Assembly: GCA_965246955.1 (NCBI GenBank)
Contig: CBDFGA010000004.1
Span: 1,888,100 to 1,952,099, forward strand
Reading direction: 5' to 3'
From: Chthonomonadaceae bacterium
GTDB lineage: Bacteria > Armatimonadota > Chthonomonadetes > Chthonomonadales > Chthonomonadaceae
Length of the DNA: 64,000 nt
Shown here: piece after piece, positions 1-64,000 of the stretch
How the letters are laid out: each line of letters begins with the position of its first letter
How positions within the stretch are numbered: the stretch's first letter is position 1
Notes under the pieces: generated by a model
Databases searched by the model: none
Told to the model about the DNA's origin: nothing
Seen by the model: the letters and a program-made list of their open reading frames with translations, nothing else
Translations under genes and position numbers: made by a program

Positions 1-1
1 A

Positions 2-967
2 GCGGTCTTCCTGTACCAGATTTTCCGGGACATCAAGACGCAGGGGACGGCGGGCCTTTTCAGCGCGACGGCGGGCATCGGGGCGGCGCTGCTGGCGCTG
101 ACTGTTTTTAACCGCCGCGCTCCAGGCAAACCGTACTTTCTGCGCTGGCGCAAACTCGGCAACGGATTCGCGCTGGGAGTTTGCGCGGCCTGCGCGTTCG
201 CCGCCTGCGCCGCTCTGGGCGTGATCTTCTACTTTGTTGCGAAAGAGGGACTGCCGACCCTTAGTCCGCGCTTCTTCCGTCTGCCCGCATCGGGCGGGCA
301 GGGCGGGATGCTGCACGCGATTGTGGGAACGGGCATCTTCATCTTTCTGGCGTCGCTGCTGGGGATTCCGCTCGGCATCATGGGCGGGATTTACCTTTCG
401 GAATTTGGCGCGAACCGGTTGGGTTGGTGGACGCGCTTCGCCGCTGACCTGCTCAACGGCGTCCCATCTATCGTGCTGGGGATTTTCGCCTACGCGCTCA
501 TCTTTGCGCCCTCGCACGGCAATCAGGGGCTTGCGGGCGGCTTCGCGCTCGGCGTGATGATGACCCCGACGATTATGCGGACGACGGAGGAACTCCTGCG
601 CCTTGTCCCGATGTCTCTGCGCGAAGGATCGCTGGCGCTGGGCGCGACGCGGGCGCGGACGGTCTGGCAGGTGATTTTGCCGGCGGCGCGGGGCGGAATC
701 GTGACGGGCGTTCTGCTGGCAATCGCCCGAATTGCGGGCGAGACGGCCCCCCTGCTCATGGTCGGCTGCGATACAACTTTCTGGAACCTTGACCCGCGTA
801 AGCCCATCGCCTCGCTCCCAATGCAAATCTATAAGCTCCGCGACGAGACCGGCAGCGCGGCGTATCAGCAACTCTGGGGGGTGGCCCTGCTGCTCGTTTT
901 GCTGGTGCTGGTATTCAGCCTTTTCGCCCGCTACGCCACCCGCGACCGGATGAAAATGAGCGCGTGA
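2..967 (+). CDS. pstA: Phosphate ABC transporter permease PstA, 5' partial (frame open to window start)
   Basis: Multi-TM protein with permease loop (IARIAGETAPLLM). Open frame from nt 2 with no stop. Directly upstream of pstB-phoU. Confidence 0.85.
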   Translation, partial: AVFLYQIFRDIKTQGTAGLFSATAGIGAALLALTVFNRRAPGKPYFLRWRKLGNGFALGVCAACAFAACAALGVIFYFVAKEGLPTLSPRFFRLPASGGQGGMLHAIVGTGIFIFLASLLGIPLGIMGGIYLSEFGANRLGWWTRFAADLLNGVPSIVLGIFAYALIFAPSHGNQGLAGGFALGVMMTPTIMRTTEELLRLVPMSLREGSLALGATRARTVWQVILPAARGGIVTGVLLAIARIAGETAPLLMVGCDTTFWNLDPRKPIASLPMQIYKLRDETGSAAYQQLWGVALLLVLLVLVFSLFARYATRDRMKMSA

Positions 968-1140
968 AATTATTTTGAACGCGGATTACACGGATTGATA
1001 CGATTACACAGATTTCCTGCTGTGTCCCGCTTGCTGCAAGGTGACGCGCTTGCAGGCAGAAATTGAAACATTTGTGGAACAATCCCACTCGGTGTAATCC
1101 AAATTAAAAAGAACGAAAAACGAAAAGAAGCGTCTAAACT

Positions 1141-1914
1141 ATGGAAGAGCCATTCGCGGAAAACGCCTGTATCGTGGCGAAAAACGTCAATTTTTATTAT
1201 GGAAAGTTTCAGGCGCTAAAAAGCATTACGCTGGACATTCCGGCGCGGCAGGTCACGGCGTTTATGGGGCCTTCGGGGTGCGGAAAGTCCACCTTTTTGC
1301 GGACAATCAACCGCATGAATGACCTGATCGCCGGAACGCGGCTTGAGGGCGAACTGACGCTGAACGGCGTAGACCTGTACGCCCGCAATATTGACGTGGT
1401 GGCGCTGCGGATGCGCGTCGGGATGGTCTTTCAGAAGCCGAATCCGTTCCCGATGAGCATCTGGGACAACGTGGCCTACGGCCCGAAACTGCACGGCAAA
1501 CGCAATAAGTCTGAACTCGACGCGCTGGTCGAAAAAAGCCTGACGCAGGCGGCCCTGTGGGACGAAGTGAAAGACGCGCTGAAAAAATCGGCGTTCGAAC
1601 TCTCCGGCGGGCAGCAGCAGCGTCTTTGCATTGCGCGGGCGCTGGCGGTTGCGCCGGAAGTGATTTTGATGGACGAGCCATGCTCGGCCCTTGATCCCGT
1701 CTCCACGATGCGGGTGGAGCAGTTAATCGAAGAATTAAAGCGGCAGTACAGCATCATTATCGTGACGCACAATTTGCAGCAGGCAGCGCGAATTTCGGAA
1801 AAGACCGCCTTTTTTTACAAGGGCGAACTGATTGAGGCGGGCGACACCAAACAGATATTCACTTGCCCGCGAGAAACGCGCACAGAAGATTACGTGCAGG
1901 GGCGTTTCGGCTGA
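1141..1914 (+). CDS. pstB: Phosphate ABC transporter ATP-binding protein PstB
   Basis: Walker [13 protein letters not shown] signature LSGGQQQR, Walker B ILMDEP. PstB-like N-terminus. Confidence 0.95.
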
Positions 1915-2109
1915 CGCATAAGTTTTCCGCAACCATTTTGCCCCGAATCGCGTATGAGAGTTATTGCTGTGGCGGCAACGCAAGGTGGCGGCGGCTAAAG
2001 GGCCGACAGCGATTCTCCGATAAAGTAGCAGGATAGAAGAAAGCAGAAGCAGTCCCAGACGACACTTTTCCCCGCGTGAAAAGCGTTTCCGACTGTCGCG
2101 AGGCGAGTC

Positions 2110-2811
2110 ATGGTGGCCCGGACGAGAGCGCATTTCGATCAGGAAATACACACGCTGCAAAACACGATGCTGGAGATGGCAACCTGCGCCGACTGGATGC
2201 TGTCCGCCGCCGTAGAAGCCCTGATGACGGGGGACGCCGAGGCGATCCGCAGCGTCGTCCTGCGCGACAATGTGGTGGACGATTTCGATATCGTCATCGA
2301 AAGCAAATGCCTTTCCCTGATCGCCACGCAGCAGCCGGTGGCCCGTGATCTGCGCGTGATTGGGACGGCCCTGAAAGTTATCACGGACATCGAACGGATT
2401 GGCGATTATGCGGTGGACATCGCCAAAATCGGACGGCGTATGGTGCGCTCCCACGAACTGTACCGCCCGCTCGTTGATCTGCCCCTGCTCGCCCGCCTGA
2501 CCCGCGATATGCTGCACGACGCATTACAGGCGTTCGTCAATCACGATTTAGACCTGGTGCGAAAGGTCATTGACGACGATGACGCGGTGGATAAACTTTA
2601 CCATCAGATGCGCGACGACCTGACGATCCATATTCTAAGCGCGGGGCCGCACAAATACGCCGCCCTGAGCAGCCTGTTCGCGGCAAAGTATCTGGAACGC
2701 GCCAGCGATCACGTCGTCAATATCGCCGAGCGGGTGAACTTTATCGAAACGGGCGAAGCGCGGAAACTCAGCGCCTCCGCCCCGACTCTCCTCCACGCCT
2801 CGCTGATTTAG
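2110..2811 (+). CDS. phoU: Phosphate signalling regulator PhoU
   Basis: Two PhoU repeats (DxxxD, ERIGDYAVDIAK motifs). Conserved pst-phoU order. Confidence 0.9.
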   Translation: MVARTRAHFDQEIHTLQNTMLEMATCADWMLSAAVEALMTGDAEAIRSVVLRDNVVDDFDIVIESKCLSLIATQQPVARDLRVIGTALKVITDIERIGDYAVDIAKIGRRMVRSHELYRPLVDLPLLARLTRDMLHDALQAFVNHDLDLVRKVIDDDDAVDKLYHQMRDDLTIHILSAGPHKYAALSSLFAAKYLERASDHVVNIAERVNFIETGEARKLSASAPTLLHASLI

Positions 2812-2925
2812 CCGCCGCCAGAACGCAATGGCCCTGCGGCGGTTGCCGTCAGGCAGGAAACGCCCGCCGCCGCGCCGAAAGGATCGGCAGAAATTCGCCC
2901 GATGTTTTGCAATGAAGGACGCGCC

Positions 2926-4284
2926 ATGACCGACCCAACCGCCGCCAACTCCCCCGCTCCGCCCCCCGATGAACTCGCCGCTCTGCTGCAACTGGGCCAG
3001 CTCCTTAATTCCAGCCTGGACTTAAAGCACGTTCTGGAGACCGCCATTGAGCAGGTCATTGCGTTTGTCGGGGCGGAACGCGGCTTTATTCTGCTGGTGG
3101 ACGTGGAAAGCGGGCGCGTGTGGGGCGAGGCTCTCCGCAACATCGAAAAGGCGGCGCTGGAGGCCACCCTTTCCGGGGCGGACGAACACAACCGGGCGGA
3201 GATTAGCCGCTCGCTTGTGGAAAGCGTACTGGAAACGCGCCGCCCCGTGCTGGCCCACAACGCGATGGAAGACCCGCGCTTCGCGAACCGGCAGAGCGTG
3301 CAGCTTTCCAGCCTACGTTCCGTTCTGTGCGTTCCGCTGCTGGCGCAGGGGCGTTTGCTCGGAATCATCTATCTGGATAACCGCATTAAATCCGGCGTTT
3401 TCACCGATCACCATCTTTCGCTGCTGTCCGCTTTTGGCAATCAGGCGGCGGTCGCGCTGGAAAACGCCCGCCTTTACGACAATCTGCGCCGCTCCCTCGA
3501 AGAGCGAATCCGATTGCAGGACGAACTGCACCAGCAGGAGACGCAGCGGATCGCCTTAGAGGAAGCCAGCCGCTTAAAATCCGACTTTATCGGGTTTGTG
3601 GCGCATGAACTCCGCAACCCGCTCACCACGATTCGCGGCTACGTCCAGACCATGATGCAGGACGAAGAGAACACGCTGGGCGAGGAGATCAAGCAGGAAT
3701 TTTACGAGGCGATTGAAGCCGACTCCGACCGCCTGCTGGATATGATTAACGAACTGCTGGACGTATCGCGATTGGAAGCGGGGCGTCCGCTGTCGCTGGC
3801 CCTCAAAACGTTCGAACTGCGCCCGCTGCTGGAAAAACTGGCCCGCCGCCACCGCTTTTACAAATTTTTCACCCGCAAGCACGAAATGATTACCGACCTC
3901 GCGCCCGACCTGCCGGAAATGATTGAGGCGGACGAGGACAAGCTGAATCAAGTCTTCTCCAACCTCCTCTCCAACGCCATCAAATACTCGCCTGACGGGG
4001 GACAAATTCGTCTCTCCGCTGCCCGCGAAGGCGATGCAGTTCTGATTATTGTCAAGGATTCCGGCGTAGGAATGACCGCAGAACAGGCGGGCAAACTGTT
4101 TCAGCAGTATGAGCGTCTGGAGCGCGACGACATCAAAAACATTCCCGGAACCGGGCTTGGCCTGTATCTCGTGAAGCATCTGGTCGAAATGCACGGCGGC
4201 AAAATTTGGGCGGAAAGCCAGCCCGGACAGGGCAGCGCGTTCCATGTCGAACTCCCAATAAAAATGATGAATCATGAACGATGA
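2926..4284 (+). CDS. GAF-domain sensor histidine kinase
   Basis: GAF region followed by HisKA H-box (HELRNPLTTIRGY) and HATPase N/G boxes (GTGLGL). Start at 2926 has an AAGGA SD; 2902 is the alternative. Last eight codons lie inside repeat D1. Confidence 0.8.
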   Translation: MTDPTAANSPAPPPDELAALLQLGQLLNSSLDLKHVLETAIEQVIAFVGAERGFILLVDVESGRVWGEALRNIEKAALEATLSGADEHNRAEISRSLVESVLETRRPVLAHNAMEDPRFANRQSVQLSSLRSVLCVPLLAQGRLLGIIYLDNRIKSGVFTDHHLSLLSAFGNQAAVALENARLYDNLRRSLEERIRLQDELHQQETQRIALEEASRLKSDFIGFVAHELRNPLTTIRGYVQTMMQDEENTLGEEIKQEFYEAIEADSDRLLDMINELLDVSRLEAGRPLSLALKTFELRPLLEKLARRHRFYKFFTRKHEMITDLAPDLPEMIEADEDKLNQVFSNLLSNAIKYSPDGGQIRLSAAREGDAVLIIVKDSGVGMTAEQAGKLFQQYERLERDDIKNIPGTGLGLYLVKHLVEMHGGKIWAESQPGQGSAFHVELPIKMMNHER

Positions 4285-4367
4285 ATAATGAATCCAATAC
4301 GCCCGCTTGCTCGCCACATTCACGAATAGCAAGCGGGCGCATTTTGATTCATCATTCATCATTTTCC
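4264..4367. repeat. MITE-like palindromic element, family D (GAATGAT heptad arms), copy 1
   Basis: Terminal inverted repeats atgatgaatcatgaacgatgaataatgaatcc / ggattcatcattcatcat. Inner palindrome cgcccgcttgct..agcaagcgggcg. Second copy at 47304-47406. Confidence 0.8.
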
Positions 4368-4435
4368 TCCCTCCCCCTAAAACGACGGGGCAAACTGTCC
4401 GAAGATAATTCATCAGGCAGGGGGAACACAGGGAA

Positions 4436-5305
4436 ATGGATTTCAAACGCATTGAAGTAAAACTGGCAAGAGCGACGACGCTGCCGATTTTGCCGCACGC
4501 CGTCACGCAAATTCTGGGGCTGTCGGATGGTACAGACGTGACGCCCCGCGATTTTGAACGGATTATCGTTAAGGACTCGGCGCTGACCGCCAAAATTTTG
4601 CGGACGGCGAACTCCGCCTATTTCAACCGGTCCGGCGAGATCGCCTCGCTGGGGCGGGCCATTGACCAACTCGGCATGAATACCGTGCGCTCGATTTGCG
4701 TTGCGTCGGCGTTTCAGTCCCGCGTCAGCTCCAAATCGCTGTGCCGCTCGTTTAATACCAACGATTACTGGACGCACAGTCTGTCGGTCGCGTGTCTGGC
4801 GAAGGTGCTGGCGAGCGTGACGAAATATCCGCGCGCGGAGGAGGCGTTTATCGCCGGTCTGTTCCACGACATCGGAAAGATGGCGATTGCCATGCTGCTG
4901 CCGGAGGAAGGGGCGCGTATCTACCAGACGGCGATGCTGCGGAAAATTTCGCATTACGAGGCGGAAGAGAGTATTCTGGAGGCGTCGCATCAGGAAATCG
5001 GGCTTCGCGCCGCCGAACTGTGGGGCCTGCCAAAAGTCTTTCTGGGGCCAATCTCCCAGCATCATACGCCCTGGATGACGGAAGAACCCGACCCCCTGAC
5101 AGACTTGATTCATGTGGCGAACGGACTGGCGCATCAGAACGGCATGGGTTACGCGGTCAGCGGCGAGATCAATCAGCCGGACGCGGCAATGATGGAGGCG
5201 ATGGGAATTTCCGAGGCGCAACTTACTATGATTATTACGGTGGTCAGCGTTGAAATCGCGAAATTGCAGCCTGTCTTCGGCCTTTCCGAATCGAAAGCGG
5301 CGTAG
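4436..5305 (+). CDS. HDOD domain signalling protein
   Basis: HDOD motifs (LPILPHAVTQIL, LFHDIGKMAI). Confidence 0.8.
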   Translation: MDFKRIEVKLARATTLPILPHAVTQILGLSDGTDVTPRDFERIIVKDSALTAKILRTANSAYFNRSGEIASLGRAIDQLGMNTVRSICVASAFQSRVSSKSLCRSFNTNDYWTHSLSVACLAKVLASVTKYPRAEEAFIAGLFHDIGKMAIAMLLPEEGARIYQTAMLRKISHYEAEESILEASHQEIGLRAAELWGLPKVFLGPISQHHTPWMTEEPDPLTDLIHVANGLAHQNGMGYAVSGEINQPDAAMMEAMGISEAQLTMIITVVSVEIAKLQPVFGLSESKAA

Positions 5306-5309
5306 CAAC

Positions 5310-5520
5310 CCGTTCGCAATCCCGCCAATCGCAACGCGGAGACCGGGAGGCGCAACGACCCGCCCGCAATGCAGAGGCCGCGCAGCGACCGAACGCAACG
5401 CCCCCCCGAACCGATAGCGCAGACCGGGCCGCAAACAAAACTGGAGACCGGGCCGCGCAGCGACCCGTCTGGGAGGCCTGCGGCCAACCGTCCTGCGGAC
5501 GGGAACGCTTGTTTACGCGA
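5310..5520. repeat. Intergenic repeat family E (gaccgggccg..gacccgtctgggaggcctgcggccaaccgtcctgcggacgg), copy 1
   Basis: About 85% identical block recurs at 19262-19400. Contains internal caatcgcaaygcg direct repeats. Confidence 0.6.
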
Positions 5521-5566
5521 TGCGATGAGTTACTTCGCGCTGTCCCTTAGTTTAGAGATTGAATAG

Positions 5567-5612
5567 AGTTCCCTCCCTGCCGACCGGCAGGAAGGGAATT
5601 TTTTTGTGACGA
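5567..5612 (+). terminator. Rho-independent terminator
   Basis: Hairpin ttccctccctgccg/cggcaggaagggaa followed by TTTTTTT. Confidence 0.65.
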
Positions 5613-5736
5613 CCGCAAAATCAATGCGTGAATCGGCGTTCTGATTTTCTCATGCTCAATCGGAAGGCGCGGCTGGGGTATAATCTATACAATAAGAAAC
5701 GGAAGCAGGCTTAACGAGAGAAAACGGGGTTTTGGA

Positions 5737-6204
5737 ATGGCGCATACGATGATTGAAGGCGATATGATGGCGGGCGGAATTTCGCTGGCGATTGTGGTCA
5801 GCCGGTGGAATGAGTTCTTGACGAAAGAATTGCTGGCGGGGGCGTTAGACGCGCTGCGGCGGCACGGCGCGGACGATTCAAAAATTACGGTCGCGTGGGT
5901 CCCCGGCAGCTTCGAGATTCCAGTGGCGGTACAGGCGCTGGCGAAATCGGGGAAGTACGACGGAATTGTGGCGCTGGGCGCGGTGATTCGCGGGGCCACA
6001 AGCCACTACGACCATATCGCGGGGGCGGTCACGAGCGGCCTCTCCCGCATTGCGCTGGACACGGGCCTTCCCGTCGCGTTCGGCGTCCTGACAGTGGAGA
6101 GCATTGAGCAGGGCATCGAGCGCTCCGGCAGCAAAGCGGGCAACAAAGGCGCGGAAGCGGCCCTCGTCGCGGTCGAAATGGCGAATTTGCTGAAGAAGTT
6201 TTAG
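5737..6204 (+). CDS. ribH: 6,7-dimethyl-8-ribityllumazine synthase
   Basis: Lumazine synthase fold motifs (VVSRWNEF, GAVIRGATSHYD). Confidence 0.9.
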   Translation: MAHTMIEGDMMAGGISLAIVVSRWNEFLTKELLAGALDALRRHGADDSKITVAWVPGSFEIPVAVQALAKSGKYDGIVALGAVIRGATSHYDHIAGAVTSGLSRIALDTGLPVAFGVLTVESIEQGIERSGSKAGNKGAEAALVAVEMANLLKKF

Positions 6205-6314
6205 GTATTCAGGTGTTCGGTGTTCGGGTGTTCAGGTACTGGTCGCTTTCGTGGTAATTTGTATAAACTTTCATCGGTGAGATAAACGCCTGAACACCGA
6301 ACACCTGAACACCC
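6205..6314. repeat. MITE-like palindromic element, family A (GGTGTTC heptad arms), copy 1
   Basis: Arms attcaggtgttcggtgttcgggtgttcaggt / cctgaacaccgaacacctgaacaccc. Fills the ribH-ribE gap. Confidence 0.8.
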
Positions 6315-6331
6315 TTTTTAAGAGGACTATC

Positions 6332-6937
6332 ATGTTTACAGGACTGGTTGAGGAGAGCGGGATTGTGGCGGCGTCGGAAGTTCAGGGCGAGACGGCGCGG
6401 ATCACGGTGGCGGCGGAAATCGTGCGCGTCGGCGCGGCGCTGGGCGACAGCGTAGCGGTCAACGGGTGCTGCCTGACGGTGGTCGCCATTGCGGGCGAAA
6501 ACCTGTCTTTCGACGCCGTGCCGGAGACGATGCGCCGGACGAATCTGGGCGACTTGAAGGCGGGTGACGTGGTGAATCTGGAGCGTCCGCTGCTGCCGAC
6601 GGCGCGGCTTGGCGGGCATTTTGTTCAGGGGCATATTGACGGCGCGGGAATCGTGCGAGCGATTACGCCGGATCAAAACGCGGTTGTATTTGAGATTGAA
6701 GTTCCGTCCGCGCTTCGCCGATACATTATTGAGAAGGGTTCGATTGCGGTGGACGGCATCAGCCTGACCGTCGCAAGTGTGACCGATACCGGATTTACCG
6801 TCTGGATTATTCCGCACACGCGGGAGGTCACGACCCTGAAACAGCGGCAGGTCGGCGACCGCGTGAATCTGGAATGTGATATGCTGGGCAAATATGTCGA
6901 GCGGCTTTTGCAGTTTTCCGATAAGTCGGGCGCGTAA
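6332..6937 (+). CDS. ribE: Riboflavin synthase alpha chain
   Basis: MFTGLVEE N-terminus, duplicated lumazine-binding half domains (GDSVAVNGCCLTV, GSIAVDGISLTV). Confidence 0.9.
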   Translation: MFTGLVEESGIVAASEVQGETARITVAAEIVRVGAALGDSVAVNGCCLTVVAIAGENLSFDAVPETMRRTNLGDLKAGDVVNLERPLLPTARLGGHFVQGHIDGAGIVRAITPDQNAVVFEIEVPSALRRYIIEKGSIAVDGISLTVASVTDTGFTVWIIPHTREVTTLKQRQVGDRVNLECDMLGKYVERLLQFSDKSGA

Positions 6938-7119
6938 TTTTGCCGCATCGAAGCATAACAATCGAATTTTCAGCCCCGTGAAACGCATCGCCCCAAACCC
7001 TGCGTATAGAACGGGGCGCGATTCTGCGCCATATACCGGTCGCTCCGGCAATCGTCCAAAGGCCGGAACGACAATTTTCTGCCAAATACTGTGTCGTTTT
7101 CCACGAAAGGAATTGCGCT

Positions 7120-8370
7120 GTGTTGCGAGACGCCTTCCGTAGTCTGTTCGCGCTTACTGCTATTTTTTGTGTTTTATTGCCTCCTGCTATGGCCTCCGCG
7201 CAGTCGGTTTCTCCGCGTCTGCCCGTCGCCGCGCCGCTGATTTTGCCGGGAATGGCCCCGCAAATTGTGGTGACGCTTTCCAGCCCGAACTATTTCATCC
7301 GGGCCGACTCCCGCACCGGCGCTCCGATTATGCCGCGAGATGTTGCGGCGAGCGCGGCGGTCGTGAACTGGCCCGCCGGAATCGCGCCGCCGCCGACTTT
7401 CCTCTGGCACGTTTATCTGGACTGGAAAATGCCGGGGTGGGACGGCTTCGAGACGCGCCACCCGATTGACGAAAAGACCTTTATGGCGGCGAGTCCGTTC
7501 CGGCCCGATCTGTCCGGCGCGGTGCGGGGCGGCGTTTTGACCATCTACGCAAAGGCCGTGCTAAACGGGCGGGAGATCATCGGAAGCGCAAAAGCGAACG
7601 TAATTGGGTTTAATCCGTCGCGGCGGGCTGTGCTTGCCGGGTTTCCGGTCTCGCGGTTCGGGCTGATCGCCTCCAAAATCGGAACGATTGAGAGCGGGCT
7701 GCGGCAGTTCACGCCGTCGTCGCTTTCTAAGGCGGGCGGGCAGCCGATAGTCTCCCCGTCTGGCGATGTGGGAATGATGCAGTTGAACGCGCCGACCGGG
7801 GCAATTACTTCGAGCGATCAGGTGTGGGACTGGCGGCAAAACGTGCGGCGCGGCCTAGAGATGTTGGCTGGCAAGGGCAGGACAAGCGTCGTGGTATCGC
7901 GTGGCGGCATGGGGCGCGGCTGGCAGCGCCCGTCGGAACGCGGGCTGCAATGTCTGGTCAACCTGAACGCCGCCCGTCTGCTGCTCGGTCTGACCCCGCT
8001 TGCCGCCCCGGAAGCGCCGCCGCTGTCCGCCGTTCCCGGTTCCGGCATCCTTCCCGGCGAGACCGACCCCGATCATGTCGCGCTCAGTCAGCTGGAACGG
8101 GACGCGATTCGCCGCTATAACGGCGGGCGAGAATACGCCTTCGTCCTCGTTCCCGACCCCGATTCGCTGACGATTGCCCGCGCCGGTTGGGAAGTAGACC
8201 CGACTCGCGGCGGGATACGGGCAAGTTCCGGCGCTCCCGATTATGTGACGCGAGCATTGGCGGCACGGAGCGGTATGATCTACCCGCCGCCACGCCCGAA
8301 GACCGTAAAAAGGGAAAAGGGGCGGGGAAAAAGAAAAAGGCATATTGCGCGGCGCGGAGCGAAAAAGTAA
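7120..8370 (+). CDS. Secreted protein with lytic-transglycosylase-like motif (putative peptidoglycan-recycling enzyme)
   Basis: Signal peptide ending AMASAQS. GMMQLN...W motif resembles the SLT catalytic region. Lys/Arg-rich C-terminal tail. Overlaps murQ start (TAATG). Confidence 0.45.
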   Translation: MLRDAFRSLFALTAIFCVLLPPAMASAQSVSPRLPVAAPLILPGMAPQIVVTLSSPNYFIRADSRTGAPIMPRDVAASAAVVNWPAGIAPPPTFLWHVYLDWKMPGWDGFETRHPIDEKTFMAASPFRPDLSGAVRGGVLTIYAKAVLNGREIIGSAKANVIGFNPSRRAVLAGFPVSRFGLIASKIGTIESGLRQFTPSSLSKAGGQPIVSPSGDVGMMQLNAPTGAITSSDQVWDWRQNVRRGLEMLAGKGRTSVVVSRGGMGRGWQRPSERGLQCLVNLNAARLLLGLTPLAAPEAPPLSAVPGSGILPGETDPDHVALSQLERDAIRRYNGGREYAFVLVPDPDSLTIARAGWEVDPTRGGIRASSGAPDYVTRALAARSGMIYPPPRPKTVKREKGRGKRKRHIARRGAKK

Positions 8371-9290
8371 TGAGCGTCCCGGCCTTATTTTTCCCGGAAC
8401 AGTTTGCGGGGCTGGAAACGGAGGCGCGAAACCCGCGCACCGCCGATCTGGACACGCTTGCGATTCCTGAACTGGTGACGCGGCTGCACGCGGAGAATTT
8501 CTTGGTGGCGGACGCGGTGCAAAAAACGCTGCCGGAGATCGCCCGCGTCGTGGAAATTCTGGCGGCGCGGCTGGGAAACAATGGGCGGCTGTTTTATGTC
8601 GGGGCAGGGACGAGCGGGCGGCTGGGCGTACTGGACGCAAGCGAGTGTCCGCCGACTTTTGGCGTTTTGCCGGAATTGGTTCAGGGGATTATCGCGGGCG
8701 GCGCTGCCGCCCTCACCCGCTCCATTGAGGGCGCAGAGGACAGCGCGGAAATGGGCGCGACCGACCTGCGGGAACGCGGCGTTACTGTCGCCGACGCGGT
8801 AATCGGCATTGCGGCGAGTGGACGAACGCCTTATGTCATCGGGGCGTTGGACGCGGCGCGGGAGATTGGCGCGGCGGCGTTCGCGGTGACAAACGTTTCC
8901 GATTCGGAACTCTCGCGCCACGCGGAGATTACCATTGCCGCCGTGACCGGGCCGGAACCGCTGACCGGTTCCACGCGCCTGAAAGCGGGAACAGCGCAAA
9001 AAATGGTCTTGAATATGCTGACGACCGCCGCCATGATTCGCCTCGGCAAGGTCTATGACAACCTCATGGTGGACGTTTGCGCCACAAATGAAAAACTCCG
9101 CGACCGCGCCGTCCGAATTGTGATGTCCGCGACGGGCGCTGATAGGCAGGCGGCGGAAGCGGCGCTGATCGAAGCGCAGGGCGGCGTGAAGACGGCGATT
9201 GTCCTGCTCGCCTGCCGGGTCTCCGCGTCCGAAGCGAAGGCGCGGTTAGACGCGGCGGGGGGCTGGGTGCGGACGGCGCTCATTGCGTAA
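8370..9290 (+). CDS. murQ: N-acetylmuramic acid 6-phosphate etherase MurQ
   Basis: SIS domain, GAGTSGRLG motif. ATG overlaps the upstream stop (TAATG). Confidence 0.85.
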   Translation: MSVPALFFPEQFAGLETEARNPRTADLDTLAIPELVTRLHAENFLVADAVQKTLPEIARVVEILAARLGNNGRLFYVGAGTSGRLGVLDASECPPTFGVLPELVQGIIAGGAAALTRSIEGAEDSAEMGATDLRERGVTVADAVIGIAASGRTPYVIGALDAAREIGAAAFAVTNVSDSELSRHAEITIAAVTGPEPLTGSTRLKAGTAQKMVLNMLTTAAMIRLGKVYDNLMVDVCATNEKLRDRAVRIVMSATGADRQAAEAALIEAQGGVKTAIVLLACRVSASEAKARLDAAGGWVRTALIA

Positions 9291-10226
9291 TCAAGTCGCA
9301 AGGCACGCTTCCAGCAGCGTCAACGTTCGGGATTGCGCGTCGAGGCGGGCGCGGATTCCCAGCGGCAGGGTGAGCGGGTTAGGGGCGTGACCGAACGGGA
9401 AACCGAAGAGGGCGGGGCGGTTCAGCGGCGTGAAAGTGTCCCGCCACAGCGAATCGGGCGTATTGATTTCCGGGCGGGCTTCCTGTTTTTGCCAGCCGGT
9501 GATTTCCCCGATAACAAAGCCCGCCGCCGATTGCAATAGCCCCGCATTCTTCAACTGCGTCAGGCAGCGGTCGGCGCGGTAAACCGCTTCGCCGACATCT
9601 TCAATCAAAACTAGTTTGTCCGTGAAATCGGGCGCGTCCGGCGTACCGCAGGCCGAGGCCAGCAAGGTAAGGCAGCCGCCCGCAAGCTCCCCCTCCACCA
9701 TGCCGCCGACAACCGTCTGCAAATTTTCCGAAGCGACAGGATATTCCCCGAAAGGTTCCATCACTTCTAAAATCCGCCAGAAAACGGACTGCGCCGCTGC
9801 GTCGCATTTTGCCAGCGTGGTCAGCATCGGGCCGTGAAATGTCACCAGTCCGCAGCGTCGCGCCAGCGCCAGATGCAGCGAGGTCACATCGCTGTACCCG
9901 ACGAAGATTTTGGGGTTGGCCCGAATTGCACTCCAGTCCAGCAAGTCCAGCAGGCGCATTGCTCCGTAGCCGCCGCGAACGCAGAAAATCGCTTTGACTT
10001 CCCGATGGGCAAAAAGGCGGTCCAGGTCAGCGGCGCGGTCGGCGTCACTGCCCGCCAGATAGCCGCAATGGAGCGCGGCATCCAGAACGCTTTTACCCAG
10101 CGCCACCCGATAGCCCCGCGCCTCCAGAAGCCGAACGCCCGCCGCAACCGTATCGGCGTCGGCAGGGCTGGCCGGGGCCGCAATCCCAATCAAATCGCCG
10201 GAACGCAGCGCTTTCGGTCGAATCAA
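9291..10226 (-). CDS. ldcA: LD-carboxypeptidase (peptidase S66, LdcA-like)
   Basis: S66 motifs (GYSDVTSLH, VLIEDVGE). Likely TTG start with AGGAGG SD. Longer ORF-track start runs into repeat C1. Confidence 0.75.
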   Translation of the reverse strand: MIRPKALRSGDLIGIAAPASPADADTVAAGVRLLEARGYRVALGKSVLDAALHCGYLAGSDADRAADLDRLFAHREVKAIFCVRGGYGAMRLLDLLDWSAIRANPKIFVGYSDVTSLHLALARRCGLVTFHGPMLTTLAKCDAAAQSVFWRILEVMEPFGEYPVASENLQTVVGGMVEGELAGGCLTLLASACGTPDAPDFTDKLVLIEDVGEAVYRADRCLTQLKNAGLLQSAAGFVIGEITGWQKQEARPEINTPDSLWRDTFTPLNRPALFGFPFGHAPNPLTLPLGIRARLDAQSRTLTLLEACLAT

Positions 10227-10268
10227 ATCGGCCTCCTGAAGAAAGGAAACAGGGAACAGAAAATACTT

Positions 10269-10409
10269 TATCCACGAAACGACACGAAGGGACACGAAAA
10301 AAGGAAATTCGACAAGAGGAAAAATCCAATCATTATCCTGTCAATCCTGAAAATCCCGTCAATCACGTCTAAATTCTTCTTCGTGTCCCTTCGTGTCCTT
10401 TGTGGATAG
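10269..10409. repeat. MITE-like element, family C (ATCCACGAAACGACACGAAGGGACACGAA arms), copy 1
   Basis: About 30-bp terminal inverted repeats. Inner aatcctgaaaatcccgt motif shared with copy 3. Other copies at 25295-25450 and 26150-26276. Confidence 0.85.
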
Positions 10410-10429
10410 AACGCATTTTTCGCTTTGAG

Positions 10430-11197
10430 TCAGCGCGGCAGCAAAATGGGCAGGGCGCGGGCGGGCGAGGCGACGGAATTTCGCGGCGCGGGGATTTGTC
10501 CCTCGTCCAGTTTTTCCATTGCGCCGACTGTCCAGGGGCGGGACTGTCCCACGAGAATCAGGCCGCTTTCCGTTAGACGCGCAATGCGGAATCGCCCGAT
10601 GTACTCCCCAACGCGGCGGTACACCGTCTGATCCAATTTTCCGGAACCCTCTTTGCCGCCGTTTTTCAGCGCAATCGTAAGCTGCGCGACCCGTTCCTGA
10701 CCGGCCTGATACACGCCGTCCAGCGTCACTTCGAGCGGCGGCGCAGCGACCATCTGCGCAACGGTCTGCGGCGGCGGGTTGTAGGCGGGGATGGGGGGGA
10801 AATTCGGAATCGGGCGCGTCTTGACGGTCGGCAGACTGCGCGTGACCTGCGGTTCCACTTTCGCAATCTGAATCGGGGCGGCAATCGTGCGGAAAGCGTC
10901 GGTATGCCCCCCGAAACTCGCGCCTACGCTGACGGGCGCGTCTGTGTCAATCGTATCGTCGAAGCGGCGCATCTGTCCTGGATTGCCCGCGCCTGCGATG
11001 ACCGTTCCCGTCCCGATGGGCGCAGCGGCGGGCGTTCCGCTCCCTGTCGCAGGATTGGCGGCAGGATTCGTCACGGTGGACGCCGTGTCTTTCGGGGCAA
11101 GCGCGGGAATCAACCGCGCAGCCGCAATAATCAAAATGACCACGATTCCAATAATTAGCCCGATAATCTTGGGCCGGTCTTCTGGTTTAGTTTGCAT
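10430..11197 (-). CDS. PilP-like pilus assembly protein (N-terminal TM, Pro-rich linker)
   Basis: C-terminal RVGEYIGRFRIARLTESGLIL resembles the PilP beta-domain. Located immediately downstream of the secretin. Confidence 0.45.
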   Translation of the reverse strand: MQTKPEDRPKIIGLIIGIVVILIIAAARLIPALAPKDTASTVTNPAANPATGSGTPAAAPIGTGTVIAGAGNPGQMRRFDDTIDTDAPVSVGASFGGHTDAFRTIAAPIQIAKVEPQVTRSLPTVKTRPIPNFPPIPAYNPPPQTVAQMVAAPPLEVTLDGVYQAGQERVAQLTIALKNGGKEGSGKLDQTVYRRVGEYIGRFRIARLTESGLILVGQSRPWTVGAMEKLDEGQIPAPRNSVASPARALPILLPR

Positions 11198-11213
11198 AGT
11201 TTTTATACCTCAA

Positions 11214-11442
11214 TTCAGGTGTTCGGGTGTTCAGGTGTTCGCCGCGTGTTGAAAACACCCGTCTGTGTAGCCTGCGGCTTCGTGTCCTTCGGACACACCA
11301 ATCAGGTTTTGACTGCTGCATCCGAAGGACGCGAGGCGCTTGCGCCACACAGACGGGTATATGTTGATGGGTAACACTTGGTCGCTGGTCGCCGACGGGT
11401 GTTTTCAACACGCTGCGTCAATCCTTGAACACCTGAACACCT
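11214..11442. repeat. Composite MITE-like element, family A arms with nested inner palindromes, copy 2
   Basis: Outer arms ttcaggtgttcgggtgttcaggtgttc / gaacacctgaacacc. Inner inverted repeat cgtgttgaaaacacccgtc. Occupies the whole pilQ-pilP intergenic gap. Confidence 0.8.
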
Positions 11443-11444
11443 TC

Positions 11445-13289
11445 CTAATCCGTGAGCAGGTGCGGCGTCACAAAGACCATGACTTCGCGGCGCAGGTGGT
11501 TGTACGTATGGCTGCGGAACAGGTTGCCGACAAACGGAATATCGCCGAGCAATGGAATTTTCGTCAGCGTTTTCGTGTCCTCTTCTTGAAGCAGGCCGCC
11601 GATGACCAGCGTTTCGCCGCTGCGGATTCGCACCGTCGTTTCCGCCTCGCGAGAAAACGTGCTGAATAGTCCCGTGCGGGAGTCTACCGCCCCGGCGCTG
11701 CTGTAAATCGGGTGGACGTGCAGGGTGATTTTGTCGTCTTCGTTCAGCCGCGCCCGCATCTGCAAAATAATCCCGACGGGGATTTCCACCACGCTGTTCA
11801 GGACGATGCTGTTGCCCGTTCCGACGTTCGTGGGAATAGTGGAAACGCTGACGCGCCGCGTCTCACCGACAAATACCACGCCCTCCAGATCGTTGAGGGC
11901 CGTGATCGTGGGTTTGGCGAGGACGTGAACGTCCTGCCGCTGAAAGAAAGCGTTCAGCGTCCCGGTGATGTTGGCGGACGTGCCGGTAATTGCTCCGTTT
12001 GCGATTCGCAAAATCCCCTGCGTGACGCCCGTGCCTGCTGAGTTGAGACTACCCGTCCAGTCCACGCCCAGCGTCTGCGCGGTCGTCGGACTGGTGCTAA
12101 CGACTTTGACATCCAGCACAATCTGCGGAGTCGGCGTGTCCAGTTTCGCAAGCAACTCCTGCGCGGCGCGGACGGCCTGTTCCGTGCCGCCAATGATAAT
12201 GGATCGGTAGCGTTCGCCGCCGCCATTCTGTCCCGTTCCGCTGCTGGAACTGCTGCCGCCCGAACCGCCTCCGCTTGAGCCGCCCGACGATCCGCCGGAA
12301 CTGCCGCCCGATGAGCCGCCGCTGCTGGAAGACCCGCCGGAACTGCCGCCTGATGAGCCGCCGCTGCTTGATCCGCCCCCCGAACCGACCGCCGAGTTAG
12401 AAGTTGTCAGGGCCACGTCGCGCAGGGGAATGAAGTAAGACGCAGGGCCGGGAACGACCGTCACATTCAGCGTCGTTTGCCGCAGCGTATTGACCAGACT
12501 AAGCGGGCTGGCGTATTTTACCTGATAGACGAAATACCGCGTGTTCGCCTCTTTGCCTTTGTCCAGTTCCCGCATGAAGGTCTGCGCCCGCTCCACGTCG
12601 CTGCGCTTGCCGGTGAAGACAACGGCGCTCTCACCCGCCTTTTGCGCGTCCAACTTAAATTGCGTCGTTAAAATCTGCTGCGCATCGGCGACGGGAATTG
12701 TGCTTAACGTAAGCGAGACGCTTTCCAGCGGTTCGCCGGAATAGGGCGCGTCGAGTTCCTGCAAGATGCCCCGCGCCTGATCTAAGTCCTGCGGCGCTCC
12801 AATTAAAATGATACTGCGGGCGGCGGCCCGCGCCGTCACGAAGGGGACTGCCGCATGAATCTGTTCGGCAATGTCCTTGATCTTCGCCGTGTCGGTCACG
12901 TTTTGCAGCGGAACGCGCTCCTGCGTCCCGTATTTTGCCAGAATATCGGGCATCTCCTTGTCCGGGGCCACGATGTAGACATTGCCGACGCGCCGGTAGG
13001 AGGCGTTGGCCTGCGCCGAGACCAGTTTCATGGCGTCGTCCACGCTGGCGTCGTTCAGGTTCACGCTGACGATTTTTTTCAGGTCTTCCGTCGTGACAAT
13101 GCCGACTCCGGCGATTCGGGCCAGAGCGTCCAGCACTTTGGACGCCTCCGCCCGAAAAACGAAATGGTCAATCCGCTTTTCTGTCGCTCCCGCGTGGGAG
13201 CCGCGTCCGGCAGCCGTTTGCGCCAGCGGACTGGCAACGGGAAGTAAGAGCGCAAACGCCGCAATGGGCAGAGATTTATGAGTTCGCAT
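11445..13289 (-). CDS. pilQ: Type IV pilus / T2SS secretin (PilQ/GspD family) with Gly-Ser low-complexity insert
   Basis: Signal peptide. Secretin C-domain (VIGGLLQEEDTKTLTKIPLLGDIPFVGNLF). GS-rich tract encoded by repetitive DNA around 12240-12400. Confidence 0.9.
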   Translation of the reverse strand: MRTHKSLPIAAFALLLPVASPLAQTAAGRGSHAGATEKRIDHFVFRAEASKVLDALARIAGVGIVTTEDLKKIVSVNLNDASVDDAMKLVSAQANASYRRVGNVYIVAPDKEMPDILAKYGTQERVPLQNVTDTAKIKDIAEQIHAAVPFVTARAAARSIILIGAPQDLDQARGILQELDAPYSGEPLESVSLTLSTIPVADAQQILTTQFKLDAQKAGESAVVFTGKRSDVERAQTFMRELDKGKEANTRYFVYQVKYASPLSLVNTLRQTTLNVTVVPGPASYFIPLRDVALTTSNSAVGSGGGSSSGGSSGGSSGGSSSSGGSSGGSSGGSSGGSSGGGSGGSSSSSGTGQNGGGERYRSIIIGGTEQAVRAAQELLAKLDTPTPQIVLDVKVVSTSPTTAQTLGVDWTGSLNSAGTGVTQGILRIANGAITGTSANITGTLNAFFQRQDVHVLAKPTITALNDLEGVVFVGETRRVSVSTIPTNVGTGNSIVLNSVVEIPVGIILQMRARLNEDDKITLHVHPIYSSAGAVDSRTGLFSTFSREAETTVRIRSGETLVIGGLLQEEDTKTLTKIPLLGDIPFVGNLFRSHTYNHLRREVMVFVTPHLLTD

Positions 13290-13317
13290 GGGTTTCTCCT
13301 GAAGAAGATATTATGCA

Positions 13318-13375
13318 TTAGATACCAGATATTAGGAACAATAACTAATATCTGGTATCTAGTATCTAATATCTC
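13318..13375. repeat. AT-rich perfect 16-bp inverted repeat (agataccagatattag / ctaatatctggtatct), family G
   Basis: Lies between pilO-like stop and pilQ start. Extra partial arm agtatctaatatct. Confidence 0.7.
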
Positions 13376-14048
13376 ACCTGGCTTGCGGCGGCGCGGGGGC
13401 CGCATCCGGTTTGTACACGAAACGGGTCAGCAGCAGGGTGGCGTGCAGTTCGCCGGTGGCGCTGTCGCCGCCATTGATTTGCAGGCTGTTGATATTGATG
13501 GCGCGGGGCGCTCCATAGCGCACGCCGCCCCCGCTAAAGCGATAATTGTACAGATTGCGCACAAACGTATTGATATTTGGAAAAGACCCGACGACGATCA
13601 GCGTGGTTGACAGCGGGCGGACGCCGAGCGGCAGACTGGTCAGCGAGTAGCCCGCTTTTTTGTCGTCCTCTTTTTTTGATGCGCTGGACGCGCCGGTTTT
13701 CGCCCCCGCCGCCTGCGTCCCAATCGTCGGAAGCGCCGACGGAACTGCCGGAACGATGCTCGTAGGGCGGACGCCGGAAGTCTCCATCAGCCGCTTTAAC
13801 TGCCCGTAAAACTCCGGGTCTTCGCGCATGGTGTCAGGCGCGGCGAGTCGCCGCGTCACGTCCTTGAACTGCGACTGGAGGGTAATCCGGTTCTGCTCCT
13901 GAATGGCGATATTGCGGCTGGTCTGTTGCTGCTCCTGTTTCGCGGTGGTGTAGCGTCCCCACTGATACCACCCGAAACCGAAGGCGATAATCAGCGCGAC
14001 GCTCCACGTAATCCAGGTCAAAATCGTCGTTAAATTGAAGCGCCCCAT
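13374..14048 (-). CDS. PilO-like (GspM-like) pilus assembly protein
   Basis: Single N-terminal TM, then coiled coil and periplasmic domain. AAGGAG SD before ATG at 14048. ORF-track start 14087 is an alternative. Confidence 0.6.
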   Translation of the reverse strand: MGRFNLTTILTWITWSVALIIAFGFGWYQWGRYTTAKQEQQQTSRNIAIQEQNRITLQSQFKDVTRRLAAPDTMREDPEFYGQLKRLMETSGVRPTSIVPAVPSALPTIGTQAAGAKTGASSASKKEDDKKAGYSLTSLPLGVRPLSTTLIVVGSFPNINTFVRNLYNYRFSGGGVRYGAPRAININSLQINGGDSATGELHATLLLTRFVYKPDAAPAPPQAR

Positions 14049-14090
14049 AAGGCTCCTTGCCGCGCTGCGGCCTGCGCGAATCGGCATTGA

Positions 14091-15806
14091 TTACAGCGGG
14101 CTGTTTTCGCTTTGCAGCGCCGCCTGCGTTCCGCTCAACGCCGTTTCGATGCGAAACGTCGTGATATGCGTCACCGGGTCGGAAGTGACCGTCTGCGCCC
14201 GTGTCCCGACGAAATGCGGGCAGGTGCGCAGCGTCAGATAATACAGATTAAATTCCTGCAAGTCGCGGGCGCTGCCCTCGACCGAGATTTTGCCGCCGCG
14301 CTCAATTTGAAGGTTTTTCAGCCCGACGCCCAGCGGCAATTCTTTTGTGACCTGATCCATGATGGCGGGCATTGGCAGGTTATCGCTTTTCACGATCCAG
14401 CCCAGCGCCTGCTCGTCCTGAATTTTCCTGTCCAGCACGGAGTAGTCCTGCTGATTCAGCGCGTACTGTTTCCGCAGGCGCTGCAATTCGTCGTTCTCCC
14501 CGTTGGCGCTGCGCCCGATCATCAGGCCGGAGAAGAAGCCGCCAATCAGGATGCAGATCGCCCCGATCATGACGGCGGTCAGGCGGTCGCGCTCAATAAT
14601 CGGCGTGGTGGAAGTCGCCGTCGTCGCCAGATTAAAGTGGGGGACCGCCCGCGATTCGGGCATGACGGCGTACTGCGCGAGGCCCAAAGCCCCCAGATAT
14701 TTCAAACCCTGCGGGGCCTGAAGCATCGCCGCGATTTCCGACGGCGAACCGGCGTCCAGCGGCGGCTCAACGACGCTCACATCGAGTTGCAGCGATTGCG
14801 TCAGCCACGAAGCGATGTCCGCCGCCTCCGGGTCGTTGGAGGTCAGCACAATGCGCGTAATCGGTGTGGCGGCGGGAAACTCCCGCTGATAATAGTCAAG
14901 CGAGCGCTGCACCTCATTAGAAAGCGAGGCCGCCGCCTGCGGCGTGACCTTACCGCCCGTCGCGCTGCTGTCAATCGGCGGGAAAGCGCCTGTGCCGCGC
15001 CGACTGTTCAGGTCGCCCGTCTGCAACTCGTCGGTGTCGCCCTCGTCCGGGTTCAGCATGATGCGCGGCGGGCGGGCGGGCGTCGGGACGCCAAAATCCA
15101 TCGAAAGGTCGGCGGAACCGGGAATCCGGGAGGACGCGGTGCGCCGCCCCTTGATGAAATCGTCGCTGCCCTGATCCAGACGGCGGTATAGCCGAATCCG
15201 CCCCTGATCCAGAATCGAGAGTTCCGAGCGCGTCGGGGTGACGGCGAGGCACAGCGTGGACGGGGCGCTCTGGAGCAGAGGATAGGCGGCGCGAAACAGG
15301 GCCAGCGTAATCGGTTCCAGCGCGATGAATTGCAGCCCTGCGCGTTCTACTACCGCGCGGAATCCCTGCGCCACGCGGTCTTCTGTCGCCATCAGCAGCA
15401 CGGACGGCAGGGCCTCGGTGGGGCCGGGAAGGCTGTCCATGCGGAAAAAGTCGAACGCGCCCGCGCCCTGCCGCAAAATCTGGTAGTGGGCCAGTTCGCC
15501 CTCCAGCACGACGCGCAGTTCCGATTCGGGGACGCGGGGGATGTCCATGACGCGGGTCACGACGCTTTGCAGCCCCATTCCGATCACGACAGCGCGGGAC
15601 TGACACCCGATGCGGGCGTGGAGGCCGCGCAGCAAGTCCGCCACCGCCTCGACCTGCGCGATGCGGTCGCCGTCCACCGCACCGGCAGGCAGCGGCACGG
15701 AACTGGCGCGAATGACCTGCGGCGGGTTGCCGCCGCGCATCTCCACCAGCCGGATTTCTCGCGGGCCTATCTCAATTCCCAGCGCTGTGCGTCTCTGAGT
15801 CGCCAT
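14091..15806 (-). CDS. PilM-PilN fusion protein (actin-like ATPase fold + TM + periplasmic domain; GspL analogue)
   Basis: N-terminal PilM-like region (IGIEIGPREIRLVE). Central TM (AVMIGAICILIGGFF) then PilN-like coiled coil. Alternative TTG start at 15827. Confidence 0.75.
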   Translation of the reverse strand: MATQRRTALGIEIGPREIRLVEMRGGNPPQVIRASSVPLPAGAVDGDRIAQVEAVADLLRGLHARIGCQSRAVVIGMGLQSVVTRVMDIPRVPESELRVVLEGELAHYQILRQGAGAFDFFRMDSLPGPTEALPSVLLMATEDRVAQGFRAVVERAGLQFIALEPITLALFRAAYPLLQSAPSTLCLAVTPTRSELSILDQGRIRLYRRLDQGSDDFIKGRRTASSRIPGSADLSMDFGVPTPARPPRIMLNPDEGDTDELQTGDLNSRRGTGAFPPIDSSATGGKVTPQAAASLSNEVQRSLDYYQREFPAATPITRIVLTSNDPEAADIASWLTQSLQLDVSVVEPPLDAGSPSEIAAMLQAPQGLKYLGALGLAQYAVMPESRAVPHFNLATTATSTTPIIERDRLTAVMIGAICILIGGFFSGLMIGRSANGENDELQRLRKQYALNQQDYSVLDRKIQDEQALGWIVKSDNLPMPAIMDQVTKELPLGVGLKNLQIERGGKISVEGSARDLQEFNLYYLTLRTCPHFVGTRAQTVTSDPVTHITTFRIETALSGTQAALQSENSPL

Positions 15807-15840
15807 TCCGTTGTCAATTCTCCCCAATCAATGCAAAAAT

Positions 15841-15892
15841 GCGGGTGTTCGGGTGTTTAGGTGTTCGGTGTCAATACCGAATACCCGAATAC
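15841..15892. repeat. Family A heptad-repeat element (degenerate), copy 3
   Basis: gcgggtgttcgggtgtttaggtgttcggtgtc..gaatacccgaatac. Confidence 0.6.
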
Positions 15893-15904
15893 TTTATACT
15901 TTCC

Positions 15905-16600
15905 TCACGAGGGCGGGACGGGCGCGTTGTAGGCCCCGCGCAGGGTCACCGCGCCGGTCAGGGTGCGGGTATATACCCGACTGTCAATGGATTTCGGGTA
16001 CGGGTTGTACCGCGCCGTCACCGTAATATAGATCGTTTTCGTCGTATAGAAGATGCGTCCATGCGTCGGGTCGGTTGTCGGGTCGCCTGCGATTAGTCCC
16101 TGCACCGTGTCAAATGTCCATTTGGTATTATTGGGCGCGGAGGGCAGACGATACTCATAAGCAAAATGGATATCGCCTCCATTGATATATAGCGCCGCCG
16201 CAGTAGGATCGCCTCTCAGTGGTCGTAAATGCGCCAGATAGGGAATATTGTTTGCAGATACTTCTGTGTAAAATTGATCTGTGTCGTGGCCTTGCAGACT
16301 CAAATACGATGAACTGCTATTACCAGGGTTAATTTGACCATTGATGTTTTGACCGGCAGACGTATAGAGATCGGCCTCCGTACTGCCTGTCCGCACCGCG
16401 TCGCAGAGGGTATCTAAAGCGCGGCGGGCCTCGCTGTCCACCCGGTTTTGCCATTTCAGATCGCTGAAAGACTGCCAGCTCGACTCCATCATTCTGGCAA
16501 CGCCGACCATGATAATCAGCAGAATAAACAGTGTGACCAGCAGTTCGGACATGGTAAGCCCGCGCCGGTGAGCGCGGCGTGTAACTTTTTGTCGGGACAT
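15905..16600 (-). CDS. Prepilin-type N-terminal cleavage/methylation domain pseudopilin
   Basis: RRGLTMSELLVTLFILLIIM prepilin-like N-terminus. Confidence 0.7.
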   Translation of the reverse strand: MSRQKVTRRAHRRGLTMSELLVTLFILLIIMVGVARMMESSWQSFSDLKWQNRVDSEARRALDTLCDAVRTGSTEADLYTSAGQNINGQINPGNSSSSYLSLQGHDTDQFYTEVSANNIPYLAHLRPLRGDPTAAALYINGGDIHFAYEYRLPSAPNNTKWTFDTVQGLIAGDPTTDPTHGRIFYTTKTIYITVTARYNPYPKSIDSRVYTRTLTGAVTLRGAYNAPVPPS

Positions 16601-16601
16601 C

Positions 16602-17198
16602 TTAAATTCCCCCCATCGCAAGGGCGTCCTGCATCACATACATCGCCGGATCATCCGGGTAGCGGGCGTCGTAGACTTGAACTTCAATCGCCATGATTTG
16701 CAGATCGGGACGGTCGGGCGGGATATGGCCCTGATTCGGATTGTTGCGGGTAACGCGGGTCAGGACGCAGAAACGCGCTCCCGCAGGCGCGGCGGGCTTT
16801 GCCGTCCCGCTGTCCACCCCGTCGTAATTATTGAAGGGCAGCATAATCTCTTTCAGCCCTTCGTCAAAGAAACGCCAGCGGGCCAGCAGGGGCGAAGTCA
16901 GGTTTGGATTGTTGGCGGAATTGATGGGATGGACAATGACCGTTGGCTCCGCCTGATAAAAGTTCAGGCTGCGCGAACGCTCCATGACCTGCCGCGCCAC
17001 TTCGTAGCCCATGCCGCGATTGTCGGAGGCCAACGTTGTCCGCATCATTTGCGCCCATGCCGCCACCGTGCCGGAAATTGCGACCAGCATAATCAGCGCT
17101 GCGACTAGCGTCTCAATGAGTGTCACGCCCCGAAAAGAGGTGCGCCCGATGCAATGCCCCGTATATTTTTGCATAAATCGTCTTGTTTTGACCTTCAT
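16602..17198 (-). CDS. Prepilin-type pseudopilin (PilV/GspI-like)
   Basis: FRGVTLIETLVAALIMLV class III signal motif. Confidence 0.7.
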   Translation of the reverse strand: MKVKTRRFMQKYTGHCIGRTSFRGVTLIETLVAALIMLVAISGTVAAWAQMMRTTLASDNRGMGYEVARQVMERSRSLNFYQAEPTVIVHPINSANNPNLTSPLLARWRFFDEGLKEIMLPFNNYDGVDSGTAKPAAPAGARFCVLTRVTRNNPNQGHIPPDRPDLQIMAIEVQVYDARYPDDPAMYVMQDALAMGGI

Positions 17199-17213
17199 AG
17201 CGCTTTTCCCTGA

Positions 17214-19232
17214 TTAAAACGGGGCTTTTCCGTACTCCGAGGCAGGTTCCGTTTGCAGAATGGGATTATCTGGGTTAATCTCTCGATACTGGGAACTAAC
17301 GCGATAAAAATAGACCAGATAAAACGGATCGTTCGTGTCTTCAATGACCGTGCTTCTTGTAAGATCGTAGGTCAAGGTCGGTTTTCCCACATAATTGTAG
17401 TACGAGTCTACATATTTCGCGGTGGTCTGCCCCACAGTGACATTCCCTGTGAGGGTGACCTTGTTCGCAATCGCCGCAACAACGGTGCAGGGAACACGCG
17501 AGCCATCAATCACAATCGCGCCGCCGTTATCCACTCCGCCGACCGGCAGACTGGTATTCGGCGGACGAATCCCGTAGGCCATTCCGGGGCAGCCCGGAGT
17601 CAGCAAAAATTCGATATTGGGAAAGTGCGTATCCTGCGGCGCGTTTTTGTAGTAGTCTACCGACAGCGTGTCTTTAGTCGAGTCGTAAAACGCATTGTTG
17701 ACAGCGGGCAGCGTAAAAGTCGGCTTGAAGATCATAGGCTGATTGGTGTCGTTATAGAAAACAAATGACGAGGCGATATGGTTGCTTTTTTTGTATCCAT
17801 GCGCAGTGTCCGCCACTGTGTCTTGAATCACTGCGACGTTGGTGATGTGGATCGGCTGGTTCAAGTTTCCATGAACAACGATGCGGCAGGTCACGGGCGC
17901 TCCCACCATATCGGTTGTCCTGATCATATCAAGCAGCAAAACGTCGTTTTCTTTCATCTGGATGTTGTTGAAGTAAAAGACGTTCATGTCCTGATCGGTC
18001 GCGTCCGTCACCGCGCTGACGTAGGAGTGCAGGCGAATTACCCGCAGAGGTTGCCCGGTATTCGGATTTTTCGGCCAGGGATAGTAATCCGGGGACGACG
18101 GATCGTCCGGCGGCGTGAAATCAGCGTCGCTTGATTTGGGAAGGATTGACTTAGCAAATTCTTTTTCTGTCAGTGAAGTGACCGGACCCAGAGTTTTGAA
18201 CTGCGTAGAATTAAACGTTTTGAGACTGGCCCGATAGTTCATATGTTTCATGGCCCCGATTGCAGGGTAGGGGTATGCTCCCCTGCCGTCCGGCAAGAGA
18301 TCAGAGCCGTCTCGTTCTGCGTATATTTTTTGCGAACGCGCTGCCTGATTGTTGCGGGTGCGCGGATCGGTTTGCAGGGTACTGATGTCGGTTCCCGGAA
18401 AAATGTAGGAAACAATTTCGCTGATGGGCGGGAAAACGGCGGCGTCGGTCGTTCGGGGAATGTCCCATCCCGATGGCGCGGCGCTGTCGAAACTTGCTTT
18501 GATTCCGTTCTGCAGACAGCCTTGCAGTCCGCCGAGGCTGCCGTTAAACGACTGCGGGGCCGCGCCGGAATAGGAAACCGATCCGTTGGAACCGATATAG
18601 CCGCGTTCAATCGTGCTGCTGCCTCCGGCGTTCGCGGTGAAGGTCAGGCTGTCGCGCCCGAAAAGAGTATATCGGTCTTCCAGCCGTGTGCCACTCGCCA
18701 CGAGGGAAACGCCGCGCCGATAGCCCGTTTTCGGATCAGTCGCTACGGCATAGACGATACAGTCTTGTGGCGGCTGCCAGGGGCCGGTAGCGCCAGATAC
18801 GCCGTTCTTCACCCAGGTATGCACGTCGTCTCGCAGCTGGATTCCGCCCAGGTCGGCGTTGATTTCGGCGTTGTTAGCGGTGCTGGAGTCCCTTGTATCG
18901 GGCTGGACTTGCCGAATCTGGTCTACCGTCAGGAAGCCGGTTCCGGGATTGCTCGGTTTCGAGCCGTCGGGGAGGTTGGGGACGACGCGGGAGACTTGCA
19001 GCAGCTGCCAGTTGACGGCGGCCTCTGCGCTGTAGATCAGGTGGGAGTATTCGAAGGCGTTCTCCTCCTCCTTGACATGAGACGTGATGAGGCCGGTCAT
19101 CGCCAGAACGATCAGCGAGAGGATGAACACGACCAGCAGGGCGTACATCAGGGCCGCGCCCCGCTCGGCGCGAAACGGGCGCATACTGTGTTTTCGATTT
19201 TTATCCGTGACGATTTCCATATCGTAGTCCAA
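17214..19232 (-). CDS. Large PilX-like minor pilin / pilus-associated protein
   Basis: PilX_N-like N-terminus (ERGAALMYALLVVFILSLIV). 672 aa. TTG start at 19232; alternative ATG at 19184. Confidence 0.55.
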   Translation of the reverse strand: MDYDMEIVTDKNRKHSMRPFRAERGAALMYALLVVFILSLIVLAMTGLITSHVKEEENAFEYSHLIYSAEAAVNWQLLQVSRVVPNLPDGSKPSNPGTGFLTVDQIRQVQPDTRDSSTANNAEINADLGGIQLRDDVHTWVKNGVSGATGPWQPPQDCIVYAVATDPKTGYRRGVSLVASGTRLEDRYTLFGRDSLTFTANAGGSSTIERGYIGSNGSVSYSGAAPQSFNGSLGGLQGCLQNGIKASFDSAAPSGWDIPRTTDAAVFPPISEIVSYIFPGTDISTLQTDPRTRNNQAARSQKIYAERDGSDLLPDGRGAYPYPAIGAMKHMNYRASLKTFNSTQFKTLGPVTSLTEKEFAKSILPKSSDADFTPPDDPSSPDYYPWPKNPNTGQPLRVIRLHSYVSAVTDATDQDMNVFYFNNIQMKENDVLLLDMIRTTDMVGAPVTCRIVVHGNLNQPIHITNVAVIQDTVADTAHGYKKSNHIASSFVFYNDTNQPMIFKPTFTLPAVNNAFYDSTKDTLSVDYYKNAPQDTHFPNIEFLLTPGCPGMAYGIRPPNTSLPVGGVDNGGAIVIDGSRVPCTVVAAIANKVTLTGNVTVGQTTAKYVDSYYNYVGKPTLTYDLTRSTVIEDTNDPFYLVYFYRVSSQYREINPDNPILQTEPASEYGKAPF

Positions 19233-19261
19233 ACTGCGGGCGGACTTGCCCGCGCAATTTC

Positions 19262-19400
19262 ACCCGGTGACCGGGCCGTCAATGCCCCGTCAATCGCAAT
19301 GCGCAGACCGGACAGCGTTTCCGGGCCGTGAACGACCCGTCTGGGAGGCTGCGCCAACCGTCCTGCGGACGGAAAAATGATTTCTACGTGGCGATGAGAA
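19262..19400. repeat. Intergenic repeat family E, copy 2
   Basis: Shares gaccgggccgtgaacgacccgtctgggaggctgcgccaaccgtcctgcggacgg with 5440-5510. Confidence 0.6.
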
Positions 19401-19485
19401 TTATTGACGCTTCTTTCCACTTGAATCGGGCAGATTCCTCTTTTTTACCTGTTTTTGCGCGATTTTACGCTGCTTTGCCGCAAAA

Positions 19486-20712
19486 TTAGCGTTTGATGAC
19501 GTTAGACAGGTTGAAAATCGGCATATAAAGGGCCAGCAGCACGAACAGCACCACCCCGCCAATCGCTACCGTGAGCAGCGGCTCCAGCAGGCGGGTCAGT
19601 TTCTGGACGGTGTACTCCACGTCCCGGTCATAAAAGCGGGTTAGTTCCGTAAGCATCTCATCGAGGTTGCCGGATTCTTCGCCCGCCGCAATCATGCGCG
19701 TCACCATCGGCGGGAACTGCCCGGTGTCCTCCATCGGTTTCCACAGGCGCGAACCCTGCTGCACGAACTCGGCGACTTTGGTCATGGCCTCCGCGATAAT
19801 CACGTTGTTCGCGACGCGGGAGGCGATCATCAGCGATTGCAAACTCGGGACGCCCGCCCGCACCATCGCGGAAAGCGTTCGGGTCAACCGCGCAATAGCG
19901 ATTTTGCGGTTCAGTTTGCCGAACAGGGGCATTTTCAGTTTCAGCGCGTCGAAGCGGCGGCGACCAACGGGCGTCTTGATATAGCGCTGAAACGCGAAAA
20001 ATCCCGCAATGCCGACCGCAATAAAAATCATGTCCCACCAGATATTAAGGACCATATCGCTCAGGGTAATCAGCGAAAGCGTGATTGCGGGCAGCTGCGC
20101 TCCAAACGAATCGTAGAACTGCTTGAAGCGCGGAATCACGAAAACAATCAGGAAGCCGACCACGCCAACCGCAGTGACCAGGACGATGATAGGGTAGGCG
20201 AACGCGGTCTTGACTTTTTCCCGCAATTCCGCCTCTTTGTCGAACTGCTCCGCCGCCGTCTCCAGCGTCTCGTCGAGGACTCCGCCCGCTTCTCCGGCGC
20301 GGATCAGCGCGATATAGAGTTCCGGGAAAACGTTCGGGTGGCGGGAGACCGCTTCGGTGAAACTGCTTCCGCCTAAAATGTCGCGCCGCACCTGCGCGAT
20401 GACCTCAATCAGATACGGATTTTCCGACTGGGCGCTGACGGTATACAGGGCCTCATTGATGGGGATGCCCGCCCGCACCAGCGACGCCAGTTGACGGCTC
20501 ATCACCACCATGTCGTTTATTTTGACGCGCTTTCCCCGCTTCGTGTTCTGCGCGACTCCCCCATCCATCGCGTCGCTTTGCGTCACAGCGCTCGTCAGGT
20601 ACAGATTGCGTTCCCGCAATACTTCCCGCACCGTCTGCACGTCCGCGCTCACGACGCTGCCCGACACCGCGACCCCGTTCTTGTCCCGCGCTTTGTAAAG
20701 ATAGTTTGGCAT
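19486..20712 (-). CDS. pilC: Type IV pilus / T2SS platform protein PilC/GspF
   Basis: Duplicated GspF domains, three TM segments. Start MPNYLYKARDKNG. Longer ORF-track start lies in repeat B1. Confidence 0.9.
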   Translation of the reverse strand: MPNYLYKARDKNGVAVSGSVVSADVQTVREVLRERNLYLTSAVTQSDAMDGGVAQNTKRGKRVKINDMVVMSRQLASLVRAGIPINEALYTVSAQSENPYLIEVIAQVRRDILGGSSFTEAVSRHPNVFPELYIALIRAGEAGGVLDETLETAAEQFDKEAELREKVKTAFAYPIIVLVTAVGVVGFLIVFVIPRFKQFYDSFGAQLPAITLSLITLSDMVLNIWWDMIFIAVGIAGFFAFQRYIKTPVGRRRFDALKLKMPLFGKLNRKIAIARLTRTLSAMVRAGVPSLQSLMIASRVANNVIIAEAMTKVAEFVQQGSRLWKPMEDTGQFPPMVTRMIAAGEESGNLDEMLTELTRFYDRDVEYTVQKLTRLLEPLLTVAIGGVVLFVLLALYMPIFNLSNVIKR

Positions 20713-20722
20713 AGACTGCGCA

Positions 20723-20836
20723 GGGTGTCGGGGTTCGGGTGTCGGGTGTCGAAAAATGCGCTCGCTATCGAAACTTAGTACAGGCTTTGATTGCATGAGA
20801 ATTGTCCGACACCCGACACCCGAACCCCGACACCCT
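20723..20836. repeat. MITE-like element, family B (GGTGTCG heptad arms), copy 1
   Basis: Arms ggtgtcggggttcgggtgtcgggtgtcg / cgacacccgacacccgaaccccgacaccc. Fills the pilB-pilC gap and overlaps the pilB stop. Confidence 0.85.
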
Positions 20837-22568
20837 ATTCTCCTTCCTGGACGCCCAGAACGCGCCCGACCTCTTCCAGCGTGGTGACGCCGAGGACGAC
20901 TTTGCGGACGCCCGCTTCCTTCATTGTTTTCATTCCCTGCCGGACGGCGGTATCGAAGAGCGTGGCGCTCGATTCGCGGCGCAGCGTCAGGTCGCGCAGC
21001 TCGTCGCTCATCGGCATCACTTCGTAGACGGCGGTGCGGCCTTTCATGCCCCGATTATTGCACTTCTGACAGCCGCGCCCCTGCGCCAGCATCGTCGCGA
21101 AGCCTTCGGTGCGGGGCAGGCCCAGCGCGTCAAGGGTGGCGTCGGAGGCGGGAATGTCTTCGCGGCAGTTGGCGCAGACCGTGCGCACAAGCCGCTGCGC
21201 GATCACGCATTGCAGCGCGGACGCAATCAGAAACGGTTCCACGCCCATATTCGTCAGGCGGGAGATCGCTCCGGGCGCGTCGTTAGTGTGCAGCGTGGAC
21301 AGCACGAGGTGACCGGTCAGCGCCGCCTGAATCGCAATCTCCGCCGTTTCCCGGTCGCGGATTTCGCCCACCATGATAATATCGGGGTCTTGCCGGACGA
21401 GGGTGCGCAGGCCGCTCGCAAAGGTCACGCCGATTTTCGCGTCCACCTGCGTATGGTTGACGCCGGGAATCATGTATTCTACCGGGTCTTCCACCGTGCT
21501 GATATTGATATTGGGGTTGTTGATTCGGAAGAGACCGGCCTGAAGCGTGGTGCTTTTGCCGCTGCCCGTCGGCCCCGTCACTAAAATCATGCCGTGCGGC
21601 CTGCGAATAAACTGATCGAAAACTTTGAACTGCTCCGGGAAAAATCCCATCTGCTCTAAGTTCGTCTGCTTTTTGTTGCGCTCCAGGATGCGGATGACGA
21701 CTTTTTCGCCGTAGATCGTCGGCATAATCGAGACGCGCAGATCGTTTTCGCGCCCGCTGTTTTTGTACAGGATGCGCCCGTCCTGCGGGCGGCGGCGCTC
21801 GGCGATATTCATGCGCCCCATGATTTTGATGCGCGACGCGATGGCGGAGCGGTAGTTGACCGGGATATTCATCTGCTCATATAGCAGGCCGTCAATGCGG
21901 TAGCGGATGCGGATGCAGTCCTCGCCCGGTTCGATATGGATGTCGCTAGCGTCGCTGGAGACGGCGCTGGCGATGATATTGCTGACGAGTTTGACAACCG
22001 GCGCGTCCTCCGCGCTGCGCATGAGTTCGTCTTCGCTCTCGCCAAAATCGGCATCCATGCCCGGAATGACGGCGGACTCGGAGATTTCCCGCAGGATCGC
22101 CTGCGCCCTTCCGTTGACATTGAAAATCCGGTTAATGGCGTCGTTGAGGTCGTTGTCAAAGGCCAGCACCGGCGTGATATGCCGATTGAGCAGAGCGGAG
22201 AGTTCGTCAATCGCCCCTAAGTCCAGCGGGTCGGACATGGCGACGATGATATCTTCGCCCCGGTCTGCTATGGGCAGGGCGTGGAGGCGGCGGGCGCGGG
22301 GTTCTCCGGCAAGTCGGGCGGCGTCGGCCTCGATAGGCCAGTCGCTGAGTTCGACGAATCGGCATTTGGTCGCGGCCTCGATGTAGCGTCCGAGGACGGG
22401 GGCGGCGACGCAGCCCATTTGCAGCAGGGTCTCACCGAGGCGCTGCCGGGTCTGAGTTTGGCGGGCGCGGGCTTCCTGAAGCTGCTCCGTCGTAAGCAGT
22501 CCGTCCGCGACGAGCTGCTCTCCGAGATGACTGCTCCGGTTGTAGAAGGGTTTCAGGCTTTCAAGCAT
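20835..22568 (-). CDS. pilB: Type IV pilus assembly / T2SS ATPase PilB/GspE
   Basis: Walker A GPTGSGKST, Asp box, His box, CxxC tetracysteine motif, N-terminal GSPII domain. Confidence 0.95.
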   Translation of the reverse strand: MLESLKPFYNRSSHLGEQLVADGLLTTEQLQEARARQTQTRQRLGETLLQMGCVAAPVLGRYIEAATKCRFVELSDWPIEADAARLAGEPRARRLHALPIADRGEDIIVAMSDPLDLGAIDELSALLNRHITPVLAFDNDLNDAINRIFNVNGRAQAILREISESAVIPGMDADFGESEDELMRSAEDAPVVKLVSNIIASAVSSDASDIHIEPGEDCIRIRYRIDGLLYEQMNIPVNYRSAIASRIKIMGRMNIAERRRPQDGRILYKNSGRENDLRVSIMPTIYGEKVVIRILERNKKQTNLEQMGFFPEQFKVFDQFIRRPHGMILVTGPTGSGKSTTLQAGLFRINNPNINISTVEDPVEYMIPGVNHTQVDAKIGVTFASGLRTLVRQDPDIIMVGEIRDRETAEIAIQAALTGHLVLSTLHTNDAPGAISRLTNMGVEPFLIASALQCVIAQRLVRTVCANCREDIPASDATLDALGLPRTEGFATMLAQGRGCQKCNNRGMKGRTAVYEVMPMSDELRDLTLRRESSATLFDTAVRQGMKTMKEAGVRKVVLGVTTLEEVGRVLGVQEGE

Positions 22569-23423
22569 CGGGCGTTTCTTTCACAGCAGGATCAGCGGCG
22601 TATCGAAACTCGCCTGCGCCAGTTCGGGCGGCAGACGGCAGGGCGCAAACATTTGTTCCCGACGGTCTATTTACGGGGCATGAAACGGGCTTCGGCGGCG
22701 TCGCCTTCGGGCCGACGGGACGGCAGGCAGGGCGGGGGCCGCCGACCGTCTGTGGGCCGGAAAAAGACTCGTTATCAGGGCGAGCATGGCGCGATGCGAT
22801 ACGGTAATCCGCGAGGCGGCGGGGCGGCAGGCGTACCGGGTTCTGCGGTGAGAAGTAACAGTGGGAGAGAGACATTTTCTGAATGGCCTGATTTACTTTC
22901 AACTTCTCTGGCGAATAAGGGCGTAAAATAGAACGCGGGAGGACATTCCTGCTTAGTATAAGCCAAAAAAATTCGGTTGTCAATAGTTTTTTCGGTGTCT
23001 GCGTAAAAAGAGGGTCTGATTTTAGACGTTTCCGCAGGCGTTTGGGTTCAAAAACGCCGTCCTGTGTGTAACTTACCACGTTTGCGGTCGCTTTCGTTTC
23101 AGCGAAACTAACAGCCTGCGTCCAAACCTAAGGGGAATGGACGAAAAAACCGCGCATTTGCGGATAAAGGCGGCGCAAAAATCTTCGCGGCAGTCCGCGC
23201 CGCGTGACGCCGGAATCGGAAGCGGCGCGTATTCTCACAATGGAAAACGGAGAACGCGCCCGCCCTTTTCCCGACGATGTGGCGGAATCTGCGCCGCGTA
23301 GGCCCACAGGCTTGCGCGAACCGGGTAAACGCCGCATAATCGTTGTAGAAAGACAGACGGGCGAAAAAGCCGATATAAAGCAGGTATAATGACCGAAACT
23401 TCCCGACCGAAAGGATTACTACT

Positions 23424-25280
23424 TTGGCGCACACTTCCGAACAATGGCAGGCCCTCGCAACGCAGCTGCGGGCCGACAGCATCCGCAGCACGACCGAGGC
23501 CGGCAGCGGACACCCGACTTCCAGTATGTCCGCCGCCGATTTAATGGCGGTATTGCTTTATGACTACCTGCATTACGACTGGAACAATCCGCATAATGTG
23601 ATGAACGACCGGCTGATTTTTTCCAAAGGCCACGCCGCGCCGCTGCTCTACGCGATGTACAAAGCGGCGGGCGCAATCACCGACGCCGAAATGATGACGC
23701 TGCGCAAAATGGGCAGCCGCATCGAAGGCCACCCCGTGCCGCTTCCCAACGGCCTGCCGTTCGTGGATCTCGCGACCGGTTCGCTGGGTCAGGGGCTTCC
23801 GGCGGGCGTCGGCATGGCCCTGAGCGCTAAAATGCTCGACAAATCGCCCGTGAAAATCTACGTCCTGCTCGGCGACTCCGAAATGGCGGAAGGCAGCAAC
23901 TACGAGGCGCTGGAACTGGGCGGACATTACAACCTGACTAACCTTGTGGCGATTCTGGACATGAACCGCCTCGGACAGCGCGGCCCGACTATGCTGGAAT
24001 GGCATGGGGAAATCTACGCCGCCCGCGCCGAAGCGTTCGGCTGGCGGGCGATTGAGATTGACGGGCAGGACGTGAACGCGGTCAACGCCGCCTACGCCGA
24101 AGCGCAGACTTCGGACAAACCCGTTTTTATCGTCGCGAAAACCAAAAAAGGCGCGGGCGTTTCGTTCCTTGCCGACCATGAGGGCTGGCACGGCAAAGCG
24201 CTTCCGGCGGACAAGGCCGTCGAAGCGCTGGCGGAACTCGGCAACCCGGCGGGCAATGTTCGGACTCCCAATCTCGGCTCGCATCCCGGCGCGTCGGCGC
24301 TGACGGGCGAGGCGAAAGAATTTGTCGCGCCGAAGTACGATCTCGGCGTCAAAGTCGCGACCCGCGAAGCGTATGGCGACGCGCTCGTCGCGCTGGGCGC
24401 GGCGCACCCGAACGTCGTGGCCCTCGATGGCGAGGTTAGCAACTCGACTTTTGCGGACAAGTTCAAGAAAGCGTACCCGGAGCGCTTCTTTGAGCAGTAC
24501 ATCGCGGAGCAGCAATTAGTCAGTTCGGCGGTCGGGATGCAGGTCATGGGCAAAATCCCGTTTGCGTCCACCTTTGCGGCGTTCTTCGCCCGCGCCTACG
24601 ATCAAGTCCGCATGAGCGCGATTTCGCAGGCCAATATCCGCCTTGCGGGTTCCCACGCGGGCGTCTCCATTGGCGAAGACGGCCCCTCGCAGATGGCGCT
24701 GGAAGATTTGGCCTCCATGCGCGGAATCTTCGGCAGCACCGTCCTCTATCCCTCCTGCGCCACGACGACGGCCCACCTCGTCAAGCAGATGGCGGAAACG
24801 AACGGCGTCGTTTATATGCGCACGACCCGCGAGAAACTGCCCGTCCTCTACGGCCCGGACGAGATGTTCCCGATTGGCGGCAGCAAGGTCGTCAAGCAGT
24901 CGGACAAAGATGTCGCTACGGTCATTGGCGCGGGAATCACGCTGCATGAGGCGATCAAGGCGTATGACCTGCTCGCCGCCGAAGGCGTGTCTATCCGCGT
25001 GATTGACCTGTACTCCGTCAAGCCGATTGACGCCGCGACCCTGAAAGCGGCTGCGGCGGCTACGAATGGCAACCTGATCGTGGTGGAAGACCACTGGGCG
25101 CAGGGCGGACTCGGCGACGCGGTGCTGGAAGTGTTCGGCGGCCCCGATGGGCCGCACCCGAACGTGACGCGCCTCGCGGTCAACGCCATGCCGGGATCGG
25201 GCGCTCCGCAGGAACTCGTGGATGCGGCGGGTATCGGGGCCGCCGCCATTGTCGCGGCGGTCAAAGCGACTCAGAAGTAG
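23424..25280 (+). CDS. tkt: Transketolase
   Basis: TPP-binding GDGE-type motif (LLGDSEMAEGSNYEA), HGxxL region. TTG start preceded by AAAGGA. Confidence 0.9.
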   Translation: MAHTSEQWQALATQLRADSIRSTTEAGSGHPTSSMSAADLMAVLLYDYLHYDWNNPHNVMNDRLIFSKGHAAPLLYAMYKAAGAITDAEMMTLRKMGSRIEGHPVPLPNGLPFVDLATGSLGQGLPAGVGMALSAKMLDKSPVKIYVLLGDSEMAEGSNYEALELGGHYNLTNLVAILDMNRLGQRGPTMLEWHGEIYAARAEAFGWRAIEIDGQDVNAVNAAYAEAQTSDKPVFIVAKTKKGAGVSFLADHEGWHGKALPADKAVEALAELGNPAGNVRTPNLGSHPGASALTGEAKEFVAPKYDLGVKVATREAYGDALVALGAAHPNVVALDGEVSNSTFADKFKKAYPERFFEQYIAEQQLVSSAVGMQVMGKIPFASTFAAFFARAYDQVRMSAISQANIRLAGSHAGVSIGEDGPSQMALEDLASMRGIFGSTVLYPSCATTTAHLVKQMAETNGVVYMRTTREKLPVLYGPDEMFPIGGSKVVKQSDKDVATVIGAGITLHEAIKAYDLLAAEGVSIRVIDLYSVKPIDAATLKAAAAATNGNLIVVEDHWAQGGLGDAVLEVFGGPDGPHPNVTRLAVNAMPGSGAPQELVDAAGIGAAAIVAAVKATQK

Positions 25281-25294
25281 ACTGCGCAAAAAAT

Positions 25295-25450
25295 CTATCC
25301 ACGAAACGACACGAAGGGACACGAAACAAGAGAACAGAAGAAAGGGAAAAGGCGACAGGAAAAAGAAATTCGATCTTTACCCTGTCCACCCTGCAAACCC
25401 CGCTCCTCCTGTCTCTTCTTCGTGTCCCTTCGCGTCATTTCGTGGATAGA
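25295..25450. repeat. MITE-like element, family C, copy 2
   Basis: ctatccacgaaacgacacgaagggacacgaaa ... ttcgtgtcccttcgcgtcatttcgtggataga. Confidence 0.85.
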
Positions 25451-25639
25451 TTTTTTGTGGAACTTTTTGCATCCTTTGCCGGTTGAACGGACGAGGCCCG
25501 CTGACGAATCGTAACCATTTCCCGAACATGAAACGCGGCAAAACATTCGCAACGCGACATTTTGTTGTAATAAACGCAACGGGCTGACAATCGCTTCCGA
25601 TTTTTGTATAATAGGTCGAAGCGATAGGATGAGGGCCAG

Positions 25640-26164
25640 ATGCTGGGAAACACGAAAAACGACAAAACGATTTGTAAACAAAGGACGCTGGATGCGACCG
25701 ACCATCAGATTTTGCGCCTGCTCCACGCAGACGGACGCAGGACGCAGGAGAGCATCGCGCACGAGGTTTTCCTTTCCCGCCCCGCCGTCCATGATCGGGT
25801 GAAGCGGCTGGAAGAAACGGGTGTGATTACGGGCTATCAGGCGCAGATTGACTGGCGTAAAGTCGGGCAGGCCCTTTCCCTCTTTGTCTGGGTGCGCACT
25901 TCGGGCGGCAAACTCCACGATCTCGCGGACGCAATTATGACGTTCAGCAACCGCGATACGCTGGTTGAGGAGTGCCACCTCATCACCGGCGACTGGTGTC
26001 TGTTGCTGAAAGTTCGCACCGTCTCCACCACTTCCCTGCAAATTTTGCTTAACCGCCTGCGTGATATGCCCCGCGTCCGCAACACCATGACGACGCTCGT
26101 TCTGTCCTCTGCCGGCGAGAATTTTACCGAAATAGAAACGCAGGATGAGCTATCCACGAAATGA
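25640..26164 (+). CDS. lrp: Lrp/AsnC family transcriptional regulator
   Basis: HTH_AsnC N-terminus (LDATDHQILRLLHADGRRTQESIAHEV) plus RAM domain. Last codons (ELSTK) come from the repeat C3 arm. Confidence 0.85.
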   Translation: MLGNTKNDKTICKQRTLDATDHQILRLLHADGRRTQESIAHEVFLSRPAVHDRVKRLEETGVITGYQAQIDWRKVGQALSLFVWVRTSGGKLHDLADAIMTFSNRDTLVEECHLITGDWCLLLKVRTVSTTSLQILLNRLRDMPRVRNTMTTLVLSSAGENFTEIETQDELSTK

Positions 26165-26276
26165 CACAAAAGAACACGAAAAAAGGGAAGAGGGAAGAAA
26201 ATGCAACCCTAATCCTGAAAAATCCTGTTCATCCTCTCTATTCTTCTTCGTGTCGCTTCGTGTCATTTTGTGGATA
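26150..26276. repeat. MITE-like element, family C, copy 3
   Basis: ctatccacgaaatgacacaaaagaacacgaa ... ttcgtgtcgcttcgtgtcattttgtggataa. Inner aatcctgaaaaatcctgt. Confidence 0.85.
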
Positions 26277-26312
26277 AAAAAAACGCATTGAACTTTTGAC
26301 GGCGGTTGTGGG

Positions 26313-27119
26313 TTGCAACGGGCGAAGGAGAATTGGGCTGTGAAACGACTTGAAAAAAAGCATCCGCTGGCGATCCGCTGGTTCCACTGGATTAACTTTC
26401 CCGTGCTGATGATTATGATCTGGAGCGGGATACTCATCTATTGGGCGGTAGATGACCACACCGAAAAACCGTCTGTCAACAACAACCATTACCGCATCGG
26501 GATTGGCGACCATACGCTGTTTGAGTTTTTCCCGCCCGCGTTCTACCACCCGTTCGAAGTCCTCAATGCGAAAGGCGATGTCGTGCGGCCCGCGCTCTAT
26601 CATCTCGACGTGCGGCTGGCGGAGGGAATGGCGTGGCACTTTTTCTTTATGTGGCTGTTCGCAATCAACGGGATGCTGTACGTTCTTTATACGTTCCTAT
26701 CCGGCGAATGGCGGCACTTGCTGCCCGACCGAAGATCGCTGAAAGAGGCGATTCAGGTTGTGCTGTATGACCTGCATTTAAGCAAATACCACCCGCCGCG
26801 CCGCAAGTTCAACGGGGCGCAGCGGATCGCGTATACCAGTATTATCGTGATGGGCGCGGGGTCGCTGGCGACAGGGCTTGCGATTTACCGGCCCGTGCAG
26901 TTCGGCTGGATTACCACGCTGGTCGGCGGCTACGGATACGCTCGTTTCTTCCATTTCTGGCTCACGCTGGGCTACTGCGGATTCTTCCTTGTCCATGTCA
27001 CGCAGGTCATGCGGGCGGGCTGGAACAATTTCCGCGCAATGGTCACGGGCTACGAAATGACCGATGACGGCCTGCGCGTTCCGGGCTACCACCCGGCGGT
27101 AAAAGAGGAGAGCGCATGA
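26313..27119 (+). CDS. Cytochrome b561 / Ni-Fe-hydrogenase b-type cytochrome family membrane protein
   Basis: Four TM helices with conserved His (HWINFPVLMI, FHFWLTLGYCGFFLVH). Alternative GTG start at 26340 has an AAGGAG SD. Confidence 0.6.
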   Translation: MQRAKENWAVKRLEKKHPLAIRWFHWINFPVLMIMIWSGILIYWAVDDHTEKPSVNNNHYRIGIGDHTLFEFFPPAFYHPFEVLNAKGDVVRPALYHLDVRLAEGMAWHFFFMWLFAINGMLYVLYTFLSGEWRHLLPDRRSLKEAIQVVLYDLHLSKYHPPRRKFNGAQRIAYTSIIVMGAGSLATGLAIYRPVQFGWITTLVGGYGYARFFHFWLTLGYCGFFLVHVTQVMRAGWNNFRAMVTGYEMTDDGLRVPGYHPAVKEESA

Positions 27120-27670
27120 CTGCCTATGCTCCAACGGCGCAGAACGGACGCGCCCCGCATGGCCCGATTGCCTGCCCGATGTGCGGACTGGAAAACGCGC
27201 CGGACGCCGTTTTCTGCGCCAATGAAGCGTGCCACAAAGCGCTGGGCGGTTTCCGCTACGTTTCGGAGGAACTCCACGCAAACCGCCACTGGCACGAGCA
27301 TCTTGCGGAGCGGGTCACGGGATTTATCGGCAAGCCCCGCTTTTTTGTGTTCCATGCGCTGTGGTTTCTGGCGTGGATTGCGTTCAACAGCGGTATGGTG
27401 ATGGCGGTGCGGCAGTTCGATTCGTACCCGTTCAGCCTGCTGGGGATTTTACTGAGCGCGGAGGCGGTTCTGGCGACGGGCTTTATTTTAATCCGGGAAA
27501 ATCAGCAGAACGCCTACGCGGAGAAACGCGCCGAGATAGATTATGAGATTAGTGTGCGGACGTACCGCGAGGTCACCGCGCTGCGCGATTCGCTCGTAGC
27601 AGTCGCGTCGCGCTTAGAGCGTCTGGAAGCGGGCCTGCCCCGCCAGACCGCGCCGACGAGGGAAAAATAG
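27116..27670 (+). CDS. DUF1003 family membrane protein with N-terminal zinc ribbon
   Basis: CxxC..CxxxxC ribbon. RHWHE and LSAEAVLATGFILIRENQQ motifs typical of DUF1003. Overlaps upstream stop by 4 nt. Confidence 0.6.
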   Translation: MTAYAPTAQNGRAPHGPIACPMCGLENAPDAVFCANEACHKALGGFRYVSEELHANRHWHEHLAERVTGFIGKPRFFVFHALWFLAWIAFNSGMVMAVRQFDSYPFSLLGILLSAEAVLATGFILIRENQQNAYAEKRAEIDYEISVRTYREVTALRDSLVAVASRLERLEAGLPRQTAPTREK

Positions 27671-27888
27671 TGATGGAAGAACCGGAAAATCAGGGAACAG
27701 AGAACAGGGAACAGGGAACAGGGGAGAAGGAGAATGTGGCGTCTGGCGCGGAGGTCATCGCTGCGCCCCCGTCTGGCGCGGAGGCATCCGCTGTCGCTGC
27801 CCCGTCTGCGCTGGCGGCGGGCTACCCCGTTCCCCAGGAGCAGACCGAGACGGTCGATGTTTTGACGGGAAATGCGGCGGAGCGGGAG

Positions 27889-28617
27889 ATGCGCCGCATT
27901 TCGCGCCGTAGTTTCCTCTGGGCGGGCGTTGCGATTGCGGGCGTTCTGGGCGGGCGGCACTGGCTGAACTCGCGCAGTCAGATTGACGGCGTGGCATGGC
28001 CTTTGCGCCGCGTTCTGGAGATTAACGAGCAGATTACCCGCGACTATTTCCAGACAGCGCGGCTCTCCCCGACCTTCCCCCGCGCAATGGCCTCGTTCCC
28101 CAAACCGAACGGCGAGTATGGATTGGACGGCGATGTTGACCCGGAATGGAGTCTCAGCCTCGTCGGTCTGCCGGACGCGGAAAAGCCGCTGATGGTCTCG
28201 CTGGACGATCTGAAAAAACTGCCGCGAACGGAAATGGTCACGGAACTCAAGTGCATCGAAGGGTGGAGCAAAATCGTGCAGTGGGCGGGCGTCCGGTTCG
28301 CGGACGTAATCGCGCATTACTGGCCGGTCGCAGATCATCCGTTGAGCGAACTGCCGCAGTACGTCGCAATAGAGACGCCGGACGGGGCATACTACGTCGG
28401 GCTGGACAAAGCGAGCGCCATGCACCCGCAGACCCTGCTTTGCTACGAGATGAATGGCGCCGCCCTGACGGACGAGCATGGCGCTCCGCTGCGCCTCGCG
28501 ATTCCGGTGAAGTACGGCATCAAGAATATCAAACGCATTGGAACGATTCGCCTGACCGACGCCCGACCGAAAGATTACTGGGCGGAACAGGGCTACGACT
28601 GGTACGCAGGGCATTAG
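27889..28617 (+). CDS. Sulfite-oxidase-family molybdopterin oxidoreductase (MsrP/YedY-like), Tat-secreted
   Basis: Twin-arginine motif SRRSFLWAG. Moco-binding region (LKCIEGWSKIVQWAGV). Start 27889 has a GGAGCGGGAG SD. ORF-track start 27670 adds a low-complexity, repeat-encoded extension. Confidence 0.75.
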   Translation: MRRISRRSFLWAGVAIAGVLGGRHWLNSRSQIDGVAWPLRRVLEINEQITRDYFQTARLSPTFPRAMASFPKPNGEYGLDGDVDPEWSLSLVGLPDAEKPLMVSLDDLKKLPRTEMVTELKCIEGWSKIVQWAGVRFADVIAHYWPVADHPLSELPQYVAIETPDGAYYVGLDKASAMHPQTLLCYEMNGAALTDEHGAPLRLAIPVKYGIKNIKRIGTIRLTDARPKDYWAEQGYDWYAGH

Positions 28618-28697
28618 TCCCGGCGTCCTGCGCGGCAATGATGCCGCGAACCCATGCGGCAATCGCGCCGCAAATTTCAAAAAGGAAAAATGAACTT

Positions 28698-28940
28698 ATG
28701 AACACTCGAATTGCAGGCCTGTTTTCGGCCCTGACGCTGTTCGGCGTCCTGACGGTCTCCTCGTCCTTCGCGCAGGACAAAATGGGCAAAATGGACAAGA
28801 TGTCCCACAAAGGCAAAATGGGCCACTCCAAAATGGCGCATAAAGGCAAAATGATGCACGGCAAAATGTCCCACAAGGGCAAAATGATGCACGGCAAGAT
28901 GAGCCATTCCAAAATGTCCCACGACAAAATGAAGAAATAG
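28698..28940 (+). CDS. Small secreted Met/His/Lys-rich repeat protein (putative periplasmic metal-binding protein)
   Basis: Signal peptide ending FAQD, then about eight HKGKM/SHxKM repeats. AAAGGA SD 8 nt upstream of ATG. Confidence 0.7.
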   Translation: MNTRIAGLFSALTLFGVLTVSSSFAQDKMGKMDKMSHKGKMGHSKMAHKGKMMHGKMSHKGKMMHGKMSHSKMSHDKMKK

Positions 28941-28971
28941 GCCATTCCCGCAGGAGTCGCGCAGGCCACCC

Positions 28972-29022
28972 CTGAAAAAGACCGCCGGACAGTTTTCGTG
29001 ACTGACCGGCGGTCTTTTTTGT
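28972..29022 (+). terminator. Rho-independent terminator
   Basis: aagaccgccgg..ccggcggtcttttttg hairpin plus T-run. Confidence 0.75.
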
Positions 29023-29036
29023 GGTATAATGTACAT

Positions 29037-29474
29037 ATGGAAATCGAAAAACAAAAAACGCGAAAACGCGGCAGACCGTCCAACGCGACCACGCGGGCCG
29101 AAAAGTACACGTTATCGCTCGGCCCCGATTTCACAGACTGGGTAAAAAGCCAATCCGGTGGACTATCGGAGTTAGTTCATCGCGACCTAAACTCGCCCGC
29201 ATTTGCCTCCAGCAAGACTTTTGGCGGAACGCTACGCGGCGAGGAGTTAACAATGCCGCGGCAAATGACGAATCTCCGTCGCCCTATACTAGAGCGCCGC
29301 CTGCTTCGAGGGGAGCGCGAGAAATCAGAAGCGGCGCTGGACGCAGCAGACAACCAGAAATGGGACGAATCCTTCGCATCTACACCGACCGCGAAACTTC
29401 GCAAGATGGCGGAAAAAGTCCGGGCAGATTACGCGGCAGGCAAGACACGGCTTGGAGGCTTTGGTGGCGAATGA
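29037..29474 (+). CDS. Putative antitoxin / DNA-binding partner of the downstream toxin
   Basis: TATAAT 8 nt upstream of ATG. Stop overlaps the toxin start (ATGA). Confidence 0.4.
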   Translation: MEIEKQKTRKRGRPSNATTRAEKYTLSLGPDFTDWVKSQSGGLSELVHRDLNSPAFASSKTFGGTLRGEELTMPRQMTNLRRPILERRLLRGEREKSEAALDAADNQKWDESFASTPTAKLRKMAEKVRADYAAGKTRLGGFGGE

Positions 29475-29755
29475 TTTCCCGGACCACGCAGGACTTCCGG
29501 GAATTATTCAAAAATCTTCCAGTCAGAATCCAGGCGCAGGCGCGGCAAAGTTATGCGGTGTGGCAGTCTGATTCCTTTCATCCCGGCCTGCATTTTAAGC
29601 CTGTCCACAAAAGCTTTCCTGAAATATGGTCTGTCCGCATCGGCAGGAATTGCCGGGCGTTAGGGCTTCGTGAGGCGGTGGATGGACACGATACGATCTT
29701 CTGGTATTGGATCGGGCCGCATAGCGAATACGACCGCCTGCTCAAACAGTTCTAA
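29471..29755 (+). CDS. RelE/ParE-superfamily toxin (HigB-like mRNA interferase)
   Basis: Motif WSVRIGRNCRALG...WYWIGPHSEYDRLL resembles the HigB/RelE-like C-terminal H..EYD region. 94 aa. Translationally coupled to upstream ORF. Confidence 0.5.
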   Translation: MISRTTQDFRELFKNLPVRIQAQARQSYAVWQSDSFHPGLHFKPVHKSFPEIWSVRIGRNCRALGLREAVDGHDTIFWYWIGPHSEYDRLLKQF

Positions 29756-29800
29756 TGATGGGGCCGCGCTTTCGAAGCGTGGCCCTTTCCTGTTTTTTTG

Positions 29801-30082
29801 CTAATCAGGATTGCAGCAGCGTCGGCAGGAGCGGTCAATGATGAAGCGGCAGACGGCGTTCTGCTCGCTTTCGAGATCGGGATAGTCCCGCGCCGCGACT
29901 CCGCCCGCCTCCTGATACAAATCAGCGAGTTCCGCGCCTGTAAGCGTATCGGGGTAAGCGCCGTTTTCGCTAACGACATAGTTTTTCCACCCATGAATTA
30001 AATCGAGCAATCGGGTTGCGGACTGCTTGACATCCGTCTGCGCTGCAACCCTTTCCGCGATAGGCGCTGCGATTGCGCTCAT
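29801..30082 (-). CDS. Putative HicB-like antitoxin (partner of decayed hicA)
   Basis: Small ORF immediately downstream of the hicA remnant with a GAAAGGAA SD. No strong domain motif seen by eye. Confidence 0.3.
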   Translation of the reverse strand: MSAIAAPIAERVAAQTDVKQSATRLLDLIHGWKNYVVSENGAYPDTLTGAELADLYQEAGGVAARDYPDLESEQNAVCRFIIDRSCRRCCNPD

Positions 30083-30126
30083 CGTGTTCCTTTCTGTCGA
30101 AACGGATTTTCCTGTTCTGGCGCTGG

Positions 30127-30321
30127 TCAGGGGAGTTTTACCCATCCCGCTTGCTTGTAAATGCTTCGGAGGTCATCCTGGTCAATATCGCCGGAATGTA
30201 CGGGGACAGTAACTCGCGCTCCGGGCCTGTCGGGATGTTAGAAATGTTTGTGTCCGCCAGTATGCCGGTCTTCATACCAGCCATCTTTATTCAATCTTTT
30301 GATTGCCTCTTTTGCCGTTAT
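30127..30321 (-). pseudogene. hicA: hicA toxin pseudogene (start codon ATA; in-frame TAA replaces a Lys codon)
   Basis: I-TAKEAIKRLNKDGWYEDRHTGGHKHF-[TAA]-HPDRPGARVTVPVHSGDIDQDDLRSIYKQAGWVKLP aligns with HicA (GSHxxFxHPxKPG.VTVPxH). ATA sits where ATG is expected, 7 nt after GAGGAAGG. Confidence 0.65.
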
Positions 30322-30558
30322 GCCGGCCCCTTCCTCTACTGCAACTCTCCCTGCGATTATTATGCGCGGGTTCTGCCTGCGTGTCAAGCGGGCCGACGCG
30401 AAAAAAAACGAAATGGCACGGAATAGAGTATAATAAATTACAGGGATAGAATCGTAGATTTCTGGTGGCGCGGCGCGGTGTTCGCAGGCCGTCCGAATCG
30501 CCTGATCGGGCAACGCAGGCCCGAAAGCGTCGTTTCCACTGCGCAAAAGGAGGCGGTC

Positions 30559-31155
30559 ATGTCTCTGTTTATCGCTTTACTGGTCCTTGGACTAATCGGG
30601 ATGCTGCTGATGGCGATTCCCGGCCTGAATCACGGACACGCGGGAATAGGCTCCCACGTTCCGCCGCACGTTCCGCGCCTGCCCGCCGCGCCCCACGCCG
30701 CCGCGCATCATACGCTGCCCGCCGGACAAAGCTCGTCCCTGACGCGCTTTATCCCCTCGCCCCGCGTGATTTTCGGATTTCTGGCGCTGTACGGCGCTTT
30801 TGGCAATGCGTTTGAGAAAGCGGGGCATTTGCCCGTTTCGCTGGCGGCGCTGGCGGCCATTGTCCCGGCGTTTTTGCTGGAGCGGTACGCGCTCAGTCCT
30901 TTTTGGAACCGCCTGATGGCCTTTCAGGGAACGCCCTGCGCCCCGCTGGAAACACTGGTGATGTGCGAGGCCAAAGCGGTCACGCCGTTCCGCAACGGGC
31001 GTGGCATGGTCAGCGTGGTGTACGAAAACCGACTGGTGCAAATGCGGGCGGACTTGCTGCCCGCCCAAATAGCAATGCCCGTCCGCGTGGGCGACACGCT
31101 GCGGGTCGAAGAAATTGACGGCAAGAATGAGCGGGTCGTGGTCTCGCTAGCATAG
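30559..31155 (+). CDS. NfeD-like membrane protein (stomatin/flotillin operon partner)
   Basis: N-terminal TM helices. C-terminal OB-fold beta region (GMVSVVYENRLVQMRADLL..VGDTLRVEEIDGKNERVVVS). AAAAGGAGG SD. Confidence 0.65.
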   Translation: MSLFIALLVLGLIGMLLMAIPGLNHGHAGIGSHVPPHVPRLPAAPHAAAHHTLPAGQSSSLTRFIPSPRVIFGFLALYGAFGNAFEKAGHLPVSLAALAAIVPAFLLERYALSPFWNRLMAFQGTPCAPLETLVMCEAKAVTPFRNGRGMVSVVYENRLVQMRADLLPAQIAMPVRVGDTLRVEEIDGKNERVVVSLA

Positions 31156-31281
31156 AAAACAGAAAACAGAAAACAGAAAACAGAAGAAAATGCCCGGTCT
31201 GCCAACGTTTCAATCGAAGCGCAAACTTTCCAAACTCGGAACGCCCTTCTGTATTCTGTTTTCTGTTTTCTGTCTTCTTCC
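31152..31281. repeat. MITE-like element, family F (GAAAACA heptad arms)
   Basis: tagaaaacagaaaacagaaaacagaaaacagaag ... cttctgtattctgttttctgttttctgtcttc. Fills the nfeD-flotillin gap. Confidence 0.8.
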
Positions 31282-31298
31282 CCGAAGGAGATACTACA

Positions 31299-32702
31299 AT
31301 GGACGGTGGAATAAGCGCATTGATTTTGCTGGGCGGCGTGTTGCTGGCGGTCTTTGTCGCGACGGCGGTTATCGCCACGACTTTTTTGCGGAGCGTGGAC
31401 GCGGGAGAAATCCTGCTTGTTTCGTGGCTGGGGCGGCGGGGGCAGCAGATTTTTCGAGGTCCTAAAAAAGCGTTTGTCGTCCCTATTTTCACGCAGGTGC
31501 GTTCGATCCCCGCGCAGGCGATCAACGTGGACATTGAGATTACCGATCAGACGGCGGACTTGGACGCGAACGGCAGGCCCGCCCCCGTCAAGGTGACCGT
31601 GCGGGCGTCGGCGATTGTTTCGGTGGGTGAAGATGAAACGATGGTGAACACCGCCGCCAACAAATTCTTCTCCAAAAACGGCGGGGAGCAGTTAAGCACT
31701 CTGACGGACGTGCTTTCGTCCGCCGGTCGCCGCGCCATCAACCTGCTGAAGCACGACCAACTTTTCAGCATAAGAACGACTTCCCCGACCGCCTCGGCGC
31801 TGATGGTAGGGCCGGAAACGGCGCTGACTTCGCAGAACGCAGGAATGATCGCAATGGCGGCGCGGGGCGACGACGACGAACTGGCGGTCATCATCAAGGA
31901 CGCCTGCTCGCGGGAACTGCTCGATCTGGGGCTGACGTTCAATAGTCTGAACATCAAGGCCGTTTTAAGCGAAGTGGCGGAAGCCCGCCGCCGCGAATCT
32001 GCCGCCCGCGCTAAGGCCAGCGCCGACGTGGTGCAGGCGCAGGAGGAACAGCGGGCGCGGATTGCCCAGCTGGAAGCGCAGCAGAAAGTCAACGATCAGG
32101 AGCGCAACCTGAATATGCAGATCGCGGCGAACGGGGCCTCGATTGCCCGCGCCGAAGCGGAGAAGCAGGCGGCATTCCGGGAACAGCGCGAGGCGGAACT
32201 CAACGCAAGCCAGATTACGAAGGCCCGCGCTGACGCCGAACAGAACGTGATTCAGCAGGAAGCGGAGGGACGGGCGCAGGCCGCTCGCATTAGCGCCATC
32301 GCCGAAGCGGAAGCGGGCGCGATTCGCCTGAAAGCGCAGGCTTTGGCGGACGCCGGGCAGGGCTACTTCGACCTGCGCCGTTTGGAACTCGCCCCGGCGC
32401 TGACCCGCGAAGTGGCGTCGGCATTGGGCAACGGGCAGTTCATCAACTTTGGCTCAACCGGCGCGGGCGGCACGAGCGCGGCGACTTCGGGTACGGACGA
32501 CGTTCTGCGCGTGGTGCAGACCCTGATTGCGGCGCAGGCGGTCAACTTCAACGGTCAAAACAACGGCGGCAATGGGAATGGCAACGGAAATAATTCCCGC
32601 CCGCTGGCCCTGCCCGACGACACGGAAATTGACCAACTGACCAACGGCGTCCCGAACCGCCCGACCGTCCCGGCAGTCGCCAAAAACACCTTTCGGAAGT
32701 GA
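31299..32702 (+). CDS. Flotillin-like SPFH/band-7 protein
   Basis: N-terminal TM, SPFH domain, long Ala/Glu/Gln-rich coiled coil typical of flotillins (YuaG/FloT-like). Confidence 0.85.
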   Translation: MDGGISALILLGGVLLAVFVATAVIATTFLRSVDAGEILLVSWLGRRGQQIFRGPKKAFVVPIFTQVRSIPAQAINVDIEITDQTADLDANGRPAPVKVTVRASAIVSVGEDETMVNTAANKFFSKNGGEQLSTLTDVLSSAGRRAINLLKHDQLFSIRTTSPTASALMVGPETALTSQNAGMIAMAARGDDDELAVIIKDACSRELLDLGLTFNSLNIKAVLSEVAEARRRESAARAKASADVVQAQEEQRARIAQLEAQQKVNDQERNLNMQIAANGASIARAEAEKQAAFREQREAELNASQITKARADAEQNVIQQEAEGRAQAARISAIAEAEAGAIRLKAQALADAGQGYFDLRRLELAPALTREVASALGNGQFINFGSTGAGGTSAATSGTDDVLRVVQTLIAAQAVNFNGQNNGGNGNGNGNNSRPLALPDDTEIDQLTNGVPNRPTVPAVAKNTFRK

Positions 32703-32705
32703 CGC

Positions 32706-32981
32706 GTGGATTTCACGTGGGATGAGACAAAAGCGCAGGTGAACGCGGCAAAACACGGCGTGGCATTCGAAGAAGCGAAAACGGTTTTCGATGACCCACT
32801 TTTCATAGATTTTTATGACGCAAACCATTCGGAGGCCGAGGAGCGTTATCTTATCGTGGGACGCTCCTCGGCAGACCGAATCCTTATCGTTTCGTACACG
32901 GAGCGCAACGGCGAAACGCGCCTTATCAGCGCCCGCGATACCACGCCCCGCGAACGTCGTGATTATCAGAGGGGAAGTTAA
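32706..32981 (+). CDS. brnT: BrnT-family toxin (DUF497)
   Basis: FTWDETKAQVNAAKHGVAFEEAKTVFDDP...RLISARDTTPRERRDYQ matches the BrnT signature. Confidence 0.8.
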   Translation: MDFTWDETKAQVNAAKHGVAFEEAKTVFDDPLFIDFYDANHSEAEERYLIVGRSSADRILIVSYTERNGETRLISARDTTPRERRDYQRGS

Positions 32982-32985
32982 GACG

Positions 32986-33195
32986 ATGGAAGACGAACTT
33001 GAACCGGAATATGATTTAATGGCTTTAAAAGTGCGACGCATGGGAGCGCAGCGGGAGCGTTTCGGCAACGCCGCTGTGATGCTTGAACCCGATGTGGCGC
33101 TGGCTTTTCCGAATGCCACAGCCGTCAATGAAGCGTTGCGCTTCCTGATTCGCGTCACGAAAGACAACGCCAATACGCGGCAAGAAGCGGCTTGA
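32986..33195 (+). CDS. brnA: BrnA-like antitoxin (RHH/CopG-like)
   Basis: Immediately downstream of brnT. C-terminal AVNEALRFLIRVT motif shared with the fused copy at 37535. Confidence 0.65.
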   Translation: MEDELEPEYDLMALKVRRMGAQRERFGNAAVMLEPDVALAFPNATAVNEALRFLIRVTKDNANTRQEAA

Positions 33196-33255
33196 CTGCC
33201 AAATTCCCTCAGAGTCAGGCGAAAAACGCCAGCGTTGGGATTCAGGAGAAATCAC

Positions 33256-33699
33256 ATGATAGGCCGAGAGCGACGCGATTTGTATGCGGAACACCTGCGG
33301 CATTTCGCGGCAGGCAGGACGACCGATGATGAATACATAACGCTCACGGAAGATTTGTTTTATGATACCCCGGACTATTCTGTTGTCGCTATATATTACA
33401 GCATTAGTTTACCTCATGCTGTTTTTCGGATGAAGAAAATCCAGGGGAAATTGCGCCTGACGGAGAAGGCGCGAAAAACGGTGGCGCGTTGCGTCCTGTT
33501 TCTCCATTCCGACAGAGAATATGAACTCCCCAAAATGTCGGCGCAAGGGCGCTTGCTGGATATTTTGACGCTTGGTTGTTGGAGGGATCAATTAGAAACA
33601 AGATTGATCAACGAGTCCGATTGCTGGCCTTTTCTGTGCCACGAAGATTTAGAAACGGCGAAGCGGACACCGAAGTTTTTTGCGCGGCAGGCGGCCTGA
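33256..33699 (+). CDS. Hypothetical protein
   Basis: AGGAGA SD 7 nt before ATG. Lower-GC islet. Confidence 0.45.
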   Translation: MIGRERRDLYAEHLRHFAAGRTTDDEYITLTEDLFYDTPDYSVVAIYYSISLPHAVFRMKKIQGKLRLTEKARKTVARCVLFLHSDREYELPKMSAQGRLLDILTLGCWRDQLETRLINESDCWPFLCHEDLETAKRTPKFFARQAA

Positions 33700-33721
33700 T
33701 TGACTCATAAAAAGAAAGGCG

Positions 33722-34099
33722 GTGAGTATGGTCGACAATAGAAAATTTTGCGTTATAAGTGCGCTGCTATTTCTTGTGGCTGGTTGTAGCTCAACTAAAA
33801 TTGCTGACACAGCCTCATCAGGCGCACAGCAAAATTCGTCGGTTGCTCAATCCCAAGGTCAACCACCGAAAGCGACCACTAAAGTTTTGGGACAACAGAA
33901 TCACAAAAAAATGCAAATGACATTTGATGCGCCCGAAGGACTTCTTCTTGGCGATGAATTGACGACCAGTGATGCCGTGCATCGTTATGACATTATTTGC
34001 TTGGAAAGAGTCGAAAAGCATAAAGTACTGATGCGTGTTCTCTCGCTTCAAGAAACCGACGATTATAAAGGCAAAAAGCTTCGAAGTAGACAAGGATGA
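33722..34099 (+). CDS. Hypothetical lipoprotein
   Basis: Lipobox LVAGC. AT-rich codon usage atypical for the window. Confidence 0.5.
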   Translation: MSMVDNRKFCVISALLFLVAGCSSTKIADTASSGAQQNSSVAQSQGQPPKATTKVLGQQNHKKMQMTFDAPEGLLLGDELTTSDAVHRYDIICLERVEKHKVLMRVLSLQETDDYKGKKLRSRQG

Positions 34100-34187
34100 C
34101 CAAACAGGAACGCTCACATACACTGAAATCAAATAATGACTGCCTGCGGAATGTGTCAAGCATTTTGAGACAAAAAGGTGATATTTT

Positions 34188-35147
34188 TTAATGTACTTTC
34201 GGATCAGTCTCCGCTGTCTGCGGTTCGACCCGATTGATACACACTTGCTCATGCAGCGGCAAGACTTTGGGCGCTCCTTTGGAGAAACGACCCGGCTTGC
34301 GGGCATACGCTTGCTCTAAAGTTTCCTGCCGCGCCTGCTGAACGGCAGCGGCTTTTCCCATGTGAACCATTTCCGGGGTCAGCAACGCAATGCCGGTATG
34401 GTACTGCTGCGTGTTATAGAACGTCAGAAACGCCGCGCAAAACGTCCGCGCTTCCGCAATGCTATCAAAATGACCGGGAAACTGAGGCGCATATTTCACC
34501 GTCTTGAACTGCGCCTCCGAAAACGGGTTGTCATTGGAAACGCGCGGACGCGAGTGCGAACGGGTCACGCCCAGATCACAAAGCAACTCCGAAACCGTTT
34601 TAGAGACCATCGGCCCGCCCCGATCCGCATGAAGGGTGAGCGCATCGCGAGAAATCCCGTGACGCTGGCAGGCCGTTTCGATCAGTTGCGCCGCCAGATG
34701 TTGACACTCCCGTTCGGAGACAAGCCAGCCGACCACGCAGCGACTGAAAATATCCAGCACGACATACAGGCGGTATCCCTGTCCTTTGGCGGGGCCGCGC
34801 AGTTTGGTGATGTCCCACGTCCACACCTGGTTGGGCGCGGTGGCGAGAAGCACGGGGCGGGTATGTTTTTGGTGGCGCGATTGCCGCCTCCTTTCGGCAA
34901 CCTGTTTGTTTTCGCGCAAAAGCCGATACATCGTCGCGATTGAGGCCAAATAGCAGCCTTCGTCGAGCAACGCGGCGTAAACCTGGCGAACCGACCGATC
35001 CAAAAAGCGTTCCGAGTGCAGATGCGCGAGCAGTTCCGCTTTTTCCGCCGCCGAAAGGCTTTGGGACGTTGAATTTGTCCGCAGTCCCAAAACCAACTGA
35101 CCGCCGTTTCGCTGACGATAGAAAGTCGCCCGGCTTTTGCCCACCAC
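34188..35147 (-). CDS. IS3 transposase OrfB (DDE integrase core)
   Basis: rve domain motifs (WTWDITKL, YVVLDIFSRCVVGW, HADRGGPM, SRPRVSNDNPFSE). Confidence 0.85.
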   Translation of the reverse strand: MVGKSRATFYRQRNGGQLVLGLRTNSTSQSLSAAEKAELLAHLHSERFLDRSVRQVYAALLDEGCYLASIATMYRLLRENKQVAERRRQSRHQKHTRPVLLATAPNQVWTWDITKLRGPAKGQGYRLYVVLDIFSRCVVGWLVSERECQHLAAQLIETACQRHGISRDALTLHADRGGPMVSKTVSELLCDLGVTRSHSRPRVSNDNPFSEAQFKTVKYAPQFPGHFDSIAEARTFCAAFLTFYNTQQYHTGIALLTPEMVHMGKAAAVQQARQETLEQAYARKPGRFSKGAPKVLPLHEQVCINRVEPQTAETDPKVH

Positions 35148-35203
35148 CGCGCAGGCTCTTTTGATGCCCGTGAAGCGCGCGGTCTCTGCGATGAACGACG
35201 CGG

Positions 35204-35587
35204 CTATCCGGTCGGCAGCGTGAGGTTCATCAAGTCGGAAAGTTTTTTTTGGAGTTCCACGAGCGCTTTGAGTTTTTGGTTCTCCAACTGGAGGGCTTGC
35301 AGAGTTCGGGCGTCCTGCTGGCGTTGGGCTGCTCGCTCTTTTCGCTTCTGCTTTTGGCGCGGGTCATTTTGGGCGACGAGTTTTCCCTCTTCGTACTGCT
35401 TTCGAAAGGAAGCGAGAGTGGAAGAGTAAATGGCCTCGCGGCGCAGGATGGTTCCGAGTTGTCCGCGCTCGGTGCATTGGTCGGCTTCGCGCAGGATGCG
35501 AAGTTTGTCGGCGACGGTGAAGCGGCGGCGGCTGGCAGGCTGGCTGACGTGCGGGTCAGGCAACAGGCGGATATTCAGGTCAGACAT
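35204..35587 (-). CDS. IS3 transposase OrfA (HTH)
   Basis: HTH_Tnp_1-like N-terminus, leucine-zipper-like C-terminus (LQLENQKLKALVELQKKL). Confidence 0.85.
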   Translation of the reverse strand: MSDLNIRLLPDPHVSQPASRRRFTVADKLRILREADQCTERGQLGTILRREAIYSSTLASFRKQYEEGKLVAQNDPRQKQKRKERAAQRQQDARTLQALQLENQKLKALVELQKKLSDLMNLTLPTG

Positions 35588-35844
35588 GGATGGATCACTT
35601 TCTCGCCCTGAGAAATCTACACTATTTTTGGTACGGGCTTCTGTCTCACTCTATTCTGACACATAGGGCTGCGTGTCGTGGACAACAAACTGCGCGAGAC
35701 TTCGCAACATCAGTTTTACGTTGCGCCCGACGGTTTCGGCGGTCACAAAAACCACGTGTCGGAAATTACCTAATTCCCGCCCCCTCCTTGATTTGTTCGC
35801 TACGCTCACAGGAAGGGGGAGAGAATTCATTGGACTTAAAAAGT

Positions 35845-36408
35845 ATGACGAATTATTATTTTGTGCGCGTTAATGGGCAAAGCGATCATAACAATCCGGG
35901 TAACGCCTTATTCTATGTGCCGAACGAACCACCGGCTTATCCAAAAACAAAATTTAATTACCTGAAGTTTTGTCTTGAGTATGAAGTCGTTCGTATTGGC
36001 TGGCCTGATACTGGCGACCTATCAGCCGATGGCGCGAACAAATTGGCGCATGGCTATGACCTCAACACGATAAAGTCTTATGAGCGAAAATATTTAGAGA
36101 AATTTTGCCGTATTCCAGTTGGAAGCATAATTCTTGTTCCTGACGTGGACAAATCGGGCGATCTCTATATTGGGGTGACCACAGGTTCATATCGCTACCA
36201 CTACGACATACCACAGGAGCCTTATGAGTGCGCTCATCGTATAAATGTTCAATGGGACAAAGGGCGCGACGGCCGGCCGAAAACATATACAACCGAACAA
36301 CTCACTATGCAACGAAGCGGCATTTGGCGCAAGGCTTTTCAACAGTTGAATGGCATTCCCACCGGGCGAATTGTCATCCCGCACATTGAGAAGGCTCGAT
36401 TAGATTAA
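35845..36408 (+). CDS. Hypothetical protein (lower-GC islet)
   Basis: ATG with GGGGGAGAG SD. No recognised motif. Confidence 0.45.
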   Translation: MTNYYFVRVNGQSDHNNPGNALFYVPNEPPAYPKTKFNYLKFCLEYEVVRIGWPDTGDLSADGANKLAHGYDLNTIKSYERKYLEKFCRIPVGSIILVPDVDKSGDLYIGVTTGSYRYHYDIPQEPYECAHRINVQWDKGRDGRPKTYTTEQLTMQRSGIWRKAFQQLNGIPTGRIVIPHIEKARLD

Positions 36409-36418
36409 AGGGAATATC

Positions 36419-37498
36419 GTGCAGACATTGATGGGGTTGAATACAAAAGAATTAGAGCAGGTCGCGCAGGAGTTGGGGCAGCCCGCCTATCGGGGGCGGC
36501 AGATCGCTTCCTGGATTTACAAGCGGGGCGCAGAGTCGTTTGAGGCCATGTTGGACTTGCCGCGCGAGTTTCGGACGCGGCTGGAAAATCAGTGCGCGGT
36601 CGGGGCTTTGGATGTCGCGCACCGGGACGAGTCGGCGGACGAGACGGTGAAATACGTGATGTCGCTGTGGGACGAGCAGACGATTGAGAGCGTGTACCTG
36701 CCCTATGCCGAGCGCGTTTCCGTTTGCCTTTCCACGCAGGTCGGGTGCGCCGCTGGCTGCACTTTCTGCGCGACGGCGCAGGGCGGGCTTTCGCGGAACC
36801 TGACGGCGGGCGAGATTGTCGGGCAGTTTTTGAAGATGCAGGCGGTCAGCGAGCGGCGAATCTCCCACGCGGTCTATATGGGAATGGGCGAACCGCTGTG
36901 GAATTACGAAAATACGGTGAAAAGCCTGCGGCTTATCGGGGAAGAAATCGGCGTTTCGCTGCGCAATCTGACCGTCTCGACCGTCGGCGTCGTTCCGGGC
37001 ATCCTGGCGCTGGCAAAGGAAACGATTCCGATTACGCTGGCCCTCTCGCTCCACGCCCCCAACGACGAACTCCGGGCTAAACTGATTCCGACGGCGCGAA
37101 AATGGAAACTCGACGAAATTCTGGACGCCTGCGACGTATACACTAAAAATACCGGGCGCGACCTGACCTTTGAATACCTGCTGATTGGCGGCGTCAATGA
37201 CAGCGCGGAACACGCCCGCGAACTGGCGGCGCTTTTAAAGCGTAAAAAATTGCCGGGTAACGTCAACCTGATCCCGTTCAATTATGTTGAAACATCGCAG
37301 GGTTTTCGACGTCCTGAAAAAGAGAATATCGTTCGTTTCCGCGCCGAACTGGAAAAAGCGGGGCGCGTCGCTACCCAGCGCATGACGCGGGGACACGCTA
37401 TCGCCGCCGCTTGCGGACAGTTGCGCCGCGAAGTCAGCAAACACGCGCCCGCCCCGCGCCGTATAGAAAACGTGATACCGCTACAGGCCAATGGATAA
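36419..37498 (+). CDS. rlmN: 23S rRNA (adenine2503-C2)-methyltransferase RlmN (radical SAM)
   Basis: CxxxCxxC radical-SAM motif (CAAGCTFCATAQ), RlmN N-terminal region. GTG start. Confidence 0.9.
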   Translation: MQTLMGLNTKELEQVAQELGQPAYRGRQIASWIYKRGAESFEAMLDLPREFRTRLENQCAVGALDVAHRDESADETVKYVMSLWDEQTIESVYLPYAERVSVCLSTQVGCAAGCTFCATAQGGLSRNLTAGEIVGQFLKMQAVSERRISHAVYMGMGEPLWNYENTVKSLRLIGEEIGVSLRNLTVSTVGVVPGILALAKETIPITLALSLHAPNDELRAKLIPTARKWKLDEILDACDVYTKNTGRDLTFEYLLIGGVNDSAEHARELAALLKRKKLPGNVNLIPFNYVETSQGFRRPEKENIVRFRAELEKAGRVATQRMTRGHAIAAACGQLRREVSKHAPAPRRIENVIPLQANG

Positions 37499-37534
37499 TC
37501 TCAGCCAGATTCAAGATCACACGGAAAACTCAGT

Positions 37535-38035
37535 ATGGAATTTGAGTGGGATGAAACGAAAGCGCAGACTAATTTTGTGAAGCATGGCGTCACTTTCTAC
37601 GAGGCGCAGGAGATTTTTGATGATCCACTTTCCGGGCTTTTGTCTGACCCGGATCATTCGAACGAAGAAAAACGCTCTGTTATTATTGGCATGACCGACA
37701 AAAACCGCCTGCTTTTTGTTTCGTTTGCCGAGCGGGATGAGACAATACGCATCATCAGCGCCCGCGAAGCAACGCGCAAAGAAAACGCTATGAGGATCAA
37801 CCCTGAATCGGATTTAGACGATGAATTGCGCCCGGAATATAACGAGGAAGACATGAAGAATATGACACGAGGCAAATATGTGGGCCGCGTCAAGCGAAAG
37901 TGTCCGCCGACCGTGCAGTTGGAGGCAGATGTCGTAGGCGCTTTTCCTGATGCCGCCGCAGTGAACGAGGCGCTGCGTTTCCTGATCCGCGTGACAAATC
38001 AGAATCTGAAAACTCCGCCAGGTGAGTCCGTATAA
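37535..38035 (+). CDS. BrnT toxin fused in-frame to BrnA-like antitoxin domain (single 166-aa ORF)
   Basis: N-terminal half FEWDETKAQTNFVKHGVTFYEAQEIFDDP...IISAREATRKE (BrnT). C-terminal half ...ELRPEYNEED...AVNEALRFLIRVT (BrnA-like). No stop between them. Confidence 0.7.
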   Translation: MEFEWDETKAQTNFVKHGVTFYEAQEIFDDPLSGLLSDPDHSNEEKRSVIIGMTDKNRLLFVSFAERDETIRIISAREATRKENAMRINPESDLDDELRPEYNEEDMKNMTRGKYVGRVKRKCPPTVQLEADVVGAFPDAAAVNEALRFLIRVTNQNLKTPPGESV

Positions 38036-38075
38036 GCCCGCGCCAGCCGACTGGCGCGTGGAAGCGAGAAGAGTC

Positions 38076-38321
38076 ATGACAAAAAATTGTCCCTGGTGCG
38101 GTCACGCGATGCCGCCCGATTCGATTGCGTGCGAAAAATGCAAATGGACGCGGAACCGGCCTAATATGCGGCCTGCCATTCTTGCGTATAGTTTTTTTAT
38201 TCTGCTGTGCGCCGTCCTTGCGATTGCGGCGATGCGGTGGGTCAGCAGTAATACGGGAAACACGCGCCCGCCGCTCAATGTCATAGCGCGGAATCTTATC
38301 GAAATGCGGGCGGCGAAATGA
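38076..38321 (+). CDS. Small zinc-ribbon membrane protein
   Basis: CPWCGH...CEKCKW ribbon followed by one TM helix. Confidence 0.4.
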   Translation: MTKNCPWCGHAMPPDSIACEKCKWTRNRPNMRPAILAYSFFILLCAVLAIAAMRWVSSNTGNTRPPLNVIARNLIEMRAAK

Positions 38322-38899
38322 GGCGAGCGGCGCTAATGTTTACCGCCTGTTGCCTGTCGCCTGCTCTTTCCGGTTGCGTAGACCCGATTCCGCCCTCCAC
38401 GCTGGCGAAAAAAGTGGCGGAGAAAAAAGAGCCGGCCCCGATTCCGGCGCGGATTGACGGTAAAGGCTGGCATATCCAGTGGAAATCCCGCGATACCTCA
38501 AAGACGCGGGCGCAGGCCGTTCCTGTGCTGGTGGCGGATGCGGAGACGGGCGAATTTACCAGCGACACCGACCCGCCCGCGCTCGGCCTCAACACCGTGC
38601 AGGCGCAGATTTTTCAGGACGGCAGGCACGTCGCGGATATGACGGCGGCGCGAATTGACGCCGACCGGGGCGAAGATACGATCTATGGCAGCGGCGGCGT
38701 CACCCTCCATTCGCTGACTAATCCGCTCGATACGACGATAACAGCCGACGCGATGCAGTGGCAGGCCGATGGCAGCCGCCTGATTGCGGAGGGCGGCGCG
38801 AAACTGACGCGACCGGCGCAGGGCAAAACGCCCGCGTTCGCGCAATCGGGCAACCGGATTACTTACGACTTGAAGCGGGGAAATTTTGATGTCCAGTAA
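38318..38899 (+). CDS. LptC-like lipoprotein (LPS export periplasmic component)
   Basis: Lipobox LSGC. Position immediately upstream of the OstA/LptA-like gene and lptB-lptFG. Confidence 0.4.
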   Translation: MRRAALMFTACCLSPALSGCVDPIPPSTLAKKVAEKKEPAPIPARIDGKGWHIQWKSRDTSKTRAQAVPVLVADAETGEFTSDTDPPALGLNTVQAQIFQDGRHVADMTAARIDADRGEDTIYGSGGVTLHSLTNPLDTTITADAMQWQADGSRLIAEGGAKLTRPAQGKTPAFAQSGNRITYDLKRGNFDVQ

Positions 38900-40775
38900 A
38901 CTTGTCCACCGCGCCATGCCATGCGCTTTCGGCCTGATTTGCGCGGCGTTGTATCTGCCCGCGTCGGCGCGGCCCAAACAGACGCCCGCGCCGCCAAAAC
39001 AGGTAAATCCCGCGCCGCAAAAAGACAATCTGGAAACGCAGTACGGTGATATTCGCATCACAAAAGCGCATAATATCAAGGGTAAGGGCGACTTTTCCGG
39101 CGTACAGATTAGCGGCAAAGAGACGCTCGTCACCGTCCCGTACCCGCGCAGCCATTCCGTGCTTGTCCTTCATGCCGACGCTATTAAGACCAAATCCGAG
39201 GGCAGCGACCAGTTTGCTCACGCCAACCTGACCGGCAATGTCCGTTACACGATGACGCAGAACGTCGAGGGCGGCGCAGCGCGAATCGTGACGGGAACGG
39301 CGCAGCGGGCGGTCTTTAACCACAAATCGCAGCGGATTGAGATGGACGGCGGCGTTCAGGTGACCCTGACCGACCCGGAGCGCCTTGCTATGCCCGCCAC
39401 AATCCGCGCCGCCCGCGCCATTGTGGAAATGGACAAATCGCCTTACCTCTACACGCTGTCCGGCCCCGCCGCCGCAAACGATATTACGTTTCTGCCGAAA
39501 GAGGACGCGCCGAAAGCGGGCGAGAAACCAAAGCCCAACGGAGTCAGGAACGGCATCGGGGCCGTCCACGTTTCCGGCTATACGACCGGGACGTTCCAAA
39601 TCGGAGAGCGGGCGCACTTCGAAGGCGATGGCACGACCATTGAACTGAACGGCAGAGACCAACTTTCCCACGCCGAAATCCGCGCCGCCACATTCGACGC
39701 GACATTCAAGATAGTGGCGAAACGCTCGGCCTTGAAATCCGCAATCGCAACAGGCGGGACGCGCTACCATATCCTGCGCCCGGAACCGCCAAAGAAACCG
39801 GCGGGCAGTCCGCCTGAGGACAACCCACTGGCAGACACTCCGCCCGCTGACCAGAAGCCCGTTTTAGACGACCTCACGGGACGCAGCGACCGGCTGGAGT
39901 ATCAGGCCGGTGATGCAGAAGCAAAGAACGCCGCCGAACAAGAGACGAAATTTACGCTGGCAGGCCATGTGGACGCCGACATTCTGGCCCCCGGAACCCT
40001 GCGCGGCCCCGCAAAAATTATGGTGGATCGGCTGATTGCCCACGTCTCGAAGCCCTATTCTTACGAGATGAAAAGCGCGGCGCGGAACGGCGTGATACGT
40101 TTCGCTCCCGCGCAAAAAATTGCGCCGCCCGCAAGACCGGGCGAAGATACTCCGCCGAAAGCGCCGCGAGTCGCGCTCGGAATTATCACCGTTTCGCGCT
40201 TCGATTACGGGATGTATGCGCCGGGAAACAGTCTCCGCCTGACGACCACGCAGGGCAAAATTCTGCTGCAAAGCGACGACGCCGCAACGAAAACGCAGTC
40301 CCGCTTTCTGGCCCGCGACATTACCGCCAATATCGCGCCGGACAACCATGTCACGCTGGCAAAAGCGACGGGCGAGGTAGAGTTCCGCGTCCTGCAAACT
40401 TTGATGAAAGAGCGGGAAGACGAAAAAACAAAGAAAAAGACGACGTTTGAGATTCCGCAGATTATCGAAGGGACAGCGCCGGAACTGGATTTCGCCGCAA
40501 TGGACGAAGGCCGCAGCCTGACGATGCCGGGGCCGTTCCGCGCTACGGTTTCCGACCCCTCGCGCCTGGTGCAGCCCGGAAGACTCACGGGGGAAGCGGG
40601 CGACAAACTAATCTTGACCGTGACGGGCGAAACTTACGATTACGAACTGCAAAGCGACCGGCAGACCGCGCAGGTGGAATTTACCCCCCTTCCGCCCGCA
40701 AAAAAGCCCGCCGAAAAGCCCGGTGCGGACGGCAAAAAGTCCGCCATCAAAGTAAAAAAAGTTTCCATGCGGTAA
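38886..40775 (+). CDS. Large OstA/LptA-domain periplasmic protein
   Basis: Signal peptide. Repeated OstA_N-like beta-jellyroll segments. Lies between lptC-like and lptB. Confidence 0.5.
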   Translation: MMSSKLVHRAMPCAFGLICAALYLPASARPKQTPAPPKQVNPAPQKDNLETQYGDIRITKAHNIKGKGDFSGVQISGKETLVTVPYPRSHSVLVLHADAIKTKSEGSDQFAHANLTGNVRYTMTQNVEGGAARIVTGTAQRAVFNHKSQRIEMDGGVQVTLTDPERLAMPATIRAARAIVEMDKSPYLYTLSGPAAANDITFLPKEDAPKAGEKPKPNGVRNGIGAVHVSGYTTGTFQIGERAHFEGDGTTIELNGRDQLSHAEIRAATFDATFKIVAKRSALKSAIATGGTRYHILRPEPPKKPAGSPPEDNPLADTPPADQKPVLDDLTGRSDRLEYQAGDAEAKNAAEQETKFTLAGHVDADILAPGTLRGPAKIMVDRLIAHVSKPYSYEMKSAARNGVIRFAPAQKIAPPARPGEDTPPKAPRVALGIITVSRFDYGMYAPGNSLRLTTTQGKILLQSDDAATKTQSRFLARDITANIAPDNHVTLAKATGEVEFRVLQTLMKEREDEKTKKKTTFEIPQIIEGTAPELDFAAMDEGRSLTMPGPFRATVSDPSRLVQPGRLTGEAGDKLILTVTGETYDYELQSDRQTAQVEFTPLPPAKKPAEKPGADGKKSAIKVKKVSMR

Positions 40776-40892
40776 TGAAAACGTCCATCAGCGTGTCCGG
40801 GCCGTAAACAGCCCGTCTGAAAAACGTGCCGCCAACCGGTCAAAGGGCCGGGAATACCGAAAATTCTGGCTTCTAACTTCTGACTTCTTCCT

Positions 40893-41708
40893 ATGAAAAT
40901 TTCTGCGCACAACTTAGTTAAATCGTATCGCGGTCGGCGTGTCGTCAACGGCATCAGCATCGAGGTCGGGGAGGGCGAGGTCGTCGGCCTGCTGGGGCCG
41001 AACGGCGCGGGCAAAACGACGACCTTCTACATGATCGTCGGACTGGTCAGGCCGCAAAGCGGACAAGTCCTGCTGGACGCGCAGGACATCACCCGATTGC
41101 CGATGTACCGCCGCGCTCGCGCCGGAATCAGTTATCTGCCGCAGGAGGCGTCCGTTTTTCGCAATCTCACCGTCGCGGAGAACCTGATGCTGGTGCTGCA
41201 AATGCAGAAAATCCCGGCGTCGGAACGTAAGCCCCGCGCCGAGAAACTCATGGAAGACCTGCATATTACGCACCGCCGCAACGATCTGGGCAAAACGCTC
41301 TCCGGCGGCGAACGGCGGCGCGTGGAAATTGCCCGCGCCCTGGCAGCGAGTCCGCGCTTTATTCTGCTGGACGAACCGTTTACGGGAGTTGACCCCAAAG
41401 CGATTGAGGACATTGAAATCATTATTCAGCGCCTTTCCAAACAGGACAACATCGGCATTTTGATTACCGATCACAACGTCGAGGCCATGTTGCGCATCAC
41501 AGAACGCGCCTACATCGTCGCGGAGGGCGAAAAGCGCTTTGACGACGTTTCCTCGCAGCTTTTAGAGAACGCGGAGGCCCGCGCCTACTATTTCGGAGAA
41601 CGCTACGGGCGCACTTCGCCGGACGCCGCCCGCATTGCGGCGGAAGCGGAACTCAACTCGGAGGCCCTGGAGGCGCAGCGCCGGGAAGACAACGATGCGC
41701 CTCATTGA
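40893..41708 (+). CDS. lptB: LPS export ABC transporter ATP-binding protein LptB
   Basis: Walker A GPNGAGKTT, signature LSGGERRRVEIARAL, LptB-specific C-terminal extension. Confidence 0.9.
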   Translation: MKISAHNLVKSYRGRRVVNGISIEVGEGEVVGLLGPNGAGKTTTFYMIVGLVRPQSGQVLLDAQDITRLPMYRRARAGISYLPQEASVFRNLTVAENLMLVLQMQKIPASERKPRAEKLMEDLHITHRRNDLGKTLSGGERRRVEIARALAASPRFILLDEPFTGVDPKAIEDIEIIIQRLSKQDNIGILITDHNVEAMLRITERAYIVAEGEKRFDDVSSQLLENAEARAYYFGERYGRTSPDAARIAAEAELNSEALEAQRREDNDAPH

Positions 41709-42843
41709 CAAACTGATTTTAAAGGAGATCGTCGGCCCGTTCATCAATGGGCTGATGATGTTTATGATGCTGCTGTTCGCCGCCGCCTATCTTTTTCCGG
41801 CGACCGAACTGCTCGTCAAAGGCGTCCCATTTCTCACGGTGCTGTATCTCACGGTCTTGAGCCTGCCGACCGTCGTGACGCAGACCTTTCCGATGGCGAT
41901 GCTGCTGGGTGGACTGATGGCGTTCGGGCGACTTTCCAATGACCGGGAGGCCGTTGCGATTTTTGCGGCGGGCATCAGTTTCCCCCGCGCAATCCGGGCA
42001 ATCTGGATTGTGGGAACCGTTGTCAGCGTGGTCGCGTTCTTCTGGAACGATCTCGTGGTGCCGCCCGCCATGCGCCAGTACTGGGACGTGCGGCAGCAGG
42101 CCGTCAAGAAGATGCTCCATTCCAAACAGGCCATTAACTACTCAATCGCCGTGCCGGACGGCTCGATGCAGGCGGAAAACGTCACGGCGAACGGCGGATT
42201 TGACGCGGCGACGCGAACCCTGCGCCGCGTCACCATCGTCAAATATAAGGCGCTGGAACCGAAGCGCGGCGCTCCCGAAATCCTGATCTACTGCGACCGC
42301 GCCGAAGCGCACGATGACCGGGGCCTGCAATGGAAATACTACGACGGCTATTTCACCTCGTCCGGCGTAGACGACAAAACGGGACAAATCGAAGATACCG
42401 TCCGCGTGGATTTTAAGGAACTGGCGACGCTGCCGCAGGGCGCGACGATTGGCAAGGCCTTTGATGAAGTCCTGAATGTGGACGTGAACGACCCAAACCG
42501 CCTGAGTTTCAATCAGCTTCGCGCCGAAATTAACGCAGACCGGGCGCGGGGCGAAGAATCGCGGGGCAAAGAGGTAGACCTTTACGGCAAAATCGCCCTG
42601 CCGCTGGCCTCACTGATTTTCGGCGTCGTCGGGGCGGCGTTAGGATTGAACACGCAGCGCGGCGGCGGCAAGGCCGTCGGCTTCGGCATGGCGATTTTTA
42701 TCGTTTTCCTGTACTGGGTGTTTTACCACGCGATGTTTGTAGTCGGTAAAAATGGCGGGCTTCCGCCCATCCTCGCCAGTTTTCTGGCCGATATTGTCGG
42801 CGCAATCGCCGGACTAATCCTTGCGGCGCGGGCATCAAGATAA
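41695..42843 (+). CDS. LPS export permease LptF/LptG family (YjgP/YjgQ)
   Basis: MRLIDKLILKEIVGPF N-terminus, six TM helices with large periplasmic loop. Overlaps lptB stop. Confidence 0.85.
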   Translation: MRLIDKLILKEIVGPFINGLMMFMMLLFAAAYLFPATELLVKGVPFLTVLYLTVLSLPTVVTQTFPMAMLLGGLMAFGRLSNDREAVAIFAAGISFPRAIRAIWIVGTVVSVVAFFWNDLVVPPAMRQYWDVRQQAVKKMLHSKQAINYSIAVPDGSMQAENVTANGGFDAATRTLRRVTIVKYKALEPKRGAPEILIYCDRAEAHDDRGLQWKYYDGYFTSSGVDDKTGQIEDTVRVDFKELATLPQGATIGKAFDEVLNVDVNDPNRLSFNQLRAEINADRARGEESRGKEVDLYGKIALPLASLIFGVVGAALGLNTQRGGGKAVGFGMAIFIVFLYWVFYHAMFVVGKNGGLPPILASFLADIVGAIAGLILAARASR

Positions 42844-42845
42844 AG

Positions 42846-42958
42846 GGGGTCGGGGTTCGGGTGTCGGGTGTCGAAAAACAAGCTTGTATGCTGAACGTTT
42901 GTAACAATTTCAAGCGAACAAGGCATTGCTCGACACCCGACACCCGAACCCCGACACC
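42846..42958. repeat. MITE-like element, family B, copy 2
   Basis: ggggtcggggttcgggtgtcgggtgtcg ... cgacacccgacacccgaaccccgacacc. Solo arm-like fragment also at 48630-48660. Confidence 0.85.
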
Positions 42959-42970
42959 TGTTTTGGAGAA

Positions 42971-44608
42971 ATGGCAATGATCTGGACTCTCCTCGCTCTG
43001 GTCAGCATGATTGCGCTGGGCGGGTTCATCTCGTATTACGGCGATTTGCAGGGGCGGCGCTGGGGCAAAAAGCGCGTGTCGTGGTTCGGCCTGCGTCCCA
43101 AACATACTGCGATTGTGATTACGAGTATTACCGGCGCGTTTATTGCGCTGTTTAGCATCGTGACGGTGCTGCTGATTGCCCCGCCGGTGCGCCGAATTGC
43201 CCTGCACGGCGAGCAGGCGATCCGCGACAATCAAGACCTCAACGCGCAGTACGAGCGCAAAAACCGCGATTACGAGAACATACTGCGCGAAAAATCGGTG
43301 CAGGAAGCGACGGCGCGGGCGAAATATAACACCCTGAATCTGGACTTGCAGCAGGCCACAAAGGAACTCCGCGAGACCCAGCAGCAAAAGACTGACAGCC
43401 AGCGGCAATTAGACGCGCTGTTCACCAAAAACAAGGCGTTGCAGGTCAGTTTCTACCAGACCGAACGCGACTTGAAGCAGCGGCAGGTCAAAATCGCCGC
43501 GTTGGAGCGGGAAGGCGCGGCGCTGACGCGGCAAAAAATGGCGCTGAATCGCAGTATCGCCGACCTGAACAAGACGATTGCGGCGGAAACGTTCACGAAC
43601 CGCAGCGTCGGCAAACAGAATTACGACCTGGTGCGGCAGCGGACGGCGTTGGAGGCCGCGACGAAACTGCTAACCGAAAAGAACGCCGCGCTCATTACGC
43701 TCAAAACCGGGCTGGAAAAAGACGCGGCGGAACTGAACCACAAAAACCAAATTTTGCTCGATTCTAACAAGATGCTGCTCGACGCCAACGCGGATACGCA
43801 GCGGCAAAACGAGGCCGAAGCGCGGAAATTAGAGGAGAAGATTCAGCAGCTAACCGCCCAGCGCGATCAGCTCTACGGACTGCTGCAAAACGCGGACGGC
43901 ACGAATGACCGCTACGCCGCCCTGCGGCAGCGGCCCATCGTCCTCCATTCCGGCGAGATGCTGGCGCGGCGAACACTTGACGCCCATCTCGGCGAAGCGG
44001 CGGTGCGGCGCGAACTTCAAGAACTGATGAACGACGCGAACGCGGTGGCCCTGCTGCGCGGCGCGGGGCGCGGCGAAAACGGACGCACCGTCATGCTGTT
44101 CAATCACCGGAACGTGGCCCTTGCCGGTTCGCAGGCGTCGGACGAACGCTCGACCCTCGACGCGCTGGTAGAGAAATTGACCGGACTGAACGCCCCCGCG
44201 CTTCTCTCTGCGAACACGCTGGCGAACACGGTCACAGGCGAACAGGCGCTCCTTGATTTCACCGCGCAGCCCATTGTCCCGACGTTTCGCAAGGGCGAGG
44301 TAGTGGCGCAGTCTGGCGTGATTGACGGCGGCAGACCAATCCGTCAAATGATCGAATCCATCGTGCAGTTTTTGCAAAGCGACGTGCGGGATGCGGCCCT
44401 GAAACGCGGCGCGACACCGCAGATTGACCCCGCAACCGGCGCGAAACAGGTGGGCGCGTTCGGCCCCGCCGACCTCGTGGAATTGACCGATAAAGTGCGG
44501 CGGACGGGCGGAAAAGTCACGATTACGGCGGTCGCGGCCCAATCCCTGAACTCGGCGGAACCGCTGCGCCTCACCTTCCGCGTCGCTCGCCTGCAAAAAG
44601 ACCTATGA
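42971..44608 (+). CDS. DUF3084-family membrane-anchored coiled-coil protein
   Basis: N-terminal TM, GDLQGRRWGKKRVSWFGLRPKHTA motif typical of DUF3084, about 300 aa of coiled coil. Confidence 0.7.
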   Translation: MAMIWTLLALVSMIALGGFISYYGDLQGRRWGKKRVSWFGLRPKHTAIVITSITGAFIALFSIVTVLLIAPPVRRIALHGEQAIRDNQDLNAQYERKNRDYENILREKSVQEATARAKYNTLNLDLQQATKELRETQQQKTDSQRQLDALFTKNKALQVSFYQTERDLKQRQVKIAALEREGAALTRQKMALNRSIADLNKTIAAETFTNRSVGKQNYDLVRQRTALEAATKLLTEKNAALITLKTGLEKDAAELNHKNQILLDSNKMLLDANADTQRQNEAEARKLEEKIQQLTAQRDQLYGLLQNADGTNDRYAALRQRPIVLHSGEMLARRTLDAHLGEAAVRRELQELMNDANAVALLRGAGRGENGRTVMLFNHRNVALAGSQASDERSTLDALVEKLTGLNAPALLSANTLANTVTGEQALLDFTAQPIVPTFRKGEVVAQSGVIDGGRPIRQMIESIVQFLQSDVRDAALKRGATPQIDPATGAKQVGAFGPADLVELTDKVRRTGGKVTITAVAAQSLNSAEPLRLTFRVARLQKDL

Positions 44609-44692
44609 TCCCCGCTTCCTACCAATCGCCGACGCGCTCCCCCTTCCCTGTGAGCGTAGCGAACGCATTAGGGAAGGGGGTTGGGGGGTTAG

Positions 44693-45109
44693 GTGATTAT
44701 ACTTGCCATTGATCCGGGACGGGCGAAGTGCGGCCTTGCCGTGATGCGCGACGACGGTGAACTGCTCGCGCAATGCGTCGTGGAAACGCTGACGCTCATC
44801 ACGGTCATCAATAGCGCCTGCCGCCAATTCGCGCCCGCCCTGATTTTGCTTGGCAACGGCACGGGATCGAAGCCGATTCACGAAGCCCTTGTATCCGCAA
44901 ATCTGCCGCTTGCTATCGAATTAGTGGAAGAATCGCATACGTCGGAGGAGGCGCGAAAGCGATTTGTGGCGGAAAATCCGGCGCAGGGCTGGCAGCGGTT
45001 CCTCCCGTACAGCCTGCGGACGCCCGATAAGCCTTACGATGATTATGTCGCGATTATTCTGGCGGAACGTTATTTCGCGCAGCAAAAAAACTTGGAGTCT
45101 GAGAAGTGA
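44693..45109 (+). CDS. RuvX/YqgF-like RNase H-fold nuclease (putative pre-16S rRNA nuclease / resolvase-like)
   Basis: ILAIDPGRAKCGLAV, LLGNGTGSK, EESHTSEEA parallel RuvX motifs. GTG start. Confidence 0.5.
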   Translation: MIILAIDPGRAKCGLAVMRDDGELLAQCVVETLTLITVINSACRQFAPALILLGNGTGSKPIHEALVSANLPLAIELVEESHTSEEARKRFVAENPAQGWQRFLPYSLRTPDKPYDDYVAIILAERYFAQQKNLESEK

Positions 45110-45888
45110 AAATCGCCTATTTCGATTGTTTTAGCGGCGTCAGCGGGGACATGATGCTCGGCGCGTTACTCGATGCGGGCGTGGACGAGGCGGCATGGCG
45201 TGGCGAACTGGCGAAACTCAACGTTCCCGGCTACGCCCTCACGATTGGCAAGGTCGTCAAAGAGGGCATCTCCGGCACGGACGTGGACGTAGTGTTGCAG
45301 GAGCAGGACGAGGCGCACGGGCGGCATTTAAGCGACATTGCCGCGATTCTCAATGGCAGCGGACTCGCGGAAAACGTCCGCTGCCGCGCTCTGGGCGCGT
45401 TCACCGGTCTGGCCCGCGCCGAAGCGAAAATCCACGCCATGACCCCCGAAAGCATCCATTTTCACGAGGTCGGGGCGATTGACGCCATCGTGGATATTGT
45501 CGGGGCGTGCATCGGGCTGGACTTGCTGGGCGTGGAGAAAGTCTACTGCTCGCCGCTGCCCTTTAATCGCGGATGGGTAGAGTGCGCTCACGGGACAATG
45601 CCCGTCCCCGCGCCCGCCACGCTGGAGCTGCTGACCGGCTTCGCCCTGCGTCCCGACGACCGCCCGAAAGAACTCATCACGCCGACGGGCGCGGCGCTGC
45701 TGGCGGAATTTGCGGAGCGCAATCCGACCGGAGACATCGCGCCCCCGCCGCCCTTCCGCCTGCAAAGGGTGGGGTACGGCGCGGGCAAACGCGACTCGTG
45801 GATTCCCAACCTGCTGCGCCTGCTCGTTGGCGAGACCTGTGAAGCCCCGCTGAAAAGACCGTCCGGGACGCGGCGCGTCGGACGGTAA
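45106..45888 (+). CDS. larC: LarC-family (DUF111) protein, N-terminal domain only
   Basis: MKIAYFDCFSGVSGDMMLGALLDAG, HFHEVGAIDAIVDIVG motifs. Ends after about 260 aa without the C-terminal domain. Confidence 0.65.
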   Translation: MKIAYFDCFSGVSGDMMLGALLDAGVDEAAWRGELAKLNVPGYALTIGKVVKEGISGTDVDVVLQEQDEAHGRHLSDIAAILNGSGLAENVRCRALGAFTGLARAEAKIHAMTPESIHFHEVGAIDAIVDIVGACIGLDLLGVEKVYCSPLPFNRGWVECAHGTMPVPAPATLELLTGFALRPDDRPKELITPTGAALLAEFAERNPTGDIAPPPPFRLQRVGYGAGKRDSWIPNLLRLLVGETCEAPLKRPSGTRRVGR

Positions 45889-45910
45889 TTTCGGCGGGTA
45901 CTGCGCCCGC

Positions 45911-46468
45911 CTACCGCTTCGCCGCTGCCGCTTCCGACAGGCCCGCAACTTTGACGGTAGACGGCGCAAACCGTCCGCCATACGCGAATCCGCCGGGAAG
46001 GGGCGTATACAGTTCAATCGCGATCTGCGAGAGGGGCATTTTCGTCACCGGATCGGGCTTCTCCGCCGGAGTGACCGAGGTAATCACCAGAATCGGAGCG
46101 TTCGCGTCCTTCACCCCTTCGAGCGGGGCGCGACCGGAGCGCGGTGTCGGCATCATCTTCATCAGGTTCTGGCGCATCATGCTGTTGTAGAAGGTGACGA
46201 CCGCTTTTTTATTCTCAAACCACGAGAAAATGGCTTTTTTCCCGCCGGGGGTTCCCACCGTTTCAATACCGAGACATCCCGGCGACTGCGCGACCGCCTT
46301 TGCCAGGTTGCCGAAGCGGTCTTGCTGCGGGGCGGCTGCGGGCGGGGGCGTCTGAGCGCGGGACTTCTGGGCGAAATGGGTCAGCAGCAGGCCGCTGACG
46401 GCGCAAAGGATGACGGCGGAGGCGAACACAAATGGGGCGCGGCGATTGCTCATGTTGTTTTGATTCAC
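45911..46468 (-). CDS. Secreted hypothetical protein
   Basis: Signal peptide / TM at N-terminus. No recognised motif. Confidence 0.45.
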   Translation of the reverse strand: MNQNNMSNRRAPFVFASAVILCAVSGLLLTHFAQKSRAQTPPPAAAPQQDRFGNLAKAVAQSPGCLGIETVGTPGGKKAIFSWFENKKAVVTFYNSMMRQNLMKMMPTPRSGRAPLEGVKDANAPILVITSVTPAEKPDPVTKMPLSQIAIELYTPLPGGFAYGGRFAPSTVKVAGLSEAAAAKR

Positions 46469-46536
46469 TCTCTTTCAGAATTTGCGTTAAGTTCGCCCGA
46501 TGCGACGTAAAATCCTTCCTGTGATCCGCGTTGGCA

Positions 46537-47292
46537 TTAGCGCGTCTCGTCGGTCTCGTCGGGGACGGTCGCCGTTTCGTTCTCATCGTCTTCCAGGTCG
46601 AAGTCCTCCGGCGCAAATTTCGCGCCCTTCTCCACCCCCGCAATCGCTACGATGTACTCGCCGCGCGGCGCTTTCTTCACGACATATTCCATCAGTTCAG
46701 AGAGTTTTCCGCGCTTAACTTCCTCAAATTTTTTCGTCAGATCGTTGCAGAGGGCGGCGTCCCGGTCGCCGTAAACAACCAGCGCGTCCCGGAAAAACGA
46801 CTCCAGACGGTAAGGGCTTTCGTAGAAAATCAGGGTATGCGGGGCGATGCGGTCAATGCCGAAGAATTTCTGGCGCGGGCCGGACTTGCGCGGCGGAAAA
46901 CCCCGAAACGTAAAACTATGGACGGGCAGGCCGGACAGCACCAGCGCCATAATCGGCCCCGCCGCGCCCGGAATCAGCGTAAATTCCAGTTCCGCTTCCA
47001 GAGCGCGGCGCACCAGCGTATAGCCCGGATCGGAGATTCCCGGCGTCCCCGCGTTAGTCACCAGCGCGACCGTTTTGCCCTCTTTCAGCAGCGCGATAAT
47101 CCGTTCGCCCGCCCGCGCCTCGTTATGCTCGTGGAACGCGATTTGCGGCTTCTTTATTTCGAAATGCTGAAGCAGCAGGCCCGTCTTGCGCGTGTCCTCG
47201 CTCGCCACAAAGTCGGCCTGCCGCAGCGTCTCCAACGCCCGCAAAGTGATGTCGCCCAGATTCCCAATCGGTGTTGCAACCAGAAACAGCAT
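46537..47292 (-). CDS. rsmI: 16S rRNA (cytidine1402-2'-O)-methyltransferase RsmI
   Basis: [13 protein letters not shown], tetrapyrrole-methylase fold motifs. Acidic C-terminal tail. Longer ORF-track start lies within repeat D2. Confidence 0.85.
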
Positions 47293-47303
47293 GAAGACCT
47301 TTG

Positions 47304-47406
47304 GAATGATGAATGATGAATGATGAATCAAAATGCCTCCTTTGTTATTCGTGAAAACGGACAGCAAACGGGCGTATTAGATTCATCATTCATCATTCAT
47401 CATTTT
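47304..47406. repeat. MITE-like element, family D, copy 2
   Basis: gaatgatgaatgatgaatgatgaatc ... gattcatcattcatcattcatcatt. Lies between rsmI start and MBL gene stop. Confidence 0.85.
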
Positions 47407-48226
47407 TCTTAATAGTAAATCGCAATCCGTCGTAGCCCGGTGTGATATGATGCGGCGCGAAGGCCGCTTCCAGCTCTTCGTGCGTCAGGCCGCCGTGATG
47501 CGAAAAATGCGTTGTGACGAACGGACTTTCGGGCGCGAGATTGCCTTCCGCAATCCACTTTTCGCGCATGGCAATCACCTGCGCCATGTTCAGGTGACCG
47601 GGGTAGTCGCTGTCATGGGGGCCATTGGTACACTCCATGACCACGCCGTCCATCTTCACCGACTGTAAAGAGTTCCACGTTGCCGCGTCGTACCATCCCG
47701 TGTCGCTGGCATAGAGCAGAGTTGCGCCGTCCGCGCCCTCGATCAGGTAGTTAAAGCAGGTCATGTCCGGGTCGTGCCGCGCCAGAATCGGCGTCACGCG
47801 GTAATCTGAAACTTGCGCGGTCTGCCACGCCGTCAGCGTGTGGAGGGTGAGCGGAACATCCGCCGCATCGAACCGCCGCGCCAGTTCTTCGGTGACTTCC
47901 GGCGGGCCGAAAACGGGCAGGCGGAAATCACGCGGCGGACTCACGAAATACTTGCCGAGGTATTGCAGCTCCGCCGGACTGAAATGGTCGTCATGCGCGT
48001 GGGTGAAAAGCAGGGCCTCGACGCAGGCCAGGTCTACTCTATGCTGAATGATCTGGTGCAGCGTATCGGGAGAGAGATCAATTTTCAGTGTATCGTCAAT
48101 TAAGGCGCTGGCCCGCGTTCGGACATTTTTGCCGCCCAGTTTCCGCGCCCGAAGGCACGCCGCGCAGCGGCAAAACAGCCCCGGCCATCCCTCCGCCGCA
48201 GAAGTTCCGAGCAACTGAATCTCCAT
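47393..48226 (-). CDS. MBL-fold metallo-hydrolase (PhnP-like)
   Basis: HxHxDH motif (THAHDDH), downstream His/Asp ligands. Confidence 0.75.
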   Translation of the reverse strand: MEIQLLGTSAAEGWPGLFCRCAACLRARKLGGKNVRTRASALIDDTLKIDLSPDTLHQIIQHRVDLACVEALLFTHAHDDHFSPAELQYLGKYFVSPPRDFRLPVFGPPEVTEELARRFDAADVPLTLHTLTAWQTAQVSDYRVTPILARHDPDMTCFNYLIEGADGATLLYASDTGWYDAATWNSLQSVKMDGVVMECTNGPHDSDYPGHLNMAQVIAMREKWIAEGNLAPESPFVTTHFSHHGGLTHEELEAAFAPHHITPGYDGLRFTIKKNDE

Positions 48227-48383
48227 AGAATCCCCGTTTCCCGCGCCAACCAACGCGCCGCGCCTCTGAATCACGGAGAATCCTACAACGCCCCGCAATA
48301 TAAATTATAGGCTGAATCGCAACAGTCCGCTGTGACTTTTTTCACACCCGCAGTGTAAATTTTTACGCTGCGATTTTTTCGCG

Positions 48384-48614
48384 TCACAGATAATCGCCGT
48401 TCGGGGCGAAAACGCGCCCGCATTTCCAGCAATGCGCGGCGTCTTTCGCCGAAAGGCACTTGCAGCGAGGGCAGCAGCGCAGCTTGATCGGGAACCGCCC
48501 GCACTGCGGGCATTTCAGCGTATTGTCATAGGACAGCCCGCCGCAATGGTCGCAGCAGCCCGAACCATCTGCGCCATTCTGGATTTTGAATTTTGAATTT
48601 TGGATTGCGGTCAT
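48384..48614 (-). CDS. Double zinc-ribbon small protein
   Basis: CCDHCG..CPQCG and CCPRCKC..CWKCG pairs. N-terminus (QNSKFKIQN) encoded by a gaatttt heptad run. Confidence 0.5.
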   Translation of the reverse strand: MTAIQNSKFKIQNGADGSGCCDHCGGLSYDNTLKCPQCGRFPIKLRCCPRCKCLSAKDAAHCWKCGRVFAPNGDYL

Positions 48615-48666
48615 GCGCTTACCCTCTGATGCCCAATACCCGACCCCCGAACCCCGACGCCCGTTC

Positions 48667-49464
48667 CTACTTCGTCGCCCGCCAGTAGCTGCGCAGGCCA
48701 ATCACGAGAACGATCAGCGCGGTCGCCGCCCAGATTGCTCCCCACAGCGTTGCGGGCAGGGCGTAGGTCTTCGCCATATTGCCTGCGTCGTTCTGCATCT
48801 CGCCGCCCGTCGTCAGCGAAAGCAGGATGCCGATGTCGCTGATGGCGTTCAGGCTGCACTGCACCGCGATAAAAGCGGCGGCAAAATTCGCGGCGGCGGG
48901 CGAAAGGAAACGCGCCAGCGCAAAACAGGCTGCCGATAGTCCAAACCCGACCGCCAGCGTAAAGGGATCGTGCCAGCCCCACAGCAGGGTAATCAGCGCA
49001 AGGGCGGCGGACGCGAAATACAGCGCCGTCCTTCCAGGAGCCTGCAATTTCCGCAGCCGCCCGACTTGCAGCATGACCGCGCCGAAAATCGCCGTGCCGA
49101 GGTAGCCCGCCGAATCAATGACCCACGCGCTCAGGAAATTTTGCGTCGCCATCGTGACGCCCTCGCCGTTGGGCTTAATCGCCAGCGAAGCGACGTGATT
49201 GCCCGTCAGCAGCGCCGCCAGCGCATGACCGCTCTCGTGAACAAACGTGATGAACAGCCGCAGCGGGTACAGCAAAACCGTGTTGATTCGGTACATCGTC
49301 AGTCCGACATTTGCCCCGAAGACATAACCCAGCACGAACGGCGCAAACATCAGGGCGAGCGCGGCAAGCGTCGCGCCGAGCAGCAGGTTCCGGGCCTTGC
49401 GTCCGTGTTCGCCCCGTCCCGCGTCCGTCGTGTTAATCAGCGTCAATGGATTTTCGTTTTGCAT
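48667..49464 (-). CDS. M50-family (site-2-protease-like) membrane metallopeptidase
   Basis: HESGHAL HExxH motif inside a TM helix, multiple TM segments. Confidence 0.7.
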   Translation of the reverse strand: MQNENPLTLINTTDAGRGEHGRKARNLLLGATLAALALMFAPFVLGYVFGANVGLTMYRINTVLLYPLRLFITFVHESGHALAALLTGNHVASLAIKPNGEGVTMATQNFLSAWVIDSAGYLGTAIFGAVMLQVGRLRKLQAPGRTALYFASAALALITLLWGWHDPFTLAVGFGLSAACFALARFLSPAAANFAAAFIAVQCSLNAISDIGILLSLTTGGEMQNDAGNMAKTYALPATLWGAIWAATALIVLVIGLRSYWRATK

Positions 49465-49589
49465 TTTTCCCTGCCTGTTCTCGTCAAAATCCGGTCTCAT
49501 TCTGTTATACGTAAATGCGGGGCCGTTCCGCGTCATAAGAATTGCGGCACAACAAAAAAACACTCCCCTGAAGGGAAAGAGGCGCGGTC

Positions 49590-49700
49590 CATGCAGAAAA
49601 GCCCCCTGCTTGAAAGACGCTTGATGTTGCGTGTTGGGTTGAATTGGATAATTATGAAACACCCGGCAACCCTGCCAAAACTGCCCGCATAAAAAATAAT
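49590..49700 (+). promoter_or_regulatory. Conserved leader element L, copy 1 (partial)
   Basis: gaaagacgcttg...ggataattatgaaacacccggcaaccctgccaaaactgcccgcataaaaaataatt. Near-identical to 50690-50772 and 57530-57600. Confidence 0.55.
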
Positions 49701-49725
49701 TCCATTTTTGTCACTATTCACCGCG

Positions 49726-49830
49726 TCCTTGCCACTCGCGCCGGAATGAAAAGCGTGGCGTCTCCCTCCGTCACTCTCTACGGCGCTCCGACCGGCGTTG
49801 TCCTGACGCTATCGAAAGCGGCGCAAGCGA
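49726..49830 (+). pseudogene. Orphan 3' fragment homologous to the C-terminus of the 53880-54530 gene
   Basis: TRAGMKSVASPSVTLYGAPTGVVLTLSKAA versus ARRAGMASVASPAITLYGANVGVVLTLAKAA. No upstream body or start. Confidence 0.45.
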
Positions 49831-49863
49831 AACTAAACGCCCTTGCCATGAAAAAAGCCGAAC

Positions 49864-49900
49864 GCGAAGAAAGGCTTCGCGTTCGGCCTATGCAATGCGG
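49864..49900. terminator. Bidirectional hairpin (gccgaacgcgaag/cttcgcgttcggc)
   Basis: 12-bp perfect stem. Paralogous hairpin at 55655-55692. Confidence 0.6.
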
Positions 49901-49909
49901 GCGCGGCGG

Positions 49910-50083
49910 TTACGATGCCTTGCGCTGTTCCTGAGCCATCTTTTGTTCTTCGCGCATGATCGCCGTTCGTTTCGCCCAGTACGCCAGTTCTTCTTCGGGC
50001 GTCATTCCTGCTGTGCGGGCCTGAATAATTTCCTGCGCCTTGTCTTTCATCTCTACGCAGTCAAACGCTTTGTTCTTTTTCAT
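49910..50083 (-). CDS. Small charged protein, partner of PIN protein (copy A)
   Basis: 57 aa, MKKNKAFDCVEMKDKAQEII...EEQKMAQEQRKAS. Paralogue at 55706-55876. Overlaps the PIN gene end. Confidence 0.5.
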   Translation of the reverse strand: MKKNKAFDCVEMKDKAQEIIQARTAGMTPEEELAYWAKRTAIMREEQKMAQEQRKAS

Positions 50084-50546
50084 TGGTAACCTCCGGCGGC
50101 GAATGAATCGCCACGCTGTTGTAGCCATACAGAGCATTGATGGCGTTGAAACGCTGAATCTTGGAGAACCGCACGATATGCCGAAAATTCCAACTGACAA
50201 TCAGTTCGCAGTCGTTAACAGTAGCGACAGCAACGTGCAGGGCATCGGCAGCAGATTTGGCGGCAAGGATACCCGCATCAAGATACGCTTTTCGCAACGC
50301 CTGCGCTTCGGCAGTAATGTCTACGGTTTCGGCGTAGGTTTTCATCTGCGCATACAACGCCTGCACTTCAAGCGGCGCAGTGGCAATCTCCTCGTCTAGA
50401 GGCGCCGTAACAACGAGCGCGAACTTCCCGCTTTTGACCTCTTCAAAAAAGGCGCGGCTTGCGGCCTCGAATTCCACGTCCACAATGCCGCCGAAAACGG
50501 TGGTGTCGGCATAGGCGCGAATGGAATGTTGGCGAAAGAGCATCAT
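50061..50546 (-). CDS. PIN-like (VapC-like) nuclease domain protein (copy A)
   Basis: Acidic residues at strand ends (AYADTTVF, FEEV, DEEI, DALHVAVA, SWNF) consistent with PIN fold. Toxin-first gene order. Confidence 0.5.
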   Translation of the reverse strand: MMLFRQHSIRAYADTTVFGGIVDVEFEAASRAFFEEVKSGKFALVVTAPLDEEIATAPLEVQALYAQMKTYAETVDITAEAQALRKAYLDAGILAAKSAADALHVAVATVNDCELIVSWNFRHIVRFSKIQRFNAINALYGYNSVAIHSPPEVTNEKEQSV

Positions 50547-50649
50547 TTCGTTCCTCTGCGACGCGCTGCTCTGCGTCCCATTTTCCTTTATTATACAGCA
50601 TAAAATCGCGCCGTCCTCACAAATCTTCCGCGCTACGCAAAATCTACCG

Positions 50650-50772
50650 CCGCAGAAACGCTTGCGGAATGGCGCGTCTGAAAGACGCTTGTTTTTTCTA
50701 GCCGGGTATGTATTGAATAGGAAACACCCGGAAACCCCGCCGAAACTGCCCGCATAAAAAATAATTTACTTT
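50650..50772 (+). promoter_or_regulatory. Conserved leader element L, copy 2 (full), upstream of PEP-CTERM gene
   Basis: cagaaacgcttgcggaatggcgcgtctgaaagacgcttgttttttc (hairpin + T-run) then ...gaaacacccggaaaccccgccgaaactgcccgcataaaaaataattt. Confidence 0.6.
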
Positions 50773-50867
50773 TTTTCGTTGAAAAGGTGTTTCCCGTTCA
50801 ATTTGGCACACATCTTGCAATATACAGACTTGACGAGCAAAATGCCGCCAAAAGGAAACCTACTGTC

Positions 50868-51782
50868 ATGAACCGAAACCTGAAGAACACCATCGCGCTC
50901 GGAGCGTTCGCCCTGCTCGGCCTTACCAGCGCCGCCAACGCGCAGAACGTCGTCAAAACCTTCAACTACACCGGCGACTATCAGACATTCACTGTTCCTT
51001 CCGATGTCAACAACATTTTCGTTCGGCTTTGGGGCGCAGGCGGGGGTAGTGGCGTCAGTAGCGCCGGTATCTTCGTCGGGGGAAGCGGCGGCGCATTTGT
51101 TTCCGGTGTTTTAAGTGTAACACCGGGCAGTACTTTTACTCTGCTTGTGGGCGGCGGCGGTGTTGGTAACAAAGGTGGCTTCGGTGGAGGCGGTTCCGGC
51201 GCCAGTGGAGGGGGCGGACGATCTGCGCTTATGGTCAATACAATCGAGTTGGTTGATGCGGGCGCAGGCGGCGGCGGAAACTTTAGTGGTGGAGCAGGCG
51301 GTGTATTGATAGGTCAGGCAGGCGGGGACAGTTTTGCGGGGGGCGGCGGTGGCGGCGGAACACAGAACGCAGGGGGCGCAGGTGGTCTTGGGCGGCCTGA
51401 TAACGGGCAGAGCGGCAGTCAATTTCAGGGAGGAAGCAATATCTTTTGCGGCGGCGGCGGCGGCGGTTATTATGGCGGTGGCAGCGGTGGGACGGACACT
51501 GATGGCAATGGTAGCGGCGGCGGCGGCGGTTCTTCCTACATTAGCGGCCTTGCGAGCATCGGAAATACGCAGGATGGCAATGGCGCTACTCCTGGAGGCA
51601 TGAGCGACCCCTACTATCTATCCAACGTCGGCGTGGGCGGAAACCATGCTAGTGGTGGCAATGGCGAAATTGTCTTTGCTTACTCGTCCTCTATTGCCGC
51701 CACGCCTGCCCCTTCCTCTCTGCTCGTTGCACTTGGTGGGATTGTTTCGGGCGTCGGGGTTCTTCGCAGGCGGCGCAAATAG
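50868..51782 (+). CDS. Glycine-rich secreted protein with PEP-CTERM-type sorting tail
   Basis: Signal peptide, GGxGG-rich body. C-terminus ATPAPSSLLVALGGIVSGVGVLRRRRK (TM + RRRRK). Confidence 0.8.
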   Translation: MNRNLKNTIALGAFALLGLTSAANAQNVVKTFNYTGDYQTFTVPSDVNNIFVRLWGAGGGSGVSSAGIFVGGSGGAFVSGVLSVTPGSTFTLLVGGGGVGNKGGFGGGGSGASGGGGRSALMVNTIELVDAGAGGGGNFSGGAGGVLIGQAGGDSFAGGGGGGGTQNAGGAGGLGRPDNGQSGSQFQGGSNIFCGGGGGGYYGGGSGGTDTDGNGSGGGGGSSYISGLASIGNTQDGNGATPGGMSDPYYLSNVGVGGNHASGGNGEIVFAYSSSIAATPAPSSLLVALGGIVSGVGVLRRRRK

Positions 51783-51804
51783 GTTCCATTCTTCGCGGGA
51801 TTTG

Positions 51805-51843
51805 GGGCCGCGCTTTTCCTCTGCTTTGGGGAAAGCGCGGCCC
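51805..51843 (+). terminator. Conserved terminator-like palindrome T (gggccgcgcttttcc..ggaaagcgcggccc), copy 1
   Basis: Recurs at 52485-52524 and 58706-58745. Variant at 54549-54585. Followed by cttgttg and a GTATAATA box. Confidence 0.6.
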
Positions 51844-51887
51844 TTGTTGCGGCGCATGGTATAATAAAAATAAATTGGGAGCGCGGC

Positions 51888-52175
51888 ATGAACTTCGAAT
51901 GGGACGAGGTTAAACGCAGCAGCAATATCGCCAAACATGGTCTGGATTTTGCCGATGCTTCCGCGATGTTCGGTCTTGCGATGTTCGTTGTTCCCGACGA
52001 CCGCGAAGACTACGGCGAACTGCGCTATCGGGGTATCGGACTGCTGAACGGCGCTTTCGCCGCCGTTGTATTCACCGAACCCGATGAGGAAACCATCCGC
52101 CTGATTTCGCTGCGACGGGCTACGCCACAGGAGCGACGCATTTATGAGCATGAAATCAAACAAAATGGATATTGA
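51888..52175 (+). CDS. BrnT-family toxin (DUF497), second type
   Basis: FEWDEVKRSSNIAKHGLDFADASAMF...IRLISLRRATPQERRIYE. Promoter ggtataataaaa 22 nt upstream. Confidence 0.75.
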   Translation: MNFEWDEVKRSSNIAKHGLDFADASAMFGLAMFVVPDDREDYGELRYRGIGLLNGAFAAVVFTEPDEETIRLISLRRATPQERRIYEHEIKQNGY

Positions 52176-52383
52176 CCCGGAAAACCCGCCGATGACGGAA
52201 GCGCAGGCCAGAAAAGGCTGGGTTCGCCTGCCGGACGGGACGCGGATCGTTCCGGCGCGAATGGACGCTCCGACGTATCAATGGTTTATGTCGCAGGGGC
52301 AGGACATTCCCGCGCAGATCGAAGCGGCGCTGCGCGATTACGCGGCGGCGCGGCGGCGCGAACAGCCGCCGCAATCGGCCTGA
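52144..52383 (+). CDS. DUF4415/BrnA-like antitoxin
   Basis: PENPPMTEAQARKG motif typical of DUF4415 partners of BrnT. Overlaps toxin 3' end. Confidence 0.55.
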   Translation: MSMKSNKMDIDPENPPMTEAQARKGWVRLPDGTRIVPARMDAPTYQWFMSQGQDIPAQIEAALRDYAAARRREQPPQSA

Positions 52384-52463
52384 CGCCCGCGTCCTCCTCC
52401 ATTCTGGTTGTTTTGATTGGGGCGGTTCCGCTTATCGGGGCGCTTCGCAGGCGGCGCAAATAG
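52383..52463 (+). pseudogene. Orphan PEP-CTERM sorting-tail remnant (TPASSSILVVLIGAVPLIGALRRRRK)
   Basis: Homologous to the tails at 51702-51782 and 58605-58685. Followed by the same palindrome T. No protein body upstream; the BrnT/antitoxin pair sits there instead. Confidence 0.65.
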
Positions 52464-52484
52464 GTTCGTTTCCTTGCGGGCTTT

Positions 52485-52524
52485 GGGACCGCGCTTTTCC
52501 TCTGCTTCGGGGAAAGCGCGGCCC
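52485..52524 (+). terminator. Palindrome T, copy 2
   Basis: gggaccgcgcttttcctctgcttcggggaaagcgcggccc. Downstream -10 gcgtataatag at 52546. Confidence 0.6.
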
Positions 52525-52604
52525 TTGTTGTTGCGGGCGGAAATAGCGTATAATAGAAGTGGAACATTCGCCTGCTTGCAGGCAACGACGAAAGGACGCC
52601 GCGC

Positions 52605-52853
52605 ATGACCCTTACCCTTACCCCGGAACTGGAATACGCCGTCAACGAAAAGGCAAAGCGGCAGGGCGTTCCGCCTGAACATCTCGCCATGCGGGAATTG
52701 CAACGCCTCTTTTTGCCCGCCGACGCATGGGAAATGCAGGTTCACCGCTATCAAAGCCTTGTGGAAAAAGATTTCTTAGGCGGCCTGACAGCGGAAGAAG
52801 CGCAGGAGTGCGAAAGGCTTGGAGCCGCGATTGACGCCGCCGAAACGCCCTGA
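52605..52853 (+). CDS. Small hypothetical protein preceding HNH endonuclease
   Basis: GAAAGGA SD. 82 aa, acidic C-terminus. Confidence 0.4.
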   Translation: MTLTLTPELEYAVNEKAKRQGVPPEHLAMRELQRLFLPADAWEMQVHRYQSLVEKDFLGGLTAEEAQECERLGAAIDAAETP

Positions 52854-52868
52854 AAGGACGCCTGCCGC

Positions 52869-53348
52869 ATGGCCCGTTTCCGCCGAACCGTCCCCGCCCC
52901 GATACTTGCCGCTCAAAAGAATTATCAGGCCTATCGCCCTTACGTTCGGCGCGACTTCGAAGAATGTTGCGCCTACTGCCTGCGTCACGAAGATTGGGCC
53001 GAAGCGGAGACTTTCGAGTTAGACCACCGCCGTCCGCAGTCCCTCTTTCCTGAAGACAAGTACGATTTTTATAATCTTTGCTACACCTGCCGGCGTTGCA
53101 ATATGAGAAAATTGCACTACTACCCCGACGCCGATTTGCTTGCCGCCGGAATTGGCTTTGTAGATTATTGCGTGGATGACTTCGCCACACATTTCGAGAT
53201 TGGCGATAATGACCTCTGGGTTCCGCAAACCGATTCCGCCCCCTTCACCCTGCGTATCCTGCGCCTCAACAGCGATTTTCTGGTTCGTCAGCGGCTTTTT
53301 CTGCGTGACAATGGTTTTGCCATAGACCGCCCCGCCCCGTCCCGCTAA
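52869..53348 (+). CDS. HNH endonuclease
   Basis: CAYCL...FELDHRRPQS...NLCYTCRRCNMRK (Cys4 + His/Asn HNH motif). Confidence 0.75.
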   Translation: MARFRRTVPAPILAAQKNYQAYRPYVRRDFEECCAYCLRHEDWAEAETFELDHRRPQSLFPEDKYDFYNLCYTCRRCNMRKLHYYPDADLLAAGIGFVDYCVDDFATHFEIGDNDLWVPQTDSAPFTLRILRLNSDFLVRQRLFLRDNGFAIDRPAPSR

Positions 53349-53385
53349 ACGCCCTGCGCGAAGGAAACGGCGCGGGGCGTTTACT

Positions 53386-53501
53386 CCGCCCTCCGCAATC
53401 GGGTACAATATATCGCTATTGAACAAAGACGTTCCGCCGCACTCATCTCCATTCATTTTGACGGCGAGGGCGAACAAAGGATACCGAAAGCGATGACCGC
53501 C
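53386..53501 (+). promoter_or_regulatory. Duplicate of the ppdK promoter/leader including its ATGAC start
   Basis: About 90% identical to 58752-58870 (ccgccctccgcaatcgggtacaatatatcgctattgaacaaagacgttccgccgcactc...gaacaaaggataccgaaagcgATGac). Here it leads only to a 12-codon ORF. Confidence 0.65.
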
Positions 53502-53879
53502 GGACTTGTAAGCCGCGCTGCAATCGCCTGAAACCGCGCCGGGAACGGCGAAAATCCTCTCCCGCTTTGGTTTGTTCTCCTCCTCAAGTTTGCTTCTTGT
53601 CTCTCCGATAATTTCCCTGTTAACGCGCCGGTTTGTTCCCGTCCTAAAGGCGATTTTGCCCGCGCCGCTGTCTTTGTTCTGCGTAATGCGGCCTTCGCGT
53701 TTCATCATGCGGGTGTCTCCTTCCGCGTCAGGAGCATGAAAGGCGGCGGGACTGTCTTCAACCGCCGCGCTATGAAATTCCACTGCGGCGGCGCGAAACG
53801 CAAAGGCCGCGCCGTAAGCGACAAAGACGGCGAGACAGCGAACGAAAACGGAACCGGCATCTATCCGAGGAGCAGGAAA

Positions 53880-54530
53880 ATGAGTAGCGATTATATGCCC
53901 AAAGGCAAGACCCAACTGCAAGCGTGGCTGAACAATTTCAACGCCGTCGCAAGCGCGAACATGGCGACATTGGGCCTGACCGCCGCTGATATTACCGCAT
54001 TGAGCGGAACGACGGGCGGCTTTACGTCCTCCGTTGCGGTGGTGAAAACGGCGAAGGCCAATCTCAAAGCGGCGACGCAGGGCGAAACCAGCGCAACCCG
54101 AACCGTGAACGCCACCGTGCGCGGCGTGGTGCGGCGCATCCAGTCCAACGCGGCGGTTTCGCCTTCGCTCAAAGGGTCGCTGGGCATCAATCCGCGCAAC
54201 GCCCCCAGAAATCACGCCCCGCCTGTGACCCCGACGGGACTGACGGCGGAAGGGTTCAGCACGGGAGTCAATCGCCTGAACTGGAACCGCGCCGGGAACA
54301 AACCCAACACGATTTTCGTGATTGAAGCGCAAAGCGGGGCCAGTACGCAATGGACGGAAGTCGGGAGCGTGACCGCTACCAAATTCGATCACGTCGGGCA
54401 GACTCCGGGCGTGAAGACGGCGTACCGGGTCACGGCGCGGCGGGCGGGCATGGCGAGCGTGGCAAGTCCCGCCATCACGCTCTACGGCGCGAACGTCGGC
54501 GTGGTTCTCACGCTGGCGAAGGCGGCGTAA
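53880..54530 (+). CDS. Hypothetical protein with FN3-like C-terminal region
   Basis: GAGGAG SD. C-terminal 30 aa are duplicated as the orphan fragment at 49726-49830. Confidence 0.45.
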   Translation: MSSDYMPKGKTQLQAWLNNFNAVASANMATLGLTAADITALSGTTGGFTSSVAVVKTAKANLKAATQGETSATRTVNATVRGVVRRIQSNAAVSPSLKGSLGINPRNAPRNHAPPVTPTGLTAEGFSTGVNRLNWNRAGNKPNTIFVIEAQSGASTQWTEVGSVTATKFDHVGQTPGVKTAYRVTARRAGMASVASPAITLYGANVGVVLTLAKAA

Positions 54531-54644
54531 AGCGTCCGGGTTTTCAGGAACGAAGCCGCGCCTTTTCAATTTGGCGCGGCCCTTGTTGCGGACGGCGAAA
54601 ATCGTGTATAATAGGAGCAAGAAATCTTTGACGCAGGAGCGGAA

Positions 54645-55253
54645 ATGATGCCGACGTATCAAGACGAATCAACGCAATTCCTACAGCGGGCCGAAGCGGT
54701 TTACAATGAGAAACTCCGCGCCACGCTCGATACGCCCGAAAATCGCGGCAAATTCCTCGCGCTTGAACCCGACAGCGGCGCTTACGAAGTCCGCGACGAA
54801 CTGCGTCAGGCGGCGGATTGGGTTCGCGCCTGTTGTCGCGGCAAGCGCGTTTACGCCACGCGCATCGGGCAGGAAACGTTTCCCAATCGCGGCTGCTTTC
54901 CCTGTATCCTCACGGCGCTACACGCGGCGGAAAACAAGAACGCGCCCTGCGGCGAGGAGGCTTTCCGCCCGCGAAACAATCCCGCGCCAACGGAACCGGA
55001 AGAACTGGCGAAGGTCAATCGGCGCGGCAGGGACGTTTACGAAACAAAACTTCGCGCCGCGCTGGACACGCCGGAGAACTACGGCAAAACCCTTGTGATT
55101 GACCCCGACAGCGCGGATTACGAAATGGGCGAGAACCATTACGCCCTGCTTGATGCCCTGCGCATTCGCCACCCGGACAAACTTTCCTACTCCATGCGGA
55201 TTGGCTATGCGAAAATGGCCCATGCGCTCGGCGCCCGGAGCGTGAGAAAGTAG
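54645..55253 (+). CDS. Tandem-repeat small protein, upstream partner of retropepsin-like protease
   Basis: Internal duplication VYNEKLRATLDTPENRGKFLALEPDSGAYEV / VYETKLRAALDTPENYGKTLVIDPDSADYEM. Promoter gtgtataatagg 30 nt upstream. Single-repeat paralogue at 63315-63611. Confidence 0.6.
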   Translation: MMPTYQDESTQFLQRAEAVYNEKLRATLDTPENRGKFLALEPDSGAYEVRDELRQAADWVRACCRGKRVYATRIGQETFPNRGCFPCILTALHAAENKNAPCGEEAFRPRNNPAPTEPEELAKVNRRGRDVYETKLRAALDTPENYGKTLVIDPDSADYEMGENHYALLDALRIRHPDKLSYSMRIGYAKMAHALGARSVRK

Positions 55254-55625
55254 ATGATTACCGCCCCCGTCGCAGAGGACTTCACGGTTCGCTTTTACAT
55301 CAAATTCATCGGCGATAACGGAATGGAATTGGACTTCTCCGTTCTGTTCGATACGGGGTTCAATCGCCATATCGCCCTGCCCCGCGACATCATAGACGCG
55401 CTTGGCTATCCCGAAATCGGCGCGGTGGAAATCACGCTGGCGGACGGGGCGCCGCAAAACGTCACGCTTCACAATGGCAAAATGGTGTGGGACGGGCAGG
55501 AAGTCGGCGTCACGATCCATTGTCTGGCGGGCGAGGGACTGCTTGGAACGCTTCAAATCGAAAACTACCTTGTGACAATTCCCGCCCGCGTCGGCGAAAC
55601 CGTGACCTTCGCCCTCATGCCATAG
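55254..55625 (+). CDS. Retropepsin-like (clan AA) aspartic protease domain protein
   Basis: LFDTGFNRHIALP contains the D-T-G catalytic triad. About 120 aa, single-domain. Start overlaps upstream stop (TAGATG). Paralogue at 62941-63330 (VIDTGFNGTFTLP). Confidence 0.6.
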   Translation: MITAPVAEDFTVRFYIKFIGDNGMELDFSVLFDTGFNRHIALPRDIIDALGYPEIGAVEITLADGAPQNVTLHNGKMVWDGQEVGVTIHCLAGEGLLGTLQIENYLVTIPARVGETVTFALMP

Positions 55626-55654
55626 CCCCCAATCCCCGCCCTGAATAGAAAAGC

Positions 55655-55692
55655 CGAACGCGAAGCCCTTCTTCGCGTTCGGCTCATAATCT
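55655..55692. terminator. Bidirectional hairpin (gccgaacgcgaag/cttcgcgttcggc), copy 2
   Basis: Shared by the convergent aspartic-protease and PIN modules. Confidence 0.6.
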
Positions 55693-55705
55693 ACGGGCGC
55701 GGCGG

Positions 55706-55876
55706 TTACGACGCCTTGCGCTGTTCCAGCAGGGCCTGTTGCTTTTCGCGCAGTTCCCGGTTCCGCCGGTTCCAGTAAGCCGCTTCTTCTTCCGGCGTCA
55801 TGGTTTCCAGTTTCGCCTGCAATTTTGCCGCGCCTTTGCGCTTCATCTCCACACAATCGAAAGGCTTATTCTCCAT
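55706..55876 (-). CDS. Small charged partner protein of PIN (copy B)
   Basis: MENKPFDCVEMKRKGAAKLQ...EKQQALLEQRKAS, paralogue of 49910-50083. Confidence 0.5.
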   Translation of the reverse strand: MENKPFDCVEMKRKGAAKLQAKLETMTPEEEAAYWNRRNRELREKQQALLEQRKAS

Positions 55877-56339
55877 CTTTGATAACCTCCGGCGGCGAAT
55901 GAATCGCCACACTCCGATAGCCGTACAAGGCATTGACGGCGTTGAAACGCTGAATTTTGGAATAGCGCACAATGTGATTGAAGTTCCAGCTGACAATCAG
56001 TTCGCAATCGGCAACGCTCGCCGTCGCGACGTGCAGGGCATCCGTTGCGGATTTAGCGGTCAGGATGCCCGCCTTGAGATATTCTGCCTGCAAAGCCCTC
56101 GCTTCGTCCGTGACCAGCACAACTTCCGCGTAAGTTACCATCTCCTGAAACAAATTCTGCACTTTGAGCGGCGCGTCGGCGATTTCGTCTTCCACAGGCG
56201 CCGCAATCACAAGCGCAAAACCTCCGTTGGGCGCCTCATCGAAAAAGGCGCGGCTTGCCGTCTCGAACTCAACATCCACAATGCCGCCAAAGACCGTTGT
56301 TTCCGCATAGACGCGAATGGGATGCTGGCGAATGTTCAT
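55866..56339 (-). CDS. PIN-like nuclease domain protein (copy B)
   Basis: About 70% identical to copy A. Promoter box ctgtagaataaagga on the minus strand upstream. Confidence 0.5.
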   Translation of the reverse strand: MNIRQHPIRVYAETTVFGGIVDVEFETASRAFFDEAPNGGFALVIAAPVEDEIADAPLKVQNLFQEMVTYAEVVLVTDEARALQAEYLKAGILTAKSATDALHVATASVADCELIVSWNFNHIVRYSKIQRFNAVNALYGYRSVAIHSPPEVIKDGE

Positions 56340-56474
56340 GGTTTCAATCCTCTCCGGCGCGATACCCTGCGTCCCATTTTCCTTTATTCTACAGCATAAG
56401 TCCGCGCCGCCGTTCCGGGCGGCGAAAATGGAGTATAATAAAGCAGAGAAATCTTCGGACGGGAGAATGGACGC

Positions 56475-56714
56475 ATGGCAACGGCAACTATTGAAACGAT
56501 TGAAGAACGCCTCGTGACGCTGGAAACGCGCCTTGACGCCTTGCAGGGACAAGCGCTTGCTTGCCTGCCGCGCACAGCCCCTACGAAAACAAAGCGCGGC
56601 TGGAAGGCGATTGTCGGCACGTTCGCGAACGACCCGCTTTATGATGAAGCGATGCGATTAGGCCGCGAATGGCGCGAAAACCGATTTGATGAAACGGACG
56701 CGGAGACGCGATAA
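56475..56714 (+). CDS. Orphan small hypothetical protein under cassette promoter
   Basis: gagtataataaag box 30 nt upstream. 79 aa, coiled-coil N-terminus. Confidence 0.35.
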   Translation: MATATIETIEERLVTLETRLDALQGQALACLPRTAPTKTKRGWKAIVGTFANDPLYDEAMRLGREWRENRFDETDAETR

Positions 56715-56741
56715 ACGCTTGTTTTCTGTTTCGTCCTGCTT

Positions 56742-57008
56742 CTACGCCGCTCGTTCCGCTTTGGGTTCTGCCGGGACAAGAAAGACGCGAATGTTTTCCT
56801 GCGCGAAAATGGCGTCCTCGGCCCGCCCCAATTCCTCGTAGTATTCGTATAGTTTCGGCGGTTCGTAGTCGGGCTGAACGGGAACGCGCCAGACAGACTC
56901 ATCGCGGCGGATTCGCGCTTCAATTATGTCCAGATTGGAACCGCCGGGGTGAATGGCGCTCAAATGCTTGCGGGCGGCGCGGGCGACCTGCTGAATTTCC
57001 TCACTCAT
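56742..57008 (-). CDS. Small acidic protein, downstream partner of HEPN protein
   Basis: 88 aa. 8-nt overlap with the HEPN gene. Confidence 0.35.
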   Translation of the reverse strand: MSEEIQQVARAARKHLSAIHPGGSNLDIIEARIRRDESVWRVPVQPDYEPPKLYEYYEELGRAEDAIFAQENIRVFLVPAEPKAERAA

Positions 57009-57387
57009 CTTCTACCTCCAGGGTTTCATAGACGCGATAAACATCTCGAATACAGGCAACTGCAACGGCCCGCGTAACATCCGCCCCGGGACGGTAATCG
57101 GCGTCTTCGCGGGCGCGGCGCAGGCGAATAATGGTTTGCCGAAGCCGATACCGCCCCGCTTTCGGAACGCGGGGCATATGACTTAATACGAGTTCCGGCA
57201 GTTGATGGTGCGCGGGATTGTTCCAATCGGCGGGAAACGAGACTTTCTCACGGATTAACTCGGCGGTGATAAGGCAGTAAACGGCATAGTAAGCGCTGCT
57301 CATACTGCGCCGATAACAGCCGCCGTTCATCAAAAGTTGAGCGGACTTCAAGCAATCCCGACTCATTTCTTCCCACGTCCCCATCAA
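57001..57387 (-). CDS. HEPN-domain protein (putative RNase toxin or nucleotide-sensor)
   Basis: Helical N-terminus (SAQLLMNGGCYRRSMSSAYYAVYCLITA). Rx4-6[HY]-like motif RLRRAREDADYR. Minus-strand promoter box tgtataataaagga upstream. Confidence 0.5.
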   Translation of the reverse strand: MMGTWEEMSRDCLKSAQLLMNGGCYRRSMSSAYYAVYCLITAELIREKVSFPADWNNPAHHQLPELVLSHMPRVPKAGRYRLRQTIIRLRRAREDADYRPGADVTRAVAVACIRDVYRVYETLEVEDE

Positions 57388-57494
57388 TCGTTCTCCATGA
57401 AAACAGAAACGCCCGAACGCCCGCGCTTATCCTTTATTATACAGCATAAATCCGCGCCGCCGTTCCAAATTTTCCACCCTGTGCAAAATTCACC

Positions 57495-57605
57495 GCCGCA
57501 GAAACGCTTGCGGAATGGCGCGTCTGAAAGACGCTTGTTTTTTCCTGCCGGGCTGAATTTGGTAATTATGAAACTCCCGGCAACCCCGGCAATAAAAAAA
57601 ATTTC
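57495..57605 (+). promoter_or_regulatory. Conserved leader element L, copy 3, upstream of NHL PEP-CTERM gene
   Basis: cagaaacgcttgcggaatggcgcgtctgaaagacgcttgttttttc...ggtaattatgaaactcccggcaaccccggcaataaaaaaaattt. Confidence 0.6.
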
Positions 57606-57725
57606 TCCTGATGAAACTATCAGCCCGCCGCGCTCGTAAAATCCATGAGGCAAGCAAATAAAGGCCCTGCGCCCGCTTCCCGCGATTTCACCGGCAGTAA
57701 CGATTCAGGAAAGGTAGACCCGAAA

Positions 57726-58685
57726 ATGCGCAACCTCGTCCGCAACGCCTTCGCGCTCATAGCGCTTGCCCTGCTCGGCACAGCAAACGCCAATGCGCAA
57801 ACATACGTTTTTGACAGCAACATAGGCAATCCCTATAACGGTAGCAATAGCAACGGGCACCTGTTTTACCCTAGAGGTGTCGCGGTAGACGGTAACGGTA
57901 ACGTTTTTGTCGCAGACGGTTCCGATGGTGGTGTTGAGGAATTCAACAGCGGTGGAACGTTCATCCGCAATATCGGCGTTTCAGGCAGTGGTCAGTTGGA
58001 TTACGCTGGTAGTGTCGCTGTTGATGGCAACGGCAATTTATATGTGGCGGACGGTACCAACAACCGAATTGTGGAGTTTAATAATAGCGGCGCGTTCGTC
58101 CGCAATATCGGTACTTCTGGTACAAGCAATGGACAGTTGATCTCGCCTACCAGTGTTGTACTAGATAACAGCGGGAATCTGTATGTCGCGGACTCTGGCA
58201 ACAATCGCATAGAGGAATTTAACCAAAATGGCGGATTTGTTCGCGCCATTAGTAATACGTCCTTCCAAAATCCACAGGGCGTCGCACTAGACAAAAGCGG
58301 CAATATCTACATCGTAGACAATGGCATTGATGAATTGAATAGTAGCGGCACGTTTGTTCGTTACATCGGGGCTGGAAAGGTGTTCGATCCTAGCGGCGTC
58401 ATCTTAGATCGCAGTGGTAATATCTATGTTGCAGATTTGGATACGCAACTTTCGGAGTTCAATAGCGCAGGCAACTTTGTCCAAACTGTCGGCTTTGGAT
58501 ATTTGGTTAGGCCTTTTGGTCTTGCGTTTGATGGAAGCAACAATCTTTACGTTGGGGACATAAACAACCAGTACGTGACAAAGTTCCGTAACACTTCCGC
58601 CGCTACTCCTGCGCCTTCCTCTGTTCTGATTGTTCTGCTTGGGGCGGTTCCGCTTGTCGGGGTGCTTCGCAGGCGGCGCAAGTAG
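57726..58685 (+). CDS. NHL-repeat beta-propeller protein with PEP-CTERM-type sorting tail
   Basis: Signal peptide. Six NHL-like repeats (GN.YVAD..NNRI.EF). Tail ATPAPSSVLIVLLGAVPLVGVLRRRRK. Confidence 0.85.
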   Translation: MRNLVRNAFALIALALLGTANANAQTYVFDSNIGNPYNGSNSNGHLFYPRGVAVDGNGNVFVADGSDGGVEEFNSGGTFIRNIGVSGSGQLDYAGSVAVDGNGNLYVADGTNNRIVEFNNSGAFVRNIGTSGTSNGQLISPTSVVLDNSGNLYVADSGNNRIEEFNQNGGFVRAISNTSFQNPQGVALDKSGNIYIVDNGIDELNSSGTFVRYIGAGKVFDPSGVILDRSGNIYVADLDTQLSEFNSAGNFVQTVGFGYLVRPFGLAFDGSNNLYVGDINNQYVTKFRNTSAATPAPSSVLIVLLGAVPLVGVLRRRRK

Positions 58686-58705
58686 GCTTGTTTCCTCGCA
58701 GGCTT

Positions 58706-58745
58706 TGGGGCCGCGCTTTTCCTCGGCTTTGGGGAAAGCGCGGCC
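58706..58745 (+). terminator. Palindrome T, copy 3
   Basis: ggggccgcgcttttcctcggctttggggaaagcgcggccc. Confidence 0.6.
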
Positions 58746-58751
58746 CTTGTT

Positions 58752-58865
58752 GTTTCCGCCCTCCGCAATCGGGTACAATATATCGCTATTGAACAAAGAC
58801 GTTCCGCCGCACTCCTTCTTTATGCATATTTTGACGGCGAGGACGAACAAAGGATACCGAAAGCG
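58752..58865 (+). promoter_or_regulatory. ppdK promoter/leader (original of the 53386-53501 duplicate)
   Basis: gggtacaatat -10-like box. gaacaaaggataccg SD-like stretch before ATG. Confidence 0.55.
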
Positions 58866-61523
58866 ATGACGAAACGAGTTTACCTGTTTGAAGAAGGCGA
58901 TAAGTCCATGCGCGACCTGCTCGGCGGCAAGGGCGCAAACCTCGCCGAAATGACCAAAATCGGCCTGCCCGTTCCCCCCGGCTTCACCATCACCACCGAC
59001 ACCTGCAACGAATACTACGCCAACGGCAAAACCCTGCCCGCCCCCCTCATGGACGAAGTTCTCACCGCCTTGTCCGACGTGGAGAACAAACTCGGCAAGA
59101 AGTTCGGCGAGGTTGGCAATCCTCTCCTGCTTTCCGTGCGTTCCGGCGCCCGCTTTTCCATGCCCGGCATGATGGACACCGTGCTGAACCTCGGCCTCAA
59201 CGACGCCATTATCGCCCAACTCGTGACCGTGACCGACCCGCGCTTTGTCTACGATTCCTACCGCCGCTTCATTATGATGCTCTCCGACGTGGCCTATTCC
59301 GACAAGTTCGACCACATGAGCAAGCACGATTTCGAGCATCTTTTCGCCGACCTCAAGACCGAACTCGGCGTGAAGGAAGACCTCGAAGTCAGCGCGGACG
59401 GCCTCAAGACCCTGTGCGAGCGCTACAAGGCGCACGTCCTCGCGCACATCGGAAGCGAATTTCCGCAAGACCCCACCATTCAGTTGCAGGCCGCGATTGA
59501 GGCCGTGTTCCGCTCGTGGAACAACGAACGCGCCTTCATCTACCGCCGCCGCGAAAAAATCTCCGACGACATCGGAACCGCCGTCAACGTGCAAAGCATG
59601 GTCTTCGGCAACATGGGCGAGGACTGCGGCACGGGCGTGGCCTTCACCCGCAACGCTTCCACCGGCGAGAACGTGGTCTTTGGCGAATACCTGATGAACG
59701 CGCAGGGCGAAGATGTGGTTGCGGGCGTCCGAACGCCCATGCCCATTGAGCAGCTTGCCAGCCAGAACCCGGAAATCTACAAGCAGTTTGATGAAGTGTG
59801 CAAGACGCTCGAAGGCCACTACAAGGATATGCAAGACATCGAGTTCACCATTGAGCATAACAAACTCTTCATCCTGCAATGCCGAAGCGGAAAGCGCACC
59901 GGCCCCGCCGCCGTGAAAATCGCGGTAGATCAAGTCGCTGAAGGCCTAATCACGAAAGAGGAAGCGATTGCCCGCGTGGAGCCGGAACTCCTCAACCACT
60001 GCCTGCTTCCGGTAATTCCGCAGAACACGAAGTACAACGTCCTCGCCAAAGGACTGCCCGCCGGCCCCGGTGCGGCGACGGGCATTGCGATTTTTGACGC
60101 GGAGCGCGCGGCGGAACTCGGCAAGGGCGGTTTAGGCCAGAAGGTCATTCTCGTTCGCGCCGACACCAGCCCCGACGACCTCAAAGGGATGCTGGCGGCG
60201 CAGGGCGTCCTGACGGAAAAGGGCGGCATGACCTCCCACGCGGCGCTCGTGGCGCGCGGCTTCGGCATCCCCACGGTTGCGGGCTGTTCCGAAATCGCCG
60301 TTGACGCGGGCAAGCGGCAGTTCACGGTAAACGGGCAGACCGTGAAAGAGGGCGACGAAATTTCGCTCAACGGCACCCTGGGCGAAGTCATTCTTGGCGG
60401 CGTCCCGGTGGAAGACGCGAAACTGACCGGCGAATTCGGCACGTTCCTCGGCTGGGCGGACGAAATGCGAACGCTCGGAATCCGCACGAACGCCGACACT
60501 CCCAAAGACACCGAACTCGCCATCAAATTCGGCGCTGAAGGCATTGGCCTGTGCCGCACGGAGCATATGTTCTTCGCCGAAGAGCGCCGCCCCGTCGTAC
60601 AGCGCATGATCCTCGCCAAAGACGAGGCCACCCGGCAGGCCGCGCTTGACGAACTGCTTCCCTTTCAGCGCGAGGACTTCAAGGGCATTTTCGAGGCGCT
60701 CGAAGGCCGTCCCGCCACCATCCGCCTGATTGACCCGCCCCTCCATGAGTTCCTGCCCAACATGGAAGAACTCATCGAGGAGATCGCCACCCTCCACGCG
60801 CAGGGCAAGTCCGATCCCGCCAAAGAGGAAATGCTCACGGCGGTCAAGTCCATGCACGAGATCAACCCGATGATGGGACTGCGCGGCTGCCGCCTCTCGA
60901 TTGTGTTCCCCGGCATCGTCGTGATGCAGACGCGGGCCATCCTCGAAGGCGCGGCGGCGGTCATCAAAGCGGGCGGCGCGGCCCACCCGGAGATTATGAT
61001 CCCCCTCGTCGGACACGTCAACGAACTCAAGACCGTGCGCGAAGGGCTGGAAAAGACAGCGAAAGCGGTGGAAGCGGAACAGGGCATCACGATCCCCTAC
61101 CAGTTCGGCACCATGATTGAAGTGCCTCGCGGCGCCCTGACCGCGGATGAAATCGCCCCCGAAGCGGAGTTCTTCTCGTTCGGAACGAATGACCTGACGC
61201 AGATGACGTTCGGCTTCTCCCGCGACGACAGCGACAAGTTCCTCAAGCCCTATGTGGCGCAGAAAATCCTTGCCGTTGATCCGTTCGAGAGCATTGACCA
61301 AAGCGGCGTGGGTCTGCTGATGGAGATGGCGGTGGCGAAAGGGCGGGGCGTGAAGCCGGGGCTGAAGATGGGCATTTGCGGCGAACACGGCGGCGAACCG
61401 CGTTCCATCGCCTTCTGCCACAAGATCGGCCTCAACTACGTGAGTTGTTCGCCCTACCGGGTTCCGATAGCGCGGCTTGCGGCGGCGCAGGCGGCCCTCG
61501 GCAAAGGCGTCAGCGACAAGTAG
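58866..61523 (+). CDS. ppdK: Pyruvate, phosphate dikinase
   Basis: 885 aa. PEP-utilising enzyme mobile His domain (GGMTSHAALVARGFGIP), N-terminal ATP-grasp, C-terminal TIM barrel (GICGE). Confidence 0.95.
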   Translation: MTKRVYLFEEGDKSMRDLLGGKGANLAEMTKIGLPVPPGFTITTDTCNEYYANGKTLPAPLMDEVLTALSDVENKLGKKFGEVGNPLLLSVRSGARFSMPGMMDTVLNLGLNDAIIAQLVTVTDPRFVYDSYRRFIMMLSDVAYSDKFDHMSKHDFEHLFADLKTELGVKEDLEVSADGLKTLCERYKAHVLAHIGSEFPQDPTIQLQAAIEAVFRSWNNERAFIYRRREKISDDIGTAVNVQSMVFGNMGEDCGTGVAFTRNASTGENVVFGEYLMNAQGEDVVAGVRTPMPIEQLASQNPEIYKQFDEVCKTLEGHYKDMQDIEFTIEHNKLFILQCRSGKRTGPAAVKIAVDQVAEGLITKEEAIARVEPELLNHCLLPVIPQNTKYNVLAKGLPAGPGAATGIAIFDAERAAELGKGGLGQKVILVRADTSPDDLKGMLAAQGVLTEKGGMTSHAALVARGFGIPTVAGCSEIAVDAGKRQFTVNGQTVKEGDEISLNGTLGEVILGGVPVEDAKLTGEFGTFLGWADEMRTLGIRTNADTPKDTELAIKFGAEGIGLCRTEHMFFAEERRPVVQRMILAKDEATRQAALDELLPFQREDFKGIFEALEGRPATIRLIDPPLHEFLPNMEELIEEIATLHAQGKSDPAKEEMLTAVKSMHEINPMMGLRGCRLSIVFPGIVVMQTRAILEGAAAVIKAGGAAHPEIMIPLVGHVNELKTVREGLEKTAKAVEAEQGITIPYQFGTMIEVPRGALTADEIAPEAEFFSFGTNDLTQMTFGFSRDDSDKFLKPYVAQKILAVDPFESIDQSGVGLLMEMAVAKGRGVKPGLKMGICGEHGGEPRSIAFCHKIGLNYVSCSPYRVPIARLAAAQAALGKGVSDK

Positions 61524-61564
61524 ACAACGAAGCAAAACGTACAAATCTGCTGTATAATGAAAGG

Positions 61565-61600
61565 ACGCGGGAGGCATTTCCCGCGTCCTTTGCAAGTTTA
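61565..61600 (+). terminator. Hairpin terminator after ppdK
   Basis: aaaggacgcggga..tcccgcgtccttt. Confidence 0.6.
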
Positions 61601-61642
61601 TGCGTCTCCGGCGCGTTCTGCGCGTGGCGAAAAGGAAGGTTG

Positions 61643-61852
61643 ATGCCCGAAAAAGTTGCTGTTAGTTTTCTCGAATACCTGCTTTCCAAGTCCACGATTT
61701 CGTTGTCTACGGCAAAACAGGCCCACGAAATTATCGCTGAGGTTCGAGGTATTTTACGCAATCCCGAACGTAATGGCGGCGTAACATACAGCCTGTATTT
61801 CGGAGATCAGGCGGGCGCTCCGTTTTATCGGTTGGCGTGGACAACAATTTGA
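61643..61852 (+). CDS. Small hypothetical protein (first gene of an overlapping pair)
   Basis: AAGGAAGG SD. 16-nt overlap with next ORF. Confidence 0.4.
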   Translation: MPEKVAVSFLEYLLSKSTISLSTAKQAHEIIAEVRGILRNPERNGGVTYSLYFGDQAGAPFYRLAWTTI

Positions 61853-62259
61853 CACAGCACATTCTGCCGGAGCGATTTAGCCTGACCGAAAGCGAGCAAG
61901 CGCCGACCGAAGATTACCTGACCGAAAATCTTGTGGAATATTTGACGCGGCATCGTCAAATGCTGACAAACCCGCGTTGCTGTATTGGTCTGTGGGAAGG
62001 CCCGTTGAAAGACGGGGGAAACGAATTATATCTGGATATTTCGGTACTGGTTTATCACGAGACGCTGGCCCTTGCGTTTGGGAAAGAAAGCAATCAAATC
62101 GCCATTTTTTCCCTGCGCGACGGGCGCGTGATCAACCTCGGAGGAACCGGCGAATCGGTTGAAGCGCGTTTACAGCTCGGAGGAACCGGCGAATCGGTTG
62201 AAGCGCGTTTACAGCGTCTTGAACGCGCGGATCGTCCTGTGCTGACAGAAGGGAAATGA
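61837..62259 (+). CDS. Hypothetical protein with internal tandem 13-aa duplication
   Basis: 39-bp tandem repeat ctcggaggaaccggcgaatcggttgaagcgcgtttacag x2 (62139-62216) giving LGGTGESVEARLQ twice. Confidence 0.45.
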   Translation: MDNNLTQHILPERFSLTESEQAPTEDYLTENLVEYLTRHRQMLTNPRCCIGLWEGPLKDGGNELYLDISVLVYHETLALAFGKESNQIAIFSLRDGRVINLGGTGESVEARLQLGGTGESVEARLQRLERADRPVLTEGK

Positions 62260-62262
62260 ACC

Positions 62263-62562
62263 ATGAGCAATAAAACGCTGACAGAGCCGACGACATCAAG
62301 CAGGCAGCAACGCCAATGGCTGCCCGTGACGGTTACGGGCATTCAAAAAAGTGAGCCGCCGCGTCTGGAGTTTTATTCCATGATGACCCTGCGGGACGGG
62401 CAGCAAAAACCCTGTCCCGGAACGGCAAGGATTGAGGACGAAGATTTGTTGCGCCGTCTGTGGGCGGAAATGTTATCAGGAGACAAGTTTCGGATATACA
62501 TTCGGACTGATTGGAGCAGCGAGGACATTCCTGTTGTCTTGCTTGATTTTTGTCGGCTGTGA
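62263..62562 (+). CDS. Hypothetical protein
   Basis: ATG 4 nt after upstream stop. No motif. Confidence 0.35.
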   Translation: MSNKTLTEPTTSSRQQRQWLPVTVTGIQKSEPPRLEFYSMMTLRDGQQKPCPGTARIEDEDLLRRLWAEMLSGDKFRIYIRTDWSSEDIPVVLLDFCRL

Positions 62563-62940
62563 GGCATTGTGTCGGGCGGCGGGAACAATCGTTTTCGCCT
62601 TTGACGGTTCCGGCTTCGTCTTTCGCGCTTTCCTTTTCCTCACGGATGCTTTCCACTTCGCGTTGGAAGTCTTCCGCTTCGTGTTTGGCGGCTTCCTTTT
62701 CGTGTTGGACGCTTCCAATCACGAAAAAAGTCCCGCCAATCACGAAAAAGAATCATTCCGCGAACCACGTCAGCAAAGCAAATGAGATAGCAAACGGCGC
62801 GTTTCGAGGAGAATTATCGGCGGGGGCGGGGCGTTTCCTTATCTCATGGAACCGGAGAAGACGTGAAAAAGCCGCTTTGCCGTCGTTTTCTATGAGGCAA
62901 AGCGGCTATGAAAAGGGCAGCTTGCTTGCTGGAACGCGGA

Positions 62941-63330
62941 CTACGGATTCGGAAGGGGGCGCAGGGTAAATGCGGCGCCAACCCGCACGGGTAAGTTTAG
63001 TTCGTAATCGCGCATCAGGGCCATTCCTATCAACGAATCGGAATCCATTTCGTCTATTAAAATCGTCAAAGGCTGTCCGTCCCACAGCAGAACGCCGCGA
63101 TAAACATCAAAACGAACGATACTGCCGTCTGCCAGCGTGGAGGTATCGTAGCGAAACCAGCGCAGGCCGAGCGCGGCGATAACGGCGGGCGGCAGGGTGA
63201 AGGTTCCGTTAAACCCGGTGTCTATCACGGCATCGTAATCGTGAGGCCGTCCGTTGGCGTCAAAGAGGGTAACGCGCAAAATGGCGGCGCCTTCCGCCGT
63301 GACCGTTCCCGTCATCATCGCGTTCGCCAC
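62941..63330 (-). CDS. Retropepsin-like aspartic protease domain protein (copy 2)
   Basis: VIDTGFNGTFTLP DTG motif. Paralogue of 55254-55625. Terminator hairpin aaagccgctttgcc/ggcaaagcggct downstream at 62866-62912. Confidence 0.55.
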   Translation of the reverse strand: MANAMMTGTVTAEGAAILRVTLFDANGRPHDYDAVIDTGFNGTFTLPPAVIAALGLRWFRYDTSTLADGSIVRFDVYRGVLLWDGQPLTILIDEMDSDSLIGMALMRDYELNLPVRVGAAFTLRPLPNP

Positions 63331-63611
63331 ACTCCTCTCGCGCCGAACCGCCGCACACCGCGATCCGGGCCGACGCGCAGAACGAGAATCTGCGCGTCGG
63401 GCAGTCGGGCGTCCAGACGTTCCGAAGCGGTGTTTTCATCGGGGTCCATCTCCCATGCGCCCGTTTCAAGGTCAAGGGCGATAATCTCGCCATTATGCGC
63501 GGGTTCGACCTGCGGACGAATATCGCGCTCGTAGATTTCATCGCCAAGCCTTCCGGCTTCCTGCGGGCTGTATTTGGGTTGTTTTACGGGCATGAGGCAT
63601 CTCCCTTCCAA
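63315..63611 (-). CDS. Single-repeat paralogue of the protease partner protein (copy 2)
   Basis: IYERDIRPQVEPAHNGEIIALDLETGAWEM aligns with both repeats of 54645-55253. Overlaps protease gene start. Confidence 0.5.
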   Translation of the reverse strand: MEGRCLMPVKQPKYSPQEAGRLGDEIYERDIRPQVEPAHNGEIIALDLETGAWEMDPDENTASERLDARLPDAQILVLRVGPDRGVRRFGARGVWRTR

Positions 63612-64000
63612 AAGCGGGGCGCAAGACTGCGCCCCGCTCCATTATACACCAGAACCGCGCCGACGGGCCGATTCCTTTTTGCAGGGAATTAAAGCGTCGT
63701 GAGAAAGCCATCCAGACTACTTTTTCGGTGACGCAGAACGGTTTGAACATATCTAAACGGGCTTTACTGCTTAGTCCAACTGTTCGTGCCATTACTCACG
63801 AATCGAACTGATGGGTTGTTACTACTATTTAATGTGATGGAAGGTGCGGAATTACCACCTTGTGCGTTAATTGGTAGAGTATATGTTTGATTCGTCGAAC
63901 TACTATACAGGTTGATCGAGAGGGATGTACCGGCAGGTACTGAGCCAGCGAGTGGTAAGTATGTTGTCGTGGTGTATTGTCCATCATTTTCTTGTGTACC

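What the first reader, a model, noticed from the sequence alone, without database searches (positions are those of the whole stretch)
53386..53501. Second copy of the ppdK promoter/leader (with start codon) stranded 5 kb upstream
About 116 bp (TACAAT-like box, long leader, SD-like gaacaaaggataccg and ATGAC) are about 90% identical to the region immediately upstream of ppdK (58752-58870). Here the ATG opens only a 12-codon ORF, and about 375 bp of non-coding DNA follow before the next gene (53880). Either this is a relic of a ppdK duplication/rearrangement, or the promoter has been recruited to drive the 53880-54530 gene. The long untranslated stretch could hold a regulatory RNA.
Basis: seen in the sequence. 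Interest (0 to 1): 0.55.

Follow-up and report, generated by a model that had tools for sequence, protein, structure and literature searches.

The report
Stranded duplicate of the ppdK promoter
A second, nearly identical copy of the ppdK promoter and leader 5.4 kb upstream is real. It is best read as a leftover gene end from recombination that stacked accessory gene cassettes next to ppdK, a scar also found in every close relative, and not as a new regulatory device.

Summary
The repeat is confirmed. Copy A (53385-53498) matches copy B (58755-58871, the ppdK promoter, leader and ATGAC): 60 nt identical, then a 10/13-nt scrambled patch, then 42/44 identical (blastn 93%, E 1e-42).

It is not an isolated oddity. 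A and B close two tandem, colinear, diverged units (73-87% identical): 216-aa gene, PIN-like gene, PEP-CTERM gene, terminator, ppdK leader.

The organism is an Armatimonadota bacterium. All six contigs of the immediate relatives have partial ppdK copies beside the intact gene, at the 5' or 3' end and each with a different boundary. None was found on seven contigs carrying four ppdK sequences of 82-85% identity, and 1 in 80 diverse species has one. TA, HNH and PEP-CTERM cassettes lie between the copies.

The 3' fragments differ from the resident gene almost only at synonymous sites (pN/pS 0-0.18), so they are captured alleles rather than copies decaying in place. No integrase, constant crossover site, Rfam hit or unusually stable fold was found.

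The downstream 216-aa gene has its own conserved promoter-like boxes.

Verdict: copy A is a displaced ppdK 5' end left by homology-anchored duplicative recombination. It is probably still transcriptionally active, but as a by-product.

The parts
53385..53498 (+). Copy A: stranded ppdK promoter, 5' leader, SD, ATG and one codon (ATGACC). The -10 GGTACAAT is at 53402-53409 and the conserved box AACAAAGACGTT at 53422-53433. The variable patch is 53445-53454.
   Evidence: (D14). It is identical in sister contig L081 3510-3622.
58755..58871 (+). Copy B: the resident ppdK promoter and leader, directly upstream of ppdK. The -10 is at 58772-58779, the box at 58792-58803 and the variable patch at 58815-58827.
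   Evidence: The leader motifs are conserved upstream of ppdK in L082, L083, L085 and L093.
58866..61523 (+). ppdK (pyruvate, phosphate dikinase), 885 aa, intact.
   Evidence: Pfam PPDK_N, PEP-utilizers and PEP-utilizers_C. It is 99% identical to P0001.
53493..53531 (+). 12-codon ORF opened by the stranded ppdK start codon. The rearrangement joint lies at 53498|53499, after codon 2.
   Evidence: Read. Alignments.
53499..53879 (+). Spacer with no gene. 53499 to about 53560 aligns weakly to the last codons and decayed terminator of a PEP-CTERM gene. Conserved promoter-like boxes are CTCAAGT (53583-53589), then 17 nt, then GATAAT (53607-53612), and CTGTTAACGCGCCGG (53617-53631).
   Evidence: Four-way alignment with L093, L092 and L091. 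No ORF support. No RNA family and no unusual fold.
53880..54530 (+). 216-aa gene of unknown function, the first gene of unit 2. The family was found only in close relatives.
   Evidence: No Pfam, NCBIfam or PHROG match.
54645..55625 (+). Two-gene cassette: a 202-aa protein plus a 123-aa clan AA aspartic protease.
   Evidence: TIGR03698, E 4.5e-10, below the curated cut-off.
55866..56342 (-). Unit 2 copy of the unit 1 PIN-like gene (50061-50546). It lies inside the 73% identical repeat 55649-56409 = 49853-50613. No PIN hit was obtained for this copy itself.
   Evidence: (weak PIN hit on the unit 1 copy only).
56742..57387 (-). 88-aa protein plus HEPN-domain protein (TA-like pair).
   Evidence: HEPN, E 8e-10. 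The same pair is called in L081.
57645..58685 (+). NHL-repeat protein with a PEP-CTERM-type tail, the last gene of unit 2. Its body is replaced by a different gene in L081.
58605..58754 (+). T: PEP-CTERM tail plus a 17-bp-stem terminator (58707-58747), abutting copy B.
   Evidence: (D1).
52383..52532 (+). T': orphan PEP-CTERM tail fragment plus terminator, 87% identical to T. It is the left partner of copy A, separated from it by the HNH cassette.
   Evidence: The fragment passes the TIGR02595 cut-off.
52533..53378 (+). Self-contained cassette inserted in the T|L junction: -10-like GCGTATAAT, an 82-aa ORF (52605-52853), an HNH endonuclease (52869-53348) and a GC-rich hairpin (53350-53379).
   Evidence: HNH Pfam E 7e-7. 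The uninterrupted T|L junction CTTGTTTACTCCGCCC is seen in L093 and in L082 copy 2. An 83% identical cassette sits elsewhere in L092.
51850..52382 (+). BrnT/BrnA-like toxin-antitoxin cassette, flanked by direct repeats T'' (51696-51849) and T'.
   Evidence: BrnT_toxin, E 3.5e-22. Repeats.
49720..51849 (+). Remainder of unit 1: relic of the 216-aa gene's 3' end (49720-49830), PIN-like gene (50061-50546, minus strand), glycine-rich gene (50787-51782) whose 3' end plus terminator forms T''. It is colinear with unit 2.

Best explanation
Copy A is a displaced, stranded ppdK 5' end. It comprises the promoter, the 5' UTR, the Shine-Dalgarno sequence, the ATG and one codon.

It marks the joint between two tandem, colinear but diverged copies of a ~5-6 kb accessory unit. 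The unit order is: 216-aa gene, PIN-like gene, PEP-CTERM gene, terminator T, ppdK leader L.

The most likely origin (inferred) is as follows:
1. DNA from a related strain, carrying its own version of the region upstream of ppdK plus an intact ppdK 5' end, recombined homologously inside or next to ppdK.
2. Its other end joined illegitimately at codon 2 of the resident gene. This is homology-facilitated illegitimate recombination, also called 'sequential displacement'.
3. ppdK stayed intact behind the incoming promoter (B), and the older promoter and leader (A) were left 5.37 kb upstream.

What is shown: the repeat; the two-unit structure; the recurrence of displaced ppdK ends in all immediate relatives; their allelic signature; the lack of a recombinase or a fixed site.

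What is inferred: the direction and exact mechanism of the event, and that A still fires as a promoter.

Two consequences follow. A probably adds read-through transcription into the 53880 operon. The 60-nt identical stretch shared by A and B makes the 5.37-kb block deletable by RecA-type recombination.

The confidence of 0.6 is for this imported-allele version specifically. That A is a rearrangement scar of some kind (this explanation or the in-place duplication rival) I put at about 0.8.
For: 1. The repeat is real and sharply bounded.

2. A and B end two colinear repeat series:
- 49752-49826 ~ 54456-54530
- 49853-50613 ~ 55649-56409
- 50581-50739 ~ 57427-57588
- 51696-51849 ~ 58599-58752
- 53385-53497 ~ 58755-58870

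3. T'|cassette|A equals the contiguous T|B junction. That junction is seen uninterrupted in L093 and in L082 copy 2.

4. Partial ppdK copies flank ppdK on every contig of the immediate relatives:
- L081: A and B, plus 3' fragments covering aa 818-885 and 672-885.
- L082: leader plus 104 nt of ORF at 6079-6297, a third decayed leader at 7075-7240, and 3' fragments covering aa 756-885, 776-885 and 798-831.
- L083: aa 696-885.
- L085: aa 855-885.
- L093: leader plus 121 nt of ORF at 2011-2168, and a 3' fragment.

5. No fragment was found on contigs of 82-85% relatives (L084, L086-L090). Only 1 of 80 diverse GTDB species has one.

6. The six 3' fragments tested have pN/pS of 0.00-0.18 against the resident gene at pS 0.14-0.52. 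All 4 substitutions in the L093 5' fragment are synonymous (my codon reading of the alignment). The divergence therefore arose in functional genes.

7. All fragment boundaries differ and share no motif.

8. No integrase or recombinase was found among the window ORFs scanned between 41.6 and 62.6 kb or among the genes called on the relatives' loci. The only transposase-type genes there are DDE/IS fragments in L082, L084 and L093.

9. Between the window and L081 the block holding A is 0-2% diverged, with 0 differences over 53375-53749. B and ppdK are about 5% diverged. That indicates recombination breakpoints at this locus.

10. L093's resident ppdK is a mosaic. It is 90-96% window-like up to about nt +130 and 42-88% beyond.

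11. The A/B variable patch coincides with the part of the leader that varies in length among functional leaders of relatives.

12. The same logic has been proposed for T6SS and Rhs arrays (PMC5361080).
Against: For copy A itself, which is non-coding, the allelic-origin test cannot be applied. An in-place tandem duplication followed by divergence and gene conversion fits the window alone equally well.

The A/B identity (93%, or 99% outside the patch) is much higher than that of the rest of the two units (73-87%). This needs either constraint, gene conversion or a more recent event.

In L093 a stranded ppdK 5' piece lies at almost the same distance (about 380 nt) upstream of the same 216-aa gene, but ends at ORF nt 121 instead of nt 6. 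This could mean one old event plus a deletion, or a preferred joint on the block side. The simple model does not predict either.

No donor or 'empty-site' haplotype was found. Natural competence or any other DNA-uptake route in this uncultured lineage is unknown.
Confidence: 0.6

Rival explanations
1. An in-place tandem duplication (unequal crossing-over or replication slippage at microhomology) copied a ~5.4-kb segment ending at ppdK codon 2. The two units then diverged, gained and lost cassettes, and the leader copies were kept similar by gene conversion.
For: The colinear two-unit structure. In each genome the stranded copy resembles its own resident leader more than it resembles the other genome's copies: L093 stranded versus resident is 97%, against 93.7% to the window, and both L093 copies share CCCAGAG. 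That is the pattern concerted evolution would give.
Against: The window's unit 1 relic of the 216-aa gene (49720-49924) is closer to L093 (83%) than to its own unit 2 copy (75%). The ppdK fragments in relatives carry a strong purifying-selection signature that decay in place would not give. The block containing A and the ppdK gene have different divergence between the two sister strains.
Confidence: 0.22
2. Copy A is maintained because it is useful. It could act as an extra promoter for the 53880-55625 operon. Alternatively it could act as a decoy that binds the same regulator as the ppdK promoter, coupling cassette expression to central-carbon status.
For: The -10 GGTACAAT and the conserved box AACAAAGACGTT are intact in A. 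GGTAYAAT occurs 6 times in the window against 1.0 expected, always on the + strand, and the five sites I checked lie just upstream of + strand ORFs. No + strand terminator-like site lies between A and 53880. A shows no differences between the window and L081.
Against: The 216-aa gene has its own conserved promoter-like boxes, and in L091 and L092 it lacks any ppdK piece. A stranded leader in L082 (copy 2) has a decayed -10, GAGAACCAT, which shows such copies are not generally preserved. The zero-difference stretch extends over 375 nt of flanking spacer, so it reflects recent common descent rather than selection on A.
Confidence: 0.12
3. A and B are attL and attR of a site-specific integrative element (5.37 kb) that targets the 5' end of ppdK and carries a replacement promoter.
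For: Direct repeats with a 60-nt perfectly identical core flank a block of accessory genes. This arrangement resembles islands that integrate into gene ends.
Against: No integrase or recombinase was found in the block or its surroundings. The block is colinear and homologous with the neighbouring unit, so it is not a foreign element. Across relatives the duplicated ppdK ends have ten or more different boundaries on both sides of the gene. Fragment lengths of 85-703 nt are far longer than typical att cores.
Confidence: 0.03
4. The 381-nt stretch after copy A encodes a structured regulatory RNA or a riboswitch-like leader.
For: It is a long gene-free stretch downstream of an apparently intact promoter.
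Against: Rfam gives no match at gathering thresholds, and the best E-values are about 1 with permissive settings. The MFE z-score is -0.65, and 21 of 100 shuffles fold as well. Outside short promoter-like boxes the homologous spacers of L091, L092 and L093 are poorly conserved.
Confidence: 0.03

Closest known systems
Sequential displacement arrays at Rhs, CDI and T6SS effector-immunity loci, proposed to arise by homology-facilitated illegitimate recombination
   Same: A conserved gene segment serves as the homologous anchor. Incoming DNA brings a new copy of that segment plus new cargo. The older gene end is pushed aside and persists as an orphan fragment in the same orientation. Repeated events give arrays, and no integrase is involved (PMC5361080). 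Here the arrays are ppdK 3' fragments (L081, L082, L083, L085, L093) and 5' fragments (window, L081, L082, L093).
   Different: The anchor is a housekeeping metabolic enzyme, not a polymorphic toxin. Both ends of the gene are affected. The displaced piece in the window is a promoter and leader rather than a coding 3' end. The cargo is TA, HNH and PEP-CTERM cassettes rather than toxin-immunity pairs. The displaced ends offer no obvious selective benefit.
attL/attR direct repeats of integrase-driven genomic islands inserted in gene ends (tRNA, tmRNA or protein-gene 3' ends)
   Same: Direct repeats of a gene end flank accessory DNA, and the target gene stays intact because the inserted DNA supplies a replacement end.
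   Different: No recombinase is present. The crossover position is not fixed, and every fragment has a different boundary. The repeats are long (85-703 nt) and diverged in an allele-like way.
Tandem segmental duplication junctions (merodiploid joints)
   Same: Two colinear units lie head to tail, with a novel joint that places a gene's 5' end next to unrelated upstream sequence.
   Different: The units are 13-27% diverged and differ in cassette content, whereas the leader copies are 93% identical. The evidence from relatives points to imported alleles rather than self-copies.
Cassette exchange between conserved flanks ('minimal mobile elements' of naturally transformable bacteria; from my own knowledge, not checked in the papers library)
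   Same: Self-contained cassettes, running from promoter to terminator, are swapped at equivalent positions between conserved linkers. Three examples: the HNH cassette lies in T|L here but after the 216-aa gene in L092; the PEP-CTERM gene body is swapped between the window and L081; and linker 52516-52559 matches 54574-54617.
   Different: Classical exchange replaces the cassette without duplicating the flank. Here linkers and gene ends are duplicated.

Membership tests
Displaced gene-end fragment from homology-anchored duplicative recombination (HFIR / sequential displacement) | A partial copy of the anchor gene's end, in the same orientation, separated from the intact gene by inserted DNA. 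| tested here: met
   A (53385-53498) and B/ppdK are on the same strand, 5.37 kb apart. Analogous pieces occur in L081, L082, L083, L085 and L093.
Displaced gene-end fragment from homology-anchored duplicative recombination (HFIR / sequential displacement) | Illegitimate joints: variable positions, no shared motif, no target-site specificity. | tested here: met
   Seven 3' left joints lie at aa 672, 696, 756, 776, 798, 818 and 855. The 5' right joints lie at ORF nt 6, 104 and 121. No common sequence is shared.
Displaced gene-end fragment from homology-anchored duplicative recombination (HFIR / sequential displacement) | The fragment and the resident copy diverged as functional alleles, not by decay in place. 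| tested here: inconclusive
   Met for the coding fragments of relatives (pN/pS 0-0.18; 4 of 4 substitutions synonymous in L093, my reading). It cannot be applied to non-coding copy A. The only support there is that the A/B differences cluster in the patch that also varies among functional leaders.
Displaced gene-end fragment from homology-anchored duplicative recombination (HFIR / sequential displacement) | Uptake of foreign DNA and one-sided homologous anchoring demonstrated. | not testable with these tools
   This needs transformation or population time-series data from an uncultured Armatimonadota lineage.
Integrase-mediated island with att repeats | A tyrosine or serine recombinase encoded at or near one end. 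| tested here: not met
   No recombinase domain was found among the window ORFs scanned between 41.6 and 62.6 kb. None appears among genes called on L081-L083, L085 or L093, apart from DDE/IS fragments.
Integrase-mediated island with att repeats | The same crossover core at independent insertions. | tested here: not met
   All boundaries differ.
Known cis-regulatory RNA or sRNA family (Rfam) | A match to a covariance model at its gathering score. | tested here: not met
   0 hits in the whole window. The best permissive hits have E of about 1.
Known cis-regulatory RNA or sRNA family (Rfam) | A fold more stable than shuffled controls, or a conserved structure. | tested here: not met
   z-scores are -0.65, +0.40 and -0.25. 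The spacer is poorly conserved.
Dispersed repeat / MITE carrying a promoter | Many copies at unrelated loci, with terminal inverted repeats or target-site duplications. | tested here: inconclusive
   There are only two copies in the 64-kb window. All copies in relatives lie next to ppdK. An exact 25-mer scan of JGI metagenomes found 0 hits. The complete genome could not be scanned.
Active sigma-70-type promoter | A -10 element matching the genome's own usage, at a suitable distance from a start site. | tested here: met
   GGTACAAT is intact in A. GGTAYAAT is about 6-fold enriched, and all hits are on the + strand; five lie just upstream of + strand ORFs. A -35-like TTTACT lies 18 nt upstream.
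Active sigma-70-type promoter | A mapped transcription start. | not testable with these tools
   No transcriptome data are available.

The most novel reading that the evidence does not exclude
In this genus-level clade of Armatimonadota, ppdK may be a dedicated accretion point. Self-contained defence and TA cassettes would be added on both sides of one housekeeping gene by a process that always re-supplies the gene end.

The process could be driven by the [small ORF + HNH endonuclease] cassettes that repeatedly sit right next to displaced ppdK pieces (window 52605-53348; L081 2706-3473; L082 17050-17866 and 18944-19731).

On this reading the HNH enzymes would act as free-standing homing endonucleases. 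They would cut ppdK alleles that lack them, and the duplicated, synonymously recoded gene end would be the immunity device that lets the element sit at an essential gene.
Probability: 0.08. Interest if true: 0.75.

Novelty: new member of a known kind. Interest (0 to 1): 0.33.

Why it matters
For annotation, the second 'ppdK promoter' should not be read as a regulatory innovation or an sRNA locus. It is a recombination scar, and the 12-codon ORF is an artefact of it.

For genome dynamics, the locus gives a clean natural record of how accessory cassettes pile up next to a core gene without any integrase. Displaced gene ends occur on both sides of ppdK, and their synonymous-only divergence shows they came from other strains' functional alleles. 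This makes the ppdK flanks a convenient marker locus for measuring inter-strain recombination in an uncultured Armatimonadota population.

The direct repeats also predict instability: RecA-mediated loss or circularisation of the 5.37-kb block.

Tried and rejected
- Exact look-up of the window's ppdK found nothing on record.
- An exact 25-mer of the leader in JGI metagenome contigs gave 0 hits, so no empty-site haplotype could be recovered there. I did not use the second scan, because a motif shared by five leader copies was already absent.
- The ppdK upstreams of the two nearest GTDB species (L001 80%, L002 76%) show no similarity to the leader.
- A minus-strand ORF starting at about 53711 has a strong SD (MMKREGR...). 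I considered it as a gene truncated at the joint, but it has no homologue and is not called in L081. Rejected.
- The N-terminal extension of the 53880 gene (start at 53736) is not conserved. Rejected.
- Rfam at gathering and permissive thresholds, and fold z-scores, gave nothing. A weak hairpin puts the A/B variable patch in its loop (53430-53472), but it is no more stable than shuffles.
- No tRNA or tmRNA target is present.
- I considered HNH cassettes as the cause of the duplications. BrnTA and PIN cassettes are also flanked by repeated linkers, and the L092 copy of the window-type HNH cassette has no ppdK piece beside it. The association is therefore not specific, and I kept it only as the low-probability novel reading.
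- Local conservation of A between the window and L081 is uninformative, because the zero-difference tract spans 375 nt.

Full report
**1. The observation**

Reading the two regions and aligning them confirms the repeat.
- 53385-53444 is identical to 58755-58814 (60 nt, family D14).
- A short patch cannot be aligned: A 53445-53454, ATCTCCATTC; B 58815-58827, CTTCTTTATGCAT.
- After it, 42 of 44 positions match, through the SD-like GAACAAAGGATACCG and ATGAC.
- blastn gives 93.1% over 116 columns, E 9e-43.

The ATG at 53493 opens 12 codons. The following 381 nt have no credible gene. The next gene starts at 53880, where M49 of the long ORF is the conserved start.

Both copies begin right after a hairpin. 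B follows the 17-bp-stem terminator of the upstream PEP-CTERM/NHL gene (58707-58747). A follows the GC-rich hairpin 53350-53379 that ends an HNH endonuclease gene.

**2. The surroundings: two tandem diverged units**

A self-comparison of 48-62 kb shows that A and B are the last members of a colinear series of repeats:
- 49752-49826 ~ 54456-54530 (75%)
- 49853-50613 ~ 55649-56409 (73%)
- 50581-50739 ~ 57427-57588 (83%)
- 51696-51849 ~ 58599-58752 (81%)
- 52383-52532 ~ 58605-58754 (87%)
- 53385-53497 ~ 58755-58870 (93%)

The region upstream of ppdK is therefore two head-to-tail versions of one unit: 216-aa gene, PIN-like gene on the minus strand, PEP-CTERM gene, tail plus terminator 'T', ppdK leader 'L'.

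Unit 1 keeps only the last ~110 nt of the 216-aa gene (49720-49830). It has gained two cassettes:
- A BrnT/BrnA cassette (51850-52382), flanked by T''/T' repeats.
- An 846-bp cassette with its own -10 (GCGTATAAT), an 82-aa ORF, an HNH endonuclease and a hairpin (52533-53378).

The second cassette sits exactly inside the T|L junction. The uninterrupted junction CTTGTTTACTCCGCCC is seen in L093 and in L082 copy 2, and A retains its GTTTAC.

Core genes lie to the left: LptF/G, DUF3084, LarC-like, an MBL-fold protein and an M50B peptidase, up to about 49.7 kb. No integrase was found among the ORFs scanned, and no tRNA is present.

**3. Relatives**

ppdK places the organism in Armatimonadota. The nearest GTDB species are 80% and 76% identical.

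A protein search found closer relatives, and I fetched their contigs.
- L081 (ppdK 99% identical) has the same arrangement with both copies. Its copy A is identical to the window's, and its copy B is 95% identical.
- L082 (90%; a 4.86-Mb circular contig) has a second leader plus 104 nt of ORF at 6079-6297, which is 92.8% identical to its resident copy. It also has a third leader at 7075-7240, preceded by a T-like terminator, whose -10 has decayed to GAGAACCAT. Downstream it has three ppdK 3' fragments.
- L083 (91%) has a 190-codon 3' fragment.
- L085 (87%) has a 31-codon 3' fragment.
- L081 has two 3' fragments, of 68 and 214 codons.
- L093 was reached through the 216-aa gene. Its stranded copy covers the 3' part of the leader plus 121 nt of ORF (2011-2168) and lies about 380 nt upstream of the same 216-aa gene, the same position as A. 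It also has a 3' fragment.

In contrast, seven contigs carrying four ppdK sequences of 82-85% identity (L084, L086-L090) have housekeeping neighbours and no fragments. Only 1 of 80 diverse species loci has one.

Between the fragments lie PIN, HEPN, BrnT and XisH/I modules, Mrr, small-ORF+HNH pairs, clan AA protease pairs and PEP-CTERM genes.

**4. What kind of process**

- The boundaries all differ and share no motif. The 3' pieces start at aa 672, 696, 756, 776, 798, 818 and 855. The 5' pieces end at ORF nt 6, 104 and 121. This excludes site-specific integration.
- The six 3' fragments tested differ from the resident gene almost only synonymously (pN/pS 0.00-0.18 at pS 0.14-0.52, no stops). 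All four substitutions in the L093 5' piece are synonymous (my codon reading of the alignment). A dead copy decaying in place would not look like this. The divergence was acquired while each piece was part of a working gene, so they come from different strains' alleles.
- Between the window and L081, the block that contains A is 0-2% diverged, with no difference at all over 53375-53749. B and ppdK are about 5% diverged.
- L093's resident ppdK is window-like (90-96%) only up to about nt +130 and 42-88% identical beyond. Recombination breakpoints therefore fall in and around the ends of ppdK.

The simplest process producing all of this is integration of DNA from related strains. One end is anchored by homology in ppdK, or in another conserved linker such as T. 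The other end is joined illegitimately a little way inside the resident copy. The incoming DNA supplies a complete gene end and the resident end is displaced. This is the logic proposed for orphan arrays at T6SS and Rhs loci (PMC5361080).

An in-place tandem duplication with later gene conversion remains possible for the window itself. The within-genome similarity of stranded and resident leaders would fit it (window 93%, L093 97%, each pair sharing genome-specific bases). However, the unit 1 relic is closer to L093 (83%) than to the window's own unit 2 (75%).

**5. Function of copy A**

The leader is a genuine, clade-conserved ppdK control region. CGGGTACAAT, AACA(A/C)AGACGTT and GCGAGGACG(A/C)AC..AGGA recur upstream of ppdK in L082, L083, L085 and L093.

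GGTAYAAT is enriched sixfold in the window, and every hit is on the + strand. Five of the six lie just upstream of + strand ORFs. A keeps this -10 and the downstream box intact. No + strand terminator-like site lies before 53880. A is therefore probably still a promoter, and its transcript would read into the 53880-55625 genes.

That gene does not depend on A, however. The spacer contains boxes conserved in L091, L092 and L093 within otherwise divergent sequence: CTCAAGT, 17 nt, GATAAT at 53583-53612, and CTGTTAACGCGCCGG at 53617-31. In L091 and L092 no ppdK piece is present at all. There the gene follows a PEP-CTERM gene's tail and terminator, to which window 53499 to about 53560 aligns weakly.

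The decayed -10 of L082 copy 2 shows that stranded leaders are not generally preserved.

Nothing supports a structured RNA.

**6. Comparison and novelty**

The closest known phenomenon is sequential displacement at polymorphic-toxin loci. Integrase-type att duplication fails two defining tests: there is no recombinase and no fixed crossover site.

The stranded promoter itself is an ordinary rearrangement scar. Three things are mildly unusual:
- The anchor is a housekeeping enzyme.
- Both of its ends are affected.
- The pattern is universal in one narrow clade and absent just outside it.

Small-ORF+HNH cassettes repeatedly abut ppdK pieces. This allows a low-probability homing-endonuclease reading that I could not test. 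Other cassette types are flanked by repeats too, and one HNH cassette (in L092) has no ppdK piece beside it.

**7. Verdict**

- The 'relic of a rearrangement' reading is supported and made more specific.
- The 'recruited promoter' reading is unnecessary, though read-through is plausible.
- The 'regulatory RNA' reading is unsupported.
- Interest is modest.

Noticed in passing
window 10261-10409, 25287-25457, 26143-26276; 20722-20836, 42844-42982, 48630-48685; 47305-47404; 31154-31278; 13306-13374: Families of long intergenic palindromes whose arms are built from short tandem repeats, for example CTATCCACGAAACGACACGAAGGGACACGAA and GGTGTCGGGGTTCGGGTGTCGGGTGTCG. Several recur at three loci, with arms of 35-51 nt that are 84-95% complementary. 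They could be REP- or MITE-like elements or unusual bidirectional terminators.
   Followed up: no
window 52605-53348; L081 91-836 and 2706-3473; L082 17050-17866 and 18944-19731; L085 3372-4078; L092 10784-11545: Two-gene cassettes (a small, often coiled-coil-like ORF plus an HNH endonuclease) recur in these islands. In L082 two of them end within 0-24 nt of a displaced ppdK 3' fragment, and in the window and L081 one ends 37 nt before the stranded ppdK leader. The L092 copy has no ppdK piece beside it.
   Followed up: partly
window 57480-58636 versus L081 7613-8470: Between two strains that are otherwise 95-99% identical here, the body of the PEP-CTERM gene in front of ppdK is replaced by an unrelated one (346-aa NHL protein versus a 243-aa protein). 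The 5' promoter/signal region and the 3' PEP-CTERM tail plus terminator are kept, so this is cassette-like gene-body swapping.
   Followed up: partly
L093 6165-9200: The resident ppdK of L093 is a mosaic. T, the leader and the first ~130 nt are 90-96% identical to the window, and the rest of the gene is only 42-88% identical (65% at the protein level). The breakpoint nearly coincides with the end of L093's stranded 5' fragment at nt 121.
   Followed up: partly
window 52516-52559 and 54574-54617; L092 10695-11541: A conserved 'terminator end + GCGTATAAT' linker precedes different cassettes at equivalent positions: the HNH cassette in one place and the 202-aa/aspartic-protease pair in another. 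In L092 the HNH cassette sits after the 216-aa gene. This suggests linker-mediated cassette exchange.
   Followed up: partly
window 28796-28922: 33-nt tandem repeats in a coding region, encoding a Lys/Met/His-rich repeat (GKM.H.KM...) (families D8 and D18).
   Followed up: no
L080 14727-14870: An unrelated Anaerolineales MAG also carries a 48-codon ppdK 3' fragment 2 kb downstream of its ppdK. It is the only such case among 80 diverse species loci.
   Followed up: no
L082 1-4464: In the 4.86-Mb relative, the variable region upstream of ppdK abuts a type I CRISPR-Cas module (Cas3, Cas6). The ppdK flank is therefore a general accessory and defence hot spot in this clade.
   Followed up: no
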